Shown piece after piece: positions 1 to 64,000 of a stretch of DNA of 64,000 bases. Numbering within the stretch: the first letter of the stretch is position 1; each line of letters begins with the position of its first letter. The notes beneath the pieces were generated by a model. The model had not been told where the DNA came from and did not search any database. It saw only the letters and a program-made list of their open reading frames with translations. The translations under genes were made by a program, and so were the position numbers. The stretch is from an uncultured Sunxiuqinia sp. GTDB lineage: Bacteria > Bacteroidota > Bacteroidia > Bacteroidales > Prolixibacteraceae. The stretch covers positions 1,003,470 to 1,067,469 of the forward strand of contig OZ223309.1 of assembly GCA_965140765.1 (NCBI GenBank). Direction: 5' to 3'.

Positions 1-588
1 ACTAAAGGTTGTCCATACTTTCTTTGGGCCATCTACCGTATCATAAGTTGATAGAAGTGGCGAGCTTCGCGGGCGAATAACTTTTGAGGTGTCGAAATCG
101 GCTGGCGGAACAAAGAAATAATCTTTGCCCGGTTCTTCCTGGTTCAGGAATTGCTTGAACCAAATGCCTTTGCTGCTCGCATGATTGGCGACCAAATCGG
201 CCATCAGCAAAAAATCTTTCTCCAGTGCTTCAATGTTACTCCAGTCTCCCAATTCAGGGTTTATCTTGTAAAAGTCCATCACCGAAAATCCATCGTCACT
301 GCTATACGGAAAAAATGGAAGAATGTGTATGGTAGAAATGCACCCGCGAAAATGCTCGTTGGCAAACTTCCGCAAGGTTTCAAGCGGAGCTTCTCCCTTT
401 TGCTTCACCACATCGCCATAAGTAATCAGTACCACCTTACGCTCATCCCAAAGTGGACGTTGTTTTGGGGTTGGATTTTTTCTCTCTTCAACGAATTGCA
501 AAAAATCTTCAATCCACTTTTCTGATAATGTCTTCCGATAGATCCGGTTTAACCTGTTAATCAGCTTCGTTCTCAATCGTATATGCAT
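1..588 (-). CDS. GH13_18 sucrose-phosphorylase family enzyme, probably glucosylglycerate phosphorylase (5' part only; continues off the window start)
   Basis: Not in the ORF track. Manual translation from ATG at 588: MHIRLRTKLINRL...VLITYGD...HILPFFPYSSDDGFSVMD...DLVANHASS...RPRSSPLL...VWTTFS. These are typical GH13_18 N-terminal motifs, and the gene follows the GpgS-like gene by 5 bp. Confidence 0.85.
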   Translation of the reverse strand, partial: MHIRLRTKLINRLNRIYRKTLSEKWIEDFLQFVEERKNPTPKQRPLWDERKVVLITYGDVVKQKGEAPLETLRKFANEHFRGCISTIHILPFFPYSSDDGFSVMDFYKINPELGDWSNIEALEKDFLLMADLVANHASSKGIWFKQFLNQEEPGKDYFFVPPADFDTSKVIRPRSSPLLSTYDTVDGPKKVWTTFS

Positions 589-593
589 ATATC

Positions 594-1817
594 TTACATC
601 TTATTATCTTGCTCTACTGCATCATTAAAAATATCCAACACATCCGGAATGGCATCCAATACTCGTTTCCACGATGGTATAAACGGAATCAGGTTGGGGT
701 TGTCAAGGTATTCAACTCCGGCGCGATAAATGTTTGCCGCAAAAATATCAACTGTTTGTTCTTCTTTATGGCGATCCATTGCAAGTCCATTAATCGAAGC
801 ATCGGCTGCGTATTGTTCAACCATGTCGAGTGCCATTCGTAGATAAGTAGCTTTTACGGTTCGGAAAATACCTTTGCTAAAAACAGAACCCTGGGTTGCT
901 AATTTGGCATAAATACTCCGTGCAATATCAAAACTCATTTTTGAAAGTCCTGAATTCGGATCGTCGTGCGATTCAGGTTGGTGTTTATGATCGTATCCAT
1001 CGGCAATCTCGACCTGGCAAATCCGGTTGATGGCGTTGTTTCGCTGAACTTCAGAAAGAATTCCTACTTCAAGTCCCCAGTCTGAAGGGATGCGAACTGT
1101 TTTCATAATATCAGCCCGCATCGAAAATTCGCCAGCCAAAATGTAGCGGAAGTGATCCAGAAAGTCGAGATAGTCATTCGCAGGGAACACCTTTTTCAGC
1201 GATCGAATCAATGGAGTAACCATCAAGCGAGTAACACGACCATTCAATTTTGTGCCATCTGAACGGAAATAATACCCCTTACAAAACTTATAGTTGAATT
1301 TTGGATCAGCAACCGGATAAAACAACCGAGCGAGCATGTCGCGCGAGTATGTAATCACATCGGCATCGTGCAGAGCAATGGCTTCTGAACGGCCTGAGGC
1401 AATCATGTACCCAAAACAAAACCAAACATTTCGACCTTTACCCGGATCGCCGGTGTATATTTTATTTTCTTCAAATAGCTTTTGAATGGCTTTCATTCGC
1501 GGGCCATCGTTCCAAATTACCCGGCAACGCCTTTGTTCTGTCGTTAATTCCTTGAAATACTCCTTCGCGTGCAAGTATTGCTCCTTTGTAGCACGGTCAA
1601 GTCCAATGGTTATTTCATTAATATAGGGAACATTTTTCAGGATATTAACAATGTTTTTCAGAGCTGGCTGTTCCAACTCAGAGTATAATGAAGGAATAAT
1701 TAAACCCATCTTTCTTCTTTTCGAAAACTTCATCAATTTCGCTTCCAGGTACTCTAATGTTGAATAATTCAAATTGTGAAGTGTCGTAATTCCTCCATTT
1801 TGGTGAAAATCTCCCAT
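594..1817 (-). CDS. gpgS: Glucosyl-3-phosphoglycerate synthase-like glycosyltransferase (GT-A fold)
   Basis: MGDFHQNG-ITTLH N-terminus, GKGRNVW, ALHDAD (DxD), GRVTRL, LAGEF, DWGLEVG and YDHKHQ motifs; neighbour of a GH13_18 phosphorylase. Confidence 0.75.
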   Translation of the reverse strand: MGDFHQNGGITTLHNLNYSTLEYLEAKLMKFSKRRKMGLIIPSLYSELEQPALKNIVNILKNVPYINEITIGLDRATKEQYLHAKEYFKELTTEQRRCRVIWNDGPRMKAIQKLFEENKIYTGDPGKGRNVWFCFGYMIASGRSEAIALHDADVITYSRDMLARLFYPVADPKFNYKFCKGYYFRSDGTKLNGRVTRLMVTPLIRSLKKVFPANDYLDFLDHFRYILAGEFSMRADIMKTVRIPSDWGLEVGILSEVQRNNAINRICQVEIADGYDHKHQPESHDDPNSGLSKMSFDIARSIYAKLATQGSVFSKGIFRTVKATYLRMALDMVEQYAADASINGLAMDRHKEEQTVDIFAANIYRAGVEYLDNPNLIPFIPSWKRVLDAIPDVLDIFNDAVEQDNKM

Positions 1818-1857
1818 AGTGTTGTGTTTTTAGTTTTAGTTTTTTTGTTCCCAAAAG

Positions 1858-2760
1858 TTATAGAATATCTATTAGTTGTTCGAGTGAAGTGATAATATAA
1901 TCGGGTTGTATTTTTGATGCTAGTTCGTGATCTTTTCGCAGCCGGTAAGCACGCATGTCGCCCGCAAAAAAGCAGGTTTTAAATCCTACTTGTGATGATG
2001 CATATATATCTTTCAGCATGTCGTTGCCAACATACAAAACATCTTGGGGTTTTAGGCCACGCTTTTTAAGTGGTTCAACCAACTCTTCATATATTAAAGG
2101 GTCGGGTTTTCCTTTTAATATTTTGTAACTGAAAACTGACAAGTCTTTTTCAAAGCCATCAATGAATTCGTCGGTTTTTACTCTACCATATAAAAAATAA
2201 TTCATGATAATTGGCGTATAGAATTGAGCATTAGAAACGATGCCGAGCGGATAACCTTTTGTTTTTAAATCGTTGAGTGTTTCTTTCAACCCCGGCATTG
2301 GCCATACTTGGTTGCTCTTCAGCTCAAATAAAAAAGTAAACAGCCTGATATTTGAAAAATCAGATGACTTAATTAAACCATCGGCTTCCGCTTTTTTTAG
2401 GGTGCTGTCCCAAATTTCAACCAAATTCAATTCGGGAAAAGGCGTGCCACTGTCTTTGGCGATTTGTTTCTCAAGCACGATTACTTTTTCAAATATGCCA
2501 TGAATTGACATTAACTTGTTCTCGGGAACTAGAATTTTGTACCCTGAATTACTTAATGCTTCGCTAAACATTGAGACATCGTATGAGTCCTGCATGATGT
2601 CGCCAGACGCCGATATGATTAACGTGCCATAAATATCAAAAATGACAGCTTTTATGTTTTCAGCCTTTTTATATTTTGCTTGCGCATCAGTTGGGCGGAT
2701 GGCAATCGGTTCAATCTTTTTTAAAAAGGGCCGGAGTTTGTCTGTAAACATGAATTGCAA
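1858..2760 (-). CDS. HAD-superfamily hydrolase
   Basis: FDIYGTL motif I, IVSNAQ motif II, KPDP motif III, YVGNDMLKDI motif IV. Confidence 0.8.
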   Translation of the reverse strand: MQFMFTDKLRPFLKKIEPIAIRPTDAQAKYKKAENIKAVIFDIYGTLIISASGDIMQDSYDVSMFSEALSNSGYKILVPENKLMSIHGIFEKVIVLEKQIAKDSGTPFPELNLVEIWDSTLKKAEADGLIKSSDFSNIRLFTFLFELKSNQVWPMPGLKETLNDLKTKGYPLGIVSNAQFYTPIIMNYFLYGRVKTDEFIDGFEKDLSVFSYKILKGKPDPLIYEELVEPLKKRGLKPQDVLYVGNDMLKDIYASSQVGFKTCFFAGDMRAYRLRKDHELASKIQPDYIITSLEQLIDIL

Positions 2761-3204
2761 TTTTGAAATTTCGTTAAAAAAAACAGATATCGGTTAGCAA
2801 GATAGATTCTAATGTCCGTAATTACAACGTTTCGTCAGTGTATCAGTTCATAATTTTACAAATGGATAAAGTTATATCCTGATTTTAACGTCGATTTTTC
2901 GAGAAATCAGGAGTAACTGTGAGAAATTAGCATTTTGCAGGTATGGGTTCAAAGTTAATTCTCAGTTTTACAAAAAGCTTGGTAACGTTCATGCTGATCC
3001 AATTGATCGGTTTGTAAACTGCGAAAAAGAAAGGGATTCATTATTCGAACGTTGCCTAATCCTGACTAGGGACGAGATGCTGTTTAAATTAACTTTAAAT
3101 CAGAGGAACTCGCTTTGAGAACATATTTAAACCATGCAAATTCGACTATTTTTGCAGCGGTTTATTTCTAAAATAATAATAATACTATCCTAAAAATTAA
3201 TAAC

Positions 3205-4863
3205 ATGACCATTAGCGCATTACAAAAAGCAAGGGCAGAATACCAGCCTAAACTTCCAAAGTCTTTAAAAGGTTCTGTAAAAATTGTTGAAGGTGCAGCA
3301 ACTGAATCTGTCGCTGACCAGGACGAAATAAAAAAACTATTCCCCAATACGTATGGAATGCCGATCTTAATTTTTGAAGAAGGAGCGGCTGCGGCATCTT
3401 CTGCTGTTAACGTTGGTGTGATTCTTTCAGGAGGACAGGCTCCGGGTGGACACAACGTTATTTCCGGTATTTTCGATGGAATTAAAAAGTTGAACCCAGA
3501 CAGTAAATTGTATGGCTTCCTTGGTGGCCCGGGAGGATTGGTTGATCATGATTATAAAGAAATTACTGCTGACTTTCTTGAAGGGTACAGAAATACCGGA
3601 GGTTTTGATATCATCGGTTCAGGCCGTACGAAGTTAGAAGAAGAAGCTCAGTTCGACAAAGGACTTGAAATTTTAAAACAACTTGACATTAAAGCGTTGG
3701 TAATTATTGGCGGTGATGACAGTAATACAAACGCCTGTGTATTAGCTGAATATTATGCTGCTAAAAATGCCGGTGTGCAAGTTATTGGTTGTCCTAAGAC
3801 GATTGATGGTGACTTGAAAAACGAAATGATTGAAACCTCTTTTGGATTTGACACTGCAGTGAAAGTATATTCAGAGTTGATTGGTAATATTCAGCGCGAT
3901 GCCAATTCAGCAAAAAAATACTGGCACTTTATCAAATTAATGGGACGTTCGGCGTCGCACATTGGTTTGGAGGCTGCTTTGCAAACACAACCAAATATTA
4001 CATTGATTTCGGAAGAAGTTGCTGAGAAAAAACAAACCCTGGAAGAAATTGTGGAATACATGGCCGGCATTATCGCCAAGCGCGCTGAAAGCGGGAATAA
4101 TTTTGGTGTTGCTTTGATTCCTGAGGGCTTGGTTGAATTTGTTCCTGAGATGAAAGCGTTAATCGCAGAGTTGAATGACTTATTGGCTGAAGGTTCAGAT
4201 TCAGAAAAGAAGTTTAAATCATTTACGGATAAGGCTGAAGGTCGTGCGTTTGTTGCAAGTATTCTTTCTGCGGATTCAGCTAAAGCATATCAGTCATTAC
4301 CTACTTTAATTGCCGACCAGCTGACTTTGGATCGTGACCCACACGGAAACGTTCAGGTTTCGTTGATTGAGACTGAGAAGTTATTGGGTGAAATGGTTAA
4401 ATCAAAATTAGATACCATGAAGTCCAGCGGAGAATTTAAAGGGAAGTTTGGTACACAATACCACTTCTTTGGATATGAAGGACGTTGTGCCGCTCCATCA
4501 AATTTCGATGCTGATTATTGCTACTCATTGGGGTACACTGCTTCAGTATTGATTGGTTCAGGAAAAACCGGTTATATGTCGAGCGTGAGAAATACAACTG
4601 CTCCTGCAGATGAGTGGATCGCAGGCGGAGTTCCGGTAACTCAAATGATGAACATGGAGAAACGCCACGGTCATATGAAGCCTGTAATTCAAAAAGCATT
4701 GGTAGAATTGGATGGGGCTCCTTACAAGTATCTTGTTGAAAATCGTGAGAAGTGGGCAATTGAAACCAGCTATTTATATCCGGGACCAATTCAATATTGG
4801 GGACCAACTGAAGTTTGTGATTTGACAACTGTTACTTTGCAACTTGAGCAAAAAGGAAAATAG
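3205..4863 (+). CDS. pfp: Diphosphate-dependent phosphofructokinase (long PPi-PFK)
   Basis: SGGQAPGGHN, GGFD, IGGDDSNT, PKTIDGD, MGRSASH and GYEGR motifs; 552 aa. Confidence 0.95.
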   Translation: MTISALQKARAEYQPKLPKSLKGSVKIVEGAATESVADQDEIKKLFPNTYGMPILIFEEGAAAASSAVNVGVILSGGQAPGGHNVISGIFDGIKKLNPDSKLYGFLGGPGGLVDHDYKEITADFLEGYRNTGGFDIIGSGRTKLEEEAQFDKGLEILKQLDIKALVIIGGDDSNTNACVLAEYYAAKNAGVQVIGCPKTIDGDLKNEMIETSFGFDTAVKVYSELIGNIQRDANSAKKYWHFIKLMGRSASHIGLEAALQTQPNITLISEEVAEKKQTLEEIVEYMAGIIAKRAESGNNFGVALIPEGLVEFVPEMKALIAELNDLLAEGSDSEKKFKSFTDKAEGRAFVASILSADSAKAYQSLPTLIADQLTLDRDPHGNVQVSLIETEKLLGEMVKSKLDTMKSSGEFKGKFGTQYHFFGYEGRCAAPSNFDADYCYSLGYTASVLIGSGKTGYMSSVRNTTAPADEWIAGGVPVTQMMNMEKRHGHMKPVIQKALVELDGAPYKYLVENREKWAIETSYLYPGPIQYWGPTEVCDLTTVTLQLEQKGK

Positions 4864-4886
4864 TTCTTCATTGAATTAGATAAATC

Positions 4887-4917
4887 AAACCTCTGTGATT
4901 AATCACAGAGGTTTTTT
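4887..4917 (+). terminator. Intrinsic terminator after pfp
   Basis: AAACCTCTGTGATT/AATCACAGAGGTTT perfect inverted repeat followed by T residues. Confidence 0.75.
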
Positions 4918-4969
4918 GTTAAATTCGTGTTTGTTTGGGAGTGAATTTATCCTTGAAAAAAAAATCATC

Positions 4970-5449
4970 ATGAAAAAGATACTTAATGTTCATCGTAATA
5001 ACGATCCGGAAAAATATCAATGTATTGGCTGTTCTCCACATAATCCAATTGGAATTAAATTAGAATTTTGGGATTATGGCGAAAACATTATTGCGAACTG
5101 GAGTCCGCGTCCTGAATTTATGGGTTGGGAGAATGTATTACACGGTGGAATTCAGGCTACTTTGCTTGATGAAATTTCAGCTTGGGTTGTTTATACAAAG
5201 TGTAAAACCGCCGGAGTTACCGCTGAGATGCATGTAAAGTACAAAAAGCCGGTTTATACCAATCAAGGTGAATTAACAATAAAAGGAAAGTTAGTTGAGA
5301 TGAATAAGAGGTTGGCAATTATACATGCTGAAATACTGGATCAGAATAGCCAGCTTTGCGCTGAAGCCGATGTTAAGTATTTCATTTTTCCGGAAAAAAT
5401 TGCCCGCGAAAAATTTCACTATCCCGGAATCGAAGCTTTCTACGAATAA
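4970..5449 (+). CDS. PaaI-family hotdog thioesterase
   Basis: CIGC...N motif and LHGGIQATLLDE; ATG at 4970 preferred over the GTG at 4895. Confidence 0.85.
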   Translation: MKKILNVHRNNDPEKYQCIGCSPHNPIGIKLEFWDYGENIIANWSPRPEFMGWENVLHGGIQATLLDEISAWVVYTKCKTAGVTAEMHVKYKKPVYTNQGELTIKGKLVEMNKRLAIIHAEILDQNSQLCAEADVKYFIFPEKIAREKFHYPGIEAFYE

Positions 5450-5462
5450 TTGTTTCGAGTAA

Positions 5463-5735
5463 TTATGCTTCAGCTGGAAGATTGAGAGTGTTTTTTAAAG
5501 GTCCCCAGGGCGCTGGAATTTCTGTTGATCCATAGCTGCTGATACTATCTTCTTTGTCTTGTTTAATTATAGGAAGCTTCTCTTCACTCTGCTTAATCTT
5601 GGGAGTTGGTGTTATTTCAGCAGGAGCAGTAATCGAAACGCTATCAGGAATAAGCGGCTGATTAATTTTCACCTCATGGGTTAGTTTTAAACCTAGTAAA
5701 TAAAAGACTGATGATGCAAGAATAATTAATTTCAT
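5463..5735 (-). CDS. Small hypothetical protein with N-terminal hydrophobic segment
   Basis: MKLIILASSVFYLLGL signal-like start; fills an intergenic gap; no family recognised. Confidence 0.45.
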   Translation of the reverse strand: MKLIILASSVFYLLGLKLTHEVKINQPLIPDSVSITAPAEITPTPKIKQSEEKLPIIKQDKEDSISSYGSTEIPAPWGPLKNTLNLPAEA

Positions 5736-5953
5736 GTGTTTTTACTTTTTCAATTTAAGTTCGTGCAATTTCGATACTTAATATTGTCAAAATTACCCTT
5801 TTTTATTTCATGTATCCGAAATTTATCGATGAATGACCGATATTTTTCTTTAAATAATGTTAATAGAGCTTTAAATCGTTTATTTCAGTTTAAGAAATTG
5901 GTTGATCAAGTCTTGGATTGATTATATGTTTAGGTGTTGATAGTCAGGTGTTT

Positions 5954-6979
5954 TCAGGCAAGAAGCTGGTTTTCTTCAGGCGAGTTGAGGTCGTGCTCAG
6001 GATAGACAATTCCGCAATCCGCTCTCACACGATCCAGAATTTCAATTAAATCAAGCGATTTTTGGAGCGGCATTAAATTACTCTCGATTTTACCTTCATC
6101 TAAACATTGCATAACGTGCTGTGCCTCGAATTGGTAGCCAGTGCCGTTATTTTGTTCGATCGGTATGTTTAGTTCTTCATTCCTTCCTTCTTCCCAAATG
6201 GTCAACGTTGTAGGCGTAAACCAGCGTTTGTTTAAACGGAGATAACCTTTTTCAAACCAAAACTCAGTTTGGGTAGAGGAGTAAGCTGCAAAGGATGCAC
6301 TTAATGATGCCATGGCACCATTTGAATAGCCGAAGCTCACCAAAATACTCTCGTCGCAATTCGTGAAACCACGTTGGATAAGAGTTCTTATTTGAGTGGG
6401 CTTGCCTAAAGTCAGAAGTGAAGCAAACACCGGATAAATGCCAATGTCGAGCAAAGCACCACCTCCTAGTTCTGAATTATACAAACGTTGTGCGGCATCT
6501 TTTTCGGAATTAAAAGCGAAGTCGGAACGTACGATCTTTATCTGGCCTAATCGTTTCGATTCAATAATTTTCAGGGCCTTAATAAAACTGGGTTGAAACC
6601 GGGTCCAAAAGGCTTCCATTAAAAAGGTATTGTTGGCTTTTGAACAAGCAATCATTTCTTTTACTTCTCTTGTGTTTATTGCAAACGCTTTTTCGCATAG
6701 GGTCGCTTTTTTATGATGAAGACAAAGTAATGCGTGTTGATAATGATGAGAGTGCGGCGTGGCAATATAAACGATATCAACTTTCGGGTCATTTACCAAC
6801 TCCTCGTAACTCCCGTAAGCTTTTTCAAAATTGAATTTAGAGGCAAAATGCTGTGCTCGGTCCAAGGTTCTCGAAGCGGCAGCATAGAGATTAGCTTGAG
6901 GCAGGAGTGCTAAGTCGGCAGCAAATTTTGATGCTATTCTTCCACAGCCTAAAATTGCCCAGTTGTATATTTCTGTCAT
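5954..6979 (-). CDS. Gfo/Idh/MocA-family oxidoreductase
   Basis: WAILGCGRIA Rossmann start, IATPHSHH, CEKAF, GGALLDIGIY. Confidence 0.9.
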   Translation of the reverse strand: MTEIYNWAILGCGRIASKFAADLALLPQANLYAAASRTLDRAQHFASKFNFEKAYGSYEELVNDPKVDIVYIATPHSHHYQHALLCLHHKKATLCEKAFAINTREVKEMIACSKANNTFLMEAFWTRFQPSFIKALKIIESKRLGQIKIVRSDFAFNSEKDAAQRLYNSELGGGALLDIGIYPVFASLLTLGKPTQIRTLIQRGFTNCDESILVSFGYSNGAMASLSASFAAYSSTQTEFWFEKGYLRLNKRWFTPTTLTIWEEGRNEELNIPIEQNNGTGYQFEAQHVMQCLDEGKIESNLMPLQKSLDLIEILDRVRADCGIVYPEHDLNSPEENQLLA

Positions 6980-7127
6980 GCTTGCGATCTAGATGGTTTT
7001 GATCGGGAAAGATATAAAATATTGACAGAATAATTTTCTATCGAATGCCTCGTGTTCAGACAAAAGAATAATTCATAGTGCAAGTTTTTTCATTAACTTG
7101 TGTCAAGTAGGTAGTTTAAAATTGCCG

Positions 7128-7706
7128 ATGGACGAAGAACAGTTAATTCAAGCAATACAGACGGGCGATGAGAGAGCTTTTAAACAACTGGTAGAAAAAT
7201 ACCAGTTGTTGGTCGTAAATACTTGCAAAAGCTTTGTGCATAATATGCACGATGCCGAAGATATTAGTCAGGACGTGTTTATTGAGGTATTTAATTCTGC
7301 ATATAAATTTAGAGGAGAGTCGAAGCTATCGACCTGGATTTACCGGATTACTGTTAATAAATCGTTGAACTTTATCCGCGATCATAAAAAGCAATCACTC
7401 TTTCAATCTATTGGAAATACCTTGTTTGGAACGAGTCAATCGTTGGATGTGAGAGCAAACAGCTATGCTGACCGACCAGATTTTCAGGCTGAAAACAACG
7501 AGCGAAAAGCGAATTTATATCAAGCGATTGATGCTCTTCCTGAACGGCAGCGGATTGCCTTTAACTTAAGTAAGTTTGAAGACTTGTCTTATCGGGAAGT
7601 AGCCGATGTAATGCAATTGTCGGTATCTTCGGTGGAGTCGCTGATTCATCGAGCAAAACTGAATTTGCAAAAATCGCTGTATGCGTGTTATAAAAATGAA
7701 ATATGA
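7128..7706 (+). CDS. ECF RNA polymerase sigma-70 factor
   Basis: DAEDISQDVF, WIYRITVN, region 4 LSYREVA...VESLIHRAK. Confidence 0.9.
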   Translation: MDEEQLIQAIQTGDERAFKQLVEKYQLLVVNTCKSFVHNMHDAEDISQDVFIEVFNSAYKFRGESKLSTWIYRITVNKSLNFIRDHKKQSLFQSIGNTLFGTSQSLDVRANSYADRPDFQAENNERKANLYQAIDALPERQRIAFNLSKFEDLSYREVADVMQLSVSSVESLIHRAKLNLQKSLYACYKNEI

Positions 7707-7754
7707 GAGCAAGCTTTATTGTTTGTTTGGTGTCAAACTAAAAAATGGATAGGT

Positions 7755-8177
7755 ATGGACCAGAAACATGTCAAGGAAAAACTAATTTTTTTTCGGGAAC
7801 AGTCGTTGCCGGAAAATGAAATGAATGATATTCAGGAGCATCTTATTCACTGTAAGGTGTGTAGCTTGTATCTTGATCAATTGAATGATGATTTTGCTAC
7901 TATTCAGTCTGAAAAGCTTGTTTCAGCCGATCCATTCTACTATACAAGATTAAAAGCGAAAATGGAGCAGCATGAGCAGTTGGGAGTCTCATCCAGATCA
8001 TGGGCGCAAGTTGTTGTATTTTCTTTGCTATTGATTTTTGCAATAAGCAGTGGGATCATGCTTGGCAAGAATTTCTCAACTTTAGGTTATCAGAATGAAA
8101 AGGTAACTTCGGAATTATTACTTTTTGATGGAGCGAAGCAAGAGCCGATTGAACAATTTTTATTGACTGAAAAATGA
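7755..8177 (+). CDS. Zinc-finger anti-sigma factor, single transmembrane
   Basis: HLIHCKVC (HxxxCxxC) motif plus one TM helix, directly after an ECF sigma. Confidence 0.8.
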   Translation: MDQKHVKEKLIFFREQSLPENEMNDIQEHLIHCKVCSLYLDQLNDDFATIQSEKLVSADPFYYTRLKAKMEQHEQLGVSSRSWAQVVVFSLLLIFAISSGIMLGKNFSTLGYQNEKVTSELLLFDGAKQEPIEQFLLTEK

Positions 8178-8692
8178 TGATTGCAAAAACAAAACTATTA
8201 GCATGGCTTGTGGTGATTTTGTTGGCTACTAATGTCTCTACAATCTTGTCTTTTGCCTACCATCGATATGATGAGTTGAAGCAGGAGCCAAAAGAGGAAA
8301 TGACACAGATGCCCGGAGAACAACGCACACGCTTTTTTAAGGAGCAGCTCGGATTGACTGTTGATCAGGTTGATCCTTTCAGAGAGGCCAACCAAAATTT
8401 CAATCAACAAGCTCGAAAAATTACGCGAAATCTGGAATTGCTCAGAGCAAGTTTGGTTGAAGAAATGATACGTGAGAATTCTAATCAAATTCATTTAGAG
8501 GAGTTGTCTGAGCAAATTGGCGAACAGCACACTCAGTTAAAAACTGTAACCTACACGTTTTATCTTAGTTTAAAGAAGCTTTGTAATGACGAGCAAAAAA
8601 AGCAGTTAGCTCATGTTTTTAAATCGCTGGTGTCGGCAGATCAGAATATTCAACTTCCCAGAGGAAGGAGGGGGAGACATAAATGGGAATAG
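8174..8692 (+). CDS. Spy/CpxP-like periplasmic protein
   Basis: N-terminal TM/signal, EQLGLTVDQ and LCNDEQK (LTxxQ-type) repeats; overlaps the anti-sigma stop codon. Confidence 0.7.
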   Translation: MMIAKTKLLAWLVVILLATNVSTILSFAYHRYDELKQEPKEEMTQMPGEQRTRFFKEQLGLTVDQVDPFREANQNFNQQARKITRNLELLRASLVEEMIRENSNQIHLEELSEQIGEQHTQLKTVTYTFYLSLKKLCNDEQKKQLAHVFKSLVSADQNIQLPRGRRGRHKWE

Positions 8693-8713
8693 AAACTATC
8701 TGGGGGTTCAATC

Positions 8714-8747
8714 AAAAGCTTTGCAATTTATTGCGAAGCTTTTTTTT
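8714..8747 (+). terminator. Intrinsic terminator
   Basis: AAAAGCTTTGCAAT/ATTGCGAAGCTTTT hairpin followed by a T-run. Confidence 0.7.
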
Positions 8748-8881
8748 GGGAAATAAATTGAATGTAGCGCAAGTATTTTTATGAAAATGTGTCTTACTAA
8801 CAAATATTAAAATAAACATTTGATTAAAATTAAATCACAACAGGCCTGTGAGAACAATCAATAATTTTAAAAAATAAAGAG

Positions 8882-9370
8882 ATGAGAATTAAGGTAATGA
8901 TTTTAAGTGTACTTTTTGTAACAGCACTTTCGGGAGTTGGAATTAGCCAACCAAAGTCGTCAGGATCACTTCCCTGTATTAATGGAATTTCAAACCTAAC
9001 TGATGATCAGAAAAACCAAATAACTGATTTGGAAGAAGATCATCAGAAAGAGATGAACACATATAGAGTTGAGCGCAGAAGTACAACTGACCAGAATTTA
9101 AAAGATCAGGTTTACGATAAGATGAAGCAAGCAAAGAGCAATCATCAGAGTCAGGTTTTACAAATTCTGAATGAGGACCAAAAGAAAGAATACCTAGCTA
9201 TTCAGAAATCGGGCAGAGGGCAATTTAGAAATAACTCAGGAACACGATGTGGCGTCCCCAATGGCAAAGGCTTAGGTCAGGGACGTGGGAGAAAAGGATC
9301 GGGGAAATGCAAAGTCAATTTTCGTGGCAATATAGGACAGGGACGAAATAGAGTGAATAATAACAGATAA
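8882..9370 (+). CDS. Exported Spy-like protein with Gly/Arg-rich tail
   Basis: Signal peptide, NLTDDQK and ILNEDQK LTxxQ-type repeats, GRG-rich C-terminus. Confidence 0.65.
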   Translation: MRIKVMILSVLFVTALSGVGISQPKSSGSLPCINGISNLTDDQKNQITDLEEDHQKEMNTYRVERRSTTDQNLKDQVYDKMKQAKSNHQSQVLQILNEDQKKEYLAIQKSGRGQFRNNSGTRCGVPNGKGLGQGRGRKGSGKCKVNFRGNIGQGRNRVNNNR

Positions 9371-9386
9371 AACAGGGGAGACTGTA

Positions 9387-10226
9387 ATGAAAAAATTAGC
9401 TCATATTTTTTTATTAGTTGGTATTGTATTGTCAGCCTGCGAACAGAGCGAAATGAATGGAGCTGAGTTGTCGGAGCTTTCGTTACTTTCAGTCGGAGTT
9501 GATGGAAACACTGATTTGTTGATTAATAAATTGAAGTCGGCTTTAATTATTAATGCAGTCGGCTTGTCTGATAATGACGTCGAAGGCTTGAAATGGATGA
9601 GGGAACAAGAAAAGCTCGCTGGTGATCTCTATACATTATTCAATTCAAACTACTCTTTGCGGATTTTTGCTAACATCTCGCGTAGTGAAAGTACGCATGC
9701 CAACGCTGTGCTTTATCTCCTAGAGCAATTTGGTATTGAAGATCCAGCGAACGATGAGCCCGGAGTGTTCGCAAATGAAAATTTACAAGCAGTATTTGAC
9801 GAACTGAAATTAGCTGGAGAATTTTCTTTGGTAGAAGCACTTAAAGTTGGAGCATACGTTGAGGAACTGGATATATTGGATCTGGAACAGCGTTTGGAAG
9901 ACACTGCTAACGAAGATATTGAGCTGGTCTATGAAAATCTTTTGCGTGGTTCGTGCAATCATTTGCGTGCTTTTACTCGTGTGTTGGCACGGTCTGGATA
10001 TGAATACCAGCCAACACTGTTAAGCGAAGAATACTTTGAGGAAACGATTGAGGGCGAAATGGAACGAGGAGGAGCGGCAGGTAGTTGTGCTTTAGGTTAT
10101 GACTATGCTAATCGGAATGGCAATTCTTTACGACATGGGTATTATTCAGCCGATTGTGATAGTGTTCCGGCTACCGGAGGAACAGGTCAACAGAATCGCT
10201 ATAGGAATGGAAAAGGAGGAAACTAG
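9387..10226 (+). CDS. DUF2202-like (ferritin-fold) lipoprotein
   Basis: Lipobox LSAC; MREQEKLAGDLY, SESTH, EELDILDL and GSCNHLRAF ExxH-type motifs. Confidence 0.7.
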   Translation: MKKLAHIFLLVGIVLSACEQSEMNGAELSELSLLSVGVDGNTDLLINKLKSALIINAVGLSDNDVEGLKWMREQEKLAGDLYTLFNSNYSLRIFANISRSESTHANAVLYLLEQFGIEDPANDEPGVFANENLQAVFDELKLAGEFSLVEALKVGAYVEELDILDLEQRLEDTANEDIELVYENLLRGSCNHLRAFTRVLARSGYEYQPTLLSEEYFEETIEGEMERGGAAGSCALGYDYANRNGNSLRHGYYSADCDSVPATGGTGQQNRYRNGKGGN

Positions 10227-10245
10227 TATATTTCGATGATAAGTC

Positions 10246-10280
10246 AAAGGGGCAACAATTGAATATTGTTGCCCCTTTTT
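10246..10280. terminator. Bidirectional terminator between convergent genes
   Basis: AAAGGGGCAACAAT/ATTGTTGCCCCTTT inverted repeat with A-run and T-run flanks. Confidence 0.75.
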
Positions 10281-10289
10281 GTTTTACTT

Positions 10290-10856
10290 TTATTCTATGA
10301 GTCTTTTCAGCTCTTGGCTGAAGTAATAAAGTTCCTTTTTGTAGAATTGAAAATAGCTGGTGAGCACATCAATCTTTTCAAGGATAAAATCATTCAATTC
10401 TTCATCATTGGAGATCGCGGACAGTCTATCCAGAAATTCCCATCGATGATTTTCAAACCAGCTTTCGTTTCGTAATTTCCGTCTACCACCATAATTGCTG
10501 TAATAATAGACATAAACATCTGTGGCGTGCTCTTTTGTTGGTTCCACCAATAGTCGCTTTAAACCACCACTTAGAGATCTCATTAAGAGCCAGTAACGAT
10601 TAAATTCCTCGCTGTATTCGCAGAGGTATTTCAGGTTCTTAACTTTAATATAGAATTCATGGATTTCGTGCTTTATTAAGTTGGTTTCAAGCTCATCAAC
10701 TATTGCTGGCGTATGGGTAATAAATTCTTTAACAAACCCATTTTTACTCTGTGGATATGATATATCATTACTTACCCGGTATTCATTGTTAAAATATTTA
10801 TAAAACCTTTGAGCTGGAGTCATATTATCTGGTATTGAGTAGCTAATTTCAGACAT
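10290..10856 (-). CDS. Hypothetical protein
   Basis: 188-aa ORF with plausible composition, ending at the bidirectional terminator; no family recognised. Confidence 0.6.
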   Translation of the reverse strand: MSEISYSIPDNMTPAQRFYKYFNNEYRVSNDISYPQSKNGFVKEFITHTPAIVDELETNLIKHEIHEFYIKVKNLKYLCEYSEEFNRYWLLMRSLSGGLKRLLVEPTKEHATDVYVYYYSNYGGRRKLRNESWFENHRWEFLDRLSAISNDEELNDFILEKIDVLTSYFQFYKKELYYFSQELKRLIE

Positions 10857-11104
10857 TTTAAGCTAATTGTCAATGGGTTATCGGGACGAGTTATTAAACC
10901 CTCATTTTTGATTATCAAGATAGGTTTTACACTGACCGAAATCGATAACTGGTTAACGAGAAAAGGAGTGTTTTATTTTCCAATAACAATAGTGAACGTT
11001 TAACTTGCTTAAATACATGCGATTGAAAAAGTCAGCATATCGTGGGAGGTTCTTGGGGTTTAGCTTAGTGGTTGACTGGCTGATTATTAGTTGCTTGGAA
11101 TGGA

Positions 11105-11136
11105 AAAAGGCAGAGAACTAATAATCTCTGCCTTTT
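11105..11136 (-). terminator. Terminator of the cys operon
   Basis: AAAAGGCAGAGA/TCTCTGCCTTTT inverted repeat about 30 bp past the cysNC stop. Confidence 0.7.
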
Positions 11137-11165
11137 AATATTTAATAGTAGCTTGCGTACTTTCT

Positions 11166-13079
11166 TTATTGTAGAGGGAAAATTTTCTTTTCCCGTATGT
11201 ATTCGATCACTTTTTCAGGGTTATTCCCATTTTGAGTCGGATCAAGGTTTAGTGATGCATTCTCCGGGGCTTCAAAGGTAATATCGACTCCTGGAACATA
11301 CTGGATTGTTTCATCTTCATACAAATCAGGCTTATTCTTTTTACAAAATTCAAGCGACGCATCCATATGAAATAGGTGGAATTGATTTTCACCTATTATT
11401 TCAGCTACTTGTGTTCGTATCGATTCGTCGGGAGAAATAAACGAGCATATCGTGATAATGCCTTGGTCGTTTAATAACCGACAAACTTCTGCTACCCGGC
11501 GCAGATGCTCAGCCCGGTCGGTTGGCGAATAATCCAGCTCTTTAGACAGGCCGGAGCGAACCGAACTTCCATCAAGCAATACAACCGTTGCACCCATGTC
11601 AAATAGTTGCTTTTCAAGGCTGAATGCAAATTCATTTTTGCCCGATCCATGCAGGCCGGTTACCCAAAGAGTAGCTCCTTTTTGGTTGTATCGTTTTTGA
11701 TATTCTTTTTGTGCAATTAATCCTTCTCCTTGTCGGATTTGATCGCGGTGTTTGTCACTAATTTTCGAGGGCAAATCATCCGGGCTTAATTTGTCGATGA
11801 TCATTCCAACCGCAACCGTATTATTGGTTACCGGGTGAATTAAAACAAATGCTCCGGTATTTTTATTCTGTTTATAGGGGTCGAAAAATAGTGGTTTGTT
11901 GGTTGTTAAAACAGCCCGTCCGATCTCATTCAGCTTCAAGTGGTCAATTTCTGATTTTTGAAGGCTGTTGACATCAACTTTGTATTTGACTTGATCGATG
12001 CGCGCTTTTGTATTGTTGTTGGCATGTTTAATGAAAAACTGGGTGGTCGGATCCATTGGCGTTTCATCCATCCAAACCAGCATCGTTTCAAAGTGGCGCT
12101 CAATTCGAGGTAAATTATCAGGATGCACCAACATATCTCCACGAGAAATGTCAATTTCATCTTCGAGTGTAACCGTAACAGCTTGTGGTGGAAATGCTTC
12201 CTCCAACTCTCCATCATAAGTAATAATGCTTTTTACCTTTGACTTTTTACGTGAAGGAAGCACCATGACTTCTTCACCTTTGCGAATTACACCCGATGAA
12301 ATTCTCGTCGAAAATCCACGGAAATCCCGGTCGGGGCGCAGCACATATTGTACAGGGTAACGCAGATCGTCAAAATTACGATCGGAACTGATGTGTACCG
12401 ATTCTAAAAAGTCGAGCATTGACTTTCCTTTGTACCATTTCATTTTGTCGGTTTTGTCGACAACATTATCTCCTTTTAAAGCAGAAATAGGAATGTAGTT
12501 AATATCCGGAATGTCCAACTGTGTCACAAAATCTTTATAGTCTGAGCAAATATTGTCAAATATCTTCTGATCAAAATCAACCAGGTCCATTTTGTTGACA
12601 GCCAATACGACGTGCTTAATTCCCAGTAATGAAACTAAAAACGTATGGCGACGTGTTTGAGTAATTACTCCCTTTGTTGCATCGATTAAGATGATTGCCA
12701 GGTTTGCTGTTGATGCTCCGGTTACCATGTTACGCGTATACTGCTCGTGGCCTGGGGTGTCGGCAATAATAAATTTTCGTCTGTTGGTTGAAAAGTAGCG
12801 ATATGCGACGTCGATGGTAATTCCTTGCTCGCGCTCGGCTTTTAGCCCATCAAGCAGCAAGGCGTAGTCAATATCCTCACCGGCATGTCCCACTCGTTTG
12901 CTGTCTCGCTGTAAAGCTGCCAATTGGTCTTCGTAAAGTCGTTTGCTGTCAAAAAGAAGTCGTCCGATTAAAGTCGATTTTCCATCATCTACTGATCCGG
13001 CTGTTAGCAAGCGAAGTAAATCCTTTTTTTCGTCCTGATCAAGAAATGCCTTTATATCCATGTGTTGTGTAATCTTCAA
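11166..13079 (-). CDS. cysN: Sulfate adenylyltransferase subunit 1 fused to an APS-kinase-like domain (CysN/C)
   Basis: [23 protein letters not shown] and NKMD GTPase motifs; C-terminal domain with VTGLHGSGK and FISP. Confidence 0.93.
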
Positions 13080-13114
13080 TTAATAATTCAAAGTCGAATG
13101 TTGATTGCGGTGGT

Positions 13115-14023
13115 TTAGAAATAGCCTTCGCGTTTTTTCTGTTCCATACTTCCTTCTTGGTCAAAATCAATAACCCGGGTTGTTCGTTCCGAAACAGTAA
13201 CAGTCATCATCTCTTCCACAATTTTTTCAATATTATCTGCTTCCGATTCAACGGCACCGGTAAGTGGATAACAACCCAGCGTACGGAAACGTACTTCTTT
13301 CATTTCAGCTTTGTCTGCCAGTTCTTTGGGCATGCGCTCATCATCAGCCATAATCAGGTTGCCGTCAACTTCTACAATTGGACGTTTTTTTGAATAATAA
13401 AGCGGAACGATTGGAATGTTTTCCAGTCGGATGTATTGCCACACGTCCAATTCGGTCCAGTTTGAGATTGGGAAAACCCGGATTGACTCACCTTTGTGTA
13501 CTTTGGCATTGTAGATGTTCCAAAGCTCCGGGCGCTGATTTTTAGGATCCCACTGGTGAAATTTATCACGAAAAGAGAAAATACGCTCTTTGGCTCTTGA
13601 TTTTTCTTCATCACGACGAGCTCCTCCAAAAGCTGCATCGAATTTGTATTTGGACAAACCTTCGAGCAAAGCCTGTGTTTTCATCACATCGGTGTGCACC
13701 TTACTACCGTGGGTAAATGGTCCGACACCACTTTCAAATCCTTCTTTGTTGTGATGCACGATTAAGTCCCAACCATTTTCTTTGGCATAATTATCGCGGA
13801 ACTCAATCATCTCTTTGAATTTCCATTTCGAATCAATGTGCATCAATGGAAATGGAACTTTACCGGGGTAAAAGGCTTTTTCAGCCAAGCGAACCATAAC
13901 GGATGAGTCTTTCCCGATCGAATATAGCATAACGGGATTTTCAAATTCGGCTGCAACCTCCCGGATAATGTGAATAGCTTCGGCTTCTAATTCACGTAAA
14001 TGGGTCAGATTATATTTATTCAT
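13115..14023 (-). CDS. cysD: Sulfate adenylyltransferase subunit 2
   Basis: [31 protein letters not shown]. Confidence 0.95.
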
Positions 14024-14135
14024 GATATCAATTTTTCAAGCGTATTTGCACGAGCAAGACTGTAAAAATAATTAGGGTGCAAAAATAAGGTATTCTGACC
14101 GAAGTTTAATGAGTATTAACTCTTATTGTCCTTAT

Positions 14136-15962
14136 TTAGAATGGCCAAATCATTGGAATGAGGATGACCGATATAATGAACGCGATCAGATTCAAGGGTA
14201 ATCCTACTTTGGTGTAGTCGCCAAATTTATAGTTCCCAAGTCCTTGTACTAATAGGTTTGTTTGGTAACCTATTGGAGATGAGAAGCTTGCTGATGCTGC
14301 AATGCAGATCGCAATAAAGAATGGCTTTGGATCTACTCCCATTTGAGTTGCTGCTGAAAAGGCAATCGGAAAAACCAGAGCTGCGGCAGCGTTATTTGTT
14401 ATAATCTCGGTGAAAACTGTTGTAATCAAATAGATTGTGATCAGCACACCAACTGGGCCAAATGATTTTGAAAAATTGATAGCGGTTGTTGCAATGCTGT
14501 CGGCTGCCCCCGAATTTTGTAAGGCTTTACTTAATCCAAAAGCACAGGCAATGGTTATTAACACGTCCCACGAAATCGCTTTGGTATATTTTCGGTTGGG
14601 AAGAATGTTAATCCAGGCCATCAAAACTGCAACAATGGCTGCAAAGTAAAACATGTCCAATTTATTCCCTCCAACTTCGGGTAAATAGCGACCAACCGTC
14701 GCACCAATAATCATTAGTAAAACGAGTAACAATGCGAGTAGTCGTTGTCCCTTGTATCGTGGTGGTGGGATTTCCCCAATAAAAGAGGTCAGGTAAAATC
14801 CGGTAGATTCGCCCCAGTTTTTTATGAAGTTCTCGTTAGTTAGAAGTACCAGACTGTCACCTGCTTTCATCCGAAAATCCCCAACGTTTGTTGATATGGT
14901 TTCTCCATTTCTATAAACTGCTAATACTTCGGCCTGGTAATGGTTTAAAAAGTCGAATTGGTCAACTGTTTGATTAATCCCGGGAAAGCGAGGAGCAATA
15001 ACGGCTTCAATTTGTTTGATGTCGGTGCTTTTATAGAATTTACCAAATCCTTTAAGAGCTTTAAATTCCAGTTTGCGCTGTGGAATAAGGTTTTCAAGTA
15101 TTTCAGATTTTACAGCAATAACAAGCTTATCATCCTGATGAAGGATATATTTTCCTTTGCGGGCGTCAATAATTTCATGATTTCTTTCAATCGAATGGAT
15201 AATGATATTTTTTAATTGATGCGTACGTCCTTTATTTATCTCTTCGCCAGCGAGTGAGCTGTTGGGCGGGAGAGTAGCATCTAAAAAATACTCTTTATAA
15301 TCCAGGCTATCTTTTTTATTATTGTCCTTCTTGCCTGGGAGCAGTCGATGTCCAATGAATGCCAAATAAATAAAACCGGTCAGGGCGATCCAGATGCCCA
15401 CTTTACCCAGTTCAAACATAAACAATCCACCAAACCCATTTTCAAGCATTAGGCCATGCACAACCAGATTTGTAGATGTTCCGATTAAGGTACAAATGCC
15501 CCCCAGAATAGTCGCATAAGACAGAGGTATCAGAAACTTTTGAGGAGAAAGGTTCATCTTTTCTGCCCAGTTTTTTATCATCGGAGCAAAAATAATGACT
15601 ACGGGTGTGTTGTTTAAAAAAGCTGAAATGAACGAAACAGGAATCAAAATTTTAGTTAAGGTGATGGGCATTTTACCTCTTCTTTTTGGTAGAAATGCAC
15701 GGGCAACAATGTTCAATGCCCCGGTTTGTCGAACTCCCTCACTAACCAAAAACAGGACAGCTACGGTGAGCATCCCTTTGTTTGAAAAGCCCGCAAGGCT
15801 CTCCTGAGTGGTGATAACTCCTGCCGACATTAACACGACAAGTGCAGAAAAGAGCAGCAGTCCTGGTCGCATCCAATCGTTAATCAGTGCAATTATCATG
15901 ACCACAATAACTGCAATAACAAAATAGCCTTCAAAAGTCATCAATGTTGATTTTTCAAACAA
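14136..15962 (-). CDS. SLC13-family permease with TrkA-C domains (probable sulfate transporter)
   Basis: SAFLNNTPVV, GGICTLIGTSTNL, ITNNAAA and PIGYQTN motifs; first gene of the cys operon; exact start uncertain. Confidence 0.9.
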   Translation of the reverse strand: MFEKSTLMTFEGYFVIAVIVVMIIALINDWMRPGLLLFSALVVLMSAGVITTQESLAGFSNKGMLTVAVLFLVSEGVRQTGALNIVARAFLPKRRGKMPITLTKILIPVSFISAFLNNTPVVIIFAPMIKNWAEKMNLSPQKFLIPLSYATILGGICTLIGTSTNLVVHGLMLENGFGGLFMFELGKVGIWIALTGFIYLAFIGHRLLPGKKDNNKKDSLDYKEYFLDATLPPNSSLAGEEINKGRTHQLKNIIIHSIERNHEIIDARKGKYILHQDDKLVIAVKSEILENLIPQRKLEFKALKGFGKFYKSTDIKQIEAVIAPRFPGINQTVDQFDFLNHYQAEVLAVYRNGETISTNVGDFRMKAGDSLVLLTNENFIKNWGESTGFYLTSFIGEIPPPRYKGQRLLALLLVLLMIIGATVGRYLPEVGGNKLDMFYFAAIVAVLMAWINILPNRKYTKAISWDVLITIACAFGLSKALQNSGAADSIATTAINFSKSFGPVGVLITIYLITTVFTEIITNNAAAALVFPIAFSAATQMGVDPKPFFIAICIAASASFSSPIGYQTNLLVQGLGNYKFGDYTKVGLPLNLIAFIISVILIPMIWPF

Positions 15963-16176
15963 AAGTAAGTTTATTTACCTAACCACCTATGGAGTGAAAT
16001 ACTTAATTTTAAAGGAACACTATGTGAAAAAAAAATACTGTTATAATTTACTCATACCCTTAAAGTTGCCTGTTCTATTGACTGTGAGTGCTTTTTTTAT
16101 TGATATTTTCTTTTGTCGTTTAGGTTGAAAAACATATTTTTGCTGCGCCTTTAAACAAAAAGGCAACATACAGGAT

Positions 16177-16252
16177 GACTCAGTAGCTCAGCTGGTAGAG
16201 CACATCCCTTTTAAGGATGGGGTCCTGGGTTCGAACCCCAGCTGAGTCACCA
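16177..16252 (+). tRNA. tRNA-Lys (anticodon TTT)
   Basis: Acceptor stem GACTCAG/CTGAGTC, anticodon arm CATCC-CTTTTAA-GGATG, GGTTCGAACC T-loop, encoded CCA; 76 nt. Confidence 0.97.
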
Positions 16253-16273
16253 AATCGGAAACCATTCCGAACC

Positions 16274-16309
16274 AAAAGCGCTTAAATCGTTGATTTTAAG
16301 CGCTTTTTT
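16274..16309 (+). terminator. Terminator downstream of tRNA-Lys
   Basis: AAAAGCGCTTAA/TTAAGCGCTTTT hairpin with T-run; small TCGGAA/TTCCGA hairpin at 16255-16270. Confidence 0.7.
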
Positions 16310-16360
16310 ATTTTAGGCAAATGCCAGGATATGCACTGAAAATCAAATTAAAAGGGTCTA

Positions 16361-16404
16361 AATCGAGACCTATGCAAAATGAGGCAAAAAGTTAGGTCTC
16401 GATT
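16361..16404. repeat. 12-bp perfect inverted repeat upstream of the integrase (candidate arm-type site)
   Basis: AATCGAGACCTA (16361-16372) and TAGGTCTCGATT (16393-16404), 20-bp spacer. Confidence 0.6.
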
Positions 16405-16528
16405 GTAGTTTAACTTGCTGATAATTAACATTTAGATTGAGTTGTTTTGGTCTGTTTTGATGTTTTCAAATTGCCCGGTAATGGGTAATTTTGAAAAAGG
16501 AACGAGACCATTTTTTTTCGAACAAAAA

Positions 16529-17740
16529 ATGTTAGTTAAAATGAGAGTAACAATTAATTTTCAATTGAAGAAGTCAAAGGCGCGAGAAGATGACAAATGC
16601 CCTGTTTATTTGCGGTGTACACTTGATGGAGAACGGTTTGAACTGTCAACCGGCATTTTTATTTTACCGGATTTATGGAGCAGGGGGCGACAGGAACCCA
16701 GGGGAAAGACCGAGGATGCTATGGTCGTAAAAAGCCGTTTGGGGAAAGTCACAACAAAAGTACAGGATGCCTTCAATTTTCTGGAATCAACCGAAGAGCA
16801 TTTCACTGTTTTTGATCTGAAAGAAAAACTTTTGTCCCCCAGGAAGAAGGCTGGCCTGATTTCGGTTTTTGATTCCGTAATAAGAGATATAGAAGCGCGG
16901 GTCGGTGTTGATTATTCGAAGGGAACCCTGAAACATTATAAAACGAGCAGGGAACGGATAAAAGGATTTATCAGTTTCCAGTTTAAGCGGCAGGAATTTC
17001 CTGTTTCATCGGTTGACTACGGCTTTATTAATGCAATGGATGTTTATTTAAAACAGAAATTCCGGGTAAAACCGAATACAGCAGTAACCTACCATAAGCA
17101 TTTAAAGAAGGTATTGAACACAGCAATTGCCCTGAATTATATTACCACCAACCCCTACGAACGGTTTAAGGTTGTCAGGAACGAGTCACATAGGGATTTC
17201 CTCACATTGCAGGAACTGGACAAAATAAGGCACAAGGAAATAAGTACCCAGCGACTGGGGCAGGTGCGGGATATATTTGTGTTTGCCTGTTACACCGGGC
17301 TCGGCTATGCAGAGCTAAAGAAACTTGGTCGGGAACACATTCATCAGGGTGATGACGGAGATGAGTGGATCGTTATTGACCGGAATAAAACCGATATCCG
17401 TTGCCGCATTCCCTTATTACCCCAGGCCAAAGAGCTCCTTAAAAAATACGAACGACATCCGGTGTGCGAGATTACCGGAAAATTGCTCCCTGTAAATTCC
17501 AACCAAAGGATGAACGAATATTTGAAAGAGCTGGCAGTTATTTGCGGGATCGATAAAACTTTGACAATGCATGTTTCAAGGCACACATTCGCCACTTCGG
17601 TCACGCTAACCAACGGGGTTCCAATTGAAACCGTTTCCAGGATGCTGGGGCATACTTCAATTAAAACAACGCAGATCTATGCCAGAATTGTTGACAAGAA
17701 AATCTCGGATGATATGAGGAAGTTAAAAGCAATCTTGTAA
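16529..17740 (+). CDS. int: Tyrosine recombinase / site-specific integrase (Bacteroidetes arm-binding type)
   Basis: N-terminal PVYLRCT arm-binding region, CYTGL, SRHTFAT, LGH and TTQIYA catalytic motifs; ATG at 16529 or 16541 preferred. Confidence 0.95.
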   Translation: MLVKMRVTINFQLKKSKAREDDKCPVYLRCTLDGERFELSTGIFILPDLWSRGRQEPRGKTEDAMVVKSRLGKVTTKVQDAFNFLESTEEHFTVFDLKEKLLSPRKKAGLISVFDSVIRDIEARVGVDYSKGTLKHYKTSRERIKGFISFQFKRQEFPVSSVDYGFINAMDVYLKQKFRVKPNTAVTYHKHLKKVLNTAIALNYITTNPYERFKVVRNESHRDFLTLQELDKIRHKEISTQRLGQVRDIFVFACYTGLGYAELKKLGREHIHQGDDGDEWIVIDRNKTDIRCRIPLLPQAKELLKKYERHPVCEITGKLLPVNSNQRMNEYLKELAVICGIDKTLTMHVSRHTFATSVTLTNGVPIETVSRMLGHTSIKTTQIYARIVDKKISDDMRKLKAIL

Positions 17741-17971
17741 ATGATTGGTAACTGTTTGTTTTGATATTGTCTCTAATATTTTGGTTCCATCATTCTGAGA
17801 CAAGAAATAAATCTGTAAGAAAGCATGAGAATATTTGGTTTATAGTATAAATAGGACAGGTGATAATACAGTCTGAAGCAGATTGATAATTATTCGTTTA
17901 TTGGTCAAGGTAATACTGATTTTACGATGTTATGTTTATTTTTCTAATTTTGTTCCAGCATACAAGAACTT

Positions 17972-18559
17972 ATGAACAAAAACGAACAACAACTTGTAGA
18001 AAGGTTAAGAAATGACGATGAAGCTGCTTTCAAAGTTATTTATAACAACTTTTATCCAAAGCTGTATTATTTCGTTTTGGAGTTTGTTCCTTTAAAAGAT
18101 GTTACTGAAAATATTGTCCAGGATACTCTTGTTACATTATGGAACAAGCGCAACCAATTAAAAGACAATTCAAATCTTACTTCATACCTTTTTACTGTAG
18201 CCAAAAACAATGCCCTAAAAAAGTTGCGCGATAAAAAGTACAGCCAAAAGTTGTTTTCCAATACAATAGATGTTGGCGAGTTAGATTTAAATGTAGAAAC
18301 ACTCTCAACTATTGATACATCTGTATGCGCATTCATGGATATTGAACAAATAATACAAGAAACTTTAGCGAGTTTGCCACCCCAATGTCGGAAGGTCTTT
18401 GAGTTCAGCAGGTTTCAAGAAATGAAAAATCGTGAGATCGCTGAGGAACTCAATATTTCCATAAAAACAGTAGAAAAACATATCTCGAAAGGAATTAAAA
18501 CATTTAAAGTTGCCTTGAAGGATTATTTACCATTAGTAGCCTATCTGTTTGTTCTTTAA
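17972..18559 (+). CDS. ECF sigma-70 factor of the PUL
   Basis: AAFKVIY, ENIVQDT, YLFTVAKN, LNISIKTVEKHI; adjacent to FecR and SusC. Confidence 0.92.
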   Translation: MNKNEQQLVERLRNDDEAAFKVIYNNFYPKLYYFVLEFVPLKDVTENIVQDTLVTLWNKRNQLKDNSNLTSYLFTVAKNNALKKLRDKKYSQKLFSNTIDVGELDLNVETLSTIDTSVCAFMDIEQIIQETLASLPPQCRKVFEFSRFQEMKNREIAEELNISIKTVEKHISKGIKTFKVALKDYLPLVAYLFVL

Positions 18560-18652
18560 TTTTCAGTATCTTAATATATAGACAAAAAAATATATAAAAA
18601 ATTAAAGCATTACTGGGGGTAAATGCTGTTTCATGGTTTATTTATAATATAC

Positions 18653-19669
18653 ATGGAAAATTTTGAAGATATATTAAAGCTGGTCACAGGAAATCTGTCG
18701 CGTGAAGAAAAGAAAAAGGTCATTGCCGACATCCACGATAAAAAGGAAAACAAGGAAATATTCAAAAAAGTGAAAATTTTCTGGGCCTTCCTCTCTTCAA
18801 CCAGAAAACTGAACGATTATGAAATTGAAAATGCATACCTGAAGATTCAGGATAAAATCTCAGGGAAAAAAAGGAGATTGGATACAACCCTTAAAATAGT
18901 CTTAAAATATGCCGCCATAATTGTTTTTCTAATAAGCCTCACTACGATTTATTATACAAACAAGCAGCAAATCAGTCATACTGCCCCCAAAAAAAAGTTA
19001 TCATACACTTCTTTTATTACCGAAAATGGACAACGATCTAGAGTCGTTTTACCCGATAGTTCAATAGTTTGGTTAAATTCAGGCACGACACTTTCTTATC
19101 CCAACACTTTTTCGGGGGAGAACAGGAACGTTTCACTCAACGGACAGGCATTTTTTCAGGTTTGCCACAAAGGGAATTACCCATTTTCAGTACACGCGAA
19201 TGGTCTGATGGTAACCGTACTTGGTACGAAATTCGATGTAGATGCATATCCTGAAAACGATGAGATTGCTGTTGTGCTTGAATCTGGCAAAGTAGAACTT
19301 ACACACGAGGGCTTTGAGTCCTTTAACTATATCATGAAACCTGGAGAAAGGGCAAATTACAATATATCTGCTAATTCATTGAACATAGGTCATGTCGATA
19401 CTTCCATTTACTCTTCATGGAAAGACGGGAAACTTATTTTCCGCAACGAACCTATGAAAAATGTGGTTGAAAAACTTAGAAAGTGGTACAACATTGACAT
19501 TGAAGTTGCCGACACAGAAGTTTACAATTCCATCTTTTCCGGGACAATTCAAAACGAAAGCTATGAAGAAATATTCAGGCTTATCGGGGATGTTTGCCAT
19601 GTCAATTGTAAATTAATTCATAATTACGAAAAAGAAGCTAAACCCGAAATAATCATTTCAAAAAAATAA
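18653..19669 (+). CDS. FecR-family anti-sigma factor
   Basis: TM helix, LPDSSIVWLNSGT, LNGQAFFQV, VLGTKFDV, SWKDGKLIF. Confidence 0.92.
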   Translation: MENFEDILKLVTGNLSREEKKKVIADIHDKKENKEIFKKVKIFWAFLSSTRKLNDYEIENAYLKIQDKISGKKRRLDTTLKIVLKYAAIIVFLISLTTIYYTNKQQISHTAPKKKLSYTSFITENGQRSRVVLPDSSIVWLNSGTTLSYPNTFSGENRNVSLNGQAFFQVCHKGNYPFSVHANGLMVTVLGTKFDVDAYPENDEIAVVLESGKVELTHEGFESFNYIMKPGERANYNISANSLNIGHVDTSIYSSWKDGKLIFRNEPMKNVVEKLRKWYNIDIEVADTEVYNSIFSGTIQNESYEEIFRLIGDVCHVNCKLIHNYEKEAKPEIIISKK

Positions 19670-19728
19670 AAAATTATCTAACTTAAAAACTGATGCTTAT
19701 GATATTAAAGTACTAAACAAACGAAAAA

Positions 19729-19794
19729 GGAGATGCAGCTAACATCTCCCTCTTACATTTTTTAATGCCTCTCGCTAGTCAACTTTTGAGGCAT
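19729..19794 (+). promoter_or_regulatory. Two stem-loops between fecR and susC
   Basis: GGAGATG/CATCTCC (19729-19749) and ATGCCTC/GAGGCAT (19765-19794). Confidence 0.45.
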
Positions 19795-19834
19795 AAACAA
19801 CTTGAATTTTAATAATCCAAATCAAAACAAATTT

Positions 19835-22800
19835 ATGAAAAAAATTTATTGTGAATTGATTTCCGGTGTGTTTATAATCTGGAAATCCAAATTATTGAAA
19901 AGAATGAGGATTGTTGCATTATTAATTCTGATTACAATAACCCAAACGTTTGCGCTTGACAGCTATGCGCAAAGTAAACGGTTAAGCTTGAATTTTAAAA
20001 ATGAAAAAATCATTGACATTCTTGATAAGATAGAAGAGCAATCCGAATTTTATTTTATGTTCGATGCTTCAAAAATTGATATAGCCCAAAGGAAAAGTAT
20101 CAATTGCGAAAACCAGGTAATAACCAGTATCCTCGACCAACTATTCGAAAATACCGGGATAACATACCGCATTAGCGACCGCCAGATTGGGCTCATTAGC
20201 ACTAATTTTGAGGATGATGACCAAGAAGTCAAGGTTTCTGGTAAAGTCACCGACTCCTCTGGTTCTCCATTACCAGGAGTAACAGTTGTTGTTAAAGGAA
20301 CAACAAATGGTACGATTACTAATTTTGATGGATTGTATACTTTATCGAATGTCCCTTCTGATGGTATTATTCAGTTTTCGTTTGTGGGTATGAAGATGCA
20401 AGAGATTTCTGTTAGCGGAAAAACTTCTATTGATGTAGTGATGGAGGAAGATGCTATTGGTATTGAAGAGGTTGTTGCTGTTGGATATGGTACACAAAAG
20501 AAAGTAAATCTTACTGGAGCCGTGAGTAGCATCAATACAGATGAATTAGAAAGTAGACCATTAACAAATGCCAGTTTAGCTTTGCAGGGGAAAGTTGCTG
20601 GTGTTTACGCTTTACAACAATCTGGTAAACCTGGAGGTGATGGTGCTATTATTAATATTAGGGGAGTTGGTACATTAAATGACTCAAGTCCCCTAGTTCT
20701 GATTGATGAATTTCCTGGAAATATTAGCGATGTTAATCCAAATGATATAGAATCGATTTCGGTGTTAAAGGATGCATCGTCGTCAGCTATTTATGGTAAT
20801 CGTGCAGCAAATGGTGTAATTTTAATAACAACCAAGCGAGGTAAAACCGGTGAAATGCAAGTTCAGTATAACGGATATTTTGGTATTCAAGAGGCGACAA
20901 GATTACCTGATGTTTTTAATTCACTGGAATATGCGAGAGGCTTAAATGAAGCCAATATTAACTCAGGATTACTACCGAGATTTTCTGAAGAAGAAATTCA
21001 AAAATTTGAAGATGGTAATGATCCGATGTATCCTGACATAAATTATTTCGATGTTTATTATGACAAGGCTACTATACAAGAACATGATATTAATCTTAAT
21101 GGAGGGAGTGAAAATCTTAAATATTCATTTATGTTGGGATATCTAAATCAAGAGGGAATTCTAGTGGGGACTGATAATAAAAAAATAAACTTTAGGTCAA
21201 ATCTTGATTCCTACTTTTTAGATAATAAGCTTCGAATATCTGCAAGATTATCAGGGAATAAAGGGGAAAGAAATGAACCTACTGAGGAATGGAATGCTAA
21301 ATGGGGGGGAACTATTGCACCTATTTGGCCTATTAAAAATGAATTGGGACAATGGGTTGCAGTTAATAATGAGTGTAACTTTTATGGACAAATTATGGAT
21401 GGTAGTACTAATAATACCATTCGATATTTTTATACTGGCCAAATTGATGGAGAATATAAGCTTACACAAGGATTAAGTGCACAAATTACATATGGATATA
21501 GTATTACCGCAGAGAATTCAAACTCTTTTATTGCTAATACGTTATTGGCCAAATTGGATGGAAGTACTATAGCTATTCCAGCATTCTTAACTGAAACAAA
21601 TATCTCTAATACGCAAACTATATTAACCTCATTACTCAAGTATGAAAAAATACTTGATAAACATCAAGTAAAGTTTCTGGGGGGATATTCTGAAGAAGAA
21701 TTTAATTGGAGATGGTTTTTGGCTCAACGCGAAAGTTTTGTTAATAATACACAGAGATATTTACGTCTTGGAAATCCTGCAACTATGAAAAATGATGGAG
21801 GTGCAACAGATTTGGGCTTGCAATCAGTATTTGGACGGATAAATTATGTTTTTGACCAAAAATACTTGTTTGAAGCTAATATTCGGTATGATGGGTCCTC
21901 TAGGTTTGGCAAAGATTTTAGATGGGGAACATTCCCTTCATTTTCTGCTGGGTGGTTAATTTCTGAAGAGAACTTTGTGGAGGACGTAGAATGGTTAAAT
22001 ACGATGAAGATTAGATTGTCTTGGGGACGACTTGGCAATCAAAATATTAATACCCTTTATGCTGCAAGTGATATTTTATCTACAGGTCAAAACTATTCTT
22101 TTGGAGGAACCCTTAGTTCTGGAGTTGCGATTAATGAAATGTCTAATAAAGAAACAACCTGGGAATCAACGGAGCAAATGAACATTGGAATGGATTTGGT
22201 CATAAATAAAGAATTTAGTTTCACGGCTGATTATTTCCAAAAAACAACAAAAGATATTTTAATGCAGGTGCCAATTCCATATACAATGGGGGCGTTATCA
22301 TCTCCATTTCAAAATGTTGGAGAAGTTAAAAATTCAGGAATTGAAATTACCAGTAGTTTCAAAAAACAATTATCAAAAGACTTGAGCTTTAATGCAACTC
22401 TTAATTTGTATCATATAAAGAATGAAGTTGTTGATCTTTATGACAGGGATGAAATTATAAATCAAATGAATATTGTAAAAGAAGGATATGCTATTAATTC
22501 TTTTTATGGATATAAAGTTGACGGGATTTATCAGATATCTGATTTTTCTTGGCAAAACAATAGTGACCCTAATATAGCACATCAGGATCGAAATTATATT
22601 TTGAATGATGGTGTTGTAACAGTTGCCAATTTTAATCCACAACCCGGTGATATTAAATTCATGGATTTAAGTGGTGACAATCATGTGACTATGACAGATG
22701 ACCGCACAGTAATTGGTAAGCAGTTTCCTGATTTAGGTTACTCGTTACAATTAGATATTGACTGGAAAAATTTTGATTTTGGAGTTTTTTGTCAGGGCGT

Positions 22801-23200
22801 GCAAGGAATGGAAGGGTATACTTACCAGGAACTTTCTATTCCATTTAGTAATTTTTCCAATACTGCGGCATGGTGGAGAAATAGATGGACTCCAGATAAT
22901 CCCTCAAATGAGATTCCGAGATTTGTAATGGATGAGACACGTACATTTATACATTCAGAGTTTTACCTAGAAAACGCATCTTATTTCAGGATAAAAAATA
23001 TTGAACTTGGTTATACCCTGAAAGATCATATTGTTTCTGGAATTGGATTGAACAAAGTTAGATTCTATGGAAATATTCAGAATGCATTAACCATCTCAAA
23101 ATATAGAGGATTTGATCCAGAGCAGCCTGTCGGGGAGACACGTGCACATGCTTATCCTCAGGTACGCATTTACACTTTAGGGTTGAATATTAATTTTTAA
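19835..23200 (+). CDS. susC: SusC-like TonB-dependent transporter with N-terminal signalling extension
   Basis: Long N-terminal STN-like region, VVAVGYGTQKK, LKDASSSAIYGNRAANGVILITTK, C-terminal GLNINF. Confidence 0.95.
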   Translation: MKKIYCELISGVFIIWKSKLLKRMRIVALLILITITQTFALDSYAQSKRLSLNFKNEKIIDILDKIEEQSEFYFMFDASKIDIAQRKSINCENQVITSILDQLFENTGITYRISDRQIGLISTNFEDDDQEVKVSGKVTDSSGSPLPGVTVVVKGTTNGTITNFDGLYTLSNVPSDGIIQFSFVGMKMQEISVSGKTSIDVVMEEDAIGIEEVVAVGYGTQKKVNLTGAVSSINTDELESRPLTNASLALQGKVAGVYALQQSGKPGGDGAIINIRGVGTLNDSSPLVLIDEFPGNISDVNPNDIESISVLKDASSSAIYGNRAANGVILITTKRGKTGEMQVQYNGYFGIQEATRLPDVFNSLEYARGLNEANINSGLLPRFSEEEIQKFEDGNDPMYPDINYFDVYYDKATIQEHDINLNGGSENLKYSFMLGYLNQEGILVGTDNKKINFRSNLDSYFLDNKLRISARLSGNKGERNEPTEEWNAKWGGTIAPIWPIKNELGQWVAVNNECNFYGQIMDGSTNNTIRYFYTGQIDGEYKLTQGLSAQITYGYSITAENSNSFIANTLLAKLDGSTIAIPAFLTETNISNTQTILTSLLKYEKILDKHQVKFLGGYSEEEFNWRWFLAQRESFVNNTQRYLRLGNPATMKNDGGATDLGLQSVFGRINYVFDQKYLFEANIRYDGSSRFGKDFRWGTFPSFSAGWLISEENFVEDVEWLNTMKIRLSWGRLGNQNINTLYAASDILSTGQNYSFGGTLSSGVAINEMSNKETTWESTEQMNIGMDLVINKEFSFTADYFQKTTKDILMQVPIPYTMGALSSPFQNVGEVKNSGIEITSSFKKQLSKDLSFNATLNLYHIKNEVVDLYDRDEIINQMNIVKEGYAINSFYGYKVDGIYQISDFSWQNNSDPNIAHQDRNYILNDGVVTVANFNPQPGDIKFMDLSGDNHVTMTDDRTVIGKQFPDLGYSLQLDIDWKNFDFGVFCQGVQGMEGYTYQELSIPFSNFSNTAAWWRNRWTPDNPSNEIPRFVMDETRTFIHSEFYLENASYFRIKNIELGYTLKDHIVSGIGLNKVRFYGNIQNALTISKYRGFDPEQPVGETRAHAYPQVRIYTLGLNINF

Positions 23201-23210
23201 ACTTCTTAAA

Positions 23211-24761
23211 ATGAAAAAAACACATATTGCACTATTGATAATTATCCTTGGATTTACAAATGGATGTGTTGAAGATATTTTAGAAAAATCTCCTTTAGAT
23301 GCTTTATCTCCGGATACTTTTTATCAAAATGAGAATGAGGCAAGAATGGGATTGACAGGTGTTTATAATGGACTTACTGAAGAATATACACCTATAAAAT
23401 GGTATCAGTTTGATTTTATGAGTGATGATGGTTTATGTCATCATAGTTGGCAAGGAAATCTTGAATTTGGGGCGTGGTTACATAATTCATCAAGTTGGGC
23501 TGCACAGGATAAATGGATAAGAGCTTACAAAACTATTGTTCGTGCAAATAGTTTCATTGAAAATATTAAAGAATCAAATATTTCTGATGAATTGAAAATT
23601 ACGATGACAGCTGAAGCTAAGTTTATAAGGGCATTTATGTATTCGGATTTAATACAGTTTTATGGGGATGTCCCTTTAGTTTCATCTGTTCAAACACTTG
23701 AGGAGGCAAAAATACCTCGGACACCAAAAAATGAAGTGTTAGAAGGGATAATTGAGGATTTTGATTTTTCTGCACAAAACCTTCCGTTGGAATGGTCTGG
23801 ATCTAGTATTGGCAGAGTAACCAGAGGAGCTGCGTTAGCTTATAAATCAAGGATATTGCTGTATAATGAAAGGTGGGAAGAAGCTGCTAGTACCTTAAAA
23901 GATGTAATGGATTTAGGAATTTATGAATTATATAATGATTATGCGGGGATTTTTAAAGAAGAAAATGAGAACAACATTGAAGTGATCTTTGATATTCAAT
24001 ATATTAAAGATTTGCATATTCAACCATGGCCTTCGTCGGCTATGGCCTTAGGGTCATGGCCAACACCAAGTGTTACAAAAAGTCTTCTTGATTCGTATTA
24101 TATGACAAATGGGTTACCAATTGATCATCCAAATTCGGGATATATCGAGCAAGATCCGTTTATAAATAGAGATCCGCGTATGCATGCTTCTGTTGTTTTA
24201 CCTGGAACACAGAAGGGATATTCAATTTTTATACCTGCATATGATGAAGTACTGTGTGGAGCAAGACCTAGAAAATATGCTGATTTGTATACTGATAATA
24301 TTGGTAATTGTGGAATTAATACAATATTAATGAGATATGCCGATATTTTACTCATGCGTGCTGAGGCGCTTATCGAAGCTGGAGATTTGTCGCAGGAAGT
24401 ATATGATCTTATAAATATGGTAAGGGTTAGGAGTAATATGCCAAAGGTGGAGGATATAGAAGGTGTTGGATTGACACAACAACAACTAAGAAAGGTTGTC
24501 AGACATGAGAGACGGGTTGAGTTTTTCATGGAGGGTTTAAGGTATGTCGACATGTTGAGGTGGAAAGATGAGTCTCTTGTGCACGATGTTTACGGTTTTA
24601 ATAAATCGAGACTTTCAGATCCCTCAAATCCTGAAAACTGGTATTTTGAAGTTATTAGAGTCGCAGAAAGATCATTTGATCCTCGGAAAGGATGGCTATG
24701 GCCAATTCCTTTGAATGAGATTATGAGTAATGAAAATCTGATTCAAAATCCAGGCTTCTAA
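23211..24761 (+). CDS. susD: SusD/RagB-family lipoprotein
   Basis: Lipobox NGC, EAKFIRA, RYADILLMRAEA, RHERRVEF, PIP...QNPGF. Confidence 0.95.
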   Translation: MKKTHIALLIIILGFTNGCVEDILEKSPLDALSPDTFYQNENEARMGLTGVYNGLTEEYTPIKWYQFDFMSDDGLCHHSWQGNLEFGAWLHNSSSWAAQDKWIRAYKTIVRANSFIENIKESNISDELKITMTAEAKFIRAFMYSDLIQFYGDVPLVSSVQTLEEAKIPRTPKNEVLEGIIEDFDFSAQNLPLEWSGSSIGRVTRGAALAYKSRILLYNERWEEAASTLKDVMDLGIYELYNDYAGIFKEENENNIEVIFDIQYIKDLHIQPWPSSAMALGSWPTPSVTKSLLDSYYMTNGLPIDHPNSGYIEQDPFINRDPRMHASVVLPGTQKGYSIFIPAYDEVLCGARPRKYADLYTDNIGNCGINTILMRYADILLMRAEALIEAGDLSQEVYDLINMVRVRSNMPKVEDIEGVGLTQQQLRKVVRHERRVEFFMEGLRYVDMLRWKDESLVHDVYGFNKSRLSDPSNPENWYFEVIRVAERSFDPRKGWLWPIPLNEIMSNENLIQNPGF

Positions 24762-24766
24762 ACTTA

Positions 24767-24804
24767 ATTGACATATTAGGTCTAACAAGTCCTAATATGT
24801 CAAT
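24767..24804 (+). promoter_or_regulatory. 14-bp stem-loop after susD
   Basis: ATTGACATATTAGG/CCTAATATGTCAAT perfect stem, 10-nt loop, no T-run. Confidence 0.6.
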
Positions 24805-24897
24805 AATCTACCCTCTATCCTGCTCTTGATCAGTATATTGTAGTTTGTCTTTTTAGATATTCGTTGATAAAGTATTCCACTTTAAGTAGTTGTAATT

Positions 24898-27381
24898 ATG
24901 TTAGTACACAAAATAAATATAATGTTTAAATATAGCATTTTGGTTTTAGGGATCATATTCTTTTCTAATGGTTGTAGCCGATATCAGAATATTAATATTG
25001 AAAAGGATATGACGTTTTTTCCTCCTATTAATTCAGAACGAATCCGATTGTTTGATGAAGGATGGCGCTTTTCAAAGATTGCGAATGAAGATGCTATTGA
25101 TCCTGGTTTTTATGACAAATCATGGAGAGTCGTTGATTTGCCGCATGATTGGAGTATTGAAGACTTATCAGAGGGAACTGATATTGTAGGGCCATTTTCT
25201 AAAGAAAAAAGCCAAGGTGGATTAGCAACTGGATTTGTAACAGGTGGAATTGGCTACTATAGGAAAACATTTTCTATTCATGAAAAAGATAAAGAAAAAA
25301 TTTTTACTATATATTTTGACGGGGTCTATATGGAATCAGATGTTTGGTGCAATGGTCATCATTTAGGATTCCATCCTAATGGCTATACTCCATTTTATTA
25401 TGAATTAACTGACTACCTAAATCCTCCCGGGGAAGAAAATGTTTTAGTCGTAAGAGCAAAAAATATAGGTAAAAATAGTCGATGGTATTCTGGTTCAGGT
25501 ATCTATAGGCATGTTTGGCTTAGGGTTACAAAACCTGTTAATATTCCGATATGGGGAGTAGCTATAAATACTCTTAATTTTTCTAAGAATCAAGCTGAAG
25601 TTGGTATTGAGTTTTCAGTTCGTAATCAGGGGAGTGAAGATAGTCCGATTGTAATTCGTCAAGAAATAACTGAGATTGGAGTTCCCTCGGTTTTTGAATT
25701 TGAAGAACATCCCATAAAAGGGAAGGAGTCTTTAAAATATTTCCGAAAATTTTTAATTGATGCCCCTAAACTTTGGACTATGGATAGTCCTAATCTTTAT
25801 ACACTAAGAACAGAAATTATAAAAAATGGTGTTGTTGTTGATACAGAGGAGACAAAATTTGGAATTAGGACATTAGATTTTAGTCCAGAAAAAGGATTTT
25901 TATTGAATGGAGAACCCGTCATATTGAAAGGAGCTTGCATACATCATGATAATGGAATATTAGGATCAGCTAGTTATGATAGGGCTGAACAGCGAAAAAT
26001 TGAAATTTTAAAAAGAAATGGATTCAATGCGATAAGATCAAGTCATAATCCTCCTTCACAACAACTATTGGACGCTTGTGACAGGTTGGGAGTTTTAGTA
26101 ATTGATGAACTATTTGATTGTTGGGAGCATCATAAAATGCCAAATGACTATCATCGATACTTTAAAAATTGGTGGAAGCAAGATATTCAAAGTACACTTT
26201 TACGTGACAGAAACCACCCTTCAATTATTGCATGGAGTTATGGAAACGAAATATATGAAAGAGCAGATTCTTCGGGAATAAGAATAGCTAAACAATTGAT
26301 TTCTTCGATAAAAGAGATTGATGTCACACGTCCTGTTACCCAGGCAATATGTCTTTTTTGGCAGTTTGATAATACCAGCCGTCCTTGGTCTGATAATCAT
26401 GGTGCGTTTGAGTTGATGGACATTCACGGGTATAATTACGAATGGAGGAGATATCAAGAAGATCATCAAAAATTTCCTGAAAGGGTAATTGTTGGAACCG
26501 AAACATTTCCTCTAGAAGTATATGATAATTATCAAATTGCGAGAGATCATCCTTATGTTATTGGTGATTTTGTGTGGACTGGAATGGATTATTTAGGAGA
26601 AGCTGGTCTTGGAAATGCTTCGATAGATTCAACTAATATAACTTATCCTTGGTTTATTAGTAATTGTGGAGATATTGATATTGTTGGTTTCAAAAAACCA
26701 CAATCATATTATCGCGATGTTGTCTGGGGAAATAGTAACCTTGAAGTAGCAGTGGAAAAACCATTGACTATCGGGCATAAATGGGTAATTAGCCGGTGGG
26801 GATGGAGAATTGAATCCCCCTGTTGGAATTGGGATGATATTGGTCAGGAGCTTGATGTTTATGCTTATTCCCAGGCGGAGAAAGTAGAAGTATATCTAAA
26901 TAATAAACTGGTTACGAAACAAATAGCAACAGATACATCAAAGTATGTTTTTCATTTTAAAGTTCCGTATGAACCGGGTGAATTGGTAGTGATAGCTTAC
27001 TCAAAGAACAAAGAGGTAGCACGAAAATTAATCAAAACAACAAAAGAAGTATCTGATATTGCTTTAATTGCAGATAGAAATCCGATAACTGCAAATATTA
27101 ATGACTTATGTTATGTTGAAGTCAGTTTAGTTGACAGTGATGGAAATTTAGTTCGAAATGATGACAGAGTGATTCATTTTGAGATTAAAGGAAGTGCAAA
27201 AATAATTGCTGTAGGGAATGGTAATCCAACTGAAATAAAGAGTTTTCAGTCTGACAGTTGCAAAAGCTTCAACGGAAAATGTGTTGTAGTTCTTCAACCA
27301 TTGGGTAAAACTGGAAAAGTGGAATTGTCTGCATTAGCAAATCATTTACCAGAACAAAAACTAACAATAAACATAAATTGA
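24898..27381 (+). CDS. Glycoside hydrolase family 2 (beta-galactosidase-like)
   Basis: DLPHDWSIE, FDGVYM, RWYSGSGIYR, AIRSSHNPP, WSYGNE, GDFVWTGMDYLGE. Confidence 0.92.
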   Translation: MLVHKINIMFKYSILVLGIIFFSNGCSRYQNINIEKDMTFFPPINSERIRLFDEGWRFSKIANEDAIDPGFYDKSWRVVDLPHDWSIEDLSEGTDIVGPFSKEKSQGGLATGFVTGGIGYYRKTFSIHEKDKEKIFTIYFDGVYMESDVWCNGHHLGFHPNGYTPFYYELTDYLNPPGEENVLVVRAKNIGKNSRWYSGSGIYRHVWLRVTKPVNIPIWGVAINTLNFSKNQAEVGIEFSVRNQGSEDSPIVIRQEITEIGVPSVFEFEEHPIKGKESLKYFRKFLIDAPKLWTMDSPNLYTLRTEIIKNGVVVDTEETKFGIRTLDFSPEKGFLLNGEPVILKGACIHHDNGILGSASYDRAEQRKIEILKRNGFNAIRSSHNPPSQQLLDACDRLGVLVIDELFDCWEHHKMPNDYHRYFKNWWKQDIQSTLLRDRNHPSIIAWSYGNEIYERADSSGIRIAKQLISSIKEIDVTRPVTQAICLFWQFDNTSRPWSDNHGAFELMDIHGYNYEWRRYQEDHQKFPERVIVGTETFPLEVYDNYQIARDHPYVIGDFVWTGMDYLGEAGLGNASIDSTNITYPWFISNCGDIDIVGFKKPQSYYRDVVWGNSNLEVAVEKPLTIGHKWVISRWGWRIESPCWNWDDIGQELDVYAYSQAEKVEVYLNNKLVTKQIATDTSKYVFHFKVPYEPGELVVIAYSKNKEVARKLIKTTKEVSDIALIADRNPITANINDLCYVEVSLVDSDGNLVRNDDRVIHFEIKGSAKIIAVGNGNPTEIKSFQSDSCKSFNGKCVVVLQPLGKTGKVELSALANHLPEQKLTININ

Positions 27382-27400
27382 ATAATAATTTTTAATAAAT

Positions 27401-28435
27401 ATGAATTACAGAAATCTCCTTCTTCTATCTTTTTCCATTTTAGGCTTCTTTGGGGGAACCAAAGCGATGCAGAGATGTATCCAAATTTCTGCCAACACAA
27501 TAGACAGTTCTTTTCTATTAAATGAATATGAGAAAGTGGAAAAAGCGAAATCATTGGATTATGCTTACAAGACATTTGATCAAAAAGAATATGTATACGT
27601 CTTCCCTTATTTTAAAGGAAACGGTGAGGATGGACTCCATTTGGCATATAGTATTGATGGTTATAATTGGAAAGAGTTGAATCAGGGAAAATCAGTACTG
27701 TCTCCAACTATTGGTAGCAAATTACTGCGTGATCCCTCAATTGTAAAAGGGCAAGATGGGAGATATCATATGGTTTATACTTGCGGCTGGTACGATAAGG
27801 GGTTTGGTTATGCAAGTACCAATGATCTTATACATTGGTCTGAACAGAAATATATCCCGGTAATGGAACATGAGCCTGGGGCAAAAAATGTATGGGCTCC
27901 TGAAATTTTTTATGAAAGCAGTAATGAAACTTACTATATTGTATGGTCTACAACGATACCGGGCAAGTTCCCTGAAACTGATGCATCAAGCGAAGACGGG
28001 AATAATCACCGGATGTATTACACTACTACCAAGGATTTTAAGACCTTTTCAGATGCCACCTTGTTTTATGACAAAGGATTTAATGTGATAGATGGTTTTA
28101 TTTTCAAATTTCAAGGGAAATACAATCTCTTTCTCAAAGACGAGACCTTGAACCCGGCACAAAAGAACATTCGCATTGCTACGGCTGATAAGCCAGAAGG
28201 GCCATATACTTATCCATCTAATCCTATTACCGGGGACTATTGGGTAGAAGGGCCGACAGTTTTTGAAAAGGGTGATTCTGTTTTTGTTTATTTTGATAAA
28301 TATAGGGATGGAAAGTATGGGGCAATTAGATCAATAGATTTTGAAAACTGGGAGGATATTTCCAATAAGATTACATTACCTCAAGGTATAAGACACGGTA
28401 GTATTTTTATTGTTCCTATTGAAACTATAAGATGA
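27401..28435 (+). CDS. GH43-like five-bladed beta-propeller glycoside hydrolase
   Basis: LRDPSI, WAPEIFY, VIDGFI, EGPT and RHGS motifs. Confidence 0.8.
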   Translation: MNYRNLLLLSFSILGFFGGTKAMQRCIQISANTIDSSFLLNEYEKVEKAKSLDYAYKTFDQKEYVYVFPYFKGNGEDGLHLAYSIDGYNWKELNQGKSVLSPTIGSKLLRDPSIVKGQDGRYHMVYTCGWYDKGFGYASTNDLIHWSEQKYIPVMEHEPGAKNVWAPEIFYESSNETYYIVWSTTIPGKFPETDASSEDGNNHRMYYTTTKDFKTFSDATLFYDKGFNVIDGFIFKFQGKYNLFLKDETLNPAQKNIRIATADKPEGPYTYPSNPITGDYWVEGPTVFEKGDSVFVYFDKYRDGKYGAIRSIDFENWEDISNKITLPQGIRHGSIFIVPIETIR

Positions 28436-28488
28436 ATGAATTTGATATTTAAATATTCTTTGATAATTAATAATACTAATCTACAGTT

Positions 28489-30048
28489 ATGAGAATAAAT
28501 TACTGGCTTAGAAATATAACAACAATTGTTACAATTTGTTGTTTCTCATTGATTGCGTGTTCAAAAGAAGAGCGTTTTGAAGAAAGTGATCATTTTGCAA
28601 ATACATATTATGTTGATACTGAAAATGGGAATGATAAAAATAGTGGTACAAGCGAGAGTAATGCATGGAAAACGCTTGACAAAGTAAATAGTGTAAAGTA
28701 TGGCGCTGGAGATGTAATAAGCTTCAAGTCAGGACAGATATTTGAAGGAAAATTTGTGCCTAAGGGATCAGGAACTTCAGAAAAACCTATCATTGCTACA
28801 TCTTATGGAGAAGGTAAAAAGCCTATTATTGAAGGTTCTGGTGTGCAACCAGCCACAATTCATCTTTATAATGTAGAGTGTTGGGAATTAGATGGATTAG
28901 AAGTAACAAATTATCATAATACTGTAAATTTAAGAAGTGGGGTATTAATTGAAAATGAAGATAAGGGAATTTTAAATCATATACATTTAAAAGATATGTA
29001 TATACATGATGTAAATGGAAAAAACATTGATAGTAACTGGGGATACGACAGGATAAATGGGGGAGTTATTGTTTATAGTCATGGTACTTCTGTTGAATCT
29101 GCATTTAATGATATTCTAATTAAGGGAAACCATATAGAAAAAGTTGACAGATCTGGTATTTTTATATATTCTACGTGGAGCAGTCGTGATAATATTTCAG
29201 AAGGCTACGGTCGTTGGTTCCCCTCAACAAATGTAATTATTAGAAATAATTATTTAAATGATATAGGTGGTGATGGTATACAAACGGGTGTTACAGATGG
29301 AGCTCTTGTTGAGTATAATGTTGCACATTACTGTAATATGCGTTCAGGAAAGAATAATGTTGCGATTTGGACATGGAATAGTGATAATTCTGTTTTTCAA
29401 TATAATGAAGCTGCATATACGCAAGTTAGAGAAGGAGATGGATGCGGATTTGATATTGATTTTGGCGGTTCAAATAATATAATGCAATATAACTATAGCC
29501 ATGATAATGAGGGAGGATTCATGTTGGTAACGTCATTCGGTAGTTATTCAAATAATGGCGCAATAGTAAGGTATAATATTAGTCAAAACGACAAAGGAAA
29601 GGTGCTTCGCGTTGTCGGTTTAGCAACTCGAAAATGTTATGTTTATAATAATGTAATATACCTTGGATCGAAATCAAATGCTGGTCTTATTTATACGACC
29701 GGTTGGGAAAGAGATCTAGGTGAAGGATATTTCTATAATAATATATTTGTAAATCTAGGTACTGGAGGAAATGAAATCTCATCAGGTACTATTTTTGAAA
29801 ACAATTGTTTTTACTGTCCTAATCTATCAAATTTGCCAGATGATCCCAATATGATTAATTCTGATCCTATGTTTATAAGTTCGAATAGTGGAGGGTCTGG
29901 TATAAACACATTAGAAGGTTATAAATTGAAAAACAATTCTCCTTGTATAAATAAAGGAAAGATAATTGAAAATACAGGAGGCAAGGATTTTTGGGGAAAT
30001 ATAGCACCAATAGATATACCAGATATAGGAGCCTACGAAGAACAATAG
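28489..30048 (+). CDS. Right-handed parallel beta-helix lipoprotein (lyase/hydrolase candidate)
   Basis: Lipobox IAC, YYVD...GND..SG..AWKT, Asn-rich repeats with GGDGI, DGCGFDID, YNYSHDN. Confidence 0.8.
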   Translation: MRINYWLRNITTIVTICCFSLIACSKEERFEESDHFANTYYVDTENGNDKNSGTSESNAWKTLDKVNSVKYGAGDVISFKSGQIFEGKFVPKGSGTSEKPIIATSYGEGKKPIIEGSGVQPATIHLYNVECWELDGLEVTNYHNTVNLRSGVLIENEDKGILNHIHLKDMYIHDVNGKNIDSNWGYDRINGGVIVYSHGTSVESAFNDILIKGNHIEKVDRSGIFIYSTWSSRDNISEGYGRWFPSTNVIIRNNYLNDIGGDGIQTGVTDGALVEYNVAHYCNMRSGKNNVAIWTWNSDNSVFQYNEAAYTQVREGDGCGFDIDFGGSNNIMQYNYSHDNEGGFMLVTSFGSYSNNGAIVRYNISQNDKGKVLRVVGLATRKCYVYNNVIYLGSKSNAGLIYTTGWERDLGEGYFYNNIFVNLGTGGNEISSGTIFENNCFYCPNLSNLPDDPNMINSDPMFISSNSGGSGINTLEGYKLKNNSPCINKGKIIENTGGKDFWGNIAPIDIPDIGAYEEQ

Positions 30049-30099
30049 AACATAAGTTTAATTATTGTCTTAACAGAAAATATAATTTCCTGTGATTAG

Positions 30100-32118
30100 A
30101 TGAAAAAAAGTAGATGTATTATTGTTTTATGTCTTACTGTTATGATTTTAATGGATATAAGTGCTTTAGCTTATAAGCCCTTGGGGGTGAAACATAACAA
30201 AAAAGAATGCTTTAGAATTATCGACAAGGATAAAATTATAATGGTAATTGATAGCTCAGATATGGTTATCGGAAAATTTTTGCCCTGTGATGACGATGTT
30301 CTAGTCGTTACTGATTCATTTGAGTGGAAAGAATGTGATGTAGTTTGCTGGAATCGTACATTTTCTTTGAAACCTGGACAACAGAAACAAAAAGTACGGT
30401 TAACGATGGATTTTCAAGCCTGTTATCAAAGCCAATTCTTGGTGATACCAGGAATTTCCTGGAACGGAAACCACAATGATATTGGAAATGTTTATCGTGG
30501 CTTTTCGTATGGTAACATTCCTTGGTCGTTTGCCTCACATCGTACTTTAATCCCTGGAGGTACTTACTCGGAGGGTGAAATTTATTCTGTTGGTTTGTTT
30601 GCAGATGTTGGAAATCCTAAAATAGGGATTTCTTGTTCATTGATCCCCAATTCTATATCCACAATTCATCGGTTAATCATCCCGGAAGAAGAGATGCCTA
30701 AACGAATCCTCATTCGTGAAAAGGGATTAAGTCAAGGCAGGCAGAATTTTTTAGAACTTGCTCCTGGAGAGAAATATACGGTTACAGCGTGGATTGTAAT
30801 TAATTCATTGGACCAACCCAAAATTGGTTACCATCATTTTATAGATGTTGCCTGGAGAAATTTTTATAGAAAAACTAAAGCATCTCATACAATAGATGAA
30901 CTTTGGAACTTTGGAGTTCACTATGTAAAAAAATATTTGTGGGACAATACACAAAAAATGTTTCATTTGGCGGTTTCATATGAACCAAAAACAAAAGAAT
31001 GGTCGCAGAATGGAGGATTTGCAATTGGATGGTGTGGACGAAATATTGAATTGGCTAATGGCCTGGTTACCGACTACATTAGAAATGGAGATACAACTTC
31101 CCTGAATATTGCCTTGGATTGTATTAATAAATGGGCATCACTCGTAAGTAATAATTCAAAATTGATAGATTTTAAAGGTGACGCAATGAAGCCTTATTAC
31201 GGACTGGCCACAGATGCCAATATGCTTTCAGATGCTGCAACAGGTTTTATGCAAGCTTATTTGAACTTTAAACAATGCAGTATTGATCATCTGGAATTTC
31301 TTGAAATCGGATTGGGTATTTGTAGGAGTGCTCTTGCTATTCAGGATAAAAATGGAAAATTTAACGGGTCAACTTGTCAAAGAGGATCAATAGGAGCATC
31401 TCTGATTCCTCCGTTGCTTACTGCCTATAAAATTAGCCGGAATGACGAATATTTTGTTGGTGCAAAGCTCGCTATGAATTATTATATGCAAGTGTTTTAT
31501 CAGAATGGTTATCTCTGGGGAGGGGCGCTTGACACTCAGAGTGCTGATAAAGAGTCGGTAATTCCTCTCTTGATAGGCAACATACAGTTATTTGAACTTA
31601 CAAAGAATCCCGTTTTTCTAAAACAAGCAGAAGATGTGGCATATTACCTTGCAGCCTGGCAAATAACTCAAACGATACCATATGTTCCCCAATCTTATCT
31701 TGATATAATTAATTATGAATCTTTTGGTGGCACTTCTGTAGCCACAGTCCATATGTGTGCAGATAATTATGCACTATGCACTGTTCCATATTTACTTAGA
31801 TTAGCCAAATATTCAAAGAAGGAAATTTGGAAAGAACGCGCTGTTGCAATTTGGAACTATGCAACACAGGGAATTTCGGATGGAAACTTTACAGATGGTG
31901 ATTTGCCTCCCAGGCCATACGGGAGTGCAGATGAAACATTAAATTACACAGACTGGGGATATGAATTACATCAAGAGGGAATGAATCAAAATAATCCCAG
32001 GGGCTATGGTTCTGGTTGGATGGTTGGATGGATACATGCCATGCGATTTACAATATTAACCAATAAAGAATTACGGGAGTTTATAAAACAATGGTCAGTA
32101 AAACAGATAGAAAATTAA
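30100..32118 (+). CDS. Secreted protein of unknown family, probable (alpha/alpha) toroid carbohydrate-active enzyme
   Basis: Signal peptide, Trp/Tyr-rich helical C-half, GGALDTQSADKES; position in PUL; fold is an inference. Confidence 0.55.
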   Translation: MKKSRCIIVLCLTVMILMDISALAYKPLGVKHNKKECFRIIDKDKIIMVIDSSDMVIGKFLPCDDDVLVVTDSFEWKECDVVCWNRTFSLKPGQQKQKVRLTMDFQACYQSQFLVIPGISWNGNHNDIGNVYRGFSYGNIPWSFASHRTLIPGGTYSEGEIYSVGLFADVGNPKIGISCSLIPNSISTIHRLIIPEEEMPKRILIREKGLSQGRQNFLELAPGEKYTVTAWIVINSLDQPKIGYHHFIDVAWRNFYRKTKASHTIDELWNFGVHYVKKYLWDNTQKMFHLAVSYEPKTKEWSQNGGFAIGWCGRNIELANGLVTDYIRNGDTTSLNIALDCINKWASLVSNNSKLIDFKGDAMKPYYGLATDANMLSDAATGFMQAYLNFKQCSIDHLEFLEIGLGICRSALAIQDKNGKFNGSTCQRGSIGASLIPPLLTAYKISRNDEYFVGAKLAMNYYMQVFYQNGYLWGGALDTQSADKESVIPLLIGNIQLFELTKNPVFLKQAEDVAYYLAAWQITQTIPYVPQSYLDIINYESFGGTSVATVHMCADNYALCTVPYLLRLAKYSKKEIWKERAVAIWNYATQGISDGNFTDGDLPPRPYGSADETLNYTDWGYELHQEGMNQNNPRGYGSGWMVGWIHAMRFTILTNKELREFIKQWSVKQIEN

Positions 32119-32131
32119 TAGAGTACCTTAT

Positions 32132-33211
32132 ATGAAGATTTCAGTTATATTGTTGTTCTTGATATGTTTGTCTTTATCCTGTCAGCATAACAGTTTTAAA
32201 AATAACAGTTACAGGTGGACAGAAAACAAAGTAAATATCTGGTATGATTCCATACCTTGGATTAAAGGATTTAATTACGTGCCCAGTTATGTGGGAAATA
32301 CTACTGAATGGTGGGAAAATCCACTTGACACAAGTATTATCGAAAGAGAACTGGGCTGGGCACAAGATCTTGGTTACACTTCAGCAAGGGTATTTCTTCA
32401 GTATATTGTTTGGAAAAAAGACCCGGAGTCATTTAAAAAGAACTTTTCTCTTTTCCTGAAACTGGCTGCTTCAAAAAACATCTCGGTAATGCCCGTTTTA
32501 TTTGATGATTGTGCTTTTGGAAAGCCCCCCTTGCTCAATCCACATTTGGGAAAACAACGTGAAATTATCCCAGGGATGATTCTTTCAAATTGGACACCTT
32601 CTCCTGGTCAGACACTTGGAACTGACGCCAATGAAATACCACACCTGAAAAATTATGTTGAGGATATTTTAGATACATATGGAGATGATGAAAGAATTAT
32701 CATGTGGGATCTTTTTAATGAACCCATGAATGCTTCAAAGGTGGGAACACCGGCTTTTATAACGAGGTTATTTGAATGGGCAAGGGAAATTAATCCAATA
32801 CAACCTTTATCTATCGCCATCTGGTCAGAAGAGGTAGATGAAACATTAAATAAAGTAATATTGGAGCATTCTGATGTTGTTTCATTTCATCTGTATTCAG
32901 ACCATGTGCATATGTCAGAAAAAATAGCCTCACTTAAAAAATATGAGCGACCGATAATTTGTACTGAATGGATGGCCAGGCCTGTCGGCAGTAACTTTAA
33001 AACAGATTTGCCACTTTTCAAATCCGAGCATGTTGCAGCTTATCAATGGGGATTGGTAAACGGCAAAACACAATGCCAATATCCCTGGTGGAATAAGCCG
33101 GGAGGCGAAGTACATTCTGCCGGTTGGTTCCACGATATTTTATATCCTGATGGAACACCTTACCGGCAGGAGGAGATTGACTTCATCAAAAGTTTTACAG
33201 CATTTGAATGA
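32132..33211 (+). CDS. GH5-like clan A glycoside hydrolase (possibly subfamily GH5_13)
   Basis: Lipobox LSC, WDLFNEP acid/base, FHLY, ICTEW nucleophile, WFHDI. Confidence 0.8.
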   Translation: MKISVILLFLICLSLSCQHNSFKNNSYRWTENKVNIWYDSIPWIKGFNYVPSYVGNTTEWWENPLDTSIIERELGWAQDLGYTSARVFLQYIVWKKDPESFKKNFSLFLKLAASKNISVMPVLFDDCAFGKPPLLNPHLGKQREIIPGMILSNWTPSPGQTLGTDANEIPHLKNYVEDILDTYGDDERIIMWDLFNEPMNASKVGTPAFITRLFEWAREINPIQPLSIAIWSEEVDETLNKVILEHSDVVSFHLYSDHVHMSEKIASLKKYERPIICTEWMARPVGSNFKTDLPLFKSEHVAAYQWGLVNGKTQCQYPWWNKPGGEVHSAGWFHDILYPDGTPYRQEEIDFIKSFTAFE

Positions 33212-33249
33212 TGCTCGATAAGTGATTGTTTTTCTATTTACATGATAAG

Positions 33250-34131
33250 ATGGTTGTTGTGAGTTTTGTCACATTTAAATACATAATAGAGCAAGTAAAC
33301 AACAATTTGCAAAAGTTACAGAGTGATGGAGACGACGAGATTCTAAAAGCAGAAAAAGCAATTGGGATTTGCTCGGTTGCTCTATTGGAATTACGTGAAT
33401 ATGTCTATCATTCGGACTTTAAAAACAAGGAAGAAGAAATCCATTTTTTTAAGGTAATAAAACCTTTTGTGCTCGGGGAATATTTGTACTACTCGAAGCT
33501 TTGGGAGATTTTAATCCGACAATCGGTAACTTCCATTCGAAGAAGGAAAAGACATTTAAGACGCATGATTGCAGAGGCTCAAAATTTTTTTAATGACAAT
33601 TACGAATTTTATCTATACTACCATAGCGGTTCTATCCAACTGGACGACAAGTATTTTACCCGCACGGAAATGAATTGTCCGCTGAATTGCCAGCACTTTA
33701 TCTTTGATCCCTACTTTTCCACCAGCCATGATTATACCCTGGCAGCCATAAAGGCTAATGAAAAAATTGCCGCATATTGCAATATCGAAATCAACCAGTT
33801 AAAAAACAAAGGAAATAACAGGGGGATCAGGACAGATATGTTTTGGTGCCTGGATAAACGGGATTTGATGCAAATTATTTATGGCATTTATTATACAGAT
33901 GCCGTTAATAAGGGAGATATTCATATTAAAGAACTAGTTAAGGGATTTGAATCCTTGTTCAATATCCGTTTATCCGGGTACTATCATACTTTCTACGAAA
34001 TTACCCAATTAAAGAAAGAGCCGCTGGCCTACCTGAATTTAATGAAGGAAACACTGGAAAAACTGCTGGAAGAGTCGGTCGAAAATAAGAGGAGAAAAAG
34101 AAGAAGCAAAAATAATAACATAAAAACCTAA
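33250..34131 (+). CDS. rteC: RteC-domain regulator
   Basis: FFKVIKP N-region and C-terminal W..DK.DL.QIIY...KG...IKEL..GFE.LFNI....YYHTF.EI pattern of RteC proteins; start 33226 (TTG) or 33250 (ATG). Confidence 0.85.
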   Translation: MVVVSFVTFKYIIEQVNNNLQKLQSDGDDEILKAEKAIGICSVALLELREYVYHSDFKNKEEEIHFFKVIKPFVLGEYLYYSKLWEILIRQSVTSIRRRKRHLRRMIAEAQNFFNDNYEFYLYYHSGSIQLDDKYFTRTEMNCPLNCQHFIFDPYFSTSHDYTLAAIKANEKIAAYCNIEINQLKNKGNNRGIRTDMFWCLDKRDLMQIIYGIYYTDAVNKGDIHIKELVKGFESLFNIRLSGYYHTFYEITQLKKEPLAYLNLMKETLEKLLEESVENKRRKRRSKNNNIKT

Positions 34132-34203
34132 TACGGGGTTATCATGAGAAGATAATAGGACTTAAAATATTGATGCGTTAATTTAAATTCTTGTACCGGA
34201 AAA

Positions 34204-34330
34204 TCGTCAAAATTTAAACATCACAGGAATCTAAACAGGACGCCTTCGTTTTAGCGTGGGCTGGGTTTACCTGTGATGTGGGTGTTTGACGATACCTCTG
34301 GTACGGTGTTTCCCGGTTTCACGCTTTTTT
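34204..34330 (+). promoter_or_regulatory. Nested inverted-repeat leader upstream of 34362
   Basis: TCGTCAAA/TTTGACGA (34204-34211, 34285-34292) enclosing ACATCACAGG/CCTGTGATGT (34218-34227, 34270-34279); T-run at about 34324-34330. Confidence 0.55.
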
Positions 34331-34361
34331 TATAACAGAAATTATTACCCATATTTTTTTT

Positions 34362-34634
34362 ATGAAAAAATACCTGACTGACAAGAATATCCAGAATGCC
34401 GATTTAATCGCTGTCTTTCAGCGTTGTCCTTTTGGTAAAACTACTGATGATTGCCTTTTTCTCCCCTATCATCGGTTAAATGATATAGAAGAACAAATCC
34501 GGCAACTAAATGCCCTTGATGAAGATACCCTCCAGCAACTCCGTTCCTTTCACCGTTCGTGTATTATTATAAGAAGAAGTCAAATGGCACCAAACAAGGC
34601 CAATTCAGATGAGTTAGCCGCTAATACTTTCTGA
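34362..34634 (+). CDS. Small hypothetical protein
   Basis: 90 aa, ATG after an A/T-rich leader, RCPF...DC and FHRSC motifs. Confidence 0.65.
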   Translation: MKKYLTDKNIQNADLIAVFQRCPFGKTTDDCLFLPYHRLNDIEEQIRQLNALDEDTLQQLRSFHRSCIIIRRSQMAPNKANSDELAANTF

Positions 34635-34702
34635 TCTTTTCTACTTCAAAACGATTTCTGCTAGGATTATGTTGATATGCAGCTTTTTGTAAAGAAATAA
34701 CT

Positions 34703-34729
34703 CAGAAAAAATACCACACTGTGGTATTT
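34703..34729. promoter_or_regulatory. Palindromic operator box, copy 1 (upstream of excisionase operon)
   Basis: CAGAAAAAATACCACACTGTGGTATTT; core AAATACCAC-ACT-GTGGTATTT; near-identical copy at 37094. Confidence 0.75.
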
Positions 34730-34791
34730 TTTATTTTTGGGAAGCGCACTTTTGGCAAAACTCAAATTACATCAATAAAAAGTAAAAAGTT

Positions 34792-35088
34792 ATGCCGACA
34801 GAAATTGTAACAACCGACGATTTGCGAGAATTCAAAATTGAATTGCTCAAAGAAATCAAACAAATGCTGGCTGCCCATCATGGTCAACCGTTCAAAAAAT
34901 GGTTAAAGTCATATGAAGTAAGAAAACTGTTGGGAATCTCACCAGGGACACTACAAAACTTAAGGATAAACGGGACTTTGCCTTTCACTAAAGTTGGTGG
35001 GGTAATTTTTTATGACAGTGAAGACATTCGCAAAATGATGAAAGAAAACCTGGTGCAGAACCGCTTTGAATTCCGCCGTGGCAGATGA
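34792..35088 (+). CDS. xis: Helix-turn-helix excisionase-like protein
   Basis: IVTTDDLREFK, WLKSYEVRKLLGISPGTLQNLRING.LPF.KVGG..FY (HTH_17 type). Confidence 0.85.
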   Translation: MPTEIVTTDDLREFKIELLKEIKQMLAAHHGQPFKKWLKSYEVRKLLGISPGTLQNLRINGTLPFTKVGGVIFYDSEDIRKMMKENLVQNRFEFRRGR

Positions 35089-35564
35089 ATTACATCAGGC
35101 ACCAAACCGGTTTATTTGAACGGTTTGCGGAAGATGAACGAATCAGTCCATTTCATATCAGTCTTTACTTTGCCCTGTTCCAGTTCTGGAACAGGAACCG
35201 TTTTCGAAACCCGTTCCCGGTATCCAGGGAAGAGCTTATGTTCCTTTCCCATATCGGGTCGGTAAACACCTATACAAGATGTATAAAAGAACTACACCAG
35301 TGGGGGTATATAGAATATTTTCCATCATTTAATCCGAATACCGGGAGTAAAGTCACCTGTATCAGTTTTGATAAAGGTAGTGATAAAGCTGGCAGTAAGG
35401 CTGATGATAATGCTGCTGATAAAGCTTTATATAAGAATACAAACTTTACAAACGGGATAAAACAGGCCCATTACCAAAATTTAAAAAATGGAAGAGAAAA
35501 GGAAAAGCGGAACAACAACCCGCTCCATGTCGAAAACGATAAGGACTACTCGGAACCCTTATAG
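35085..35564 (+). CDS. Winged-helix protein, replication-initiator-like
   Basis: HISLYFALFQFWN...REELM..S.IGS..TY..CIKELHQWGYIEY N-domain, then a low-complexity repeat linker; overlaps xis and the ATPase. Confidence 0.65.
   Translation: MNYIRHQTGLFERFAEDERISPFHISLYFALFQFWNRNRFRNPFPVSREELMFLSHIGSVNTYTRCIKELHQWGYIEYFPSFNPNTGSKVTCISFDKGSDKAGSKADDNAADKALYKNTNFTNGIKQAHYQNLKNGREKEKRNNNPLHVENDKDYSEPL
35369..35428 (+). repeat. Five 12-bp imperfect tandem repeats inside the initiator-like gene
   Basis: TGATAAAGGTAG TGATAAAGCTGG CAGTAAGGCTGA TGATAATGCTGC TGATAAAGCTTT. Confidence 0.7.
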
Positions 35565-36213
35565 CGACATAGCAGAACTCAAAAACGGGATGTACCTGTT
35601 TGATTTTTCCCTGTGCCGGAAGTGGATGGAGGATGTGGGAAAACAGCAATACGGAGTACATTTCAGGCTTTACCCGGAAGATTACAGGGTAATTTACAGC
35701 TTGCTGGTTTATGCCATTGAAGATAAAAAAGAGTCAGCAAAGCTTAACCTGGATATTAAGAAGGGGATCCTCCTGGCCGGGCCAATCGGTGCGGGAAAAT
35801 CTACTTTAATGGCGTTAATAAAATACTTTTTACAACCTGGCAAACGATACCAAATCAAAAGCACCCGCGACATTACTTTTGAATTTGAAAATGAAGGATA
35901 CAAAGTGATTAACCGCTATAGTAAAAACCCGTTAAACCTGAGTTACACCAACCCGCTTCCGAATATCTTCTGTTTTGACGATTTGGGTGTTGAACAAACC
36001 CAAAAACATTTTGGCAACGAATGTAATGTTATGGCGGAAATCCTGCTCAGCCGTTACGATTTGTTTATCTCCAAAGGAATACCGACACACTTAACAACTA
36101 ATCTTTCGGCCTCCGAAATCGAAGAGAAATATGGCAACCGTGTCCGTAGTAGAATGAGAGAGATGTTTAACCTGGTTGCTTTTGACAAAAACGCACAGGA
36201 CAAAAGAAGCTGA
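35527..36213 (+). CDS. DnaC/IstB-like P-loop ATPase
   Basis: Walker A GPIGAGKS, Walker B FCFDDLG, HLTTNL...EKYGNRVRSRMREM; start 35488 or 35527. Confidence 0.8.
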   Translation: MSKTIRTTRNPYSDIAELKNGMYLFDFSLCRKWMEDVGKQQYGVHFRLYPEDYRVIYSLLVYAIEDKKESAKLNLDIKKGILLAGPIGAGKSTLMALIKYFLQPGKRYQIKSTRDITFEFENEGYKVINRYSKNPLNLSYTNPLPNIFCFDDLGVEQTQKHFGNECNVMAEILLSRYDLFISKGIPTHLTTNLSASEIEEKYGNRVRSRMREMFNLVAFDKNAQDKRS

Positions 36214-37093
36214 ATAGACAATTATTTCAGCTAATCCGGTGCACAGGCCGTTCCCCCGGTTTTGGGAACACGACTGCTCATGATTCACAGAATTTTCGTG
36301 TCCCTTTTGAGTACCGGTATGAACAGCCTTTCGCACCGCGCGGCAAGAGCCGGGACTCCGGTTCACTTTGCTCACCCCAAACAGTAAATCTCATTACGCC
36401 TGTCCCGGATTTTCTTTCCTCATACAGTCTATCACGGCAAAAATCCGAAAACCAGGCTTTATTCCGCCTTCCCTCAATTCGCTTCGTTTCCCTTTATCTC
36501 CCGGCACTTCCCCTTTGCCTGCCTTAAAAAAGGTTTTACTGGTTGTTCTCCAACGCCCCGGCACATTCCCCTAACCGGCTCCAATGCTCCCTGGACCCGT
36601 TCGCACACTCACGGAGTACGGTCGCTGTTTCTCGCCGTCACGGGGAAAGAGCTTCCGGGCTTCCCACGGCAAAAGCCGCCCCTCCATTGCCTTACAGGGC
36701 TGCATTTGCCTTTAGCCCGCCCGCATTAAAATAATAACAGGTAGCAATCCTGGTTATCTCAAAAACCAAAAAAGAAATCCAAAGTTAGCCACTCTGCCCA
36801 TGAGCCGACACACCTTGAAAATGCAAGGCCAGGGCAAGTGGCGCGGTATAACAGGTTTAAAGTTTAATGCAAAAACTTTAAAGGTTCCGCACCAGTCCTG
36901 CATTTGCGCCCCGCGTGGCTCCGTTTCGAATTTCTTTTCTTTTTTGAGGGTTTTTCTGTTCTTTTTGAAAATAAGGATGTGTTTAAATCCAATCAAATTG
37001 AACCAAAGGCTATGGCCGCTTTGCTTATTAAAAGCCGACAAACAGAAATGTGTTTTTAAGTAGTTGGTATGGTGTGTTTTATTGATTTCACTT

Positions 37094-37120
37094 CAGAAAA
37101 AACACCACACTGTGGTATTT
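37094..37120. promoter_or_regulatory. Palindromic operator box, copy 2 (upstream of tra operon)
   Basis: CAGAAAAAACACCACACTGTGGTATTT; 26 of 27 bases identical to 34703-34729. Confidence 0.75.
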
Positions 37121-37169
37121 CCCGTTTTTGCGCTTTAGACCTTTGCCCCGGTAACAAAAAACACAAGTT

Positions 37170-37532
37170 ATGTTTGGAATCAACGAAGTCACCTGGGGTG
37201 AATTTACAGCGTTTATCCTGTTTGTTTTGATGGCCTGGTACGGTTTACTGCTAATCCTTGGCTGGATAAAGTCAAAGCAGGGAAACGGACATGAGAGTTA
37301 TGAAGAATACCAGTCCGGCATTACCTCCTGTGAAACCTTACAGCCGATCGTCGTTTCATCACAGGATTATCCATCGGAAATCCTGCCGGTCAACCCTGTT
37401 GAAAATATATCCTTACCGGCTTCACTATATGAAGAAACCGGTTATGACGAAGGTCTGACCATTGACCATTTTGCAGAAAGGAACAGCCCGGTACTGGCTA
37501 AAATGCTTCCTGAAATCCATTATCAACAATAA
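37170..37532 (+). CDS. First gene of tra operon, membrane-anchored hypothetical
   Basis: N-terminal TM helix and acidic tail; directly upstream of traE. Confidence 0.65.
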   Translation: MFGINEVTWGEFTAFILFVLMAWYGLLLILGWIKSKQGNGHESYEEYQSGITSCETLQPIVVSSQDYPSEILPVNPVENISLPASLYEETGYDEGLTIDHFAERNSPVLAKMLPEIHYQQ

Positions 37533-37550
37533 TTACTAAAAATCAAAATC

Positions 37551-37865
37551 ATGAGAAAAAAGATTCAAACGGTTTATCAGAAAAGTGTGGCATTTACTGC
37601 CTTAACAGTCTTTGGGGTTTACAGCAGTTTTGCGCAAAGCTCAGCCGGTATTGACCAGGCTACATCCGAGGTCAGCAGTTACATTGACCCCGTGGCCAAC
37701 CTGATCATTGCCATTGGTGCTGTGGTCGGGCTGATTGGGGGAGTCCGCGTTTACATCAAATGGCAAAGCGGTGACCAGGACACTCAAAAAGCTATTATGG
37801 GCTGGTTTGGCGCCTGCCTGTTTTTGGTTCTTGTGGGAGTTGTAGTACGTGCATTCTTTTCCTAA
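37551..37865 (+). CDS. traE: TraE-like pilin/VirB2 (DUF4134)
   Basis: AGIDQAT..V..Y.DP...AIGAVVGLIGGVRVY.KW..GD.D..K..W.GACLFL. Confidence 0.85.
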   Translation: MRKKIQTVYQKSVAFTALTVFGVYSSFAQSSAGIDQATSEVSSYIDPVANLIIAIGAVVGLIGGVRVYIKWQSGDQDTQKAIMGWFGACLFLVLVGVVVRAFFS

Positions 37866-37876
37866 CAATAGAAAAG

Positions 37877-38170
37877 ATGAAAACTTACACCATCCGGAAA
37901 ATCGATACGAACCTTTACATCAAAGGATTCTCGGGGCAACTGGTCTATTCAGCCCTGTATGGCATTATTGCTGCTTTGCTGCTGTTTGTGCTGCTTTATA
38001 TCCTTATCGGAGCCTTTATTGCGGTTATGGTTTGCGTCCCCCTGTTTTTTGCTTACCTGTACCGCCTGAATAGAATCCAGAAGAAATACGGCCACGCGGG
38101 TTGGGGCAAAAAGAAAATTGCCCGGCAGCTTCCTGAATTTGTCACCATTAAAAAACGGTTTTTGCGATGA
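37877..38170 (+). CDS. traF: TraF-like VirB3 (DUF4133)
   Basis: IKGFSGQ..Y followed by two TM helices and KKYG..G; overlaps traG start. Confidence 0.75.
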   Translation: MKTYTIRKIDTNLYIKGFSGQLVYSALYGIIAALLLFVLLYILIGAFIAVMVCVPLFFAYLYRLNRIQKKYGHAGWGKKKIARQLPEFVTIKKRFLR

Positions 38171-40584
38171 AAGTAAAACCCATAGAAAAGAGCTTGCCCC
38201 TACTAGGCTTTAATGGCAATACCGTAGTTTCGAATAACCTCGATATGGGGTTCGGATTAAGGCTCGAACTGCCCGAGCTGCTATCTAACAGCACGGAACA
38301 GTTGTATAGGTTACATGATACTTTTCAACGGGCGGTAAACCTGTTGCCTGGAAACACCCTGCTCCATAAACAAGATTTCTTTTCTGTGGAACATTTTGAG
38401 GGAAGCAATAAAACTTCAAAAAAGAGGTATCGGGATAGCCTGAATCGGTATTACATGCAACATTTTAACGGGCGATCTTACCTGAAACAGGAATGCTACC
38501 TGTATATCAGTTTGCTAAATGTAGGATTACTAAAAAATTATCTTGGTTCATCCCTGCTGTTTTCCCGCAAACAGAAATTGCAGGAAATAAAAATGAACGG
38601 GAAAATAAACGAGCTGCGTTCCAACCTGGTTTCGGTTTTCGGGCAAAGCGGGATAAAGACAAGGCCGGTTGCACAGGAAGAAGTCATTGGAAATGATGGT
38701 ACAACAGGACTGATTGAGCGGTATTTAACCCTTAATTTCAGGGGAGGTCAGCCATTGCTGGGAGGGATAGACTTCAGGGACAGGCTCCGGGTGATGGACC
38801 GCTTTGTGGAAATCCTTAGTTTAAGCGATTTTTCGCATTTGCCAACAGAAGTAAGGCCAACAAGCGGCCATCCCCAAACCAGCCTCCCAGTTTCCCTGGT
38901 GTACCCGGTGACCTACCACCTGCCGTTTTCACATATAACTAACCAGTTTATCTATGTCCCGACGCAACAGAAAGTAAAAGCCGGATTGGAAAGCAACCAT
39001 AAGAAGATCTACAGCCTGTCTAAATTTTCTTCTGAGAATAAGGTCAATGCAGGGCTGATTGAAGATTTTCTGGATACGGTACAGGTTTCAGGGGAGAAAA
39101 TCGTCAAAACCCATTTTAATGTAATGCTTTTTGACGAATCCATTTCTGAACTGAAAAAATACAAAAGCGAAACCGCCTCGGCCTTTTCGCTAATGAATTG
39201 CTTTCCTTACCAGCACTCCTTTGATTTGCCCCTGTTGTTTTTTGCCTGTGTGCCTTTTTCAACCCAATTACCGGAAACGGAACTGTTTACCACCCAAGTT
39301 CCGCAAGCCTGTTGCCTGACCAATTTTGAAGGAGAAGTGCAAAATTCTAAGTCTAATTTCTTTATCAACCTTTCCAACCGGCAGGAAGGTTGCCCGGTAA
39401 AAATTGATCTTTCAGATGAGCCGATGCAAAAGCACCTGATCCATAACCGGAACAAAATCATTATCGGCGGTTCCGGATCCGGAAAATCCTTTTTTACCAA
39501 TCATCTGTTGAGGCAATATGCAGAGAGCGGAAACTGTCATATCGTTTTACTTGACGTTGGCCGTAGCTATGAAATCCTGACCCGCTATCTGGATGAGAAG
39601 CTAAAAGATAAGGGCGGGGCAAAGCTGATCGAATTTTCCGAGACGAATCCTATCTCATTTAACCCCTTTGTAGTAGACGGGGAGCCGGATATCGAAAAAA
39701 AACAAACCATCCTGTCGGTCATTTATACCATTTACAAAGAGAACCTGACAGAAATGGAAAAGGATGTGATTGCCTTTTCAGTGAACCGCTACTTTGAAAC
39801 CAACATTAAAAAGAAACGATGCTTTAACAGCTATTATGAGTTCTGCAAAGAAATTATTCCCCGCTTGGCCAAAGACGAATCCATAGAGTTTAACAGCAAC
39901 GAATTTTTCTTTATCCTCAGTAAATACTATAAAGGTGGTGAATATGATTACCTGCTGAACAAGCCCATGAACACCGATGAGTTTTTTGCCTGTCCGTTTC
40001 TTGTTTTTGAACTGGATTCGATAAAAGACCACCCGGTAATTTTTCCTGTGGCCACACTGATCATTATGGATATTTTCCTGCAAAAGATGCGCAGGCTGAA
40101 GCGGGTCAGAAAGGTAGTCTGTCTGGAAGAAGCCTGGAAAGCCATTGCGACCCCTCAAATGGCAGGGTTTATCAAGTATTTTTTCAAGACCATACGCAAA
40201 TTCTTTGGTGAGGCTATGGTAGTTACCCAGGAGGTGGACGATGTAATCTCATCACCCATAATCAGGGATGCCATTATCAACAATGCCGATACAAGGATAT
40301 TGCTGGACATGAACAAATTCAAAAACAAGTTTGATGAAATCAGCCGCTTCCTGGGCCTGAATGAATTCCAGAAGGAACAAATCCTGTCCATCAACAAAAA
40401 TCTTCCATCTGACCGGAAGTTCAAGGAAGTATTTATCTCCCTGGGGGAATACTCCCGTGTTTTTGCCCTGGAAGTCAGTAAGCCTGAGTATTTCTGCTAC
40501 ACCACCGAACAAAAGGAAAAAGAAGAAATCCTTGGCCGGCTGAACAAGGAAAAATCCGTACTGGAAGTACTTAGAACCATTTAA
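38167..40584 (+). CDS. traG: TraG VirB4-family conjugative ATPase
   Basis: LHKQDFF, NRNKIIIGGSGSGKSFFTN, LEEAWKAI, RKFFGEAMVVTQE. Confidence 0.93.
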   Translation: MKVKPIEKSLPLLGFNGNTVVSNNLDMGFGLRLELPELLSNSTEQLYRLHDTFQRAVNLLPGNTLLHKQDFFSVEHFEGSNKTSKKRYRDSLNRYYMQHFNGRSYLKQECYLYISLLNVGLLKNYLGSSLLFSRKQKLQEIKMNGKINELRSNLVSVFGQSGIKTRPVAQEEVIGNDGTTGLIERYLTLNFRGGQPLLGGIDFRDRLRVMDRFVEILSLSDFSHLPTEVRPTSGHPQTSLPVSLVYPVTYHLPFSHITNQFIYVPTQQKVKAGLESNHKKIYSLSKFSSENKVNAGLIEDFLDTVQVSGEKIVKTHFNVMLFDESISELKKYKSETASAFSLMNCFPYQHSFDLPLLFFACVPFSTQLPETELFTTQVPQACCLTNFEGEVQNSKSNFFINLSNRQEGCPVKIDLSDEPMQKHLIHNRNKIIIGGSGSGKSFFTNHLLRQYAESGNCHIVLLDVGRSYEILTRYLDEKLKDKGGAKLIEFSETNPISFNPFVVDGEPDIEKKQTILSVIYTIYKENLTEMEKDVIAFSVNRYFETNIKKKRCFNSYYEFCKEIIPRLAKDESIEFNSNEFFFILSKYYKGGEYDYLLNKPMNTDEFFACPFLVFELDSIKDHPVIFPVATLIIMDIFLQKMRRLKRVRKVVCLEEAWKAIATPQMAGFIKYFFKTIRKFFGEAMVVTQEVDDVISSPIIRDAIINNADTRILLDMNKFKNKFDEISRFLGLNEFQKEQILSINKNLPSDRKFKEVFISLGEYSRVFALEVSKPEYFCYTTEQKEKEEILGRLNKEKSVLEVLRTI

Positions 40585-40634
40585 CCGAATGGTATTCTAT
40601 GTACTAAATACTCACTACTAATAATCTTATAAAA

Positions 40635-41285
40635 ATGAAAACAACAATTAAAATTCTGGTGATCCTCCTGATACTCTCGGGAACCTGCCTGACGCAATTA
40701 AAAGCCCAAACACCTGTAACGGATGTGGGGGCAGGAATCCAGCGCGAAGCCCTCTGGGTGGAAGAAGAAGGGATCCTTTCAAAAATCAACCTGTACAATG
40801 TCCTGATCAAAGCACTGAACGGCGATATCAAGGGCCTTACAGGTGAAATCCTGGGCATTGATGAGAAAATGCTGGAAAGCCTGGAGAAAGTTTCCAACCT
40901 GATCAAGGACTACAAACGGGTGCAGGAAACCCGCGAAATCCTTGGAAGGGTGATCGATATTTATACTGAAAAAGTTCCCTTGTTGGTACAGGACGAAAAT
41001 TTTACTGCTCAGCAGGCTGTAGCTATTGTCCAATCCTTTGACCTGGTACTGGAAGACAGCAAACAAATGGTCAACACGGTTCTGAATACCATCCTAGAAG
41101 ACAACCTGTTTATGATGGACGACAAACAACGCTATGACACGATTAACGAAATTTACCTGGGGGTAAAGCAGCACTACGGCACCATTTGCTACCTGTACAA
41201 CAAAATTATGTATGCATCCTACCTGAAAAGCCACGAATCGGGCGACCTGGAAAGTTTTGCTATGTATTACAGCCTCTATAAATAA
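40635..41285 (+). CDS. Exported conjugation protein, TraI-like
   Basis: Signal peptide, AQTPVTD, LEKVS..IKDY..V, M.DKQRY..I pattern; position after traG. Confidence 0.65.
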   Translation: MKTTIKILVILLILSGTCLTQLKAQTPVTDVGAGIQREALWVEEEGILSKINLYNVLIKALNGDIKGLTGEILGIDEKMLESLEKVSNLIKDYKRVQETREILGRVIDIYTEKVPLLVQDENFTAQQAVAIVQSFDLVLEDSKQMVNTVLNTILEDNLFMMDDKQRYDTINEIYLGVKQHYGTICYLYNKIMYASYLKSHESGDLESFAMYYSLYK

Positions 41286-41310
41286 CGGGAAAATGAAAAA
41301 GTCAAATATC

Positions 41311-42015
41311 ATGAAACGAATATTGATAATAGCAGCTTCAATTATCCTGATTAGTTCCGTACATACAAAAGCCCAGTTGCTTGAGATCAAGCCCTGGCAC
41401 GGAAGCTATCCTGAAATGGGAGACAGCTATCCGCTGACGTTTATTGCTTTTAAAGGTTGGCTGATACCCGTTCCTCACGTTTTTGTACGTACCTGGCCCA
41501 CCCATTACTACATTGAAGCGGACGCCATGCCGGTAACCGATGCCACGGAAATCAGCGGGACTACTGTAACTGGTTTATTGCGGATTGTTGCAAAAATGCT
41601 GGAGCGCCATCAGATGGAAGGACGGCATAATGAAACGGTTCAGATTAGAGATAACACTGACCTCCAAAAACAGATCGGGGAAAAAATATTCAACGCAAGG
41701 ACAGACCAGTTGGAAGACCTGTTCGGTCTGGCGCAACGCTTTATCGGACTATACAGCAAGATAGACAGGATCGGTGATTTGCCAAATTCTACAGAAGTAA
41801 AGGAGATTTTCGAGGAAGAAGCCGACTGCCAGTTGATGCATTTTCTGATGGTCAACCTGTTGGAGACCGGCCATGGTGAAAAGCTCGAAGCCTATTCTGA
41901 AATCAATACTACCCTTAATAAACTGCAGGGGGAAGTGGACTATACATATTCCAAAATCCGCTATTTCAGCAATTATAATGCAGAGATTACCAGCTACTCA
42001 TTTTTAACCCGATAA
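41311..42015 (+). CDS. Exported tra-region protein
   Basis: Signal peptide MKRILIIAASIILISSVHTKAQ; between traI-like gene and traJ. Confidence 0.65.
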   Translation: MKRILIIAASIILISSVHTKAQLLEIKPWHGSYPEMGDSYPLTFIAFKGWLIPVPHVFVRTWPTHYYIEADAMPVTDATEISGTTVTGLLRIVAKMLERHQMEGRHNETVQIRDNTDLQKQIGEKIFNARTDQLEDLFGLAQRFIGLYSKIDRIGDLPNSTEVKEIFEEEADCQLMHFLMVNLLETGHGEKLEAYSEINTTLNKLQGEVDYTYSKIRYFSNYNAEITSYSFLTR

Positions 42016-42025
42016 AGAGAAAACA

Positions 42026-42976
42026 ATGTTATTGCAAGTATTAAGTACCAACGATTTTTTCAGTTTTACCGATTTCCTGATAATGCAGGGGGTAAACCAT
42101 GCCCGTGTGCTGGTGGATTTGGCAAGGGCTGTTGGCGGGATAGCTGCTTTCTTTTATATCTCGAAACGGATCTTCGAGCAACTGATTGCCGATAACCCGG
42201 TTTCCATACTGCCACTTCTCAGGCCTTTTGCCCTGGTATTGGTCATCACGTTCTGGGGGCTGTTTGTGAACCTCTTACTGGCTCCGACCAAAGGGCTGAC
42301 CGAACTTTCGGAGGCCGTCTATGTGGATAAAAAGCACATCGTAAAAGAGAAACTGGAAGAAAAGCAGCAGGCTATCCTGGCTACCGATTTGCCCCTGTTT
42401 TATGAAAATGAAGAAAAGGAGGCAGCCCTTTGGGACAAAGGGGTCAACCTGCTGTTGACAACTTACAACATTATAAGCGGGCGGGCCATTCAGAACCAGA
42501 TTAATTTTTATCTGATGGACGCTGTCCGTCAGGTACTGGAATCCCTTTTTGAAGTGCTGGTTTATCTGATCGCTTTTTTGCGGACAGTATTTTGTGTGCT
42601 ATTGGTCATATTTGGGCCGCTGGTTTTTGCCCTTTCCATTTTTGATGGTTTCCAGGACAATTACCTGCAATGGATCGCCCGGTTTGTAAATGTAAATCTC
42701 TACCTGCCCATTGCTTTGCTTATCCTTTCCATCGTTCAGGAAATCCTGATTTATGTGCTGGATCTGGAAATCGCCCAAATCAATGCTATGCTGGTTTACC
42801 AGCCTAAACTGTTTTTTGTCTCCAACCTGGTTGTCCCGGTTTGCGGAATTGTGGGTTTAGCGATGACTCCGAAAATTGCATCCTGGATTATTTCGGCATC
42901 AGGCACGAGGTCGGGAGGAGGCAGACTAGTTCGCACTGCAGCGGTTATGGCCGTTACCAAAGGCGCTATGAAATAA
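42026..42976 (+). CDS. traJ: TraJ VirB6-like membrane protein
   Basis: LARAVGGIAAFFY, LLRPF, IFGPLVFALSIF.GF......WIARF..V.LYLPI. Confidence 0.88.
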   Translation: MLLQVLSTNDFFSFTDFLIMQGVNHARVLVDLARAVGGIAAFFYISKRIFEQLIADNPVSILPLLRPFALVLVITFWGLFVNLLLAPTKGLTELSEAVYVDKKHIVKEKLEEKQQAILATDLPLFYENEEKEAALWDKGVNLLLTTYNIISGRAIQNQINFYLMDAVRQVLESLFEVLVYLIAFLRTVFCVLLVIFGPLVFALSIFDGFQDNYLQWIARFVNVNLYLPIALLILSIVQEILIYVLDLEIAQINAMLVYQPKLFFVSNLVVPVCGIVGLAMTPKIASWIISASGTRSGGGRLVRTAAVMAVTKGAMK

Positions 42977-43040
42977 CATTAATAAAGTTGATGCGAGGTC
43001 AAAAACCGTCTTGGTTCTTGTGTCTTGAATCTAAAAAAAA

Positions 43041-43667
43041 ATGAAAAAAATATTTGACATCCAGCGAAAATTCCGTTTTACGGTCTATGTGTTATTGATA
43101 ATCAGTGTTACGCTGATTGGGGTAAGCACCTATGTGTTTACGCTATCTGCCGGGATGGTGGAATTATCCAAACAGAAAATCTATGTGTTGGATAATGGGA
43201 AATCCCTGCTGGTGGCTCTACGGGAAGACATCTCTGAAAACCGTACTGCCGAAGCCCGTGACCAGGTAAAACGGTTTCATGAATTATTTTTTACCCTCGA
43301 ACCGGATAAAGAATACATCGAAAACAATGTGCGGGAGGCTCTCTATTTGGCAGACCGTTCAGCGATGGAACAATATCAGGCCTTCAAGGAGAGCAACCTG
43401 TATAACCAGGTGATTGCCTCGGATATCAGTATGACCCTACAAACCGATTCCATCAGCCTGGATTTTTCCACCTATCCCTACCTGTTTACTTACCGGGGAA
43501 AACAAAAGATTGTACGAAAGTCCAATGTCACCGTTCGAAACCTTGAAACAACGGGGTTCTTACGCAATATCTCGCGCACGGACAACAATCCTCACGGTTT
43601 CCTGATGGAAAACTGGCGCATTGTGGAAAATAATGACATCGAAACGATCCGGCGCAAATCCTTTTAA
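43041..43667 (+). CDS. traK: TraK VirB8-like protein
   Basis: IYVLDNGKS, EARDQVKRFHELFFTL.PD, RTDNNPHGFL.E.W. Confidence 0.92.
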   Translation: MKKIFDIQRKFRFTVYVLLIISVTLIGVSTYVFTLSAGMVELSKQKIYVLDNGKSLLVALREDISENRTAEARDQVKRFHELFFTLEPDKEYIENNVREALYLADRSAMEQYQAFKESNLYNQVIASDISMTLQTDSISLDFSTYPYLFTYRGKQKIVRKSNVTVRNLETTGFLRNISRTDNNPHGFLMENWRIVENNDIETIRRKSF

Positions 43668-43675
43668 GCTGCACT

Positions 43676-44011
43676 ATGATGAAAAAAGAAAATACAAATC
43701 AAAACCTGAAAGATGTCAGCCGCTTTACCCGGTGGGTGAACGATTTGGACACAAAGGATCAATCGCTGACACCCCGGCGAAGGAAAAGGAGGTGGATACT
43801 CATAACAGGTGGGATTTTTATCCTGTTTTTACTGTCTTTCCTGCTTTTCCCGTCAGCGAACCCCGGTTCTTCAAGAATTTCCTCACCTGAAGTAGGAATA
43901 GAAAAACAAAGCAAGGAACCGGCCGCTCAATCTGCCTTTGATTTACCGGTCGATTCATTTGAAAACCATTTAAAAAGTGTCATCTATGAAGAACTATCTG
44001 AAAAAGAATAA
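43676..44011 (+). CDS. Small membrane protein at the TraL position
   Basis: Single TM helix; between traK and traM. Confidence 0.6.
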   Translation: MMKKENTNQNLKDVSRFTRWVNDLDTKDQSLTPRRRKRRWILITGGIFILFLLSFLLFPSANPGSSRISSPEVGIEKQSKEPAAQSAFDLPVDSFENHLKSVIYEELSEKE

Positions 44012-45128
44012 AGGGCTGTTTCTACTGCCCCTGGGATTAATCCCTTTCCTGGTCCTTATTTTTTATGTGTTGGGCGGAGGGAAAGAAAATGAACAGGTTC
44101 AGCAGCAAAAAGCACAAGCCACCGACGGGGCAAACTATGTATTGCCTGAAGCTGAACAATCCATCGGGATACTGGATAAGATGGAAGCCTACCAGCAGCA
44201 GGCTACCAGAAATGAAACGTTAAATGCCGGTATGAGAGAAAGGGATTCAACAATATTCGCAGGACAAAATCCGGCGGATTCTACAAAAGTTGAATTATCC
44301 CTGTTGGCGCAACAAAACCCAAAGCTGCCTGAAAACTTGCTGGCCCATATCAGACAAAAAGAACAGGAAGCCAAAAAAGAGCTGACGGAACCGGAAAGGA
44401 GAGTGAGCAGGCCTGTTCCCCAAAAGCAATACACAGGTTCCCCTACAAAAAGGCAAAATCCCAAACCCGAAAAGGAACCGGTAAAACAAACCACCGGTAT
44501 TGAGGAACTGGATAAGGTTTTTGACGAGAACAGGACATTGAGCCGTCAAAACGACTCATTGAAGTTTTACCTGCAACAAAGTCAAAACAGGTTGGCAAAA
44601 ATTGAAAAGCTTCAAAATGCAAGTTTCTCGCTTGATAAAAAAGCCGGGACGGATTTCAATCAAACGGAAGAAACAAATAACCTTATCAAAGCAGAGATTT
44701 ATGAAACTACCACGGTACTTGATGGCAACAGGGTAAAGCTCCGTTTGCTGGAAGATACCCGGATAAATGGTAAGGAAGTCCCGAAAAACACATTTATATA
44801 CGGTATCTGCAAAGTTAAAAACGAACGGCTGCACATTGAAATCAGCCGGATGCCGGTCGATGAAGGTTTTCTTCCGGTAAAACTTGCCATCCATGATCTG
44901 GACGGGATGTCTGGCCTCTATGTCTCGGACAACGTTGCACGGAAAGTAACAAAGGAAGTCGGGGGCAGTACCAATACCTCTTCGCTTTTTGGAATGACAG
45001 ACGATCCCCTGACCTATGCAGGGGTTCGCGCTGCCGACCGTACCACACAAATCCTTTTAAAAAGGGTACGCCTGAAAAAGGTAACCGTCCGGAAAAACAC
45101 AATTGTATATCTCATCAATCAAAACTAA
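43986..45128 (+). CDS. traM: TraM VirB10-like protein
   Basis: N-terminal TM, KAEIYET.TV.DG.RVKLRLL, D.DGMSGLYV C-terminal domain. Confidence 0.9.
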   Translation: MKNYLKKNKGLFLLPLGLIPFLVLIFYVLGGGKENEQVQQQKAQATDGANYVLPEAEQSIGILDKMEAYQQQATRNETLNAGMRERDSTIFAGQNPADSTKVELSLLAQQNPKLPENLLAHIRQKEQEAKKELTEPERRVSRPVPQKQYTGSPTKRQNPKPEKEPVKQTTGIEELDKVFDENRTLSRQNDSLKFYLQQSQNRLAKIEKLQNASFSLDKKAGTDFNQTEETNNLIKAEIYETTTVLDGNRVKLRLLEDTRINGKEVPKNTFIYGICKVKNERLHIEISRMPVDEGFLPVKLAIHDLDGMSGLYVSDNVARKVTKEVGGSTNTSSLFGMTDDPLTYAGVRAADRTTQILLKRVRLKKVTVRKNTIVYLINQN

Positions 45129-45133
45129 ATACC

Positions 45134-45937
45134 ATGAAACAATTCATTTTTATCTTGCCCTTTTTGTTTTTCTTTTCAATAGCAGGCAAAGCACAAGACC
45201 GGATTGAGGTCTGCGAAAATAAGGCAATCCACATTATCAGCAATGAAAAAATAACCTACCTGCAGGTAGGTGACCACAACAAAATCATGGCTGAGATTGT
45301 CCCTGAACATCCGAACCTGGTCCGGGTAAAAGCCGTGAAAAACTTCGAAGGCGAATCATCGCTAACCCTTGTAAGCGCAGGTAAAGTCTATTCCCTTTTC
45401 GTAGAATATACCGATACAGATAAGCTATCCTGGCAGTTGGACGATTTTCATTCCCTTAAAAACGGGAACCTGGCAGGCGGAAGAATCCCTGAATATTTGC
45501 TCCGGGAAATCAGTTATCAAATCCTTTCCCAAAATAAGAAGCACATTAAAAAACGGAAGGAGAAGAAAGACGGGATAAAAATCCGGCTGACCAACATTTA
45601 TTTGAAAAACGACCTCCTTTTCTTTGAACTGGAAATCACCAACCAGACCAACCTGGGGTATGAAGTGGAAGGTTTTCACTGGTGGATTGGCGATAAAAGG
45701 CAGTACAAAGCCACTAATGTCCAGGAATACCCGGTTGAACCTGAATACCAGCATTACAACATCAGGAACATTCCCGCCGGAACAAAGCTCCGTGAAGTAT
45801 TTGTATTGCCCAAATTTACGATTCCTGACAAGCGGATACTAACCATTGAAATGCTTGAAAAAGCATTGGGTAATACGGGGAGGAAACTTAGCCTTGAGAT
45901 AAAAAACAGGGATATTTTTCAAGCCAGGACATTCTAA
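45134..45937 (+). CDS. traN: TraN VirB9-like protein (DUF4138)
   Basis: Signal peptide, NLVRVKA, L.NIY...D.LFF.LEI.N, F.LPKFTIPD...L.IEM.EK..GR. Confidence 0.88.
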   Translation: MKQFIFILPFLFFFSIAGKAQDRIEVCENKAIHIISNEKITYLQVGDHNKIMAEIVPEHPNLVRVKAVKNFEGESSLTLVSAGKVYSLFVEYTDTDKLSWQLDDFHSLKNGNLAGGRIPEYLLREISYQILSQNKKHIKKRKEKKDGIKIRLTNIYLKNDLLFFELEITNQTNLGYEVEGFHWWIGDKRQYKATNVQEYPVEPEYQHYNIRNIPAGTKLREVFVLPKFTIPDKRILTIEMLEKALGNTGRKLSLEIKNRDIFQARTF

Positions 45938-45955
45938 CCTTTCAATTTTCGAGAA

Positions 45956-47872
45956 ATGTTGAACGAATCACCGGAATTAAGAAAACTGCACGAAGGTTTC
46001 CGATTTTTCAGTTACCTGTTGCTATTGCTGACCCTGTATATCAACCAAATCCGGTTTTTTGCCAGGAAAGGCCTTTATATTTTGGAGTTTACCGCGGTAA
46101 CCGAAAAGATAACCCACATCCGTTTTCTTGGAGATACTATTCTGGCAAAAGCCGTTTGCCTGGCTTTCCTGGCGATTACCTGCATCGGCACCAAGGCGAA
46201 AAAAGACCGCAATTTAAAGGTTTCTGAAATTGTCATCCAGGTAATTATTGGTTCTGCCCTTTACTGGGGAAGCCTTTTGGTTTTTAAAACGGCAACGGTT
46301 TATTTGCTGCTTTCCTTTTTCGGGTTTGTCATCCTGAATATCGGCTTTGACAATATCTCCAAACTCATTAATGTCAACCTGATGAAAGACCGTTTCAACC
46401 TGGAGAACGAAAGCTTTCCGCAGGAACAGAACTTAAAGGAAAACGAATTCTCCGTTAATCTTGCGACACAGTTTCAATACAAGAACAAAACACATTCCGG
46501 TTATATTAACATCATCAACCCGTTTCGGGGAACTATGGTCATCGGAACTCCCGGCTCAGGGAAATCCTATTCGGTGGTATTGCCTTTTATCAAACAACAT
46601 CTTTCAAAAGGGTTTTCGATGTGTGTCTATGACTTTAAATACCCGGACTTATCCGATATTGTTTACAATTATTTTTTGAAAGCCAGAAAGAAGAAAGTGT
46701 TGCCGGAGCAGGCCCGGTTTTACGTGATCAATTTTGACGATATCCGGAAATCCTACCGTTGCAACCCTTTGGCCCCGGAACTAATGGAAAGCCCTATCGA
46801 TGCCTTTGAATCATCCCGGACGGTATTGTATAATCTAAATCGGGAATGGATACGCAAACAGGGCGAGTTTTTTTCCGAATCAGCCGTGTCCTTTTTTGCA
46901 GCCATCATCTGGTTCCTGAAAAAATACCGTGACGGGGAGTATTGCACTTTACCTCATGCCATTGAACTGCTGCAACTGGAATACGATGATTTGTTTACTA
47001 TCCTTTCCAAAGAAAAGGATGTGGAAAACATTGTCAACCCTTTTATCAATGCACATAAACGCGGGGCTAATGAGCAACTGGAAGGGCAATTGGGAAGCCT
47101 GAAGGTTGCTATCTCAAAGATTATCAGCAAAGAAATTTACTGGATTTGTTCCGGGAATGACTTTTCGCTTGACATTAATAATCCAAAACGGCCAAAAGTT
47201 TTGTGTCTGGCCAATAACCCGCTCCGAATAGAAATGTATGGAGCCGTTCTATCTCTGTTTATTACCCGGATGCTGAAAATCATGAACCGGAAAGGACAGC
47301 ATAAAGTATCGCTGATTTTTGACGAGCTGCCGACCATTTATTTCCGCGGCTTGGACACTTTAATTGCAACAGCGCGGAGCAATAAGATATCTACATTGGT
47401 AGGTCTCCAGACCATTGACCAGCTTATCCGGGATTACGGAAAGGAACAGGCCAATGCCATTCTGACCAACATCGGGAATGTTTTTGCCGGGCAGTCATTA
47501 GGCGAAACCGCTAAATTTATCCAGAACAGGATGGGGAAAATCCTACAGGAACGGCAATCCGTTAACATTAACCGCAATATGCAGTCATCCACTTTCTCTA
47601 CCCAAATGGATTTTCTGGTACCGGAAGGTAAAATTGCGACACTTCCCCAAGGATATATGGTCGGTCAGGTGACCGATAACTTTGGACAGCAAGTCAGTCA
47701 ACGCAACTTCAATTGCCTGATTGACGTAGAGCTGAGAGCTATTGAACGGGAAGAAAAGAAATACCAATCTATTCCCACTATTTACCGCTTTGACAATATC
47801 AATGATGTACTTGAAAATAACCGGAATCAAATCTGCAATGATATTGTCCGCATCCTGAGAAATACCACATAA
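45956..47872 (+). CDS. Type IV coupling protein (VirD4/TraG-TraD family)
   Basis: TM region, INPFRGT..IGTPGSGKS, YDFKYPDL, FDELPTIY, ATARSNK. Confidence 0.9.
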   Translation: MLNESPELRKLHEGFRFFSYLLLLLTLYINQIRFFARKGLYILEFTAVTEKITHIRFLGDTILAKAVCLAFLAITCIGTKAKKDRNLKVSEIVIQVIIGSALYWGSLLVFKTATVYLLLSFFGFVILNIGFDNISKLINVNLMKDRFNLENESFPQEQNLKENEFSVNLATQFQYKNKTHSGYINIINPFRGTMVIGTPGSGKSYSVVLPFIKQHLSKGFSMCVYDFKYPDLSDIVYNYFLKARKKKVLPEQARFYVINFDDIRKSYRCNPLAPELMESPIDAFESSRTVLYNLNREWIRKQGEFFSESAVSFFAAIIWFLKKYRDGEYCTLPHAIELLQLEYDDLFTILSKEKDVENIVNPFINAHKRGANEQLEGQLGSLKVAISKIISKEIYWICSGNDFSLDINNPKRPKVLCLANNPLRIEMYGAVLSLFITRMLKIMNRKGQHKVSLIFDELPTIYFRGLDTLIATARSNKISTLVGLQTIDQLIRDYGKEQANAILTNIGNVFAGQSLGETAKFIQNRMGKILQERQSVNINRNMQSSTFSTQMDFLVPEGKIATLPQGYMVGQVTDNFGQQVSQRNFNCLIDVELRAIEREEKKYQSIPTIYRFDNINDVLENNRNQICNDIVRILRNTT

Positions 47873-47920
47873 TCCCTCACAATAATCAACAAGAATTAAT
47901 CACTAATAATATAAAACGAC

Positions 47921-48589
47921 ATGGAACAAAGTACCCGCATTAAAAAAGATGAAATCCCCTTTGACAAACTGGAAAAAGTTGGGGTAAAAAAAGATTTTAT
48001 CGACCGTATGGATGAAAACGAACTGAGAGATTTTCTAAACGGTTACCGCTCTCAAAAACTTTATACTATCAACGCTACCGTGAACGATGAGCAGCTCCGT
48101 ATCCCGGCAAAACTCCGCTTGCAAAAACAGGATAACGGCGAAGTGGATGTGAAAATCCATCCAATACAACGGTTGTATGTTCCCGATGAATATATGAACC
48201 ATAAGTTTACCAAAGAAGAAAAGGCTACATTGCTGAATGACAAGAATCTGGGAAAAACTATCGAATTAACCGGGAAAGATGGCAAAAAGGACAATTATTA
48301 CCTGGCAATTGATAACAAAACCAATGAACTCATTCCACTCAGAACAAAAAATATCAAAGTACCTGACAAAATAAAAGGGGCAACTCTTTCAGCAGAACAA
48401 AAGCAAAAACTGGCTGCCGGTAAAAAAGTTTACCTCGATAAAATGACCGGAAGAAACGGAAAAAAGTTTGGGGCATCGCTCCAGGTGGATGCAGCCAACC
48501 GGACGATTAATTTCTCTGGTTTCAAGCAGGAAAAAGACCTGGATAAGAAACAGGCTAAGGGTAAAGGTGCAAAACAAAAAGTAGGGTAA
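47921..48589 (+). CDS. DUF3945/DUF4099-like ICE protein
   Basis: IPFDKLEKVG, FTKEEK..L....NLGK, IKGA.LS.EQK..L..G repeats. Confidence 0.7.
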   Translation: MEQSTRIKKDEIPFDKLEKVGVKKDFIDRMDENELRDFLNGYRSQKLYTINATVNDEQLRIPAKLRLQKQDNGEVDVKIHPIQRLYVPDEYMNHKFTKEEKATLLNDKNLGKTIELTGKDGKKDNYYLAIDNKTNELIPLRTKNIKVPDKIKGATLSAEQKQKLAAGKKVYLDKMTGRNGKKFGASLQVDAANRTINFSGFKQEKDLDKKQAKGKGAKQKVG

Positions 48590-48639
48590 TTCCCTGACCT
48601 GAATTAACCTTAGAAGTCAGTAGAAAACAACTTAGGGGG

Positions 48640-48715
48640 AGGGGATTGCAAGATGTGTTTTTATGGCCATAAAAACCTTTCACCTTGTCCCGGCACGCCG
48701 GGAGACATTCCCCAT
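48640..48715. other. Putative oriT
   Basis: GCAAGATGT followed by the 20-bp perfect palindrome GTTTTTATGGCCATAAAAAC (48657-48676) and TCCCGGC/GCCGGGA (48688-48703), immediately upstream of the mobilisation and relaxase genes. Confidence 0.65.
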
Positions 48716-48768
48716 TAATTGAATGCATTCCCCTCTGAAAAGGAAGAAAGTTACCAGAAAATTAATCC

Positions 48769-49137
48769 ATGCGCCCCAGATTGAAAGATAAAGAGAAACG
48801 AAAAATAGTCGTCAAGCTATTGATGAACCGCGAAGAAAGGATCAGGTTGGATTCATTGGTCAAACGGGGAAAGTTTGGTTGTACCAGTGATTTTTTAAGA
48901 GTTAAAATATTTGAAGAGTCCAGAAGGAAAACGATCTCTCTGGACGAAGAGGCCAACAGCCAGTTGAAGAGTTTGGATTATGAGTTGAACAAGATTGGGG
49001 TGAACCTGAACCAACTTTCCAAGCGCATGAACTCGTTTGCGGGGTACCGGATGGGCGACAATGACCGGCAGCTACTTAAAAAGGCTTTTGATCAAATGAG
49101 GAACTGCTTGATATTGCTTCAAAGGCACCTCCACTGA
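48769..49137 (+). CDS. Relaxosome accessory ribbon-helix-helix mobilisation protein (MobA/MobC type)
   Basis: RPRL..KEKR...V.L, SDFLR, ELNKIGVNLNQL.K.MN. Confidence 0.85.
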   Translation: MRPRLKDKEKRKIVVKLLMNREERIRLDSLVKRGKFGCTSDFLRVKIFEESRRKTISLDEEANSQLKSLDYELNKIGVNLNQLSKRMNSFAGYRMGDNDRQLLKKAFDQMRNCLILLQRHLH

Positions 49138-49167
49138 CTCTTCCATGAACCAAAAATCCCAAAGACA

Positions 49168-50082
49168 ATGGTTATTAAGATCCACCAGGCTTGCAGTACG
49201 AAAAACGCATTGTTTTACAATGAGCGGAAGGTTGACCGTCATTGGGCTTCGTTTTATCACAGCAGGAATATGCCTGTCTTAAACCCATTCCTGGGAGATA
49301 AAAATGATCGGTACAGGATATTTCAGGAGATTGAAGACCGAAATACCCGTGTTAAAAAGCCTGGATTGCATATATCCGTCAATCCAACTGTTAGTGATAT
49401 GGTCCGATTGGGTGATGTCGGTATCAGAACTGAGATTGGTAACCTGATGGAACACCTTGGCTACGGGAATCAGCCATACCTGGTTTATAAACACGCTGAT
49501 CTGGAACGGGTGCATTTTCATATTGTTTCTACACGTATCGATTGTGAGACTGGAAAGAGGATCAAAGACAGTTACGAGAAGGAAAAGACCCAGCGGTTCA
49601 TCAAAGGGCTTGAAGAAAAACATCAACTGATCAAAGATGAGCCAAGCCAGAAAATGAACTTTCGGTTTTCCGGTTCGAGTAAAAACCTGAAACAAAATCT
49701 GGAAAGCCTGTTTGCCCAGCTCAACCGAATGGAGTTTATTTCTTCCAGGGAAATGTATGACCAGGCGTTGGGACTATTTCAGGTGGAAATAAGACGGGTT
49801 GGCGGAGGGCATCTGGTTTTTGTAACGGATGAAAATGGCATACCTATCCGGCATCCAATAAGAACGAGTGATTTTGAAGAGAAACCGAAATTTTATTTGA
49901 AGGAAGATGTAAATCATATCGAAAAAGTGAGAATGAACCGCAAAGGAGGATTCCCTGAAAATTTAAAAATAGAATTATTGAAGGCGTTGCTCTATCAGTA
50001 CAATGCAAATTCAAAAGATTTCAATAGACGAGTTCGTAAAAGGACATCTGCCACTCGTCAGAAGAGAGGACGAAAATATTGA
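49168..50082 (+). CDS. Relaxase (MOBP-type HUH)
   Basis: N-terminal FYNE (catalytic Tyr), GLHISVNP, YKH.D.ER.HFHIVSTRID. Confidence 0.9.
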   Translation: MVIKIHQACSTKNALFYNERKVDRHWASFYHSRNMPVLNPFLGDKNDRYRIFQEIEDRNTRVKKPGLHISVNPTVSDMVRLGDVGIRTEIGNLMEHLGYGNQPYLVYKHADLERVHFHIVSTRIDCETGKRIKDSYEKEKTQRFIKGLEEKHQLIKDEPSQKMNFRFSGSSKNLKQNLESLFAQLNRMEFISSREMYDQALGLFQVEIRRVGGGHLVFVTDENGIPIRHPIRTSDFEEKPKFYLKEDVNHIEKVRMNRKGGFPENLKIELLKALLYQYNANSKDFNRRVRKRTSATRQKRGRKY

Positions 50083-50191
50083 TGTAACCCCATCGTTTTA
50101 TTAATCTGGATTCAGTCTCGGTACATGTTAAATTTATGGCTTATATTTACAGATTGTATGTTAAACTATATATAATCCAAACGAACTAATA

Positions 50192-52654
50192 ATGAGACCT
50201 CATTTGTATTTTAAAAATCCAGTAGAAGGAGCAAGAACACTAAAAGGGAGACCAGGTGGAGGTGGCAACGATGATGAAAATCAAAATAAGGGCGAAAAGG
50301 ATTACCGAAATTTGGCATCAACCTTTTCTGATTGCCTAGCAAAATATGAACTGGATTATGAAGAAAGAGTCGAGGGTAGAACAATTGAGATCGAAAATCA
50401 TTTTGATTCCATCGAGTTAAATTTTTTTGCAGGATTCGATGAAGTGAAGTTTAAGGCTTATTATATTGATAATTTTGGACTTGAATTGCTACGATTATCT
50501 CATTTTAACCGTAAGGGATTATTTGCTATTGAAGATGAAAAGAAATTTAACTCTTTCTTTAAACAGCTAAAAATTTTTATTAGTAATCAGGAGAATGATG
50601 AAGAAAAATTGTTTGATGCGAAGATTAAGTTCATTAAAACATTTAAGCTCTATTCAACTGCTGATCGAATAGGAAATATCAATGATTACGCTGTAATTCA
50701 TTTGTCATTTATGGGGATTGGATCTTTCATTGAAGATGATGTTGTCGCACCTCAGAAAAATGGATTGTCGTTGTTTCTTGAAGAAAATGGGATAGAATTT
50801 GTCTTTGAGGAAGAATATGGAGAGATATTTAATATCGACGACGATATACTTAAGTTTATTCTGGATAATTTTGACTTCATTTATGCCACATGTTCAGGAT
50901 CCGGAGCTATTGTAACGCCTAGTAAGTTCAATCTGCCTAAGAGGGAATTTGGTTTTGAAATTACTAACCCATACGAGGAACTACCTATTATTGGGGTGAT
51001 TGACTCAGGAGTTTCAGCTCAAACTCCTTTATCTACTATTTTAATAGGAACAGATGGTGAATATGATACAACAGGAACAGGCTCTTTTAATGATAATGCC
51101 AACCATGGAACAGGAGTAGCAGCATTCGCAGCATTTGGAAATAAATTAATCCCGGGATATAATGGAGCTGTGGAGGCTGATGCTAAAATATTGCCTATAA
51201 AAATTATTGATGGTAGCAGAGGGGCTATCTCCCAGAAACAAATAGTTGATCTCATTTGGAAAGCAAATTTTGTATATGGCGTAAGGATTTTTACGCTGAC
51301 AATAGGCTATACGGATTTTCCATTAAAAGACAATCAGGAATTTTCATCATATGCTGCAATGCTGGACAAAGTGGCCTCTGATCTAGATGTATTAATTTTT
51401 ATTTCTACAACCAATCACGTTATAAATAATTTAGCGGTTAAAGATTATCCTGAGAAATTTCAAATTAGCAACGCTAATATAGCACCACCTGCAGAAAGTA
51501 TGAACAATATGACAGTAGGTGCTACGGCAAATAATTTCGAAGACAATGGTGTTTTTGGCCTTGCGGGAAATCAAACATTCCCGGCATTATATTCGCGTAA
51601 ATTTCATTATAATTTTGCGGATGGCGATGTCTTTAATCGTGCCACAATTAACAAGTATTTACGTAAGCCTGACATTTTAATAGGTGGTGGGGATTATTAT
51701 GAAACTTCTTTGTTTGGAATGGAAGTATTGGATGAACAAGGAAAAACATGTTTGGAAGTATTGTCTTCTGATTTAAGGGAGAGGACATTTAAAGCTTTAG
51801 GAACCAGTTATTCAACTCCTCTTGTGGCTAATCTTGCAGCAAGGCTTCTTAAAATATATCCGGATTTAAATATGCAAAGTGTAAAAGCGCTTCTAATCAA
51901 TGCTTCTAGTGAGATTAAGTTGGGAGATATTTTTGATGGTTTCTCAAATAGTATGAAGGATCGTATTATCGGGTATGGAGAGTTGAATGATCAATTTTTA
52001 TTTTCAGATGATGAAAAGGTAACATTGGTTATTGAAGATGTAATACAGATAGATGAAATTAAGTTGTTTCCCCTTAATCTACCTGAGTATTTAAATGAAG
52101 CGCAAAAGAAAAATGGATTATTAAAATTCTCGACAACCTTGTGTTTCAAATTTCAACCCAAAACGAATAATCAATTAACTTATTGTCCTATCCATTTGAC
52201 ATATGTAATTGGTAAAAATGTAGAGATAGAAAATACAGAATGGGAAGAACGAGTAAATGAAGATGGAGAAGTAAATTTAGTTGAAGTGCCTTCAGGATAT
52301 AATGGGAGTAAGTCTGAAAAATATAGGATGGGCAATAAAGGATGGGTTCAGGACTTTTACTATAGAGAAAAGATCGTAAGTAATGTACAGAAAAATGCTT
52401 TCAATGTTAAACGGCAAGATATTATTGATGAAGACAATACTTTCAAACTAGCTATTAATGCTGCATTTCATAAAACCATGACTGATGCAGATAAAGAGTC
52501 ATTCGAAAAGAAAATTCCATTTAGCCTTGTAGTAACTATAGAACAAAAACCGTTAAAGGATGAAAGGTTGGATTCTTTATATGAAGGACTGATGGCCGTT
52601 AATGAGCTAGAAGCTATATCAAAACTGGATCTTGAAGCTGAGGCTGGTTATTGA
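50192..52654 (+). CDS. S8 subtilisin-like serine protease, IetS-like defence/toxin type
   Basis: Catalytic triad GVIDSG, NHGTGVA and GTSYSTP; no signal peptide; adjacent AAA ATPase. Confidence 0.88.
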   Translation: MRPHLYFKNPVEGARTLKGRPGGGGNDDENQNKGEKDYRNLASTFSDCLAKYELDYEERVEGRTIEIENHFDSIELNFFAGFDEVKFKAYYIDNFGLELLRLSHFNRKGLFAIEDEKKFNSFFKQLKIFISNQENDEEKLFDAKIKFIKTFKLYSTADRIGNINDYAVIHLSFMGIGSFIEDDVVAPQKNGLSLFLEENGIEFVFEEEYGEIFNIDDDILKFILDNFDFIYATCSGSGAIVTPSKFNLPKREFGFEITNPYEELPIIGVIDSGVSAQTPLSTILIGTDGEYDTTGTGSFNDNANHGTGVAAFAAFGNKLIPGYNGAVEADAKILPIKIIDGSRGAISQKQIVDLIWKANFVYGVRIFTLTIGYTDFPLKDNQEFSSYAAMLDKVASDLDVLIFISTTNHVINNLAVKDYPEKFQISNANIAPPAESMNNMTVGATANNFEDNGVFGLAGNQTFPALYSRKFHYNFADGDVFNRATINKYLRKPDILIGGGDYYETSLFGMEVLDEQGKTCLEVLSSDLRERTFKALGTSYSTPLVANLAARLLKIYPDLNMQSVKALLINASSEIKLGDIFDGFSNSMKDRIIGYGELNDQFLFSDDEKVTLVIEDVIQIDEIKLFPLNLPEYLNEAQKKNGLLKFSTTLCFKFQPKTNNQLTYCPIHLTYVIGKNVEIENTEWEERVNEDGEVNLVEVPSGYNGSKSEKYRMGNKGWVQDFYYREKIVSNVQKNAFNVKRQDIIDEDNTFKLAINAAFHKTMTDADKESFEKKIPFSLVVTIEQKPLKDERLDSLYEGLMAVNELEAISKLDLEAEAGY

Positions 52655-52663
52655 TCAAGTTCG

Positions 52664-53674
52664 TTAGCTGTTTTTATGGTGAGATAAAAGCTTCTTCCAA
52701 ACTGCTGTATCAACAGAAAAATCTGGATTGATAGAATCTGATGAAAATAAAGTTCTTTTAATTGCGGTTATTAATGTCCTTTGAATAATAAAATATGATA
52801 AGCCAACCGAATAATTTACAATCTCGGTAAGAGCTTTCTTCTCCTTCATTTTAAATGGGGTATTGTCCAGCGTTTTTGAAATAAGTTGGCGGATCTGTGT
52901 TTTATTTGGAATATCTAATTTCATTTTCACATCAAATCGTCGCAATAATGCTTCATCGATCATTTGCAATTGGTTCGTCGCTGCAATAACAATACTCTTT
53001 TGTGGCAAATAGTCAAATAGTTGTAAAATCGTATTTACAACTCTTTTCATTTCTCCATGATCCTGGCTATAATCACGAATCTTCCCAAGCGAGTCGAATT
53101 CATCCAGAAAAATAATGCAGTCTTCGCTTGTTGCTCTTCTGAATATCTTTGCCAGGTTCTTACTCGTCTCACCTAACTTTGAGGAAACAATTGCTCCTAA
53201 ATTAATGACATACATCATCTTTTCAAGTTCCCCGGCCAATACATATGATGCAAGGGTTTTCCCACAGCCTGAGGGACCGTAAAAAAGAATCTTATTTGAT
53301 ACGGGCAATTCGAATTTATTGAGGACTTCGATACCATGATGTTCTTTGACAAAAAATTCCAGTTCTTCCCTTACATCACTGGAACAAACGAGATTATCAA
53401 AAGAGTAATCAGAAGTAAGTTTTTCAATTATTAATTCATTGATCTCTCTTTCGTCCTCTCTTAAATAATATTTTTGCGAACCAACTTTTGCCAATCCTTT
53501 TGTTTGTTGTGCACGTAATCCTTCTTTTAAAATGGATTGCATTTGCAGCGCGAAATTGACTTTTTTGGTTTTTTTCGAATGCTCTATAAACCGATTTAAC
53601 ACATCAAGAAGCTGTTCCTGATCATTTTCGAGGCCATACCTTGCAATATCTTTTATGAAATCAAACTGACTCAT
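52664..53674 (-). CDS. AAA+ ATPase, IetA-like
   Basis: GPSGCGKT, IIFLDEFD, DHGEMKRVVN, AATN, ALLRRFD. Confidence 0.9.
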   Translation of the reverse strand: MSQFDFIKDIARYGLENDQEQLLDVLNRFIEHSKKTKKVNFALQMQSILKEGLRAQQTKGLAKVGSQKYYLREDEREINELIIEKLTSDYSFDNLVCSSDVREELEFFVKEHHGIEVLNKFELPVSNKILFYGPSGCGKTLASYVLAGELEKMMYVINLGAIVSSKLGETSKNLAKIFRRATSEDCIIFLDEFDSLGKIRDYSQDHGEMKRVVNTILQLFDYLPQKSIVIAATNQLQMIDEALLRRFDVKMKLDIPNKTQIRQLISKTLDNTPFKMKEKKALTEIVNYSVGLSYFIIQRTLITAIKRTLFSSDSINPDFSVDTAVWKKLLSHHKNS

Positions 53675-53679
53675 GCTTA

Positions 53680-53687
53680 CAAAAGTA
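53680..53687 (-). promoter_or_regulatory. Bacteroidetes -7 promoter element for the AAA ATPase
   Basis: TACTTTTG on the minus strand matches TAnnTTTG, 5 nt before the ATG. Confidence 0.5.
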
Positions 53688-53833
53688 ATATATTGAACTT
53701 TGCCTTTACAGAGTTAATGACTTTTTTTTCAACAAACAGATGTTTGTATTTGTTTATCAATCACTTTCGTATGTGAACGATGCCTATCCACTCTCATAAT
53801 AAATAAAGGCAAAAAAGTTAAAAGAAACTTTTA

Positions 53834-56578
53834 TCAATTTCGAAAGAAGAATTTTAAGTAAATATCACCTAACTCCGAATTATATTCCATAGATAGATAT
53901 TTCTCCAATTTTACTTTAATCCTTGATTCTTTACTAAATTGTTTAAAAAAAGTTTCTGACTTTTTATTAAAAAGAAGCCAATCTAACTGGAATTTGTCAT
54001 AATCATATTCGTAGAAATCAAATTTTAGTAACCATTCGCAATATGGAGAAATTTTCACATCCTTGGGAATCAATGTGAGTATGTACCTTCTATCAATACC
54101 AAGACGGTAAACTGCAGATATAAAATTTAAGTAAGTGTAGTTTTTATGTTCTTGTTCAATTGGACTGCTAAGCATTTCCTTGACCTCTCTTGAAATACTT
54201 TGATTAACAAACTTCTTGAATATTTCTTCATTTTCAAGTGAAACCAATTCCTGAAGATATAAATCAAGAAAGATCAATGAGCTAATACTATTTTTTTTTA
54301 GATAATCATTAAAAAAATCTGATATCAATTTTTGTTTCTCATTAGTTACAACCTTACTAAGATAAATCAAATGGTGAAAATCCGAACAAGATTTTTTGTT
54401 GGCAATTTTTAAGATTATCATGTCTGCCAAGCTATCGCTAATTCTAAATTGAGCTCTTTCAATTAATATCTTGCTTATGGTCTTGGGTAAATTGGTGTTT
54501 CTTAAATATGCCTTATTTAGCCATAACTCAATCAGTTCTTCCAATTGTTCCGAAGTGAATAATTCCTTTTTTGCATTGATAAAAAACTTAAGTTCATTAT
54601 TTGAGTTAAAAAATAAATTTGACGAGTTAAATCTCAGAAAATTTATTAAGTTAGACACTAAAGTATCTGTTTGGTTATTTTTTTGCAATGCAGTCTTAGA
54701 CAAAAGAAACAAGCAATTACTGAAGATTTCTGCTACTTTTTGTTTGGCGTCAAAACTCTTTGTATACTGAAAAAATTCTTCTTTAGCTGTGAAACCACCA
54801 AAAATGGACTTTTCATGATTGTTTTGTAAAAAATTATTGAAAATTTCGAGAAGTTCATTCAAACAATCCTGTGTTGTAACTATCTGATTAATATTGTTTA
54901 TGGAGAATATTTTCTGTAGCTTCTTTGGTGAAATAAATAAAATCGCATTTAGTATGTGAAACCCGTTAAACTCTTTTAGATGTCCTCTATATTTTTCAAT
55001 TTTGTGACTAATCAATAAAGCCTCAAATATTTTAGATAATATTCCTGTAATATTTCCATACTTATTGCCGATTAGATAGTTCCATTCATAATATCCAAAT
55101 AGTGAGGCCATTTGAGAAAGTAGTTGTCTCACATAGTTTGGCCCTGAAAAACTCCCTTCATTTTCATAGACATCCCTAATTTCGATTATTTGGGCGAATA
55201 AATCATCAACTCTATAACGAGTCTTTGAAATCAATTTTTCTTCTTTGATTTCAATAATAATCCGATGAACATCTGCATCAACATTTTCTTTTATTTCACA
55301 AATTATCTGGTCTAAATCTATTTCCCTAATATAATCCAGAATGGATTCTTTATCTTTTAATGAGTAATTACCTTTTATATCATAATAGAGGTACTTCAAA
55401 TTATAACTAGCTACAAAATATTTCAGAGAATTTTGTTGCCTATATTTTTCCCTCAAATACCTATAAATGAGGTACGCATCTTTATAATTATTAGATGCCA
55501 AATTATATGCGACGTAGCCCGTTTTAAGGTCATAGTCTTCTTCATTTCCCATTGTAGCATCAATATACTCATAGGCTTGAAGAAATTTCAGATCATGATA
55601 TAGACATTGAATACATTGGCAACTCTTTGCGTGATAATCTTTTTGTATTTGAAAAGTTACACTATTATTATCTAAATAAGGGAAAGGGTAGTTCAAATCG
55701 TAACCAAAGATTCCACCCGCTAACTTCAAACGTGCTTTATTCGGATCCCTATAAGATTCTATGTAAAAAACCAAATTTTGATTTAATCTGTTAATGACAT
55801 ACTCGACTTTATCTTCATAATCTTCAACTGATGCTCTCTCTAAAGACACAACTAGTTCCTTAGAAATCTCAATCCTGTCTTTATCTATTTTTACATTTTC
55901 GAAAAACCAATATAACTCCGGATTTAAAGTATATAAAGTAAAGGTCTCATAATGAAAAGCAACCTCCTTTTCGTCATGGAAAGGATAGAGATTAGAGAGA
56001 GTGTTAGGAGGAATAAAATTAAAACCTTCAAATTTTTGAAAAAAATCAAATAGTTGCTGAACGATATGTTTAGATTCCACAATTACACTTTCCAAACTAC
56101 TTTTTGTTTCAATATCGTAAGTTGAACTATTATCACTCGTTACAACTTCGTTTACTTCTTTAGCAAAATCAGCAAGAATTTTCTCTTTATTATCCCCTTT
56201 GTATGAATTTAACGGCTTTGCATCCTTTGGCCTTATTAGATGTGCAGAAATCTGCGGGACTACTTGCCAATTACATGATTTTACAATCAATGGAAAGACT
56301 GAAATACCTTCTTTTGCCCTTCTCTCAAAAAGTCGGGGAACCTCTTCTTCTCTGATAAAGTCAGAATTTAAAAAATTTGTCGATACAATAAGTACTGCTG
56401 CATCTGCTCTTTCTATGGCTTTTATAATCTCAGGATTAATCTCATCCCCACATTTCAAATCTGAATCAGACCAACCTTTTATCTCATTGGAGTACTTTTC
56501 GAAAATTCGTAGATGTTCTTCAACCTTCTTTTTTTCCTCTTCGTCTTTATGACTATAACTAATAAATATACTTTTCAT
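53834..56578 (-). CDS. TIR-domain protein with long helical C-terminal body (DSR2-like)
   Basis: IFISYSHKD...WSD..L..G.....I..AI..A...VLIVS.NFLNSDFI.EEEV TIR with catalytic-position E79, followed by about 750 aa of helical repeats. Confidence 0.85.
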   Translation of the reverse strand: MKSIFISYSHKDEEEKKKVEEHLRIFEKYSNEIKGWSDSDLKCGDEINPEIIKAIERADAAVLIVSTNFLNSDFIREEEVPRLFERRAKEGISVFPLIVKSCNWQVVPQISAHLIRPKDAKPLNSYKGDNKEKILADFAKEVNEVVTSDNSSTYDIETKSSLESVIVESKHIVQQLFDFFQKFEGFNFIPPNTLSNLYPFHDEKEVAFHYETFTLYTLNPELYWFFENVKIDKDRIEISKELVVSLERASVEDYEDKVEYVINRLNQNLVFYIESYRDPNKARLKLAGGIFGYDLNYPFPYLDNNSVTFQIQKDYHAKSCQCIQCLYHDLKFLQAYEYIDATMGNEEDYDLKTGYVAYNLASNNYKDAYLIYRYLREKYRQQNSLKYFVASYNLKYLYYDIKGNYSLKDKESILDYIREIDLDQIICEIKENVDADVHRIIIEIKEEKLISKTRYRVDDLFAQIIEIRDVYENEGSFSGPNYVRQLLSQMASLFGYYEWNYLIGNKYGNITGILSKIFEALLISHKIEKYRGHLKEFNGFHILNAILFISPKKLQKIFSINNINQIVTTQDCLNELLEIFNNFLQNNHEKSIFGGFTAKEEFFQYTKSFDAKQKVAEIFSNCLFLLSKTALQKNNQTDTLVSNLINFLRFNSSNLFFNSNNELKFFINAKKELFTSEQLEELIELWLNKAYLRNTNLPKTISKILIERAQFRISDSLADMIILKIANKKSCSDFHHLIYLSKVVTNEKQKLISDFFNDYLKKNSISSLIFLDLYLQELVSLENEEIFKKFVNQSISREVKEMLSSPIEQEHKNYTYLNFISAVYRLGIDRRYILTLIPKDVKISPYCEWLLKFDFYEYDYDKFQLDWLLFNKKSETFFKQFSKESRIKVKLEKYLSMEYNSELGDIYLKFFFRN

Positions 56579-56619
56579 TCAATTTGTATATTAATGTTTA
56601 CAAGCTAAAATACCGAGTG

Positions 56620-59600
56620 TTACATAATATTATAACGGCTATTTCGACCCTGTTCTATCCAAAAGTCTACCACTTTGTTTTTTATGCCCCAATAACTTAG
56701 CACAAACGCGATTGTTGATAAATGGAGAAAATACGCTGGTTTATAACTATTGTTGAAGTCGTGCAATTTATACCTTTCAAGGATTAGCAATAATTTTTCA
56801 CTGTATTGTTTCAAACAATCTTCATCCTTTAATTCCCTAACCCATATAGCTACCTTTTTTAAGGTAAATAAGAGGTTAGGATCACTTATGGAAAGTATTT
56901 TTGATAAAACAAGCTCAATACAATTCTCAAATGGGGACACTTTTGAATTTTCAAAAAGATACCGAGTTAATTCTTCCAACGCATGAAAGTAATATTCTTC
57001 GGTATCATCCATGAGTCTTTGAAGCAAACTACCTTCACCTTTCTCAATTGACAATAGACGATCTATTTTTTCTGTAATTTTCTCATAATCAGTTAGTCTC
57101 TTTAAGGCATGTTCTTCTTTAAGAAGGAAGATTCTCATTTCATCCAGCAGGTCTTTAAAATTTAATAATATTTTATTCCGATTTCCCCATTTTTCTATTT
57201 TAGAAAGTTCTCTTCTTAAAGTATTATATAGCGATAGCGTTTCTTCTCTTGACCATTTTATTCCATCGGAAAGAGATTTATTTTTTGTGAAATTGCGTAA
57301 TTGGATGAAATGTTCATTTGTTGCAGACATGCGGCCGTCTTTATCAAATCTTACCCCTGAAGCAAATAGATATTTGCTTTTTAATATTGCTGTTTTTAAA
57401 TTATTGATAATCCTTACATTGTTTTGTGCAAAAATTAAAACAACATACCAAATATTATAACTATCAAATTTGCCAAGATCAGTATTTTCAAGGTATTCTT
57501 TTATTTTTGTTTTTTGTTTAAAATTGATTATCGGCTCCAAATTTCCCAGTAGATACATCGACCGTATGAAATGAGTAGGAATTTCTTCTATCATTTCCTC
57601 TATTTGCAGTTTTATAGATGTTCTTATCAAATATTTTTCGGAATGCTTAATTATTTTTCTGCTCGAAAGAATATATAAATAATTAATAGCTAATTCACTT
57701 TTATGTCTGTTATTCAAAATTGATTTAATTATATGTGCTATGGTTTTATTGGTTGCCAAATAACTTAAACTCTTTTTCACAAATGAATGTATGGGGAAAG
57801 CTATTTCGGAGAACTGCTTACCTTCTCTTAGTTGTAAATCCCAAATTTTTAAAAAAGTGTTTTCCCATTCATTTGCCGGAATAGCTGCAACTATTTCTGA
57901 TAAAAAGTACAGTATGCTATCTTTAATTTTTTCAAGGGTTGCTTCGGATATATATGCTCTATAAAGCGATTGATAAATTTCTGATAATTTCTCGTTTAGT
58001 TTTTCTGAATTGACAAAGTCTTGTCCTATCCTTTTTGTAAAATTACCATCTTGATATTGAAGACTGTAATAAAGGGCAGGAAAAGGAAATTCTTCAAATA
58101 CTAGCTTGAAGGATGGATACCAATCTTTATGGTCTATAAATCTGGCATTTTGAACCTCAAGAAATAACCCCGATTGAATTAAATATTGCACATATTGAAC
58201 CCCCAACAAGAACCTATCATTTCCTGACATGTCATGGTAGAAATCAAAATCTCCTCTCGGATAAGGTCTTATGCTATTATCTATATTCTTGTTGATTTTA
58301 TCAGATAGAATCTCAATATTATTTCGAATGTCTTTAGCTCCAAGCGCTTTAAGCTTATTGATCTCATCAAGAATTTTATCATCTCTTTCCCATCTCACTG
58401 AGCTTCTTGTGAGTAGAAGAAGATAATAGGTATTGATTTTTTCCTGATTTGATAAACTAGAAAAAGATGCCAAATCTTTTACAAAATCTTCTAATAGATT
58501 ATATGCATCTTTTGGGTTGATTTGTGCTAATAAAGAAGCTTTAAGAGCAACATAATGGGCATTAGGTGTCCAATTATTCAGATGGAATAATAAGTCGGGA
58601 AAACTGAAATTGAATGCATGATAAAGAGCTTTTTCATACATTAGTTCGTCATCATTATCCTTCGATAGCTTCTTTTCAAAAATTTTATCAAAAGCCAAAT
58701 TTGGGTTACTTAGAATAGTCCCTCTTATATGCAATAAGTTCAATGGTCTTGCAAAAGGAACCGGGACATTATCTTTAATTTTTTCAAATGTTTGGTCAGG
58801 TATTACGTGCATAGAAAAGATTAAATAGGAGTCGTTTAATGACAATAGTAGTAACTTGAAAAAGAAAGGTAAAATTTCGTGTGAACTAAAATATTTATAG
58901 TTTCTATCGATATATCTCAAAAAATCTGTTGATGTATTTTGCTCATAAACATCAAAATTTTTCACTTTGGAATACGCTTTTAGCTCCCAGAGCTTGTCAA
59001 TATTTTCGATCAGTTTCTCTTCATCCATAGCATGCCCAAACACGCTTTTACTAAGCTCCTCCCATATACTTTTATAAGATTTAATTCTTTCTTCTTCAGT
59101 AACGTTGTTTTTATTGTCTGACAGATAAGTTAGAAATTTTTTAAGTACTACTTTCCCTTCACGGTTTGTTGTTCCTAAAAACTCTCTAATTTCATTAGAA
59201 GCTAGTGAAATTTTGACTATTCGATGATTTTTAAAAAATAGTTCTTTATCAATTGTCAGTTCATCATTTCCAATATCAACTAAATAAATCTTAAAACTAT
59301 TGTTTAAAGATTCTTCCTTGTTATTGGCCGTTTGGTAGGATTTTTTTTCGATAATATCCCTAACCCAATTTATCCATGCAATAAAATTAGGATCTATTCC
59401 GGAAAAACCGATGAGACAAAAGGAATCTTGTAAGAGTGTAATTCTCATTAATTGAGTAAAAGCTTCATGCTTTTGGGGATAGTCTTGATAATCATCTTTA
59501 CAAATTACATATCGTTTATGGACATCTCCGTCAAATCCAAAAAAATTCTCTTCTCTATCCAGGGGGATCGACCCATGAAGTTTAATGATATTCCTGTTTT

Positions 59601-60465
59601 TCTGTAACTCCAATTCCGAAGAATCTTTCACAACATTTATGCGTTCATTGTCTATCTTCGTGGTTAAGGAATTTATTTCTATAGTGATATTCTCATTTGC
59701 TTTTCTCAGTTCATCTATTTTTTCATCTATATTCCCCAGATGATCATTAAAAGCGGGCACAGATGAAGTATCCGAAGAATTTGATTCATGCATTTCCAAA
59801 TCAGGTCGACTTTCTGTCGACTTTTTTGTCATGTATGAGGAAATTTGTTCCTCATTTTTTTTAATTTGGCTATTTAACTTTACTATCTTTTCAGAAATAC
59901 TGTCAAAAATAATCTTTTGGTCTTCATAGGCGCACTCAATCGCATTATCATAATTCGTAGTAAAAATGTTGTTCCACTTCAAAGAGATTAATCTTTTATG
60001 CAGATCTAGGCTATTCAAAGGCACTCTTTTACTTGCTCTTTTTGAATGTAAAAATTTCAAGCTATATTCATCAGTATCTAATGACTTTTCGATGATAGGG
60101 ATATGTTCTTCGATGTAGGCATCTATTGATTCTCGGAAACCTTTTCTCTTGATATATTGGGAGACAAGATCCAAATATCCTTCTCTGCATATTATATCCG
60201 CAATAATAAATTGTTGATTAAATATTTTTGAAGCTTTAGGAATCCCCAACCTATCAATTCCCTTCATTTTTAATTTGTGCTCTATTTCGGGCTTGTACAT
60301 CTCAATTACCATGTCGCAAAGTAGCTCTGACCAGTTTGGGAAGATATTGCTGATGTTTTTGCTAAAGCCAGAGCCAACCAGCAGTGATACTTTTTCTCTA
60401 TCAAGTAAATTTTTTAACGATTTTAGAGCAGAAACCGGGTTGTCAGATAATATTTTATCGTCCAT
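56620..60465 (-). CDS. Large SIR2-like domain protein (sirtuin NADase plus helical C-terminal region)
   Basis: LLVGSGFS, NWSELL, FTTNYD, IKLHGS and LIGFSGIDPNF sirtuin motifs; 1281 aa. Confidence 0.88.
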   Translation of the reverse strand: MDDKILSDNPVSALKSLKNLLDREKVSLLVGSGFSKNISNIFPNWSELLCDMVIEMYKPEIEHKLKMKGIDRLGIPKASKIFNQQFIIADIICREGYLDLVSQYIKRKGFRESIDAYIEEHIPIIEKSLDTDEYSLKFLHSKRASKRVPLNSLDLHKRLISLKWNNIFTTNYDNAIECAYEDQKIIFDSISEKIVKLNSQIKKNEEQISSYMTKKSTESRPDLEMHESNSSDTSSVPAFNDHLGNIDEKIDELRKANENITIEINSLTTKIDNERINVVKDSSELELQKNRNIIKLHGSIPLDREENFFGFDGDVHKRYVICKDDYQDYPQKHEAFTQLMRITLLQDSFCLIGFSGIDPNFIAWINWVRDIIEKKSYQTANNKEESLNNSFKIYLVDIGNDELTIDKELFFKNHRIVKISLASNEIREFLGTTNREGKVVLKKFLTYLSDNKNNVTEEERIKSYKSIWEELSKSVFGHAMDEEKLIENIDKLWELKAYSKVKNFDVYEQNTSTDFLRYIDRNYKYFSSHEILPFFFKLLLLSLNDSYLIFSMHVIPDQTFEKIKDNVPVPFARPLNLLHIRGTILSNPNLAFDKIFEKKLSKDNDDELMYEKALYHAFNFSFPDLLFHLNNWTPNAHYVALKASLLAQINPKDAYNLLEDFVKDLASFSSLSNQEKINTYYLLLLTRSSVRWERDDKILDEINKLKALGAKDIRNNIEILSDKINKNIDNSIRPYPRGDFDFYHDMSGNDRFLLGVQYVQYLIQSGLFLEVQNARFIDHKDWYPSFKLVFEEFPFPALYYSLQYQDGNFTKRIGQDFVNSEKLNEKLSEIYQSLYRAYISEATLEKIKDSILYFLSEIVAAIPANEWENTFLKIWDLQLREGKQFSEIAFPIHSFVKKSLSYLATNKTIAHIIKSILNNRHKSELAINYLYILSSRKIIKHSEKYLIRTSIKLQIEEMIEEIPTHFIRSMYLLGNLEPIINFKQKTKIKEYLENTDLGKFDSYNIWYVVLIFAQNNVRIINNLKTAILKSKYLFASGVRFDKDGRMSATNEHFIQLRNFTKNKSLSDGIKWSREETLSLYNTLRRELSKIEKWGNRNKILLNFKDLLDEMRIFLLKEEHALKRLTDYEKITEKIDRLLSIEKGEGSLLQRLMDDTEEYYFHALEELTRYLFENSKVSPFENCIELVLSKILSISDPNLLFTLKKVAIWVRELKDEDCLKQYSEKLLLILERYKLHDFNNSYKPAYFLHLSTIAFVLSYWGIKNKVVDFWIEQGRNSRYNIM

Positions 60466-60566
60466 TTTGTAAATATATGATTTAGCAGAATAAAGATATT
60501 GAAATAAAAAAAGAGGATTAAGTTTTTCTGGTTATTTTCTCTTTAACTCAAATTCCTGTCAAATTT

Positions 60567-60727
60567 ATTGATCGCTTCCCGGAACGGTAAAGGGGAACTC
60601 GCTTTTCGTGGCTCGTTTCCTTCGGATGCGTTCATTCCGGTTACATCGGAATGACATGCACCCCGTTGACCTGATCCGGGACAGCTCAATGGTGGTATGC
60701 CAAAAATTTAAGTTTAATGGCGTGCCA
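60567..60727 (+). promoter_or_regulatory. Structured upstream element, copy 1 (before ardC)
   Basis: Long imperfect stem 60567-60595 with 60661-60690, plus second stem 60693-60702 with 60718-60727; homologous to 62541-62714. Confidence 0.7.
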
Positions 60728-60788
60728 GAGATCCCCTTGGTTTCTTCAAGGGTGCCAAAGCAAGTCCGAAAGGCATCGGCAGTTTCCC

Positions 60789-61703
60789 ATGAATACTTCA
60801 TTTGACATTTACGAAATGGTTACCAATCTGATTATCGAACGCCTTGAAAAAGGTGTCATTCCTTGGCAGATGCCGTGGAAAGCCGAAACAGGCTTGCCCC
60901 AGAACATGGTTTATAAAAAGGTTTACCGTGGTTTTAACTTCTGGTTGTTGCTGACCGTGGTCGATCAGTTCGGTTCCCCATTTTTCCTGACCTTCAAACA
61001 GGTCAAGGAGCTTGGCGGGCATGTCCTGAAAGGCGAAAAAGGTTTCCCAGTTGTATTCTGGAAAATCCTTGAAAAGGAAGAGAAAGACGGCGGTATCGAC
61101 CAAATCCCGTTCCTCCGGTACTATACCGTTTTCAACCTGAAACAGACCGAAGGGATCGATGAAAGCAAAATCCCGTCCACGGAAGCCTACGATCACAATT
61201 TTGACCCGATCGGGCAAGCCGAGCAGTTGATCGAATACTGGTCTGATTGTCCCGAGATCAAACTAGACCAGTCCCATGCTTTCTATTCACCTACAGGTGA
61301 CTATATCGGGATGCCAAACCCTCGGACTTTCTTTCAGGACGAGCAATTTTACAGCGTTTTGTACCATGAAAGTGTCCACGCTACCGGCCACATTAACCGA
61401 ACAGGCAGGCATGAAAAACTCCCAGACCACAAGTTTGGTTCACAAGACTACAGCCAAGAGGAACTGGTAGCTGAACTGGGTGCTGCCTACCTATGCCATA
61501 TCACCGGTATCCAAAATGCCACGATTGACAACAGTGCCGCATATATCAAAAGCTGGATCGGTAAATTCAAGGAAGATAAAAAGATGTTGCTGACAGCTTC
61601 GTCCCAGGCACAAAAGGCAGTGGACTATATCCTGGAGCACCAATCCAATCCCAACCGGCCAGCAAGCGCAAACCGGGCAGGGCAATTGGCGGAGGCGGTT
61701 TAG
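60789..61703 (+). CDS. ardC: ArdC-family anti-restriction ssDNA-binding protein with zincin-like domain
   Basis: LEKGVIPW..PW, YRGFN, FLTFKQ...GG.V.KGEKG, LRYYTVFN, HESVH (HExxH), EELVAE; ATG at 60789. Confidence 0.92.
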   Translation: MNTSFDIYEMVTNLIIERLEKGVIPWQMPWKAETGLPQNMVYKKVYRGFNFWLLLTVVDQFGSPFFLTFKQVKELGGHVLKGEKGFPVVFWKILEKEEKDGGIDQIPFLRYYTVFNLKQTEGIDESKIPSTEAYDHNFDPIGQAEQLIEYWSDCPEIKLDQSHAFYSPTGDYIGMPNPRTFFQDEQFYSVLYHESVHATGHINRTGRHEKLPDHKFGSQDYSQEELVAELGAAYLCHITGIQNATIDNSAAYIKSWIGKFKEDKKMLLTASSQAQKAVDYILEHQSNPNRPASANRAGQLAEAV

Positions 61704-61717
61704 CCTTCGCCTTTTTT
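61688..61717 (+). terminator. Terminator overlapping the ardC stop
   Basis: GGCGGAGGC/GCCTTCGCC hairpin followed by six T. Confidence 0.65.
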
Positions 61718-61757
61718 ATTCCAGAAAACCATAGTTGAACAATTAAAATCAAATAAT

Positions 61758-62465
61758 ATGAACCAGTTAAAGAGTTTTACCAACTATATACTTCAGATCG
61801 GCCATAAGTACGGTCTACATTCAGTGTTTGAAGATTTCCTTGAAATGACGGTCTGTACCTTATCCTTAGGGGCAAAAGAAGACCGTTACCTTGAGATTGT
61901 GCGGAACTACGAAAAGCCTGATGCTTACTTGATATCTGAAGCTTTTGGGGCGTTGGTAATGGAGATGGACAATAACGGACAAGGTTTGAAAGACTGCTTC
62001 GGGGACTTTTATATGGAATATATTAGTCACGGGCATAACGGACAGTTTTTTACCCCGGAGCCGGTATGTGAGATAATGGCTAGGATTTCGAACCCGTCCG
62101 GGTTTGGCGAGCGTATGGCAGATTGTTGCTGCGGATCGGGAAGGATGTTGTTGGCAGCAGCAAAAATCAGTCGGGATTCACTATTCTTTGGGGCAGATAT
62201 TGACCGGACGTGTGCAATGATGTGCCTGATCAACCTGTGCTTGAACGGGCTTCTGGGTGAAGTCTGCTGGATGGACACTCTAATGAACCGTTTTTATGCA
62301 GGTTGGAGAATCGAACTTCACCCGGAACATTGTGTCCCATACATCAGGGAAATATCAGAAACCGAAAGTTATATGGTTTGGAGACTACCCGAGAAAAGAC
62401 AGAAAATCATTGATAAACAGGTGGCAAAAGCAGGAGTATCCCAGCAGTTGCTGTTTGAGTTCTAG
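61758..62465 (+). CDS. Short N6-adenine methyltransferase-fold protein (HsdM-like fragment)
   Basis: GQFFTP, DCCCGSGRMLL (motif I), GADID; no NPP(Y/F) motif present. Confidence 0.8.
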   Translation: MNQLKSFTNYILQIGHKYGLHSVFEDFLEMTVCTLSLGAKEDRYLEIVRNYEKPDAYLISEAFGALVMEMDNNGQGLKDCFGDFYMEYISHGHNGQFFTPEPVCEIMARISNPSGFGERMADCCCGSGRMLLAAAKISRDSLFFGADIDRTCAMMCLINLCLNGLLGEVCWMDTLMNRFYAGWRIELHPEHCVPYIREISETESYMVWRLPEKRQKIIDKQVAKAGVSQQLLFEF

Positions 62466-62484
62466 GGGGCTATGCCCCTTTTTT
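62466..62484 (+). terminator. Terminator after the methyltransferase-like gene
   Basis: GGGGC-TAT-GCCCC followed by six T. Confidence 0.6.
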
Positions 62485-62540
62485 GTTCGTATGACTTTTG
62501 ATCAGGTAAAACCACTCCATTTAAAATTGCAGGCAAAGTT

Positions 62541-62714
62541 ATTGATCGCTTCACGGAAAAGTCAAGGGCGGCCTCCCTTGGCCAATAGATCCAACGCTTT
62601 GCCGCACTCCGTGCTCGGTCAGCTTTTTGCCCCAGCAAAAACCAGACTTTCACCCTTGACAAGAATCCGTGATAGCTCAATGACCGGTTACGCCGAAATT
62701 TTAACCGGCGTGCC
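62541..62714 (+). promoter_or_regulatory. Structured upstream element, copy 2 (before 62753)
   Basis: Stem 62541-62568 with 62653-62681, second stem 62686-62695 with 62706-62714; covaries with copy 1. Confidence 0.7.
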
Positions 62715-62752
62715 AGATGCCAAAATAAACCTCCAGGGCAGGAGTAAAATCT

Positions 62753-63115
62753 ATGACAAATACAGCTAAAAAGCTCAATGCTGAAAGTAAGGAACAACAA
62801 AACAAAACTTCTTTGGAAGTTGTGAAAAAAGAAGAAAAAGCAGTTTCCGAAGTTCCCTCATTGGAAAAGCGTATCCAGAAAGTGGAAGATTTGAGCATGC
62901 TCATCGAAAAGTGGCGCAAACTGACGGAAACCCGCAGAAACCTTCAGACCTTTTCATTAGGGGCCGATGGTATGGGGGCAACAATTTTCCTCAGGGACGC
63001 TTCCGGTAAGGAGTTCAAGACTTCCAATACCCCGGTTGTGTTAGCTGTGATGGAAGAAATCAAAACCACACTGGATGGAAAAATTAAAGAGGTTGAAGAA
63101 CAAATCAAGTTCTGA
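62753..63115 (+). CDS. Conserved-looking ICE hypothetical protein
   Basis: 120 aa, coiled N-half, FKTSN motif, own upstream element and terminator. Confidence 0.75.
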   Translation: MTNTAKKLNAESKEQQNKTSLEVVKKEEKAVSEVPSLEKRIQKVEDLSMLIEKWRKLTETRRNLQTFSLGADGMGATIFLRDASGKEFKTSNTPVVLAVMEEIKTTLDGKIKEVEEQIKF

Positions 63116-63122
63116 AAAAGAG

Positions 63123-63147
63123 AGAGGCGAAATGCCTCTTTTTTTTT
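63123..63147 (+). terminator. Terminator after 62753 gene
   Basis: AGAGGC/GCCTCT hairpin followed by a long T-run. Confidence 0.7.
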
Positions 63148-63411
63148 GTCGTTATCGAAATAGAAATTTAGCCACCTCCCTGCAGTATATTATGTCTGGT
63201 CAGTTCAAAAGGTATTGACTATTGGTTTTTTTTTAAATTTTTTAAATTGTAAGGTAGATGTTTTTCTCATTGGTTTCTAAAAAAGAATTGGCTAGTGGTA
63301 AAGAGTCATATTCAATTTTCATTCCAATATAAGATGTTGATAATAAAAAGGAAATCATGCAGTGTACTTGACCATAAATAAATAACTTTATCTATCATAA
63401 AGAATTTGAAT

Positions 63412-64000
63412 ATGAGCATTCTCAATTGGAAAATTTTCAGTTTGAAATATGACCAAAAGGAAACTGGTGCTTTTGAAGATCTATCCTACTTACTTTTTTG
63501 TGCAGAATTGGGCAATCGTATAGGTCTATTTCGTTATAAGAATCAGGCTGGAATTGAAACGGAAACCATTACAAAAGAAGGAGTTGTCTATGGATTTCAA
63601 TCAAAATACTACACCACTCCAATTTCAAGCAATAAAGCTGAAATAATTGAATCAGTAAAAAAGGCCAAGCGAGAAAATCTTTCAATAGATAAAATCTTGT
63701 TTTACCTAAATCAAGAATTTTCAGAAAGTACAAAATTTGGAGTAAAGAAACCAAAATATCAGTTAGAAATAGAAGATGAAGCAAAGAAATTGAATGTTGA
63801 AATAGACTGGCGTGTTCCAAGTCATTTTGAGATACAACTTTCATTGGCAGAAAATAAATACATACATAACCTATTTTTCCAGTTAAAATCTAATTCCGGT
63901 GATTTAATTGAAGAGGTAAAAAGACATAATGAAATTATCCTCGCCCCAATAAGAACAGAAATACATTTTAACGATGAGATAATAAAAATTGACAGAATAG
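63412..64000 (+). CDS. avs4: Avs4 (AVAST type 4)-like antiviral STAND protein, N-terminal nuclease domain; truncated by the window end
   Basis: Not in the ORF track. Manual translation: MSILNWKIF...FEDLSYLLFC...FRYKNQAGIETE...GFQSKYY...ILFYLNQEF...WRVPSHFE, open to the window end. This matches the Mrr-like N-terminus I recall for E. coli Avs4 (NW..F...FE..CYLLFC...FRYKNQSGIET...QSKFY...WRV.S.FE). Confidence 0.82.
   Translation, partial: MSILNWKIFSLKYDQKETGAFEDLSYLLFCAELGNRIGLFRYKNQAGIETETITKEGVVYGFQSKYYTTPISSNKAEIIESVKKAKRENLSIDKILFYLNQEFSESTKFGVKKPKYQLEIEDEAKKLNVEIDWRVPSHFEIQLSLAENKYIHNLFFQLKSNSGDLIEEVKRHNEIILAPIRTEIHFNDEIIKIDRI

Follow-up and report, generated by a model that had tools for sequence, protein, structure and literature searches.

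rteC abuts an ECF-sigma-regulated PUL with operon-like spacing in a CTnDOT-type ICE of marine Prolixibacteraceae and may be transcribed from its cargo

The element in the window (the whole stretch of DNA analysed, 64,000 nt) is a ~52-kb CTnDOT-type ICE integrated in tRNA-Lys of a marine Bacteroidota host (Prolixibacteraceae). Its int-rteC cargo slot, which in CTnDOT holds tetQ-rteA-rteB, is occupied by a PUL that abuts rteC with operon-like spacing (Table 1), and the initial annotation was right about this architecture. From the observed gene identities, spacing, terminator absence, family-wide pattern and position of a homology boundary we propose, with a probability of roughly 0.45, that transcription of the cargo (PUL) unit extends to rteC as its distal gene and that RteC dose and excision follow the glycan. 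Taken by its parts, co-transcription of rteC with the PUL cargo is probable from the gene arrangement, and a glycan-triggered rise in ICE excision is a much more tentative prediction. PULs determine which glycans are edible to Bacteroidota and many of them travel on ICEs; few ICE triggers are known beyond the tetracycline-induced CTnDOT model.

Table 1. Features of the element, in window coordinates
Feature	Position	Strand	Evidence or remark
tRNA-Lys(UUU), integration site (attL side)	16177-16252	+	ARAGORN
CTnDOT-type tyrosine integrase (int)	16442-17740	+	Arm-DNA-bind_5, Phage_int_SAM_5 and Phage_integrase domains
ECF sigma factor	17972-18559	+	Pfam; TIGR02985 at 5.7e-46
FecR anti-sigma	18623-19669	+	Pfam
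SusC-like TonB receptor, N-terminal STN signalling domain	19802-23200	+	Pfam
SusD	23211-24761	+	Pfam
GH2 PUL enzyme	24898-27381	+	Pfam
GH43 PUL enzyme	27401-28435	+	Pfam
GH136-like PUL enzyme	28489-30048	+	PDB lacto-N-biosidase relatives at 2.8e-52
672-aa PUL protein, no assigned family	30100-32118	+	
GH5-like (clan GH-A) lipoprotein, last PUL enzyme	32132-33211	+	
Spacer, 38 nt	33212-33249	+	Hairpin and exact promoter box absent; L032 copy identical
rteC, predicted excision-operon activator	33250-34131	+	PF09357
Structured RNA: three stacked helices, apical hairpin, CACGC plus U-tract	34172-34333	+	
90-aa conserved ORF (orf90), no assigned function	34362-34634	+	In all relatives
Palindrome ACCACAnTGTGGTAT (candidate RteC operator), then conserved CAnTTTTG -7-like box	34703-34754	+	Upstream of xis
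HTH_17 Xis-like gene, first of excision-type operon	34792-35088	+	Pfam and NCBIfam
Excision-type operon: HTH_17 Xis-like gene, 159-aa ORF, DnaC-like AAA ATPase	34792-36213	+	
tra genes (DUF4134, DUF4133, TraG ATPase, TraM, TraN/DUF4138), coupling protein, MobC, relaxase	37170-50082	+	

The 3' end of the tRNA-Lys gene recurs as 17-nt repeats at window-equivalent positions 68233 and 77620, past the window edge, giving the flanking direct repeats of a CTnDOT-type ICE as candidate attR sites ~52 and ~61 kb downstream. The integrase has the Arm-DNA-bind_5/SAM_5 N-terminus of the CTnDOT type, a small HTH excisionase gene (Xis2c/Xis2d type) lies downstream of rteC, and the Bacteroidetes-type tra set (TraE/F DUF4134/4133, TraG ATPase, TraM and TraN) is accompanied by a coupling protein and a relaxase. 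Judged by the Sigma54_activat domain, RteA/RteB is missing upstream of rteC: the window encodes no RteB-type sigma-54 activator, and the nearest of the 11 sigma-54 activators in the genome lies >170 kb away. It had been claimed that the window lacks an rteA/rteB pair; on the absence of this domain the RteB half of that claim stands.

In Bacteroides, the CTnDOT cascade runs from tetQ-rteA-rteB to rteC, then to xis2c-xis2d-orf3-exc and on to tra/mob (PMC3809561). The present ICE is like CTnDOT in its order (int, cargo, rteC, HTH excision operon, tra, mob), in its PF09357-type RteC, in a cargo that lies upstream of and co-oriented with rteC (the CTnDOT cargo gives the inducing signal, tetracycline), and in an inverted repeat that resembles an operator and precedes the xis promoter (PMC3809561), here a candidate site. 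In contrast, it carries neither tetQ nor an RteA/RteB pair (the sigma-54 activator is absent), its cargo is an ECF-sigma-regulated PUL, and plain transcriptional read-through would take the place of RteB activation as the proposed link. The box is repeated before tra here, whereas CTnDOT tra is activated by Xis2c/Xis2d, and the present xis operon shows no intact Exc topoisomerase gene.

The ECF sigma factor, FecR anti-sigma, STN-SusC, SusD and CAZyme genes all lie on one strand, as in an ECF-regulated PUL, and the predicted ECF sigma/FecR/SusC type was confirmed by the TIGR02985, FecR, SusC-with-STN and SusD matches. A motif scan placed an exact TAATTTTG box at 17945, ahead of the ECF sigma gene. 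The set of GH2, GH43, GH136-like and GH5-like enzymes suggests a galactose- or arabinose-containing glycan as the substrate. L032 and variant elements in public runs lack the segment 28200-32258. For the last enzyme gene, Pfam gave weak matches to the GH2 TIM barrel and GH10, and neither a PDB sequence relative nor an NCBIfam model was found; its homologues carry PF00150 or 'cellulase family' names, and both NEP and TEW motifs, together with a lipoprotein signal peptide, are present in the protein sequence. On these grounds the label 'GH5-like' is fair, the classification being based on the PF00150-bearing homologues.

The ORF at 33226-34131 matched the Pfam RteC profile (PF09357; gathering cut-off 25.3 bits) with an E-value of 4.9e-53 and 180.5 bits over profile positions 1-217 of 219, which places it in the RteC family. 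In-frame starts are TTG at 33226, ATG at 33250 and GTG at 33259 (14, 38 and 47 nt past the GH5-like stop, respectively). Homologue N-termini align with the starts at 33250 and 33259, so the true gap between the GH5-like gene and rteC is 38-47 nt; the proposal that rteC starts shortly past the GH5-like stop (33211) on the same strand thus holds at this spacing. A hairpin search found no terminator-like hairpin between the two genes, as had been claimed, and throughout the susC-to-rteC run the gaps are short and a hairpin plus U-tract occurs nowhere. With the same strand, a short gap and no terminator, rteC is placed as a gene of the PUL operon would be. Terminator-like structures sit directly 3' of rteC. 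Searches of public runs returned related elements in DNA-type assemblies only, and none in RNA-seq.

The arrangement recurs in related ICEs. Every one of the 12 ICEs in this RteC clade (Prolixibacteraceae; 45-87% identity) has sugar/glycan catabolism cargo just upstream of rteC, with at least five co-oriented carbohydrate-catabolic genes directly upstream of it; the contents differ, and ECF-sigma/FecR/TonB-receptor clusters are the cargo in three of the 12. Because it recurs in every related element examined, the cargo-rteC arrangement is not a chance neighbourhood. In eight relatives the equivalent gaps (38-263 nt) hold no terminator-like hairpin, bar a single weak match in the Maribellus-type locus L033 that is placed at the rteC start. 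RteC proteins sampled elsewhere in the order share at most 34% identity with those of this clade; in this broader sample the upstream neighbour of rteC is co-oriented at 21 of 23 loci, and an RteB-like gene lies next to rteC at none of the 23.

Where transcription of rteC starts bears directly on the proposal. The + strand between 32171 and 33698 contains no exact TAnnTTTG, in agreement with the earlier claim that the canonical motif is missing from the gap, and none of nine loci has one within 150 nt upstream of rteC. Calibration on the same genome found TAnnTTTG within 150 nt of 37% of the genes that must have a promoter and of 8% of operon-internal genes; absence of the box is therefore weak evidence (likelihood ratio ~1.45) and is given little weight. 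A sigma-70-type promoter scan performed no better than shuffles, and upstream of susC no ECF-dependent motif could be defined of which to seek a second copy before rteC. In seven relatives with unrelated cargo, blastn homology to the window begins at 33275-33337, within rteC, and downstream of the gene the RNA element, orf90, box and xis promoter are conserved across relatives. Since backbone conservation sets in only within rteC itself, a conserved rteC promoter is absent from the ICE family; the backbone seems to supply none, and the cargo would have to provide one.

Alternatively, rteC has a promoter of its own that answers a PUL-unrelated signal and lies either in the spacer or at the 3' end of the GH5-like gene, and adjacency only reflects the cargo slot and the use of rteC as a homologous-recombination anchor in cargo exchange. 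We regard this as rather unlikely. It is consistent with the 63% of must-have-promoter genes in the genome that also lack an exact TAnnTTTG, and with the separate, RteB-dependent promoter of CTnDOT rteC (PMC3809561). The 3' part of the GH5-like gene, the spacer and the 5' end of rteC form one block, ~97-100% identical in four other organisms or samples, which is inherited as a unit and could carry a promoter. Among nine close relatives, four have AT-rich gaps of 127-263 nt, where there could be room for one; in contrast, the 38-75-nt gaps of the other five leave little. Relatives with different cargo share no sequence upstream of rteC, whereas their xis promoter is conserved, and an RteB-type activator is absent, both of which argue against this alternative. 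Remnants of a second rteC 5' end lie upstream of rteC in L038 and L039, evidence of recombination inside the gene, and L032 has a mosaic rteC; rteC is therefore a recombination anchor. Anchoring alone could explain both the homology start within rteC and the inherited orientation, and we accordingly do not count the 12 contexts as 12 independent cargo insertions.

Under the preferred reading, in which the cargo unit ends with rteC, (i) the int-rteC interval is the family's cargo slot, always filled by co-oriented sugar/glycan catabolism genes that stop between a few tens and a few hundred nt short of rteC; (ii) rteC, having no backbone promoter, would be transcribed at least partly by cargo read-through; (iii) here this read-through would originate at an ECF-sigma-dependent susC promoter and cross nine gaps of 10-136 nt, none of them with an intrinsic terminator; (iv) RteC would bind the palindrome upstream of xis and a second copy upstream of tra, turning on excision and transfer as in CTnDOT; and (v) RteC dose, hence excision frequency, would track PUL induction by the glycan. 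The palindrome occurs twice in the window, the second copy lying at 37094-37120 before tra; the first ends 18 nt ahead of the -7-like box, a spacing kept in the window, L029 and L030. We infer that RteC binds it, as a candidate operator, and the downstream half of the cascade (RteC to xis) is plausible in this ICE. A generalized form, in which a promoterless rteC is coupled through read-through to any catabolic cargo that fills the slot across this ICE family, so that each PUL or sugar pathway spreads by conjugation specifically while its substrate is consumed, is more doubtful. It would amount to a modular 'cargo-sensing' conjugation circuit, rewired at each cargo exchange by recombination within rteC.

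A further possibility, less likely than a separate rteC promoter, is that co-transcription sets only basal rteC levels and that excision is gated elsewhere, leaving the ICE unresponsive to the glycan. The gate might be the RteC N-terminal domain acting as a sensor, the structured RNA with orf90, or attenuation after susD; we judge such gating improbable. A 13-bp perfect inverted repeat without a U-tract lies 3' of susD and may attenuate transcription further downstream, and all 12 elements keep the structured RNA, with its terminator-like end, and the 90-aa ORF between rteC and xis. In five more distant ICEs int lies directly upstream of rteC; int-rteC read-through would make rteC constitutive there, so other control layers must exist and rteC transcription alone would not be the sole switch. 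In the one published cargo-linked excision test, excision of B12-transporter CTns of Bacteroides was unchanged under cargo-relevant conditions (PMC8759732). [quoted passage not shown] Members of the RNA family are also present in genomes that lack RteC, which argues that the RNA is not a dedicated ICE switch.

If PUL transcription does feed rteC, transfer would be most frequent on particles of the PUL's own substrate, where donors and potential recipients are crowded and the trait is under selection. Such coupling would account for the fast spread of PULs in marine sediments and guts, and would make the ICE inducible experimentally by the glycan or by ECF sigma overexpression. Given the family-wide pattern, cultured strains such as Mariniphaga anaerophila DSM 26910 and Maribellus comscasis could serve to test the coupling.

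Two catabolic elements of Proteobacteria offer parallels. On the Agrobacterium Ti plasmid, traR is the distal gene of opine-catabolism operons (occ or arc), and its co-transcription with the opine operon is experimentally proven. There, as proposed for rteC, a catabolic operon inducible by its substrate ends in the gene for the main conjugation activator; the cargo substrate induces Ti transfer, and would induce transfer here. Ti is, however, an alphaproteobacterial plasmid whose LuxR-type regulator needs a quorum signal and which transfers without an excision step, whereas the present case is a Bacteroidota ICE with such a step, and its predicted co-transcription is read from the sequence. 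ICEclc of Pseudomonas, likewise an ICE with catabolic cargo whose activation is tied to use of the cargo substrate, gains transfer competence after growth on 3-chlorobenzoate. In contrast to the present element, it belongs to an unrelated ICE family with unrelated regulators (MfsR/TciR/BisCD), and its link runs via stationary phase and bistability, not operon read-through.

Closer in kind are the PUL-bearing ICEs of gut Bacteroides, for porphyran, carrageenan and agarose (bioRxiv 10.1101/2020.06.09.142968), and the tRNA-Lys ICEs with rteC/araC/merR (bioRxiv 10.1101/2024.11.15.621889). Like the present element they are CTnDOT-like, carry PULs and integrate in tRNA-Lys, and rteC overexpression leads to their excision. 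A link between PUL transcription and rteC is undescribed there (bioRxiv 10.1101/2020.06.09.142968; bioRxiv 10.1101/2024.11.15.621889), and the elements studied here, unlike those of the gut, are from marine Prolixibacteraceae with a distinct RteC clade.

The structured RNA matched no Rfam family. FopS, which has 65-70 nt and an unlike architecture (PMC11697453), was rejected as its identity on length and architecture. The GCGUG and 3' CACGC columns of the RNA family are invariant, with no covariation from which alternative pairing or a pseudoknot could be read, and the rteC transcription unit likely ends at this RNA. Readings of it as an ICE-specific leader and as an oversized terminator were also rejected: this ~150-nt RNA just 3' of rteC is a member of a widespread Bacteroidales family with representatives in 87 of 301 genomes from this order, mostly RteC-less ones.

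The window carries a CTnDOT-type integrative conjugative element (ICE), and the PUL between its integrase gene (int) and rteC is a complete ECF-sigma type. Every gene from int through the relaxase lies on the + strand. The integrase, RteC, Xis, tra and mob features of this kind of ICE are present, and the rteA/rteB feature is lacking. The absence of an rteA/rteB pair had been claimed in the initial annotation, and it holds for the RteB type: no sigma-54 activator is encoded in the window, and the nearest of the 11 genome copies is >170 kb away. Two 17-nt partial repeats of the tRNA-Lys 3′-end were found downstream, ∼52 and ∼61 kb away in the genome (window-equivalent 68233 and 77620); the ICE therefore looks intact, and the presence of two repeats suggests that a second small island (∼9 kb) possibly lies in tandem with it. 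Two more RteC fragments with internal stop codons (C3:1294208-1294402 and C3:508941-509054) are what is left of other, decayed ICEs in this genome.

Features of the ICE and its PUL (window coordinates)
Feature	Position	Strand	Remark
tRNA-Lys	16177-16252		ICE integration site
Tyrosine integrase (int)	16442-17740	+	Arm-DNA-bind_5 and SAM_5 domains
ECF sigma factor	start 17972	+	PUL regulator gene
FecR anti-sigma	start 18623	+	PUL regulator gene
SusC	start 19802	+	STN signalling domain
SusD	start 23211	+	
GH2	start 24898	+	
GH43	start 27401	+	
GH136-like protein	start 28489	+	relatives in PDB are lacto-N-biosidase
672-aa protein	start 30100	+	unknown
GH5-like lipoprotein	32132-33211	+	359 aa
rteC	ORF after GH5-like gene	+	PF09357, E 4.9e-53, full profile
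Structured RNA	34172-34333	+	∼150 nt
90-aa ORF	downstream of rteC	+	conserved
Xis-like gene (xis)	after 90-aa ORF	+	HTH_17
DnaC-like ATPase	after xis	+	
tra genes, coupling protein, MobC, relaxase	after DnaC-like ATPase	+	Bacteroidetes tra genes

In-frame rteC starts are found at 33226 (TTG), 33250 (ATG) and 33259 (GTG). Homologue N-termini match the latter two, so the gap behind the GH5-like stop is 38-47 nt, in keeping with the 14-38 bp first proposed. The predicted lack of a terminator hairpin in this gap was upheld by a tool scan and by a separate hairpin-plus-U-tract scan, and the latter revealed terminator-like structures directly 3′ of rteC. The canonical TAnnTTTG box, also said to be missing from the gap, has no exact copy on the + strand from 32171 to 33698. 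To weigh this, exact boxes within 150 nt upstream of genes were counted in the same genome: 37% of genes after a divergent neighbour, which must have a promoter because of that orientation, carry the box vs. 8.4% of genes ≤60 nt behind a co-oriented neighbour. Absence of the box therefore favours an operon-internal position only ∼1.45-fold. The short gap and the missing terminator are stronger arguments for co-transcription, though still generic, and rteC is probably co-transcribed with the PUL. An independent rteC promoter inside the 3′-end of the GH5-like gene is unlikely; among the relatives, AT-rich gaps of 127-263 nt between cargo and rteC in four close ones could conceal promoters.

The window RteC belongs to a clade from the Prolixibacteraceae genera Draconibacterium, Mariniphaga, Maribellus and Mangrovibacterium (45-87% identity), and shares ≤34% identity with the remaining RteC proteins of an order-wide sample. 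We compared its neighbourhood with those of eleven relatives (L029-L039). In the window and in all 11 relatives, rteC is immediately preceded by five or more co-oriented genes of carbohydrate catabolism, and their content varies by element: uronate and lactate-utilisation genes (L029, L036); GFO/IDH oxidoreductases, PfkB kinase and mannitol dehydrogenase (L030); sulfatase, GH43 and GH2 (L031); GH127, GH3 and GH29 (L035); GH20, GH29, GH95 and GH35 (L039); or ECF-sigma/FecR/TonB-receptor clusters (L032, L033). These comparisons make the int-rteC interval a cargo slot, which is occupied by tetQ-rteA-rteB in CTnDOT and given over to sugar catabolism in this RteC clade. Downstream of rteC, the 90-aa ORF is common to all relatives, the Xis gene is found in most, and tra genes come next in intact elements on sufficiently long contigs. 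Across a broader set of loci from the order, the upstream neighbours of rteC were co-oriented in 21 of 23 loci, with the integrase itself upstream in five (without cargo), an AraC regulator in three and an RteB-like gene in none.

For seven elements whose cargo is unrelated, blastn homology to the window begins only a little way into rteC, at 33275-33337, and no sequence upstream of the rteC start codon is shared. Downstream of rteC there is strong conservation of the 150-nt structured element, the 90-aa ORF and, ahead of xis, the palindrome ACCACAnTGTGGTAT and a -7-like box (CAnTTTTG). Thus, the backbone keeps a promoter/operator for xis and none for rteC, and the source of rteC transcription must come with the cargo. 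No terminator-like hairpin was found in nine cargo-rteC gaps (38-263 nt); one weak match, in L033, sits at the start of rteC. Cargo swaps by crossover inside rteC alone, however, would also set the homology boundary there and keep the orientation. From its sequence, rteC clearly behaves as a recombination anchor, so the twelve contexts are not twelve independent events. It is mosaic in L032, and short ORFs just upstream of the intact gene in L038 (∼9700-9960) and L039 (∼9700-9850), remnants of a second RteC N-terminus, are scars of cargo exchange via recombination within rteC. L032 and contigs of four public runs (two other organisms and a metagenome from a salt marsh) share one block with the window at 97-100% identity: the 3′ part of the GH5-like gene, the 38-nt spacer and the initial ∼220 nt of rteC. 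On either side of this block the sequences differ.

The ∼4 kb region 28200-32258 (GH136-like and 672-aa genes) is missing from L032 and the public-run variants. In L032 and the related elements of runs X1-X3, otherwise ∼97% identical, 405 nt separate GH43 from the GH5-like gene, with the breakpoint 126 nt into the latter; given these variants, the window PUL is an expanded GH43/GH5-like/rteC arrangement. Over window positions 27000-39000, run X1 contains the exact window sequence at ∼7x and the variant element (∼97% identical) at ∼300-630x. The depth of the GH43/GH5-like/rteC part is ∼2x that of the xis-tra part, which suggests that the X1 organism has two copies, or two elements with this block in common.

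The arrangement described in the initial annotation stands, and the coupling proposed there is partly supported. Cargo followed by rteC recurs as a design throughout the family, so the coupling gains credibility and is easy to test, but it is still read from gene order. At least part of rteC transcription would come from the PUL unit, with rteC as its final gene. A glycan signal would pass from the SusC STN domain via FecR to the ECF sigma factor, which would raise transcription from susC onward and into rteC; RteC would then activate the xis operon via the palindrome, leading to excision and transfer. For these final steps the basis is the genetics of CTnDOT, where driving rteC from a heterologous promoter is enough to activate the excision operon (PMC3809561). 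tRNA-Lys ICEs of Bacteroides are excised and lost upon rteC overexpression (bioRxiv 10.1101/2024.11.15.621889). The palindrome, a candidate RteC operator, has only two copies in the window, before xis (34703-34729) and before tra (37094-37120). L029 and L030 both retain the copy before xis, along with the -7-like box 18 nt downstream of it; taken with its U-run, this copy is also scored as a terminator-like hairpin. Directly 3′ of susD lies a perfect 13-bp inverted repeat (TTGACATATTAGG...CCTAATATGTCAA, 24765-24808) without a U-tract. Its hairpin may stabilise the mRNA or act as an attenuator and so set the ratio of SusCD to enzymes; it may also lower downstream transcription.

We give this mechanism as a whole, from read-through to excision, a probability of roughly 45%, and doubt that excision rises with the glycan to a biologically meaningful degree. 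Co-transcription that is real but buffered by other controls is rather improbable. In some elements int lies directly upstream of rteC, which implies further control layers. In the only published test that links excision to cargo in Bacteroides CTns, those with B12 transporters were excised equally across conditions (PMC8759732). PULs carried on ICEs are already known (bioRxiv 10.1101/2020.06.09.142968). A literature search found no published link between PUL transcription and rteC. The coupling would be new; the kind of ICE and the idea of cargo as signal are not. Cargo is known to supply the transfer signal in CTnDOT (tetracycline), in ICEclc and in Ti plasmids, whose opine-catabolism operons have traR as their distal gene.

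The structured RNA, also present ∼100-150 nt after rteC in L029-L039 and at further loci (L041-L069), is the probable 3′ boundary of the rteC transcription unit. It folds into three stacked helices and an apical hairpin (MFE -51.5 kcal/mol, z -4.3), with a 3′-end of CACGC then a U-tract; two CACGC motifs are present, either of which could be the pairing partner of an invariant GCGUG. Searching 301 genomes of the order with a covariance model based on nine ICE copies detected the RNA in 87 genomes and 67 of 209 genera, the maximum per genome being at least nine copies. RteC is absent from 9 of 10 checked genomes with the RNA. Among 45 distinct sequences, 29 of 36 base pairs changed on both sides, and 95.9% of cells pair vs. 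33-41% with slid partners, in an alignment that is model-fitted and so favours structure. Rfam 15 held no matching family, and identity with FopS was rejected (PMC11697453). Outside ICEs, the RNA precedes genes for small lipoproteins or secreted proteins by 30-90 nt, and it is a candidate for a new, widespread Bacteroidales family of cis-regulatory (leader) RNAs or sRNAs.

Follow-up and report, generated by a model that had tools for sequence, protein, structure and literature searches.

A palindromic box shared by the excision and transfer promoters of a Bacteroidota conjugative element is a candidate RteC operator

Gene content of the element

The window, a 64,000-nt stretch of contig OZ223309.1 from an uncultured Sunxiuqinia sp., carries the control and transfer genes of a conjugative element (Table 1). 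The rteC gene starts 15 nt past a GH-like ORF that belongs to a PUL-like cargo, and is followed by a small ORF (orf90) and an operon in which a small xis2c-like gene of the HTH excision type comes first, ahead of orf159 and a P-loop ATPase. The ATPase matches NCBIfam PRK08116, DnaI and DnaC-like families, all under their cut-offs. In family searches of the xis-type operon, orf159, the second gene, has no match, so that there is no recognisable Xis2d, and no exc topoisomerase was found. The homologues of orf159 in three related loci (L035, L036 and L039) are 337–383 aa long. All of the transfer and mobilisation genes are co-oriented 3′ of the second box, with those for the coupling protein, MobC-like protein and relaxase at the 3′ end, and the domain matches of this array are to DUF4134, DUF4133, TraG P-loop, TraJ, TraK, TraM, DUF4138, T4SS-DNA_transf, MobC_2 and Relaxase.

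Table 1. Features of the rteC to transfer region, in window coordinates.
Feature	Position	Strand	Remarks
rteC, candidate activator, 301 aa	33226..34131	+	Pfam RteC PF09357, E 4.9e-53; intact open frame
orf90, small Cys-rich ORF between rteC and box 1	34362..34634	+	no match in Pfam or NCBIfam
Box 1	34703..34729	+	palindrome 34709-34729, centre C34719
TATTTTTG, perfect TAnnTTTG adjoining box 1	34732..34739	+	read from sequence; includes the TTTG at 34736
-7-like element, xis-type promoter	34747..34754	+	CACTTTTG, nAnnTTTG
xis2c-like HTH_17 gene, 98 aa	34792..35088	+	PF12728, E 2.6e-9; weak excisionase-domain match
orf159	35085..35564	+	no family match; resembles N-terminal part of longer proteins elsewhere
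P-loop ATPase like DnaC/DnaI helicase loaders	35488..36213	+	weak AAA matches
Conserved non-coding gap 5′ of box 2	36214..37093		length and repeats kept in relatives
Box 2	37094..37120	+	palindrome 37100-37120, centre C37110
-7-like element, tra-type promoter	37138..37145	+	GACCTTTG, nAnnTTTG
Transfer/mobilisation array	37170..50082	+	orf120, traE, traF, traG, ..., traJ, traK, traM, traN-like, coupling protein, MobC-like, relaxase

The box pair

A first-pass annotation of the window had reported a 27-bp box with one mismatch between its two copies, and this is borne out, as CAGAAAAAAYACCACACTGTGGTATTT matches at 34703–34729 and 37094–37120, on the + strand in both cases, and the copies differ by a single base (T34712 versus C37103). 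In shuffles of the window, 0.00 chance matches to CAGAAAAAAYACCACACTGTGGTATTT are expected, and the 17-nt core AYACCACACTGTGGTAT occurs at only two sites, the boxes themselves, in the whole genome of 5,154,845 bases. The likeness extends over 38 nt (34702–34739 versus 37093–37130, 87% identity). At the core of the box is a 21-nt palindrome, AAATACCACA-C-TGTGGTATTT, perfect in box 1 and interrupted by a single arm mismatch in box 2. When the window was scanned for the 13-nt palindrome with up to two mismatches, no further credible sites were found. A third, partial copy (GAAAAAATACCTGACTG, 34364–34380) lacks the right arm and sits at the orf90 start codon, and was taken as a chance occurrence.

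Promoter elements and spacing

Promoters of the Bacteroidota sigma-ABfr type have a -7 element, TAnnTTTG, and an optional -33 TTTG about 19–21 nt upstream. At both promoters of the element, nAnnTTTG is conserved, and the -33 position, counted from the putative start site, has no TTTG and is taken up by the palindrome itself. Measured from the G of nAnnTTTG, the palindrome centre is 35 nt upstream in both copies, which would place it about 42 nt 5′ of the start site (predicted near 34761 for the xis-type and 37152 for the tra-type promoter) and the palindrome at about -52 to -32; with G34754 taken as -7, the whole of box 1 would span about -58 to -32. A survey of sequencing runs gave no RNA run with this stretch, and the largest share of its sampled words in any run was 0.46.

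The first-pass annotation placed a TTTG at 34736 and 37127 and nAnnTTTG at 34747 and 37138, and these coordinates are correct. The former, 7 nt past each box, cannot serve as a -33 element, because only 7 nt lie between it and the -7 element. Nor is this TTTG conserved: it is missing at the xis promoter of a Mariniphaga relative (L017), and is mutated at both promoters among relatives. The perfect TAnnTTTG that adjoins box 1 is similarly variable: its counterpart is TGTTTTTG in a second relative (L018, a Draconibacterium MAG) and CGTTTTTG at box 2, L017 has none at its xis promoter, and relatives in public sequencing runs carry changes at 34735, 34738 and 34739. With no usable -33 element at either promoter, the arrangement fits dependence on an activator.

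The -7 elements are much more constant. In all six type-A promoters (two each in the window, L017 and L018), the -7 G is exactly 25 nt past the end of the box, and the tra-type -7 element is identical in L017, L018 and contigs of four runs. In nearly all related loci, the xis-type nAnnTTTG ends 36–37 nt 5′ of the xis2c-like ATG.

Conservation of the box in related elements

Exact matches to the box were absent from 400 other genomes of the order, and singletons with one mismatch were present in 14 of the 400, against about nine for a reversed control pattern. As this is close to the control rate, the comparison was shifted to homologous elements. A scan of viral contigs for the type-A box found none. 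A metagenome scan gave at least 531 relatives, 80 of which were taken further. The more distant elements compared here have the gene order of the window, namely rteC, xis2c-like gene, orf159, DnaC-like ATPase, conserved non-coding gap and orf120-traE-F-G.

A lack of positional conservation in related elements had been named at the outset as evidence that would count against a shared RteC site, and the box is found to be kept at both promoters and in the same register. Both L017 and L018, whose RteC proteins are 67–72% identical to that of the window, carry it before both operons, and the surrounding flanks have diverged. In contigs from four public runs, representing three further organisms and a salt-marsh metagenome, the right arm and -7 elements are retained at both promoters. 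The right arm, TGTGGTATTT, is invariant in the type-A boxes of the window, L017, L018 and the run contigs, the central base is C or G, and changes in the left arm are uncompensated (a C>G in L018, and 37105 C>A in runs X1 and X2). Within the 21-nt palindrome, the run contigs differ only by the central C>G and by one left-arm change; outside it, there is a G>A in the A-tract at 37096. The tra proteins of L017 are as far from those of the window as are those of elements with other box types (TraG, 73% versus 72%; orf120, 39% versus 40%), yet its tra promoter bears the type-A box.

More distant elements have different boxes, but within each element the box is common to both promoters, an arrangement seen in about forty related elements. 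The proposed design, with one box before an xis-type and a tra-type promoter, is in this sense family-wide. When the two promoters of a locus are compared in register from -68 to -32, 23 of 38 loci reach an identity of 60% or more, and the median identity of a cross-type control is 0.44. Box variants include ACCACAsTGTGGT, CCTGACCTGACAA, CCCAAsTTGGG-N5-CTTGGG, CCCACGTGGG..GGTGGG and CCyAGTAGGG..CATGGGG, and in most of these elements the box region is farther out than in the window, at about -37 to -75. Type-B boxes, at the same position, are direct repeats that are unable to pair. A few loci depart from the design. Five that form one subclade (L071, L073, L098, L104 and L106) have RteC and the xis box and a tra promoter without a box, and in the mosaic L044 the xis box is type-B-like and the tra box is type C.

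The putative reader of the box

The rteC gene is directly 5′ in 52 of 59 related loci, and in the remaining seven the box is kept and rteC is not within reach. Box types group into RteC clades, with the type-C box being common to clades that are only 30–40% identical. Distances between boxes correlate best with those of the C-terminal three-helix domain of RteC (r 0.61–0.67), and less well with those of the RteC N-terminus (0.33), Xis2c (0.36; its HTH, 0.21), orf159 (0.36), the ATPase (0.34) or the Tra proteins (0.04–0.20). Partial correlations are 0.57–0.66 for RteC and 0.09–0.24 for the other proteins. Linkage does not account for the RteC signal, because DNA that lies nearer to the box than rteC (spacer, leader and third codon positions of xis2c) correlates less (r 0.31–0.43). 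Box type at the distant tra promoter, too, is predicted best by RteC, with AUC values of 0.75–0.90 that are rough, since a stray CCTGACA led the underlying motif typing to assign L062, L084 and L101 wrongly.

Helix 3 of the RteC C-terminal domain, as predicted, is type-specific, with the versions YHTFYEITQLKK, YRYYxEIxQRKI, YRTFxEIRxRKK and YxTQxxLxxR. An AF2 model of the window RteC (pLDDT 86) has an N-terminal helical bundle and C-terminal helices at residues 211–223, 234–245, 252–261 and 268–299, and a separate model of residues 200–291 (pLDDT 91.5) shows three helices, a further long one at the C-terminal end, and no strands. The literature assigns a winged-helix DNA-binding domain to RteC, an assignment that the fold searches did not reproduce. 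A Foldseek search of the PDB with the C-terminal domain model returned nothing at E<1, the top non-significant matches including the winged-helix proteins RTP and FOXM1, and searches of the PDB with the whole-chain fold and with the sequence gave no significant match and no match, respectively.

One alternative is that the protein reading the box comes from the operon itself (the Xis2c-like protein or orf159) or is orf90, with positive autoregulation of the excision operon, indirect tra activation as in CTnDOT, and RteC acting elsewhere or only to start the loop. There is a precedent in CTnDOT, where Xis2c and Xis2d bind 5′ of the tra promoter and activate tra; moreover, RteC does not stand out from the other proteins in a Mantel test restricted to the tra-promoter box, and seven loci have the box without an adjacent rteC. 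Against this, the HTH of the Xis2c-like protein (ISPGTLQNxRxNGTLPxTK) is nearly invariant across elements with the entirely different boxes of types A, B, C and E. The orf159 proteins of the window and L017, which share the same box, are 53% identical, no closer than between box types, and the partial r is 0.15. Homologues of orf90 occur in elements of types A and B and in part of those of type C, but are absent from many box-bearing loci, and the region upstream of the xis promoter has no other conserved, element-specific motif that RteC could use. A reader encoded within the operon, or orf90, is thus considered unlikely.

RteC is the best candidate reader, as the first-pass annotation had proposed, in that the box type tracks its C-terminal domain; the further parts of that proposal, namely RteC binding to the box and activation rather than repression of the two promoters, together with the position of the transcription start, are what we infer from sequence.

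Activator, repressor or terminator

The box is probably the operator of the element's own RteC, placed before both the xis2c-like and the orf120-traE-...-relaxase operons and giving direct control of each. Its sharing by the two promoters points to one activator, most likely RteC, that would switch both gene sets directly, and the activation of the excision operon by RteC in CTnDOT is a precedent that supports this reading. Counting against it are the seven loci with a box and no rteC within reach, the subclade that lacks the tra box, the mosaic L044, the Mantel result for the tra promoter, the type-C box common to distant RteC clades, the fold searches, and a centre nearer to the promoter than is described for CTnDOT. 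Once made, RteC would bind as a dimer to both boxes, with the promoter-proximal arm TGTGGTATTT lying where a -33 element would sit, and would recruit RNA polymerase in a class II-like architecture. The genes for excision/replication and transfer would thereby come on at the same time and with no intermediate step, as opposed to the cascade of CTnDOT.

A palindrome that overlaps the -33 position would suit a repressor too, and a dimeric repressor, or an RteC that acts negatively, could cover this region and keep excision and transfer silent until relieved. Conjugative elements are typically silent by default, the palindrome (about -52 to -32) overlaps the core promoter, and the perfect TAnnTTTG abutting box 1 could form an alternative promoter in which the box would be centred near -27. 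That motif is specific to the window, however, and is mutated in relatives, and the box region of most relatives (about -37 to -75) is at a typical activator position. The missing -33 elements also fit dependence on an activator, the module has no conserved gene of repressor type across the related loci, and the RteC of CTnDOT is an activator. Repression from the box consequently appears improbable.

Finally, it is very improbable that the boxes are hairpins that terminate upstream transcripts (rteC-orf90 at box 1, and one from the non-coding region at box 2), for although each lies at the end of an upstream unit and box 1 could form a 12-pair hairpin with a T-run (-14.5 kcal/mol, z -4.4), the RNA folds of box 2 (z -0.43) and of box 1 in L018 (z +0.71) are no better than shuffles, the arm changes of L018 and X1/X2 do not restore pairing, it is the sequence and not the pairing that is conserved (the right arm being the one invariant part), type-B boxes in the same position cannot pair, and a constant 25-nt distance to the -7 element would be meaningless for a terminator. 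A stable hairpin with a T-run is thus confined to box 1 of the window, which may have a secondary terminator role in this element.

Comparison with known systems

In CTnDOT, RteC binds upstream of the promoter PE and activates the excision operon, after which Xis2c and Xis2d activate tra. Control of tra is therefore indirect (through Xis2c, Xis2d and Exc), and RteC is dispensable once the excision genes are expressed; the contrast drawn with CTnDOT in the first-pass annotation agrees with this literature. The window resembles CTnDOT in having a PF09357 rteC gene 5′ of an operon that starts with a small HTH excision-type gene, an element-specific site 5′ of a promoter of the Bacteroidota -7 type, and transfer-gene expression tied to the excision regulatory module. 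There are also several differences. The box also precedes the transfer operon, and its centre is at about -42 from a predicted start, whereas the RteC site of CTnDOT is described as 50–70 nt upstream of the promoter, a distance whose reference point is uncertain. In the window, rteA and rteB are absent and rteC follows PUL-like cargo, and, by family searches, orf159 and a DnaC-like ATPase take the place of xis2d, orf3 and exc. The RteC clade of the window is diverged, with only about 30% identity even to other clades of these environmental elements. The tra genes of CTnDOT start at traA (ParA-like), which is divergent from mobABC with oriT between them, while those of the window start with orf120-traE and have the mob genes at the 3′ end. 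The divergent traA/mobABC layout is present in a CTnDOT-like Parabacteroides element (NZ_OY725747), and no RteC-type box was found in its mob-tra intergenic region before traA.

At class II promoters of the CRP/FNR type, the activator site is centred near -41.5. The window is similar in having a palindromic site, presumably for a dimer, about 42 nt 5′ of the predicted start and in place of an upstream promoter element, but differs in its Bacteroidota -7 TAnnTTTG grammar, sigma factor and unrelated regulator fold. The SetCD boxes of SXT/R391 and the AcaCD boxes of IncC plasmids are examples in which one activator uses the same box before several excision and transfer operons. Those activators are FlhCD-like heteromers of Proteobacteria, whereas here one protein, RteC, is the candidate, and the box has only two copies in the genome.

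Three rteC loci (L034, L037 and L040) were considered as a test of RteC without Xis2c and set aside, as they are without the xis2c-like and tra genes of the related elements. An unrelated 94-aa HTH gene lies downstream of rteC in L034, and L037 and L040 are truncated.

Regulation of transfer in environmental elements

Almost all that is known about how conjugative elements of Bacteroidota are controlled comes from CTnDOT, in which RteC acts only on the excision operon and reaches the transfer genes indirectly. The same operator before both operons would, if true, be a simpler and more direct wiring, and with at least 531 relatives in one scan the box-sharing layout appears to be widespread in metagenomes from marine, sediment and other environments. 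A broader and more tentative proposal, possible but short of probable, is that a minimal RteC regulon replaces the CTnDOT cascade in environmental Bacteroidota elements of this architecture, and that RteC and its operator have co-diversified into at least five specificity classes through one C-terminal helix. Such classes would mean that co-resident elements do not cross-activate, and the position of rteC at the tail of a glycan-utilisation locus suggests that the cargo substrate could be the signal for transfer. The helix-3 variants of RteC, matched with their box variants, would amount to a natural specificity table, and orthogonal inducible promoters for genetic work in Bacteroidota could be drawn from it. 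With just two sites and a single protein, the system would also offer a handle on when elements with glycan-utilisation cargo move.

The non-coding gap upstream of the transfer operon

The gap 5′ of box 2 had no match in Rfam at gathering score or at E<=1. It is 580–1093 nt long in about 30 of 40 loci and 1.7–3.7 kb in the remaining ten. One segment (36692–37013) retains 67–86% identity in diverged elements, and contains nested, nearly invariant inverted repeats.

Layout of the element and the repeated box

The window holds an integrated conjugative element, with an integrase at a tRNA gene, cargo, rteC, an excision-type operon and a tra/mob array. An rteA/rteB pair is absent from the element, and its xis2c-like operon lacks an exc topoisomerase gene and an xis2d recognisable from family hits. 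The rteC gene starts 15 nt past a GH-like ORF at the tail of the PUL-like cargo, inside the element (16177–34131), and its expression may receive input from glycan sensing by this cargo.

Features of the element, in window coordinates
Feature	Position	Remarks
tRNA	16177–16249	adjoins tyrosine integrase gene
Tyrosine integrase	16442–17740	beside tRNA
PUL-like cargo	17972; 18623; 24898; 27401	after integrase; ECF sigma factor, FecR, GH2, GH43, respectively
rteC	33226–34131	PF09357, E 4.9e-53
orf90		90-aa ORF downstream of rteC
Box 1	34703–34729 (+)	CAGAAAAAAYACCACACTGTGGTATTT
TAnnTTTG after box 1	34732–34739	perfect match
xis-type promoter, likely -7 element	34747–34754	CACTTTTG
xis2c-like HTH_17 gene, orf159, DnaC/DnaI-like ATPase gene		5' to 3' after orf90 and box 1
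Repeats within orf159	35369–35426	imperfect, TGATAAAGCT-type
Non-coding gap	36214–37093	880 nt, between ATPase gene and box 2
Recurring unit of gap	about 36558–36710	~150 nt
Gap core	36692–37013
Box 2	37094–37120 (+)	one base different from box 1
Counterpart of CACTTTTG	37138–37145	GACCTTTG, before orf120
orf120, traE, traF, traG, traJ, traK, traM, traN-like, coupling protein, MobC-like and relaxase genes	array end 50082	co-oriented, after box 2

The first-pass annotation had described a 27-bp box that precedes both operons with a single mismatch, and this was confirmed: the 27-nt word occurs before the xis2c-like operon (box 1) and before the orf120-tra operon (box 2), and shuffles of the window gave no match to it. 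Similarity between the two boxes spans 38 nt (87% identity), and their core is a 21-nt palindrome, AAATACCACA-C-TGTGGTATTT. When the motif scan was extended to the whole 5.15-Mb genome, as that annotation had suggested, a 17-nt core was found at these two sites only, and no credible weaker copies were detected in the 64-kb window. The box pair is real, non-random and under selection.

Promoter geometry

Promoters for the primary sigma factor of Bacteroidota have TAnnTTTG at about -7, and in some species a TTTG at about -33 is recognised as well. Since almost every related locus has an nAnnTTTG that ends 36–37 nt ahead of the xis2c-like ATG, CACTTTTG is likely to be the -7 element of the xis-type promoter. 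At both boxes the G of the -7 element follows the palindrome centre by 35 nt; the centre would therefore be near -42, with the box covering about -58 to -32. In the first-pass annotation, the TTTG and nAnnTTTG after each box are placed correctly, but reading the TTTG as a -33 element was rejected, because the word is just 7 nt from the -7 element. After box 1, the TTTG is the end of the perfect TAnnTTTG, which is not conserved, being TGTTTTTG in a Draconibacterium MAG, missing in Mariniphaga and CGTTTTTG at box 2, and relatives in public runs carry changes in these words (34735, 34738, 34739, 37129 and 37130). There is no TTTG at the true -33 position of either promoter in the window, as the right arm of the box occupies it.

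Conservation in close relatives

With RteC as the query, the gene order of the window was found in Mariniphaga anaerophila (L017, RteC 67% identical) and in a Draconibacterium MAG (L018, 72%), each with the box at both operons. When the six promoters are aligned, the G of the -7 element is in every case exactly 25 nt past GGTATTT; the flanks have diverged, and the columns without variation are the A6 run, CACA.TGTGGTATTT and A..TTTG. Contigs from public runs, representing a salt-marsh metagenome and three more organisms, are about 92–98% identical to the promoter stretches of the window. Their only differences within the palindrome are C>G at the central base (X3) and, in X1 and X2, a C>A in the left arm at 37105; the upstream A-tract has G>A at 37096 in X3 and X6, and none of them has a change in the right arm or in either -7 element. 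Box 1 of L018 also has a left-arm change, uncompensated. As the arm changes fall in the left arm, the promoter-proximal (right) arm is, on these alignments, the most constrained part of the box, and the free central base would fit the expectation for a symmetric protein site. Across related ICEs, another comparison proposed at first pass, the position of the box is kept at both promoters in L017, L018 and the run contigs.

Box types across the family

Seven rteC loci came from same-family genomes, four of them (L035, L036, L038 and L039) with the gene order of the window. Scanning metagenomes with an Xis2c-like alignment confirmed 531 relatives, of which 80 loci were kept for analysis; about 40 loci have the complete rteC-to-traG array. 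Of the 59 loci with enough sequence, 52 have rteC immediately upstream on the same strand. In L108, L111 and L082, the xis promoter is almost identical to that of the rteC-bearing L110, and rteC is replaced by a 235–249-aa gene (MEQLKSFS...) and a small ORF.

Box types and the corresponding RteC sequences
Type	Box	RteC helix 3 (-loop)	Remarks
A	AAAACACC-ACAsTGTGGTATTT	YYHTFYEITQLKK-EPLAYL	window, L017, L018
B	AAAACACCTnACCTGACAA	YRYYxEIxQRKI	direct repeat
C	AAAACACCCAAsTTGGG-N5-CTTGKG	YRTFxEIRxRKK-DRTKF	majority
D	CCCACGTGGG..AGGTGGG	YxTQxxLxxR-DPVKYL
E	CCyAGTAGGG..CATGGGG

With exceptions, the box is common to both promoters within each element, yet differs from element to element. The prefix AAAACACC is common to the family, joined in most types by TTAACnATA further upstream. 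Compared in register over -68 to -32, the two promoters reach 60% identity or more in 23/38 loci (cross-type control: median 0.44, 95th percentile 0.67), and in several further loci they match once shifted by 1–2 nt or one helical turn. One subclade (L071, L073, L098, L104 and L106) combines RteC with an ordinary type-C box before xis; before orf120 it has no recognisable box, only the upstream A/T-rich part. The mosaic element L044 (Ga0207831_100105; xis at 8001, orf120 at about 12116) has an RteC of the type-B clade, a type-B-like xis promoter (CCCCAAGCTGACAA..TTGATAACA) and a type-C box at the tra promoter (CCCAAGTTGGGAATACCTTGTG), and is a natural mismatch between regulator and tra operator.

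The probable reader of the box

Several comparisons favour, with moderate confidence, the box as a putative RteC operator. Box types sort into RteC clades. In the AF2 model of RteC (pLDDT 86; 91.5 for the C-terminal domain modelled alone), C-terminal helices 211–223, 234–245 and 252–261 are followed by a long helix, and the type-specific sequences are helix 252–261 and the next loop. Box distance at the xis promoter correlates with distance of the RteC C-terminus (r = 0.61) and of helix 3 plus loop alone (0.61); values are 0.33 for the RteC N-terminus, 0.36 for full Xis2c, 0.21 for its HTH, 0.36 for orf159, 0.34 for the ATPase, 0.20 for TraG and 0.04 for TraE. In partial correlations among these proteins, RteC stays at 0.57–0.60 and the others fall to 0.13–0.23. 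Because linkage could confound this result, DNA nearer to the box than rteC was used as a control (spacer, leader, xis2c DNA and xis2c third codon positions, 0–370 nt away, the 3' end of rteC being at a median of 610 nt); its r was just 0.31–0.43, and the partial r of RteC was still 0.60–0.66. At the tra promoter, a Mantel test did not separate RteC from other proteins; RteC identity best predicted a shared box type, in a typing that mis-assigned some loci (AUC 0.75–0.90, against 0.66–0.71 for Xis2c, 0.63–0.66 for orf159 and 0.54–0.60 for TraE). The tra proteins of L017 are as distant from those of the window as are those of other types, and its tra promoter still has a type-A box, which argues that it is the regulatory module, rather than the tra genes, that the box moves with.

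Binding by the Xis2c-like, orf159 or orf90 product instead is improbable, since the Xis2c-like HTH (ISPGTLQNxRxNGTLPxTK) is nearly invariant in types A, B, C and E while the boxes differ, orf159 tracks box type poorly, and orf90 is missing from many box-bearing loci. A repressor operator, to which the overlap of the type-A site with the -33 position would be suited, is less probable again, as most of the family has the box region between about -37 and -75 and the promoters have no -33 element, both favouring activation. That the boxes are hairpins or terminators is very unlikely: box 1 scores as terminator-like (-14.5 kcal/mol, z -4.4) and may in addition block read-through from rteC-orf90, but no such score was obtained for box 2 (z -0.43), for box 1 of L018 (z +0.71) or for the type-B direct repeats, and arm changes are uncompensated, so pairing is not the conserved property. 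The first-pass interpretation, in which both promoters would be controlled by a single dimeric regulator of the element, most probably RteC, appears largely right from the sequence comparisons, apart from the -33 assignment.

Comparison with CTnDOT

In CTnDOT, rteC is activated by RteB, and RteC in turn switches on xis2c-xis2d-orf3-exc by binding ahead of the excision promoter; Xis2c and Xis2d next bind ahead of the tra promoter, and RteC is dispensable as soon as there is expression of the excision genes. The earlier statement that tra activation is indirect in CTnDOT agrees with this literature. A CTnDOT-like element of gut Parabacteroides distasonis (L121, NZ_OY725747) carries AraC, RteC, an HTH gene and a primase/helicase, with mobABC divergent from traA. 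Its xis promoter (8779–8884) follows the grammar of the window, with TTTAAC, an A/T-rich stretch and a two-part box, GCCACAGGTGG-N5-GCCTGTGGCG, 28 nt from the G of the -7 element GAACTTTG; the proximal TGTGG ends 30 nt before this G, which is also its register in the window. The box does not recur in the 174-kb record, the mob-tra intergenic region included, whereas the family of the window has a box at both promoters. Given the same xis promoter design without a second box in L121, the family seems to depart from CTnDOT-like elements in wiring, not in kind. No description of a shared RteC operator was found in the literature searched, which did not include the original RteC paper.

The conserved gap and orf159

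The gap between the ATPase gene and the tra promoter is 580–1093 nt in about 30 of 40 related loci and 1.7–3.7 kb in ten. Its core is 67–86% identical in diverged elements and contains nested, almost invariant inverted repeats (TCAAAAAnCCAAAAAAGAAA...TTTCTTTTCTTTTTTGA and AAAATGCAAGGCC...GCCyTGCATTTT), with compensatory change in 18 of 55 predicted pairs. Rfam gave no match in the gap, and the core is a candidate oriT, single-strand element or RteR-like RNA. The ~150-nt unit recurs in three copies in L041 (1721–2397) and three in L046, where 2159–2313 is upstream of xis and 4218–4364 and 4482–4764 are before tra. Between rteC and orf90, the truncated elements L037 and L040 have a structured, GC-rich stretch that includes a similar AATAACAGGTA word. 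In L017 (13150–14439, -) and L018 (13089–14378, -), the two closest relatives, a 429-aa ORF missing from the window, with only a weak OMP beta-barrel match, lies on the opposite strand between the ATPase gene and the gap. The repeats within orf159, at spacings of 12 and 24 nt, code for a stretch rich in (G/S)DKA, and the relative in run contig X1 has an additional 24-nt unit.

Follow-up and report, generated by a model that had tools for sequence, protein, structure and literature searches.

P0001, a protein from an uncultured Sunxiuqinia sp., is a rare variant of the defence-associated sirtuin DSR2, in which the known DSR2-type body carries a TIR domain in place of the SIR2 head. Profile and structure comparisons support this architecture, and the protein probably functions in defence against phages. 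The gene lies on the minus strand (53834..56578, stop codon included) of a stretch of 64,000 nucleotides, referred to below as the window. The list of open reading frames and the translation give an intact reading frame of 914 aa, which is present in one copy in its genome.

The TIR head and the linker

The N-terminal part of P0001, aa 1-145 (56144..56578, minus strand), is a TIR domain, in agreement with an earlier note on this DNA that had read a TIR at about aa 1-140 with E79 at the catalytic position. Pfam TIR_2 matches aa 4-104 (6.2e-12, 46.5 bits vs a cut-off of 28), the Pfam TIR model scores 24.4 bits vs a cut-off of 21.3, and the PADLOC ThsB1 model matches aa 1-150 (3.6e-25). Profile matches in the PDB are to the plant TIR NADases RPV1, L6 and RUN1. 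The predicted catalytic glutamate is E79 (codon 56342..56344, minus strand), located in a FIxxxE[VIL]P motif. Of the glutamates in this motif it alone is the same in all five relatives with a TIR, E77 and E78 being variable, and profile alignment pairs it with the Glu that is catalytic in RPV1, RUN1 and L6. The TIR part of the AF2 model is poor, with a pLDDT below 50. No SIR2 match is found at the N-terminus with Pfam or PADLOC; with TIR_2 in that position, P0001 thus does not qualify as a sirtuin and instead combines a body of the DSR2 superfamily with a different head.

Head and body are joined by a linker of aa 146-168 (56075..56143, minus strand), which is the junction where heads are swapped. 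The AF2 model has a pLDDT below 50 at aa 145-168. The placement of the junction is additionally supported by the comparison of a TIR-type relative, P0003, with an Mrr-type one, P0005, in which similarity begins at aa 167/197.

Homology of the body to DSR2

The remainder of the protein, aa 169-914 (53837..56074, minus strand), was assigned as a DSR2-type sensor body, consisting of a MID-like region and a HEAT-like C-terminal domain (CTD), by Foldseek, hhalign and iterated HMM searches. The helical body of about 750 aa that had been read from the sequence is recovered in the AF2 model, which is mostly helical over about 745 aa and has a small beta-containing subdomain at approximately aa 206-310. 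Pfam, PADLOC and NCBIfam have no match to the body. Moreover, direct sequence searches of the PDB with P0001, with a 6-sequence body profile or with a 43-sequence profile do not find DSR2, so that the link depends on profile-profile or structural comparison.

Structurally, the best 31 Foldseek matches in the PDB are all DSR2 chains (TM up to 0.50-0.51; E 2.3e-9 to 7e-3), and any other protein appears only from an E of 1e-2. The model used was built from 43 sequences (pLDDT 79.3, pTM 0.74); it superseded a poor first model from 7 sequences (pLDDT 57.5), for which the Foldseek ranking was identical. In hhalign, the body of one DSR2 orthologue matches the 43 non-SIR2 bodies with 97.4% (E 9.3e-12, 573 columns), and eight DSR2-clade bodies match the same 43 bodies with 100% (E 3e-42) and the 6-sequence TIR/Mrr family with 98.6% (E 1.3e-15); the DSR2-clade comparisons span 573-661 columns. 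Controls gave 0.1-1.1%, with the reversed-sequence control at 1.1% vs 98.6-100% for the real comparison, so that the similarity greatly exceeds what chance would give. When only one or three DSR2 sequences were compared with the narrow 6-sequence TIR family, hhalign returned just a weak match at the C-terminus (0.7-1.2%), as significance emerges when either side has a broader profile. Lastly, iterating an HMM search that started with the DSR2 body (Z = 1e6) yields full-length colinear matches of about 700 aa, reaching members with SIR2, DUF4365 and MmeI_N heads in iteration 3 and the TIR members in iteration 4.

DSR2 orthologues were obtained by scanning genome contigs with a DSR2 fragment; a homologue search with the SIR2 domain of P0190, a Bacteroidota protein described below, returned Bacteroidota relatives only and not B. 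subtilis DSR2. The orthologue from Virgibacillus alimentarius, the SIR2 region of which is 97% identical, reads LAYHGKYDEMKKFI..EDDYKKAFFLACLGRWEESYNLY, YDFFVDPENFDYKKFIPSWL and RYLEILMNHF. These are near-exactly the DSR2 strings that the earlier note had quoted, and hhalign pairs them with the segments of P0001 that it named. The colinearity of the two bodies, which the note had read by eye, is thus borne out by hhalign, Foldseek and the iterated HMM search, and the comparison of body and DSR2 by profile and structure that it had set as a test gave matches in both (Foldseek; hhalign 97.4-100%). Judged from these sequence profiles and the predicted model, the body of P0001 and the MID plus HEAT-like CTD of B. 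subtilis DSR2 are homologous. The identity is 10-12%, and this value, together with the empty direct PDB sequence searches, implies that the ligand-binding surface is not conserved and that neither the trigger nor the binding residues can be transferred from DSR2.

Two motifs stand out in the body. The best-conserved motif of the superfamily is the C-terminal signature PYCEWLLKFDFYEYDYDKFQLDWLL (aa 845-869; 53972..54046, minus strand), which aligns with YDFFVDPENFDYKKFIPSWL of DSR2 and in which W849, F863 and W867 are invariant in the alignment designated A3. The MID-like region contains a CxCxxC cluster (C320, C322, C325; 55604..55621, minus strand), which is at least 90% conserved across the 43 non-SIR2 bodies and possibly forms a metal site. 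It is found in 208 of the 223 Bacteroidota-type members and missing from all 20 Firmicutes DSR2-clade proteins.

Exchange of heads on the body

The body family comprises 555 cluster representatives, and at least eight types of head are found on it, i.e., MmeI_N, SIR2, DUF4365, PIN_12, SMEK_N, EAD11, Mrr-like and TIR. MmeI_N is the commonest of these, and the TIR head is rare (5 of 156 members examined). The exchange is illustrated best by P0003 (TIR) and P0005 (Mrr-like), whose bodies are 75% identical and which both lie downstream of type IIG restriction-modification genes that are 64% identical; the pair shares its genomic context and represents a clean exchange of heads made by nature.

The SIR2 head is also present on this body within the Bacteroidota. 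Proteins such as P0190 and P0189, of about 1,028 aa and annotated merely as 'SIR2 family protein', are matched over their full length by a body profile (A2) at approximately 1e-57 and belong to the same CxCxxC-bearing clade; for their SIR2 domain, that of DSR2 is the closest among solved structures (3e-41). They are common (1,064 clusters at E<=1e-20), in contrast to the rare TIR heads. The earlier proposal that a SIR2 effector had been swapped for TIR on one scaffold therefore stands insofar as the body occurs with SIR2 and seven other head types; a direct replacement of SIR2 is not favoured. In the body tree, the most likely predecessor of the TIR head is a nuclease head.

In agreement with the earlier note, no system with a TIR on a DSR2 body is named in PADLOC, NCBIfam, Pfam or the searchable literature. 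A preprint on the NIR/DUF4062 'Vulcan' system mentions DSR2 and HEAT repeats (10.64898/2026.09.04.749371).

Genomic context and distribution

The gene for P0001 neighbours IetAS in an island of low GC content, which a conjugative element carries between its relaxase and ArdC genes. None of the genomes searched, 11 from the same genus and 25 from the same family, contains the gene. The distribution is patchy, borne by mobile elements and situated in defence islands. The island of the source strain assembles as a single 10.9-kb contig, and a search for RNA runs covering the locus gave none.

The upstream neighbour, P0002 (56620..60465, minus strand), is a SIR2 protein of 1281 aa, assigned by Pfam SIR2_2 and PADLOC Dsr2 (5e-34); it scores 119 bits with NCBIfam Dsr2 vs a cut-off of 1400, and its SIR2 domain also matches the PADLOC ThsA models. 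A Pfam domain search of P0002 finds SIR2_2 alone, and neither a SLOG nor a Macro ligand-binding domain. The possibility of two paralogous DSR2 bodies in tandem was rejected, as BLASTP and hhalign of P0001 against P0002 show no relationship; in hhalign the body of P0002 reaches 0.1% against the TIR body and 1.0% against the DSR2 clade. By these comparisons P0002 lies outside the DSR2-body family. Nor is it a conserved partner of P0001: in three contexts of P0002 homologues the downstream gene encodes a 563-aa protein of unknown type, a CoiA-like nuclease or a DUF4238 protein. The 563-aa protein, which takes the slot of P0001 in the syntenic island L007, is unrelated to it.

Homologues of P0001 were found in five contexts: a type IIG restriction-modification gene precedes the homologue in two and a TraG-like gene in one, and the remaining two, on short contigs, have other or unannotated upstream genes. 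In the first two, P0003 and P0005 start 7-8 bp after an MmeI-like enzyme of 1261-1267 aa, itself behind an HTH_3 gene. A pattern scan identified a candidate Bacteroidota-type -7 box, TAAATTTG, approximately 95 nt upstream of P0002 (60560..60567, minus strand), as a candidate promoter for both P0002 and P0001. It counts as a consensus match only, because the window shows no enrichment of the motif. The same scan finds no -7 box in the 42-bp gap between the two genes, so that P0002 and P0001 are probably co-transcribed. Sigma-70 and terminator scans gave counts at the shuffle expectation and were uninformative. The initial reading of P0001 as a single-gene system is thus favoured by neighbours that differ in all five homologue contexts, and is qualified here by the probable co-transcription with a SIR2 gene.

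Proposed mechanism

P0001 probably belongs to the DSR2 superfamily as a sensor and effector against phages that works on its own, in one protein, and it would abort infection by hydrolysing NAD+ through E79. By analogy with DSR2, the mechanism of which has been described in PMC10981675, PMC11850899 and bioRxiv 10.1101/2021.12.14.472415, the body would dimerise and capture a protein that the phage produces as it infects, most likely one of its abundant structural proteins and possibly the tail tube protein. Binding of this ligand would rearrange the body so that the TIR domains at the N-terminus become arranged for activity, whereupon the TIR would hydrolyse NAD+ and the infection would be aborted. 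The TIR with its catalytic-position Glu, the body homology, the exchange of heads and the patchy distribution on mobile elements in defence islands are observed; defence, NAD+ depletion as the output, direct sensing of a protein and the nature of the trigger are proposed by analogy. In DSR2, SIR2:SIR2 contacts hold together a tetramer that exists before activation, and the activation is allosteric, which has been contrasted with TIR domains that need to oligomerise (PMC10981675, PMC10973363). The activation step of DSR2 can therefore not simply be transferred to P0001.

The DSR2 body might even be a general, NTPase-free pattern-recognition chassis that is not specific to sirtuins and can drive eight or more heads unrelated to each other (SIR2, TIR, three PD-(D/E)xK-type nucleases, PIN, SMEK and EAD11), although this broader idea is put forward tentatively. 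As juxtaposition activates TIR domains and nucleases, in contrast to the lid allostery described for DSR2, ligand capture would chiefly change how close the heads are or how the protein oligomerises, and P0003 and P0005 might sense the same Bacteroidota-phage protein.

Alternative explanations

The best PADLOC match of the TIR is to ThsB, a signal-producing TIR, and the output of P0001 could accordingly be a signalling nucleotide instead of NAD+ depletion. In a two-gene arrangement resembling Thoeris, the TIR protein would sense the phage and make a nucleotide that switches on P0002, the SIR2 domain of which matches ThsA models; the shared strand, the box-free gap of 42 bp and the -7 box upstream of P0002 are compatible with this. 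It is nevertheless unlikely, since the P0001/P0002 pair is not seen among the five contexts of P0001 homologues, other genes follow the P0002 homologues in their three contexts, and P0002 shows SIR2_2 without a SLOG or Macro domain to bind such a ligand. Moreover, the body also carries nuclease and PIN heads, which produce no signal and are terminal effectors. The MmeI-like enzymes directly preceding P0003 and P0005, the nearest relatives, could alternatively indicate that the protein is an accessory or second layer of restriction-modification with a type IIG enzyme, which here has moved beside another gene, and MmeI_N being the commonest head would fit with this. No such enzyme adjoins the gene in the window or in three further loci (L004, L005 and L006), however, B. 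subtilis DSR2 acts alone (bioRxiv 10.1101/2021.12.14.472415), and defence genes cluster without functional dependence, which together make this dependence improbable.

It is very unlikely that the TIR is catalytically inactive or a mere scaffold or adaptor and that the protein works by sequestering a phage structural protein. Binding of DSR2 does conflict with self-assembly of the tail tube protein (PMC11850899), and the adaptor-type heads EAD11 and SMEK_N occur on the body; the other heads are mostly enzymes, however, and the catalytic-position Glu is retained by every TIR member. A helical-repeat protein with another cellular role, present in the island by chance, is hardly credible in view of the homology to a proven defence protein, the heads typical of immune effectors, the cargo position on a mobile element and the patchy distribution.

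Significance and comparison with known systems

DSR2 is among the best-studied single-protein phage sensors, and the papers cited treat it as a sirtuin only. Its sensing body occurs widely as a module that can be exchanged, and TIR is a rare head on it. This raises the question how one scaffold activates both a pre-assembled allosteric SIR2 and an oligomerisation-dependent TIR, and the near-isogenic natural swap of TIR and Mrr-like heads makes it directly testable. Annotation pipelines moreover gain a reason to recognise the body, to which Pfam, PADLOC and NCBIfam are blind, with the 'Dsr2' models flagging the neighbour instead. PADLOC PDLC02184 and NCBIfam NF041819 do not match P0001; they also miss the orthologue that is 97% identical to the DSR2 of the solved structures and weakly match P0002, the body of which is unrelated to structural DSR2. 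These models are thus not diagnostic for the B. subtilis-type body, and the missing match on P0001 is uninformative, as a bona fide DSR2 orthologue fails too.

The closest known system is DSR2 of B. subtilis 29R (PDB 8WY8, 8K98, 8WKT, 8YGO and others). Both proteins combine in one polypeptide an N-terminal NAD-directed enzyme head, as predicted in P0001, a flexible linker and a body of about 700-745 aa, with the MID and HEAT-like CTD colinear from end to end. They share the C-terminal F/Y-D-Y-x-x-F-x-x-x-W-L signature, and both are found in defence islands or mobile elements. They differ in the head, which is a TIR with E79 in P0001 and a SIR2 with the catalytic His H171 in DSR2, and in the CxCxxC cluster, conserved in the P0001-type body and missing in the Firmicutes clade. 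DSR2 forms a head-to-head SIR2:SIR2 tetramer and an X-shaped dimer by MID swapping, is activated by tail tube protein and is inhibited by DSAD1; a SIR2-mediated tetramer core is impossible in P0001.

Closer in body are the Bacteroidota SIR2 proteins (P0190, P0189), which share the clade of P0001 and differ in having a SIR2 head, and the nuclease-headed sisters, i.e., Mrr_cat_2-like (P0005, P0008), MmeI_N-type (P0135 and others), DUF4365 and PIN_12 proteins. The sisters have bodies that are up to 75% identical, with the head/body junction and defence-island contexts of the TIR members, but their output would be nucleic-acid cleavage and not NAD+ turnover; none of them is named. With Thoeris ThsB, TIR-STING of CBASS, TIR-APAZ of SPARTA and TIR-headed Avs/NLR-like proteins, P0001 shares the coupling of a catalytic-Glu TIR to a sensing module. 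It differs from Thoeris in having no conserved ThsA partner, its neighbour P0002 being without SLOG or Macro, and from these TIR systems in that the sensor is not a STAND NTPase, STING, APAZ/Argonaute or SAVED module but a DSR2-type helical body.

The TIR gene and its head

The TIR gene (53834-56578, minus strand) is an intact open reading frame encoding a protein of 914 amino acids, P0001, and is present as a single copy in the 5.15-Mb genome. The head of the protein is matched by Pfam TIR_2 at aa 4-104 (6.2e-12, 46.5 bits; cut-off 28), and the PADLOC ThsB1 TIR model covers aa 1-150 at 3.6e-25. Within the motif F74-I75-x-x-x-E79-[VIL]-P81, E79 is the sole invariant glutamate in an alignment of five TIR-bearing relatives, among which E77 and E78 are variable. 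A profile search of the PDB aligned E79 with the catalytic glutamate of the plant TIR NADases RPV1, RUN1 and L6. The N-terminal TIR domain with E79 at the catalytic position, as described in the earlier note, is thereby borne out.

Homology of the body to DSR2

The body of P0001 (about 745 residues) has no match in Pfam, PADLOC or NCBIfam. The DSR2 chains in the PDB were likewise not found by sequence, using phmmer with P0001 or with the profiles of six TIR/Mrr bodies (A2) and of 43 non-SIR2 bodies (A3), even at E<=1-10. In the AlphaFold model, the part beyond the TIR domain is mostly helical, as had been proposed, with a small beta-containing subdomain at approximately aa 206-310. Although the initial AF2 model was of low confidence (pLDDT 57.5), DSR2 chains already took the first 14 places among its PDB matches (E 8e-7 to 1e-3), the next one having an E-value of 0.02. 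The second model, built from the 43-sequence alignment, has a mean pLDDT of 79.3 and a pTM of 0.74, with most of the body at about 85-97 and the TIR domain poorly modelled. Its best 31 PDB matches are all chains of B. subtilis DSR2 (E 2.3e-9 to 7e-3; TM 0.40-0.50, or 0.51 with normalisation on 8ygo_A, a chain of the CTD only), and the top match outside DSR2 follows at E 1e-2.

To obtain DSR2 orthologues, species genomes were scanned with a fragment of the DSR2 SIR2 domain. This yielded proteins from Virgibacillus alimentarius (L015) and Ornithinibacillus contaminans (L016), each 97% identical to DSR2 in the scanned SIR2 region, besides about 60 more-distant relatives. The L015 body (aa 281-988) was the only seed of an iterated HMM search, in which E-values refer to a database of one million sequences and the inclusion threshold was 1e-3. 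Firmicutes bodies were gathered first, with colinear and full-length matches. At iteration 3, the resulting profile of eight Firmicutes bodies reaches Bacteroidota SIR2-headed proteins, down to 3e-37, and directly matches members without a SIR2 head, i.e., the DUF4365-headed P0256 (1.4e-25) and the MmeI_N-headed P0141 (9e-8), within the body and over about 550-700 aa. TIR members entered at iteration 4.

Profile-profile comparison with hhalign agrees with this. Eight DSR2-clade bodies align with A2 at a probability of 98.6% (E 1.3e-15, 653 columns), pairing DSR2 body positions 16-734 with family positions 11-749, and with the 43 non-SIR2 bodies at 100% (E 3.1e-42, 661 columns). Against the same 43 bodies, a single DSR2-orthologue body reaches 97.4% (E 9.3e-12, 573 columns) and three DSR2-type sequences 98.6% (E 9.5e-16, 649 columns). 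The reversed A2 control gives 1.1% with the eight DSR2-clade bodies (E 0.047, 23 columns). The alignment pairs LYHDLKFLQAYEYI...EDYDLKTGYVAYNLASNNYKDAYLIY with LAYHGKYDEMKKFI...EDDYKKAFFLACLGRWEESYNLY, YCEWLLKFDFYEYDYDKFQLDWLL with YDFFVDPENFDYKKFIPSWLKN, and ELGDIYLKFFF with RYLEILMNHFI. As these are the segments that the earlier note had quoted, the DSR2 strings given there are essentially correct, and the profile or structural match that it had called for is significant, both in the PDB structure matches and with hhalign. The P0001 body is almost certainly homologous to that of DSR2.

The SIR2 neighbour and the name Dsr2

The gene adjoining the TIR gene encodes P0002, a SIR2 protein of 1281 aa (56620-60465, minus strand). 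P0002 is matched by the PADLOC Dsr2 model (PDLC02184) at 5e-34 and by the NCBIfam model (NF041819) at 119 bits, far under the cut-off of 1400. Its body shows no relation in hhalign to the P0001 body (0.1%, E 0.41, 90 columns against A2) or to structural DSR2 (1.0%, E 0.055, 46 columns against the eight DSR2-clade bodies), and the 97% identical DSR2 orthologue (L015:3965-6931) is matched by neither Dsr2 model. The island's database-"Dsr2-like" protein is therefore P0002 and not P0001, which shares the DSR2 body. For the same reasons, the name "Dsr2" is apparently used for two distinct types of body.

P0002 is a member of a populous Bacteroidota family, in which the immediate downstream gene varies: it encodes P0133, a protein of 563 aa, in L007, a CoiA-like nuclease in L008 and L009, and DUF4238 in L010. 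The genes preceding those of P0001 relatives are restriction-modification, TraG-like or other genes. Since the neighbours of both vary, the SIR2-TIR adjacency is not a conserved pair. L007:2711-9797 is syntenic with the island, with, in this order, a SIR2 gene (59% identical to P0002), a variable gene, an IetA-like AAA gene and a convergent gene. In L007 the variable gene is that of P0133, unrelated to P0001 and without a family match, which is another candidate cargo gene.

Genomic island and transcription

The TIR gene lies inside a low-GC stretch at about 50.0-60.5 kb (0.28-0.33 vs. 0.42-0.46 around it), flanked by the genes for a relaxase (49168-50082) and for an ArdC-like protein (60717-61703), both named from reading the translations and from Pfam labels of the equivalent L010 genes. 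The island consists of four genes, i.e., those of IetS (50192-52654, plus strand), IetA (52664-53674, minus strand), P0001 and P0002. The body family was found in none of the related genomes searched, 11 from the same genus and 25 from the same family, which fits horizontal acquisition.

The slot between the relaxase and ArdC genes (49168-61703) looks like a defence-cargo hotspot of this conjugative-element family; in a Draconibacterium element (L010, 1-12800) the same slot holds a KAP NTPase, QatB, TatD, a SIR2 homologue, DUF4238 and AbiV. In a sequencing run containing the source strain, the island is a single contig of 10,927 bp (49676-60602). At its right edge, short contigs have a very high depth of about 312-328x vs. 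about 8x, which indicates a multi-copy repeat at this boundary; the positions noted are 49676-49704 and 60573-60691.

P0002 and the TIR gene are separated by 42 bp, and no TAnnTTTG box was found in this gap. One such box is located about 95 nt ahead of P0002 and a further one directly before ietA; both count as matches to the consensus only, since the motif is not enriched across the window. The two genes are probably co-transcribed in this genome.

Exchange of heads on the body

The close family is small, with six relatives among 5.8 billion proteins in a word-based search. Searching exhaustively with a profile of the body only gave 555 cluster representatives at E<=1e-3, 157 of them at E<=1e-30. 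Heads were assigned from the N-termini of 150 representatives among the matches listed, together with the close relatives: MmeI_N (50 members), SIR2 (35), DUF4365 (9), TIR (5) and Mrr_cat_2-like (3), with 30 members unassigned in the seed search and an N-terminal region that is short or absent in a further 24 sequences. Of the unassigned members, 15 were scanned with Pfam: nine have PIN_12, three more have DUF4365, two SMEK_N and one EAD11. TIR-bearing 50%-identity clusters number only two among the matches listed, P0006, which stands for the group of P0001, and P0134. Members with a SIR2 head have a length of about 1,028 aa; among solved structures they are closest to the DSR2 SIR2 domain (3e-41), the match also including the C-terminal motif.

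In the body tree (FastTree, topology alone), the TIR group is nested in a nuclease-headed clade, TIR and Mrr-like heads being interleaved. The clearest case in the family is the natural head swap between P0003 (TIR) and P0005 (Mrr-like): their bodies, from aa 167 and 197 respectively, are 75% identical over 749 residues, and their N-termini are unrelated. Both genes start 7-8 bp downstream of MmeI-like type IIG restriction-modification genes that are mutually 64% identical and each preceded by an HTH_3 gene (L001:5337-12170; L002:5895-12829). MmeI_N is also the commonest head, which may point to an exchange of heads with adjacent restriction-modification genes or to a functional link. Downstream of P0005 (L002:12917-19815) lie P0012, 1241 aa without a Pfam match, and an 809-aa SMC_N/AAA_23 protein, which may be further uncharacterised defence genes.

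The body differs from that of B. subtilis DSR2 in a CxCxxC cluster (C320, C322, C325; 55604-55621, minus strand). Of 223 Bacteroidota-type members, 208 have this cluster regardless of their head; none of the 20 Firmicutes DSR2-clade proteins checked has it. The cluster may be a metal site that was gained or lost inside the superfamily.

Proposed mechanism and comparison with known systems

DSR2 forms X-shaped dimers of SIR2, MID and CTD through MID swapping, and two dimers are joined into a tetramer by SIR2 contacts. The CTD and MID bind a monomeric tail tube protein by its domain D1, and the induced rearrangement opens the NAD+ pocket of SIR2, leading to NAD+ depletion and abortion of infection (PMC10981675, PMC11850899, PMC10973363, bioRxiv 10.1101/2021.12.14.472415). 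The DSR2 papers contrast the protein with TIR proteins, which require oligomerisation (PMC10981675, PMC10973363).

P0001 combines homology to the MID-CTD body with an NAD-directed head carrying the catalytic residue, and is likely to work on its own as an anti-phage sensor-effector, by way of TIR E79. By analogy, the body would dimerise and directly bind a phage protein; this binding would activate the TIR domain, which would then deplete NAD+. At an identity to DSR2 of 10-12%, the binding surface is not conserved, so that the trigger cannot be carried over from DSR2. The best guess is a structural protein; a tail tube protein in particular, as bound by DSR2, seems rather unlikely. The activation step cannot equal that of DSR2, because P0001 has no SIR2 core. 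The occurrence of TIR, PD-(D/E)xK and PIN heads on one body suggests that its output may consist in an altered proximity of the heads or an altered oligomeric state.

In Garb et al. and five of the six DSR2 structure papers, a search for the terms TIR and homolog showed no mention of such head variants; the NIR/DUF4062 "Vulcan" preprint names DSR2 and HEAT repeats (10.64898/2026.09.04.749371). Neither the phrase "DSR2-like" nor any account of a DSR2 body with a TIR or nuclease head was found in the searchable literature, prior notice of related swaps being possible. Altogether, the observation in the earlier note is confirmed, and its interpretation, TIR in place of the SIR2 effector on the same sensing scaffold, is supported. 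That immune sensors exchange their heads is well known, as in Avs, CBASS and short Argonautes, and P0001 is therefore not a new kind of system.

Follow-up and report, generated by a model that had tools for sequence, protein, structure and literature searches.

Neighbouring giant SIR2 and TIR genes on a Bacteroidota mobile element probably encode two stacked, independent DSR2-type anti-phage sensors

DSR2 (defence-associated sirtuin 2) of Bacillus is a single-protein NADase that senses the phage tail tube protein. In DSR2 the SIR2 domains are assembled in advance into an inactive tetramer, whereas TIR domains as a rule oligomerise only when induced to do so. In Thoeris, a small TIR protein, ThsB, generates a cyclic or His-ADPR signal. 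This signal switches on the effector ThsA, in which a killing domain is fused to one that binds the signal (SLOG in type I, Macro or others in later types).

The window, a stretch of 64,000 nucleotides from an uncultured Sunxiuqinia sp., contains two adjoining giant genes on the minus strand. A sequence-only reading had described them as co-oriented, 41 bp apart and with no terminator in between. The list of open reading frames agrees with this, and a consensus scan of the minus strand found no terminator-like site in the spacer. Both frames are intact, of full length and without stops. The GC content of both genes is 30-31%, compared with 41-49% in the flanking relaxase and ArdC genes, and the two genes sit inside a 30%-GC island.

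56620..60465, minus strand: P0001, the 1281-aa SIR2 protein (open reading frame, Pfam, PADLOC, AF2, Foldseek)
56579..56619, minus strand: the 41-bp spacer between the SIR2 and TIR genes, without a terminator-like hairpin (sequence, scan)
53834..56578, minus strand: P0002, the 914-aa TIR-headed DSR2 homologue (open reading frame, AF2, Foldseek, body family)

Of the two options left by the earlier reading, a Thoeris-like circuit and two stacked stand-alone sensors, the second is supported by the DSR2-like folds of both proteins and by the independent occurrence of their homologues. Thus these are probably two independent, self-sufficient anti-phage proteins of DSR2 architecture, stacked beside the IetAS system and not forming a signalling pair. 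The models indicate that both large C-terminal regions are most likely DSR2-type sensor bodies, a point absent from the earlier reading. By analogy with B. subtilis DSR2, each helical body would bind its own phage protein during infection, the binding would release the SIR2 head of the 1281-aa protein or the TIR head of the 914-aa protein, and the freed head would destroy cellular NAD+, so that the infection would be aborted. The analysis shows which domains the proteins contain, which folds they resemble, which families they belong to, that heads are swapped and that the two genes occur independently; from the same analogy we infer the NADase activity, the phage-protein trigger, the oligomeric state and abortive infection for both proteins.

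In P0001, Pfam and PADLOC detect SIR2 only. The Pfam match to SIR2_2 (E 2.9e-14) is split into two stretches, the PADLOC Dsr2 model matches with E 5e-34, and the PADLOC ThsA models reach residues 304-375 only.

59266..60465, minus strand: predicted SIR2 NADase head, about residues 1-400, with the GSG loop 31-33, N171/D173 and H297 (alignment of 77 homologues, DNA read, Foldseek)
59644..59943, minus strand: helical-hairpin insertion in the SIR2 domain, about 100 residues, 175-274 (AF2 secondary structure, split Pfam match)
56623..59265, minus strand: all-helical body of P0001, residues 401-1281, presumed sensor (AF2, alignment with DSR2)

As in DSR2, the SIR2 head is N-terminal and carries the catalytic Asn and His. 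The head motif residues are invariant or nearly so, and N171 and H297, already singled out from the sequence alone, are invariant in 77 of 77 homologues. P0001 differs from DSR2 in being about 275 residues longer and in the hairpin inserted into the SIR2 domain, modelled by AF2 as helices 175-218 and 237-274; the SIR2 domain of B. subtilis DSR2 covers residues 1-298, that of P0001 about 1-400. The body contains no Pfam domain.

The AF2 model of residues 1-1200 has a pLDDT of 83.5 (mostly 80-96 in the body), and the body aligns over its full length with DSR2 chains. A Foldseek search of PDB with this model places full-length DSR2 chains in each of the first 42 ranks, with E from 5e-12 to 2.5e-7. 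For ThsA and for chains of SIR2 alone, E is about 1e-6; full-length DSR2 chains do about 1e6-fold better than the SIR2-only ones, but with a global TM of 0.25-0.33. The head matches SIR2-only DSR2 chains with TM 0.70-0.75. P0001, for which 306 homologues were retrieved, belongs to a family of Bacteroidota SIR2 proteins of about 1250-1315 aa with a DSR2-like overall fold. A sequence search of P0001 against PDB produced no DSR2 match, and the P0001 family had no profile match to the family of DSR2-type bodies to which P0002 belongs.

P0002 starts with a TIR domain. Pfam assigns TIR_2 to residues 4-104 (E 6.2e-12), and the PADLOC ThsB1-type TIR model matches residues 1-150 only (E 3.6e-25).

56129..56578, minus strand: TIR head, residues 1-150, with conserved E78/E79 (Pfam, PADLOC, alignment of TIR-headed homologues)
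53837..56128, minus strand: DSR2-type helical body of P0002, residues 151-914 (phmmer family, Foldseek)
55604..55621, minus strand: CxCxxC motif, C320/C322/C325, read CQCIQC (conservation in the body family)
53972..54007, minus strand: C-terminal motif YDYDKFQLDWLL, with the FDYxxFxxxWL signature common with B. subtilis DSR2 (conservation, DNA read)

The glutamate E79, proposed earlier as a target for mutation, is indeed conserved in TIR-headed homologues. However, so is E78, and by the usual W-C-x-x-E register E78 would be as likely a catalytic residue as E79. In the body, the CxCxxC motif is at least 90% conserved in 111 and in 52 family sequences and may be a metal site. Three residues of the C-terminal motif, Y860, F863 and W867, hardly vary across the body family.

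The AF2 model of P0002 is of moderate quality (mean pLDDT 61.5, below 50 in the TIR head), which counts against the reading as stacked DSR2-type proteins, but its best 17 Foldseek matches in PDB are all DSR2 (E 4e-7 to 9e-4), followed by generic solenoids with E above 3e-3. Global TM values to DSR2 are low (0.25-0.43) and also count against this reading, although low values are expected for flexible multi-domain solenoids. The MID and CTD of DSR2 are reported to have no close structural homologues (PMC11850899), and thus the DSR2 matches are specific.

DSR2 (PDB 8WY8, 8K98, 8Z18 and others) is the sole strong structural match for both proteins, which share with it an N-terminal head, predicted to consume NAD+, on a large helical body of the MID/CTD type. 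Direct sequence searches of PDB with P0001, P0002 and small alignments gave only ThsA or plant TIR domains, and therefore the link to DSR2 needed fold comparison and a bridge through sequence relatives. Such a bridge is provided by the body family of P0002. A phmmer search with the body retrieved 267 representative clusters, of which 72 reach E<=1e-30, and the long members of the family have a SIR2 head in nine of the nine cases tested. The family includes SIR2-headed proteins of about 1010 aa, and both such proteins searched against PDB (P0057 and P0112) have DSR2 as the best match. The C-terminus of P0057 aligns to residues 875-1003 of DSR2, and this stretch holds the FDYxxFxxxWL signature also present in P0002. 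Thus Foldseek, the sequence bridge and the C-terminal motif all assign to P0002 a helical sensor body homologous to the MID and CTD of DSR2. Its head is TIR_2 instead of the N-terminal SIR2 of DSR2, and hence P0002 is a head-swapped relative, not DSR2 in the strict sense.

The heads found on P0002-type bodies are MmeI_N, PIN_12, SMEK_N, DUF4365, SIR2_2, TIR_2, EAD11 and Mrr-like domains. Such swapping on one body indicates that the head is the effector. The DSR2 sensor body is a modular chassis that is not tied to SIR2; in a family of at least 267 sequence clusters it also carries TIR, PIN, several heads of nuclease type and others. A variable N-terminal effector on a conserved sensor is also typical of Avs and other bacterial NLR-like single-chain sensors; in the proteins considered here, by contrast, head and sensor are not separated by a STAND/NACHT NTPase module. 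No description of a DSR2-type body with TIR, swapped or SMEK heads was found in the literature searched, and the modest novelty of these observations lies in the DSR2 relative with a TIR head. With it one could compare directly how the same type of sensor body activates NADase heads of two unrelated folds.

The bodies of P0001 and P0002 were also considered as recent paralogues. This is ruled out, since BLASTP finds no match between the two proteins, and the sole profile-profile match between the SIR2 and TIR families is a stretch of the SIR2 head with a probability of 8.6%. As the bodies are unrelated at the level of sequence profiles, the two proteins probably recognise different triggers.

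The other option of the earlier reading was a Thoeris-like circuit, in which the TIR protein would use its body to sense the phage and produce a signal derived from ADPR, and the SIR2 protein would read this signal with its C-terminal region and switch on NAD+ depletion. Like Thoeris, the locus combines a TIR and a SIR2 protein, both predicted to act on NAD+, in co-oriented genes without a terminator in the short spacer; the SIR2 head of P0001 resembles that of ThsA, and the TIR head is best matched by the ThsB-type model, that is, by the signal-generating kind, which counts against stacked sensors. However, no SLOG, Macro, SAVED or CARF domain was detected in either protein by Pfam or PADLOC. 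The earlier reading was correct in noting the absence of SLOG and a size far beyond that of Thoeris proteins. P0001 thus has no known ligand-binding domain, its body aligning instead with the DSR2 sensor body. There is no small ThsB, the TIR domain being fused to its own DSR2-type body of about 760 aa. The exchange of the TIR head with nucleases, PIN and SIR2 on one type of body fits a killing head rather than a signalling one.

Genomic context also bears on this. The sequence-only reading had proposed a survey of gene neighbourhoods, in which mostly independent occurrence of the homologues would speak against a two-component system. About 25 places were viewed in all, out of 267 body-family clusters and 306 SIR2-family proteins. 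None of about 19 places with relatives of the P0002 body, from about 16 distinct lineages, adjoins a P0001-type SIR2 gene, and none of the six other SIR2-family lineages has an adjacent TIR gene. BLAST and the SIR2-family profile found no SIR2-family match among the neighbours of 13 TIR-family loci. Of 400 genomes from the phylum, two contain the SIR2 family and three others the TIR-body family; the two families share no genome except the source one. Thus the conserved two-gene co-occurrence of Thoeris is seen neither in the relative loci nor in the 400 genomes. A soil-metagenome relative, about 90% identical, does keep the SIR2-TIR junction. This counts against stacked sensors and in favour of a circuit, as the pair is stable over that distance, but the junction probably reflects shared descent. 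With the homologues independent and no recognisable signal-binding domain in the SIR2 protein, the Thoeris-like circuit is very unlikely, and the tempting interpretation of the locus as a giant Thoeris loses its ground.

The neighbours vary on both sides. Relatives of the TIR gene sit behind a type IIG restriction-modification gene in three loci (L001, L002, L003), behind TraG in L011, and elsewhere beside Gabija, IetAS, STAND NTPases or RhuM; the partial neighbours in the short contigs L009-L011 include neither SIR2 nor a type IIG enzyme. What follows the relatives of the SIR2 gene is a nuclease-like gene of 563-568 aa, a CoiA-like gene, a DUF4238 gene, genes of unknown type or no gene at all; in no case is it TIR. 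No PADLOC model matches any of these downstream partners. The 563-aa gene, which replaces the TIR gene in relatives, was considered as a P0002 homologue and is not homologous to it, nor is it homologous to the 569-aa CoiA-like gene behind the SIR2 protein P0169. From such varying contexts both P0001 and P0002 appear to be single-gene systems of defence islands, similar to the stand-alone DSR2.

One possibility is that P0001 works, in a manner not resembling Thoeris, with whatever gene lies directly downstream (the TIR-headed protein here, nuclease-like or DUF4238 proteins elsewhere), the two having, for example, a shared sensor and a second effector, or the second being a backup that comes into play once the first has been inhibited. 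Indeed, in six of seven lineages the SIR2 gene is followed by a tightly spaced, co-oriented gene of changing identity (41 bp in the window, 18 in L004, 17 in L005, 14 in L030, 7 in L032 and 29 in L034), and in one type of pair the SIR2 proteins (55% identity) and their 563/566-aa partners (57%) have co-diverged. However, the downstream genes are mutually unrelated, each resembling a complete effector-plus-sensor protein, and in the seventh lineage (L033) the SIR2 gene is followed by an AbiV remnant only. Moreover, TIR-family genes are equally tight behind quite different genes, such as a type IIG one at 6-7 bp, and genes in defence islands usually stand in close tandem. Such a partnership is therefore unlikely. 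We assign a slightly smaller chance still to the pairing here being non-accidental, with an effector-type gene behind P0001 and the TIR-headed DSR2 relative as a coupled second arm. If so, this arm might fire once the SIR2 arm is blocked or outrun by a phage, or an NAD-derived signal might pass between the two; the pair of DSR2-type proteins would then make up an NAD+ circuit with two sensors, which would be new. Any co-transcription of the pair is best explained by island packing, not by a signalling circuit.

Finally, one or both genes could be decaying cargo without function, as their DNA is foreign, low in GC and part of a mobile element, and their families are rare (two to three genomes in 400). 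This is highly improbable given that both frames are undamaged, the catalytic and family-invariant residues are intact, and homologues of the same length occur across Bacteroidota. In the preferred reading, with two independent sensors, the island is natural material for asking whether stacked NAD+-depleting sensors widen the range of phages or protect from phage inhibitors.

The immediate neighbours of the pair are the following.

60717..61703, plus strand: ArdC-type anti-restriction gene, one border of the variable cargo slot (Pfam ArdcN, MPTase-PolyVal)
52664..53674, minus strand: IetA AAA+ ATPase, of a separate neighbouring defence system (PADLOC IetA, E 7.7e-70)
50192..52654, plus strand: IetS subtilase, convergent with IetA (PADLOC IetS, E 5.7e-35)
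49168..50082, plus strand: relaxase, the other border of the slot (Pfam Relaxase)

The slot has a relaxase homologue at its border in L025, L032 and L033, and an ArdC homologue in L032 and L033. The best reading is that the pair and IetAS are cargo of a variable relaxase-ArdC slot in a conjugative or mobilisable element of Bacteroidota. In a search of such elements for new defence genes, this slot would be a useful target. IetAS lies immediately downstream of the pair in the same island, and an IetAS pair is also found beside a body-family member in L013. Nevertheless, it is a separate ATPase-protease system: in L025 it is kept at 82-94% identity while the adjacent gene is swapped (IetA is 94% identical to the copy in L004/L025, IetS 82% identical in L025). 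L025 is the same island, with 83% DNA identity over relaxase, IetS and IetA, and 59% amino acid identity of the SIR2 protein. Exactly at the position of the TIR gene it has an unrelated 568-aa gene, a further point against a Thoeris-like circuit, and homology with this relative island resumes about 85 bp upstream of the IetA start. The comparison points to a cassette replacement between the two islands at the position of the TIR gene.

The two large genes lie on the same strand 41 bp apart in the ORF list, and a consensus scan of the minus strand found no terminator-like site in the spacer. This agrees with the sequence-only reading, which described them as co-oriented and noticed no intervening terminator hairpin. 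In Pfam scans of the whole proteins, SIR2_2 is the sole domain of the 1281-aa protein P0001, and TIR_2 (residues 4-104) that of the 914-aa protein P0002. The pair and its downstream neighbours are:

56620-60465, minus strand, gene of P0001, 1281 aa (ORF list)
53834-56578, minus strand, gene of P0002, 914 aa (ORF list)
52664-53674, minus strand, IetA ATPase, directly downstream of the pair
50192-52654, plus strand, IetS subtilase, convergent with IetA

The GC content of the pair is 30-31%, against 41% in the flanking relaxase gene and 49% in ArdC, and therefore the pair is imported cargo. The island is surrounded by the relaxase, a DUF3945/DUF4099 gene, ArdC and an N6-methylase-like gene. The window additionally holds long tra-like ORFs, and these surroundings suggest a conjugative or mobilisable element of Bacteroidota. 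Decay of the imported genes is very improbable, as the reading frames are intact and the invariant residues are present.

The predicted structures of the two proteins point to DSR2, the single-protein SIR2 NADase of Bacillus subtilis that senses phage tail tube protein. The AF2 model of P0002, built from an alignment with eight homologues, has a mean pLDDT of 61.5, with residues 510-914 at 70-90 and a poor TIR head, because the alignment mixes differing heads. Its best 17 PDB matches are all B. subtilis DSR2 chains (E 4e-7 to 9e-4; TM 0.33-0.43 to full-length chains and 0.52 to CTD-only chains), followed by generic solenoids at E >3e-3. Since the MID and CTD domains of DSR2 have no close structural relatives (PMC11850899), this match is specific.

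A phmmer search with residues 151-914 of P0002, covering 1.84 billion representatives, yielded a body family of 267 clusters; 201 of these reached E<=1e-10, and 72 reached E<=1e-30. The Pfam heads in 52 members were MmeI_N (10), PIN_12 (8), SMEK_N (6), DUF4365 (6), SIR2_2 (4), TIR_2 (3) and EAD11 (1). Close relatives of P0002 have an Mrr-like head, and in a separate test of long members SIR2_2 was found in all nine. Two SIR2-headed members were compared with the PDB, and DSR2 (1005 aa) was the best match of both P0057 (1023 aa, E 3e-32) and P0112 (1008 aa, E 5e-38). Residues 892-1022 of P0057 align with the DSR2 C-terminus (875-1003, conditional E 2.3e-8); this stretch holds an FDYxxFxxxWL motif, whose form in P0002 is DYDKFQLDWL (859-868). 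A CxCxxC motif (C320, C322, C325) is nearly invariant across the family. Given the fold matches and these sequence links, P0002 belongs to a widely defined DSR2 family, as a member with a TIR head, and the evidence is for the DSR2 body as a modular chassis that bears eight or more kinds of head. In the literature searched we found no description of either, and they are the more interesting content of this locus.

P0001 has 306 homologues of 1250-1315 aa in Bacteroidota (profile search), nearly all annotated just as 'SIR2 family protein'; in 77 of these, N171, D173 and H297 never vary. For residues 1-1200 the AF2 model has a good pLDDT of 83.5. In it, a helical hairpin of about 100 residues (175-274) is inserted in the SIR2 domain, and the rest of the chain forms an all-helical body. 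Full-length DSR2 chains make up all of the model's 42 best PDB matches (E 5e-12 to 2.5e-7), while SIR2-only DSR2 chains (TM 0.70-0.75) and ThsA score about 1e-6; as the full-length chains outscore the SIR2-only ones, the body contributes to the match. P0001 matches the PADLOC Dsr2 model in four stretches (E 5e-34). A sequence search of the PDB did not retrieve DSR2, and neither sequence nor profile comparison found similarity between its body and the P0002/DSR2 body family. As judged from the predicted structure, P0001 is DSR2-like in architecture, a name that covers the fold and makes no claim on homology of the bodies.

In both proteins a head of an NAD+-consuming type sits on a sensor scaffold of the DSR2 type, and on the scaffold of P0002 the head swaps with nucleases and PIN. 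In DSR2, binding of a phage structural protein lifts the repression of the head, and the resulting loss of NAD+ aborts the infection (PMC10981675, PMC11263360, PMC11850899). By analogy, each body here would bind a phage structural protein, the head would be de-repressed, and NAD+ depletion would abort the infection. The TIR head of P0002 scores best against the ThsB-type TIR model of PADLOC. However, the heads of its family include plainly destructive domains, so it is more likely an NADase effector than a signal generator. The SIR2 heads of DSR2 are already assembled as an inactive tetramer, but TIR NADases must usually be induced to assemble head to tail (PMC10981675); how a DSR2 body would switch on a TIR head is an interesting question.

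The genes following the SIR2 gene differ between loci. Behind the two closest relatives of P0001, P0012 and P0013 (57-59% identical), lies a gene of another kind:

6575-8266 of L004, 563/566-aa protein, behind a closest SIR2 relative
4098-5798 of L005, 563/566-aa protein, likewise

Apart from a weak NERD/PD-(D/E)xK signal at about residues 346-434, these proteins have no family assignment. Comparison with P0002 showed that they are neither TIR proteins nor its homologues. Behind P0169 (48% identical to P0001) lies a CoiA-like nuclease gene; behind P0170 (43%), DUF4238 and then AbiV; behind P0171 (41%), only an AbiV remnant; and behind P0173 (36%), two small uncharacterised genes. A Piwi-domain (prokaryotic Argonaute) gene and two uncharacterised ones (581 and 107 aa) lie directly upstream of P0169 (L030 1712-5898).

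In a single sample of 400 genomes from the phylum, G172 and G274 had the SIR2 family, and G167, G215 and G239 had the TIR-body family; none but the window's own genome had both. In 13 body-family loci from species-representative genomes, BLAST against P0001 and the SIR2-family profile gave no match among the neighbours, which include IetAS, STAND NTPases, RhuM and large uncharacterised proteins. In these surveys the two genes do not travel together, and their distribution is independent. Co-occurrence of the homologues, proposed as a check of the two-component NAD system first suggested for the tandem, is thus not observed in the loci and genomes covered. A small ThsB and a ligand-binding domain define Thoeris, whereas the window pair has neither. 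Failing on all three counts, a Thoeris-like circuit is highly unlikely, and the two-component claim is unsupported.

A looser coupling, with the SIR2 protein partnering whichever gene sits behind it, is improbable, if somewhat less so. A co-oriented gene follows within 7-41 bp in six of seven SIR2 lineages, and one pair has co-diverged (563/566-aa proteins 57% identical, their SIR2 neighbours 55%). However, the partners are mutually unrelated and each appears self-sufficient; one lineage lacks a partner, and genes in such islands are normally packed tightly.

L025 is a longer copy of L004 and has this island within a related element. Its relaxase, IetS and IetA match window positions 49166-53759 at 83% DNA identity (IetA protein 94%, IetS 82%), and its SIR2 gene matches 56669-60729 (67% DNA, 59% protein). 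The intervening 53760-56668, the TIR gene and spacer, has no counterpart; a 568-aa gene occupies its place. L032 and L033 have a common backbone with the window (relaxase 61% and 53%, ArdC 58% and 49%). The cargo between relaxase and ArdC is:

Window, 49168-61703: IetAS, TIR-DSR2, SIR2
L025: IetAS, 568-aa gene, SIR2
L032: QatABCD, SIR2, DUF4238, AbiV
L033: Gabija, SIR2, AbiV remnant

Thus, in this family of Bacteroidota mobile elements, the space is a defence-cargo slot of variable content, and its exchangeable cassettes include the gene behind the SIR2 gene. Contigs from a soil-metagenome run are about 87-96% identical to the island, and one spans the SIR2-TIR junction (56158-56845); they come from a close relative with this same island, and the pairing there is therefore not independent support. 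The tandem is most likely ordinary stacking of defence genes. The alternative reading as two stacked stand-alone sensors fits the independent distribution, the cargo slot and the DSR2-type architecture.

In the window IetA and IetS are tail to tail with 9 bp between them, not in one operon; L025 keeps this arrangement with a 7-bp overlap. The non-coding stretches 60543-60634 (upstream of the SIR2 gene) and 62524-62740 are 75-94% conserved in L004, L005 and L025, and represent two occurrences within the window. Read joints of run X2 connect 60691 with 62689.

A word-based search with P0002 residues 150-914 returned seven relatives. P0005 (L001) and P0007 (L002, L003) lie 6-7 bp behind a type IIG restriction-modification gene of 1261-1267 aa. 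In L001 (5630-12170) and L002 (6191-12829) the restriction-modification genes are 64% identical and the loci have diverged; one body-family gene has a TIR head and the other an Mrr-like head, and each locus has an upstream HTH gene. In these two loci the restriction-modification gene and the body-family gene may be a linked pair. P0006 lies behind a TraG coupling-protein gene, P0009 neighbours a protein without assigned identity, and P0011 (Elizabethkingia) adjoins a Gabija-like pair. P0010 precedes a RES-domain gene (L010 3508-4332, 42 bp after the TIR-headed DSR2 relative); RES toxins of RES-Xre pairs likewise degrade NAD+.

In Flavobacterium locus L013 (6039-12448) a body-family gene has IetA and IetS directly upstream of it, with 34% and 23% identity to those of the window. 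This second case of IetAS beside the family probably reflects island clustering. P0016 (1241 aa), with no Pfam or PADLOC match, adjoins a body-family gene in two unrelated loci (L002 12917-16642, L017 5666-9546); in L017 its counterpart is split into ORFs of 949 and 344 aa.
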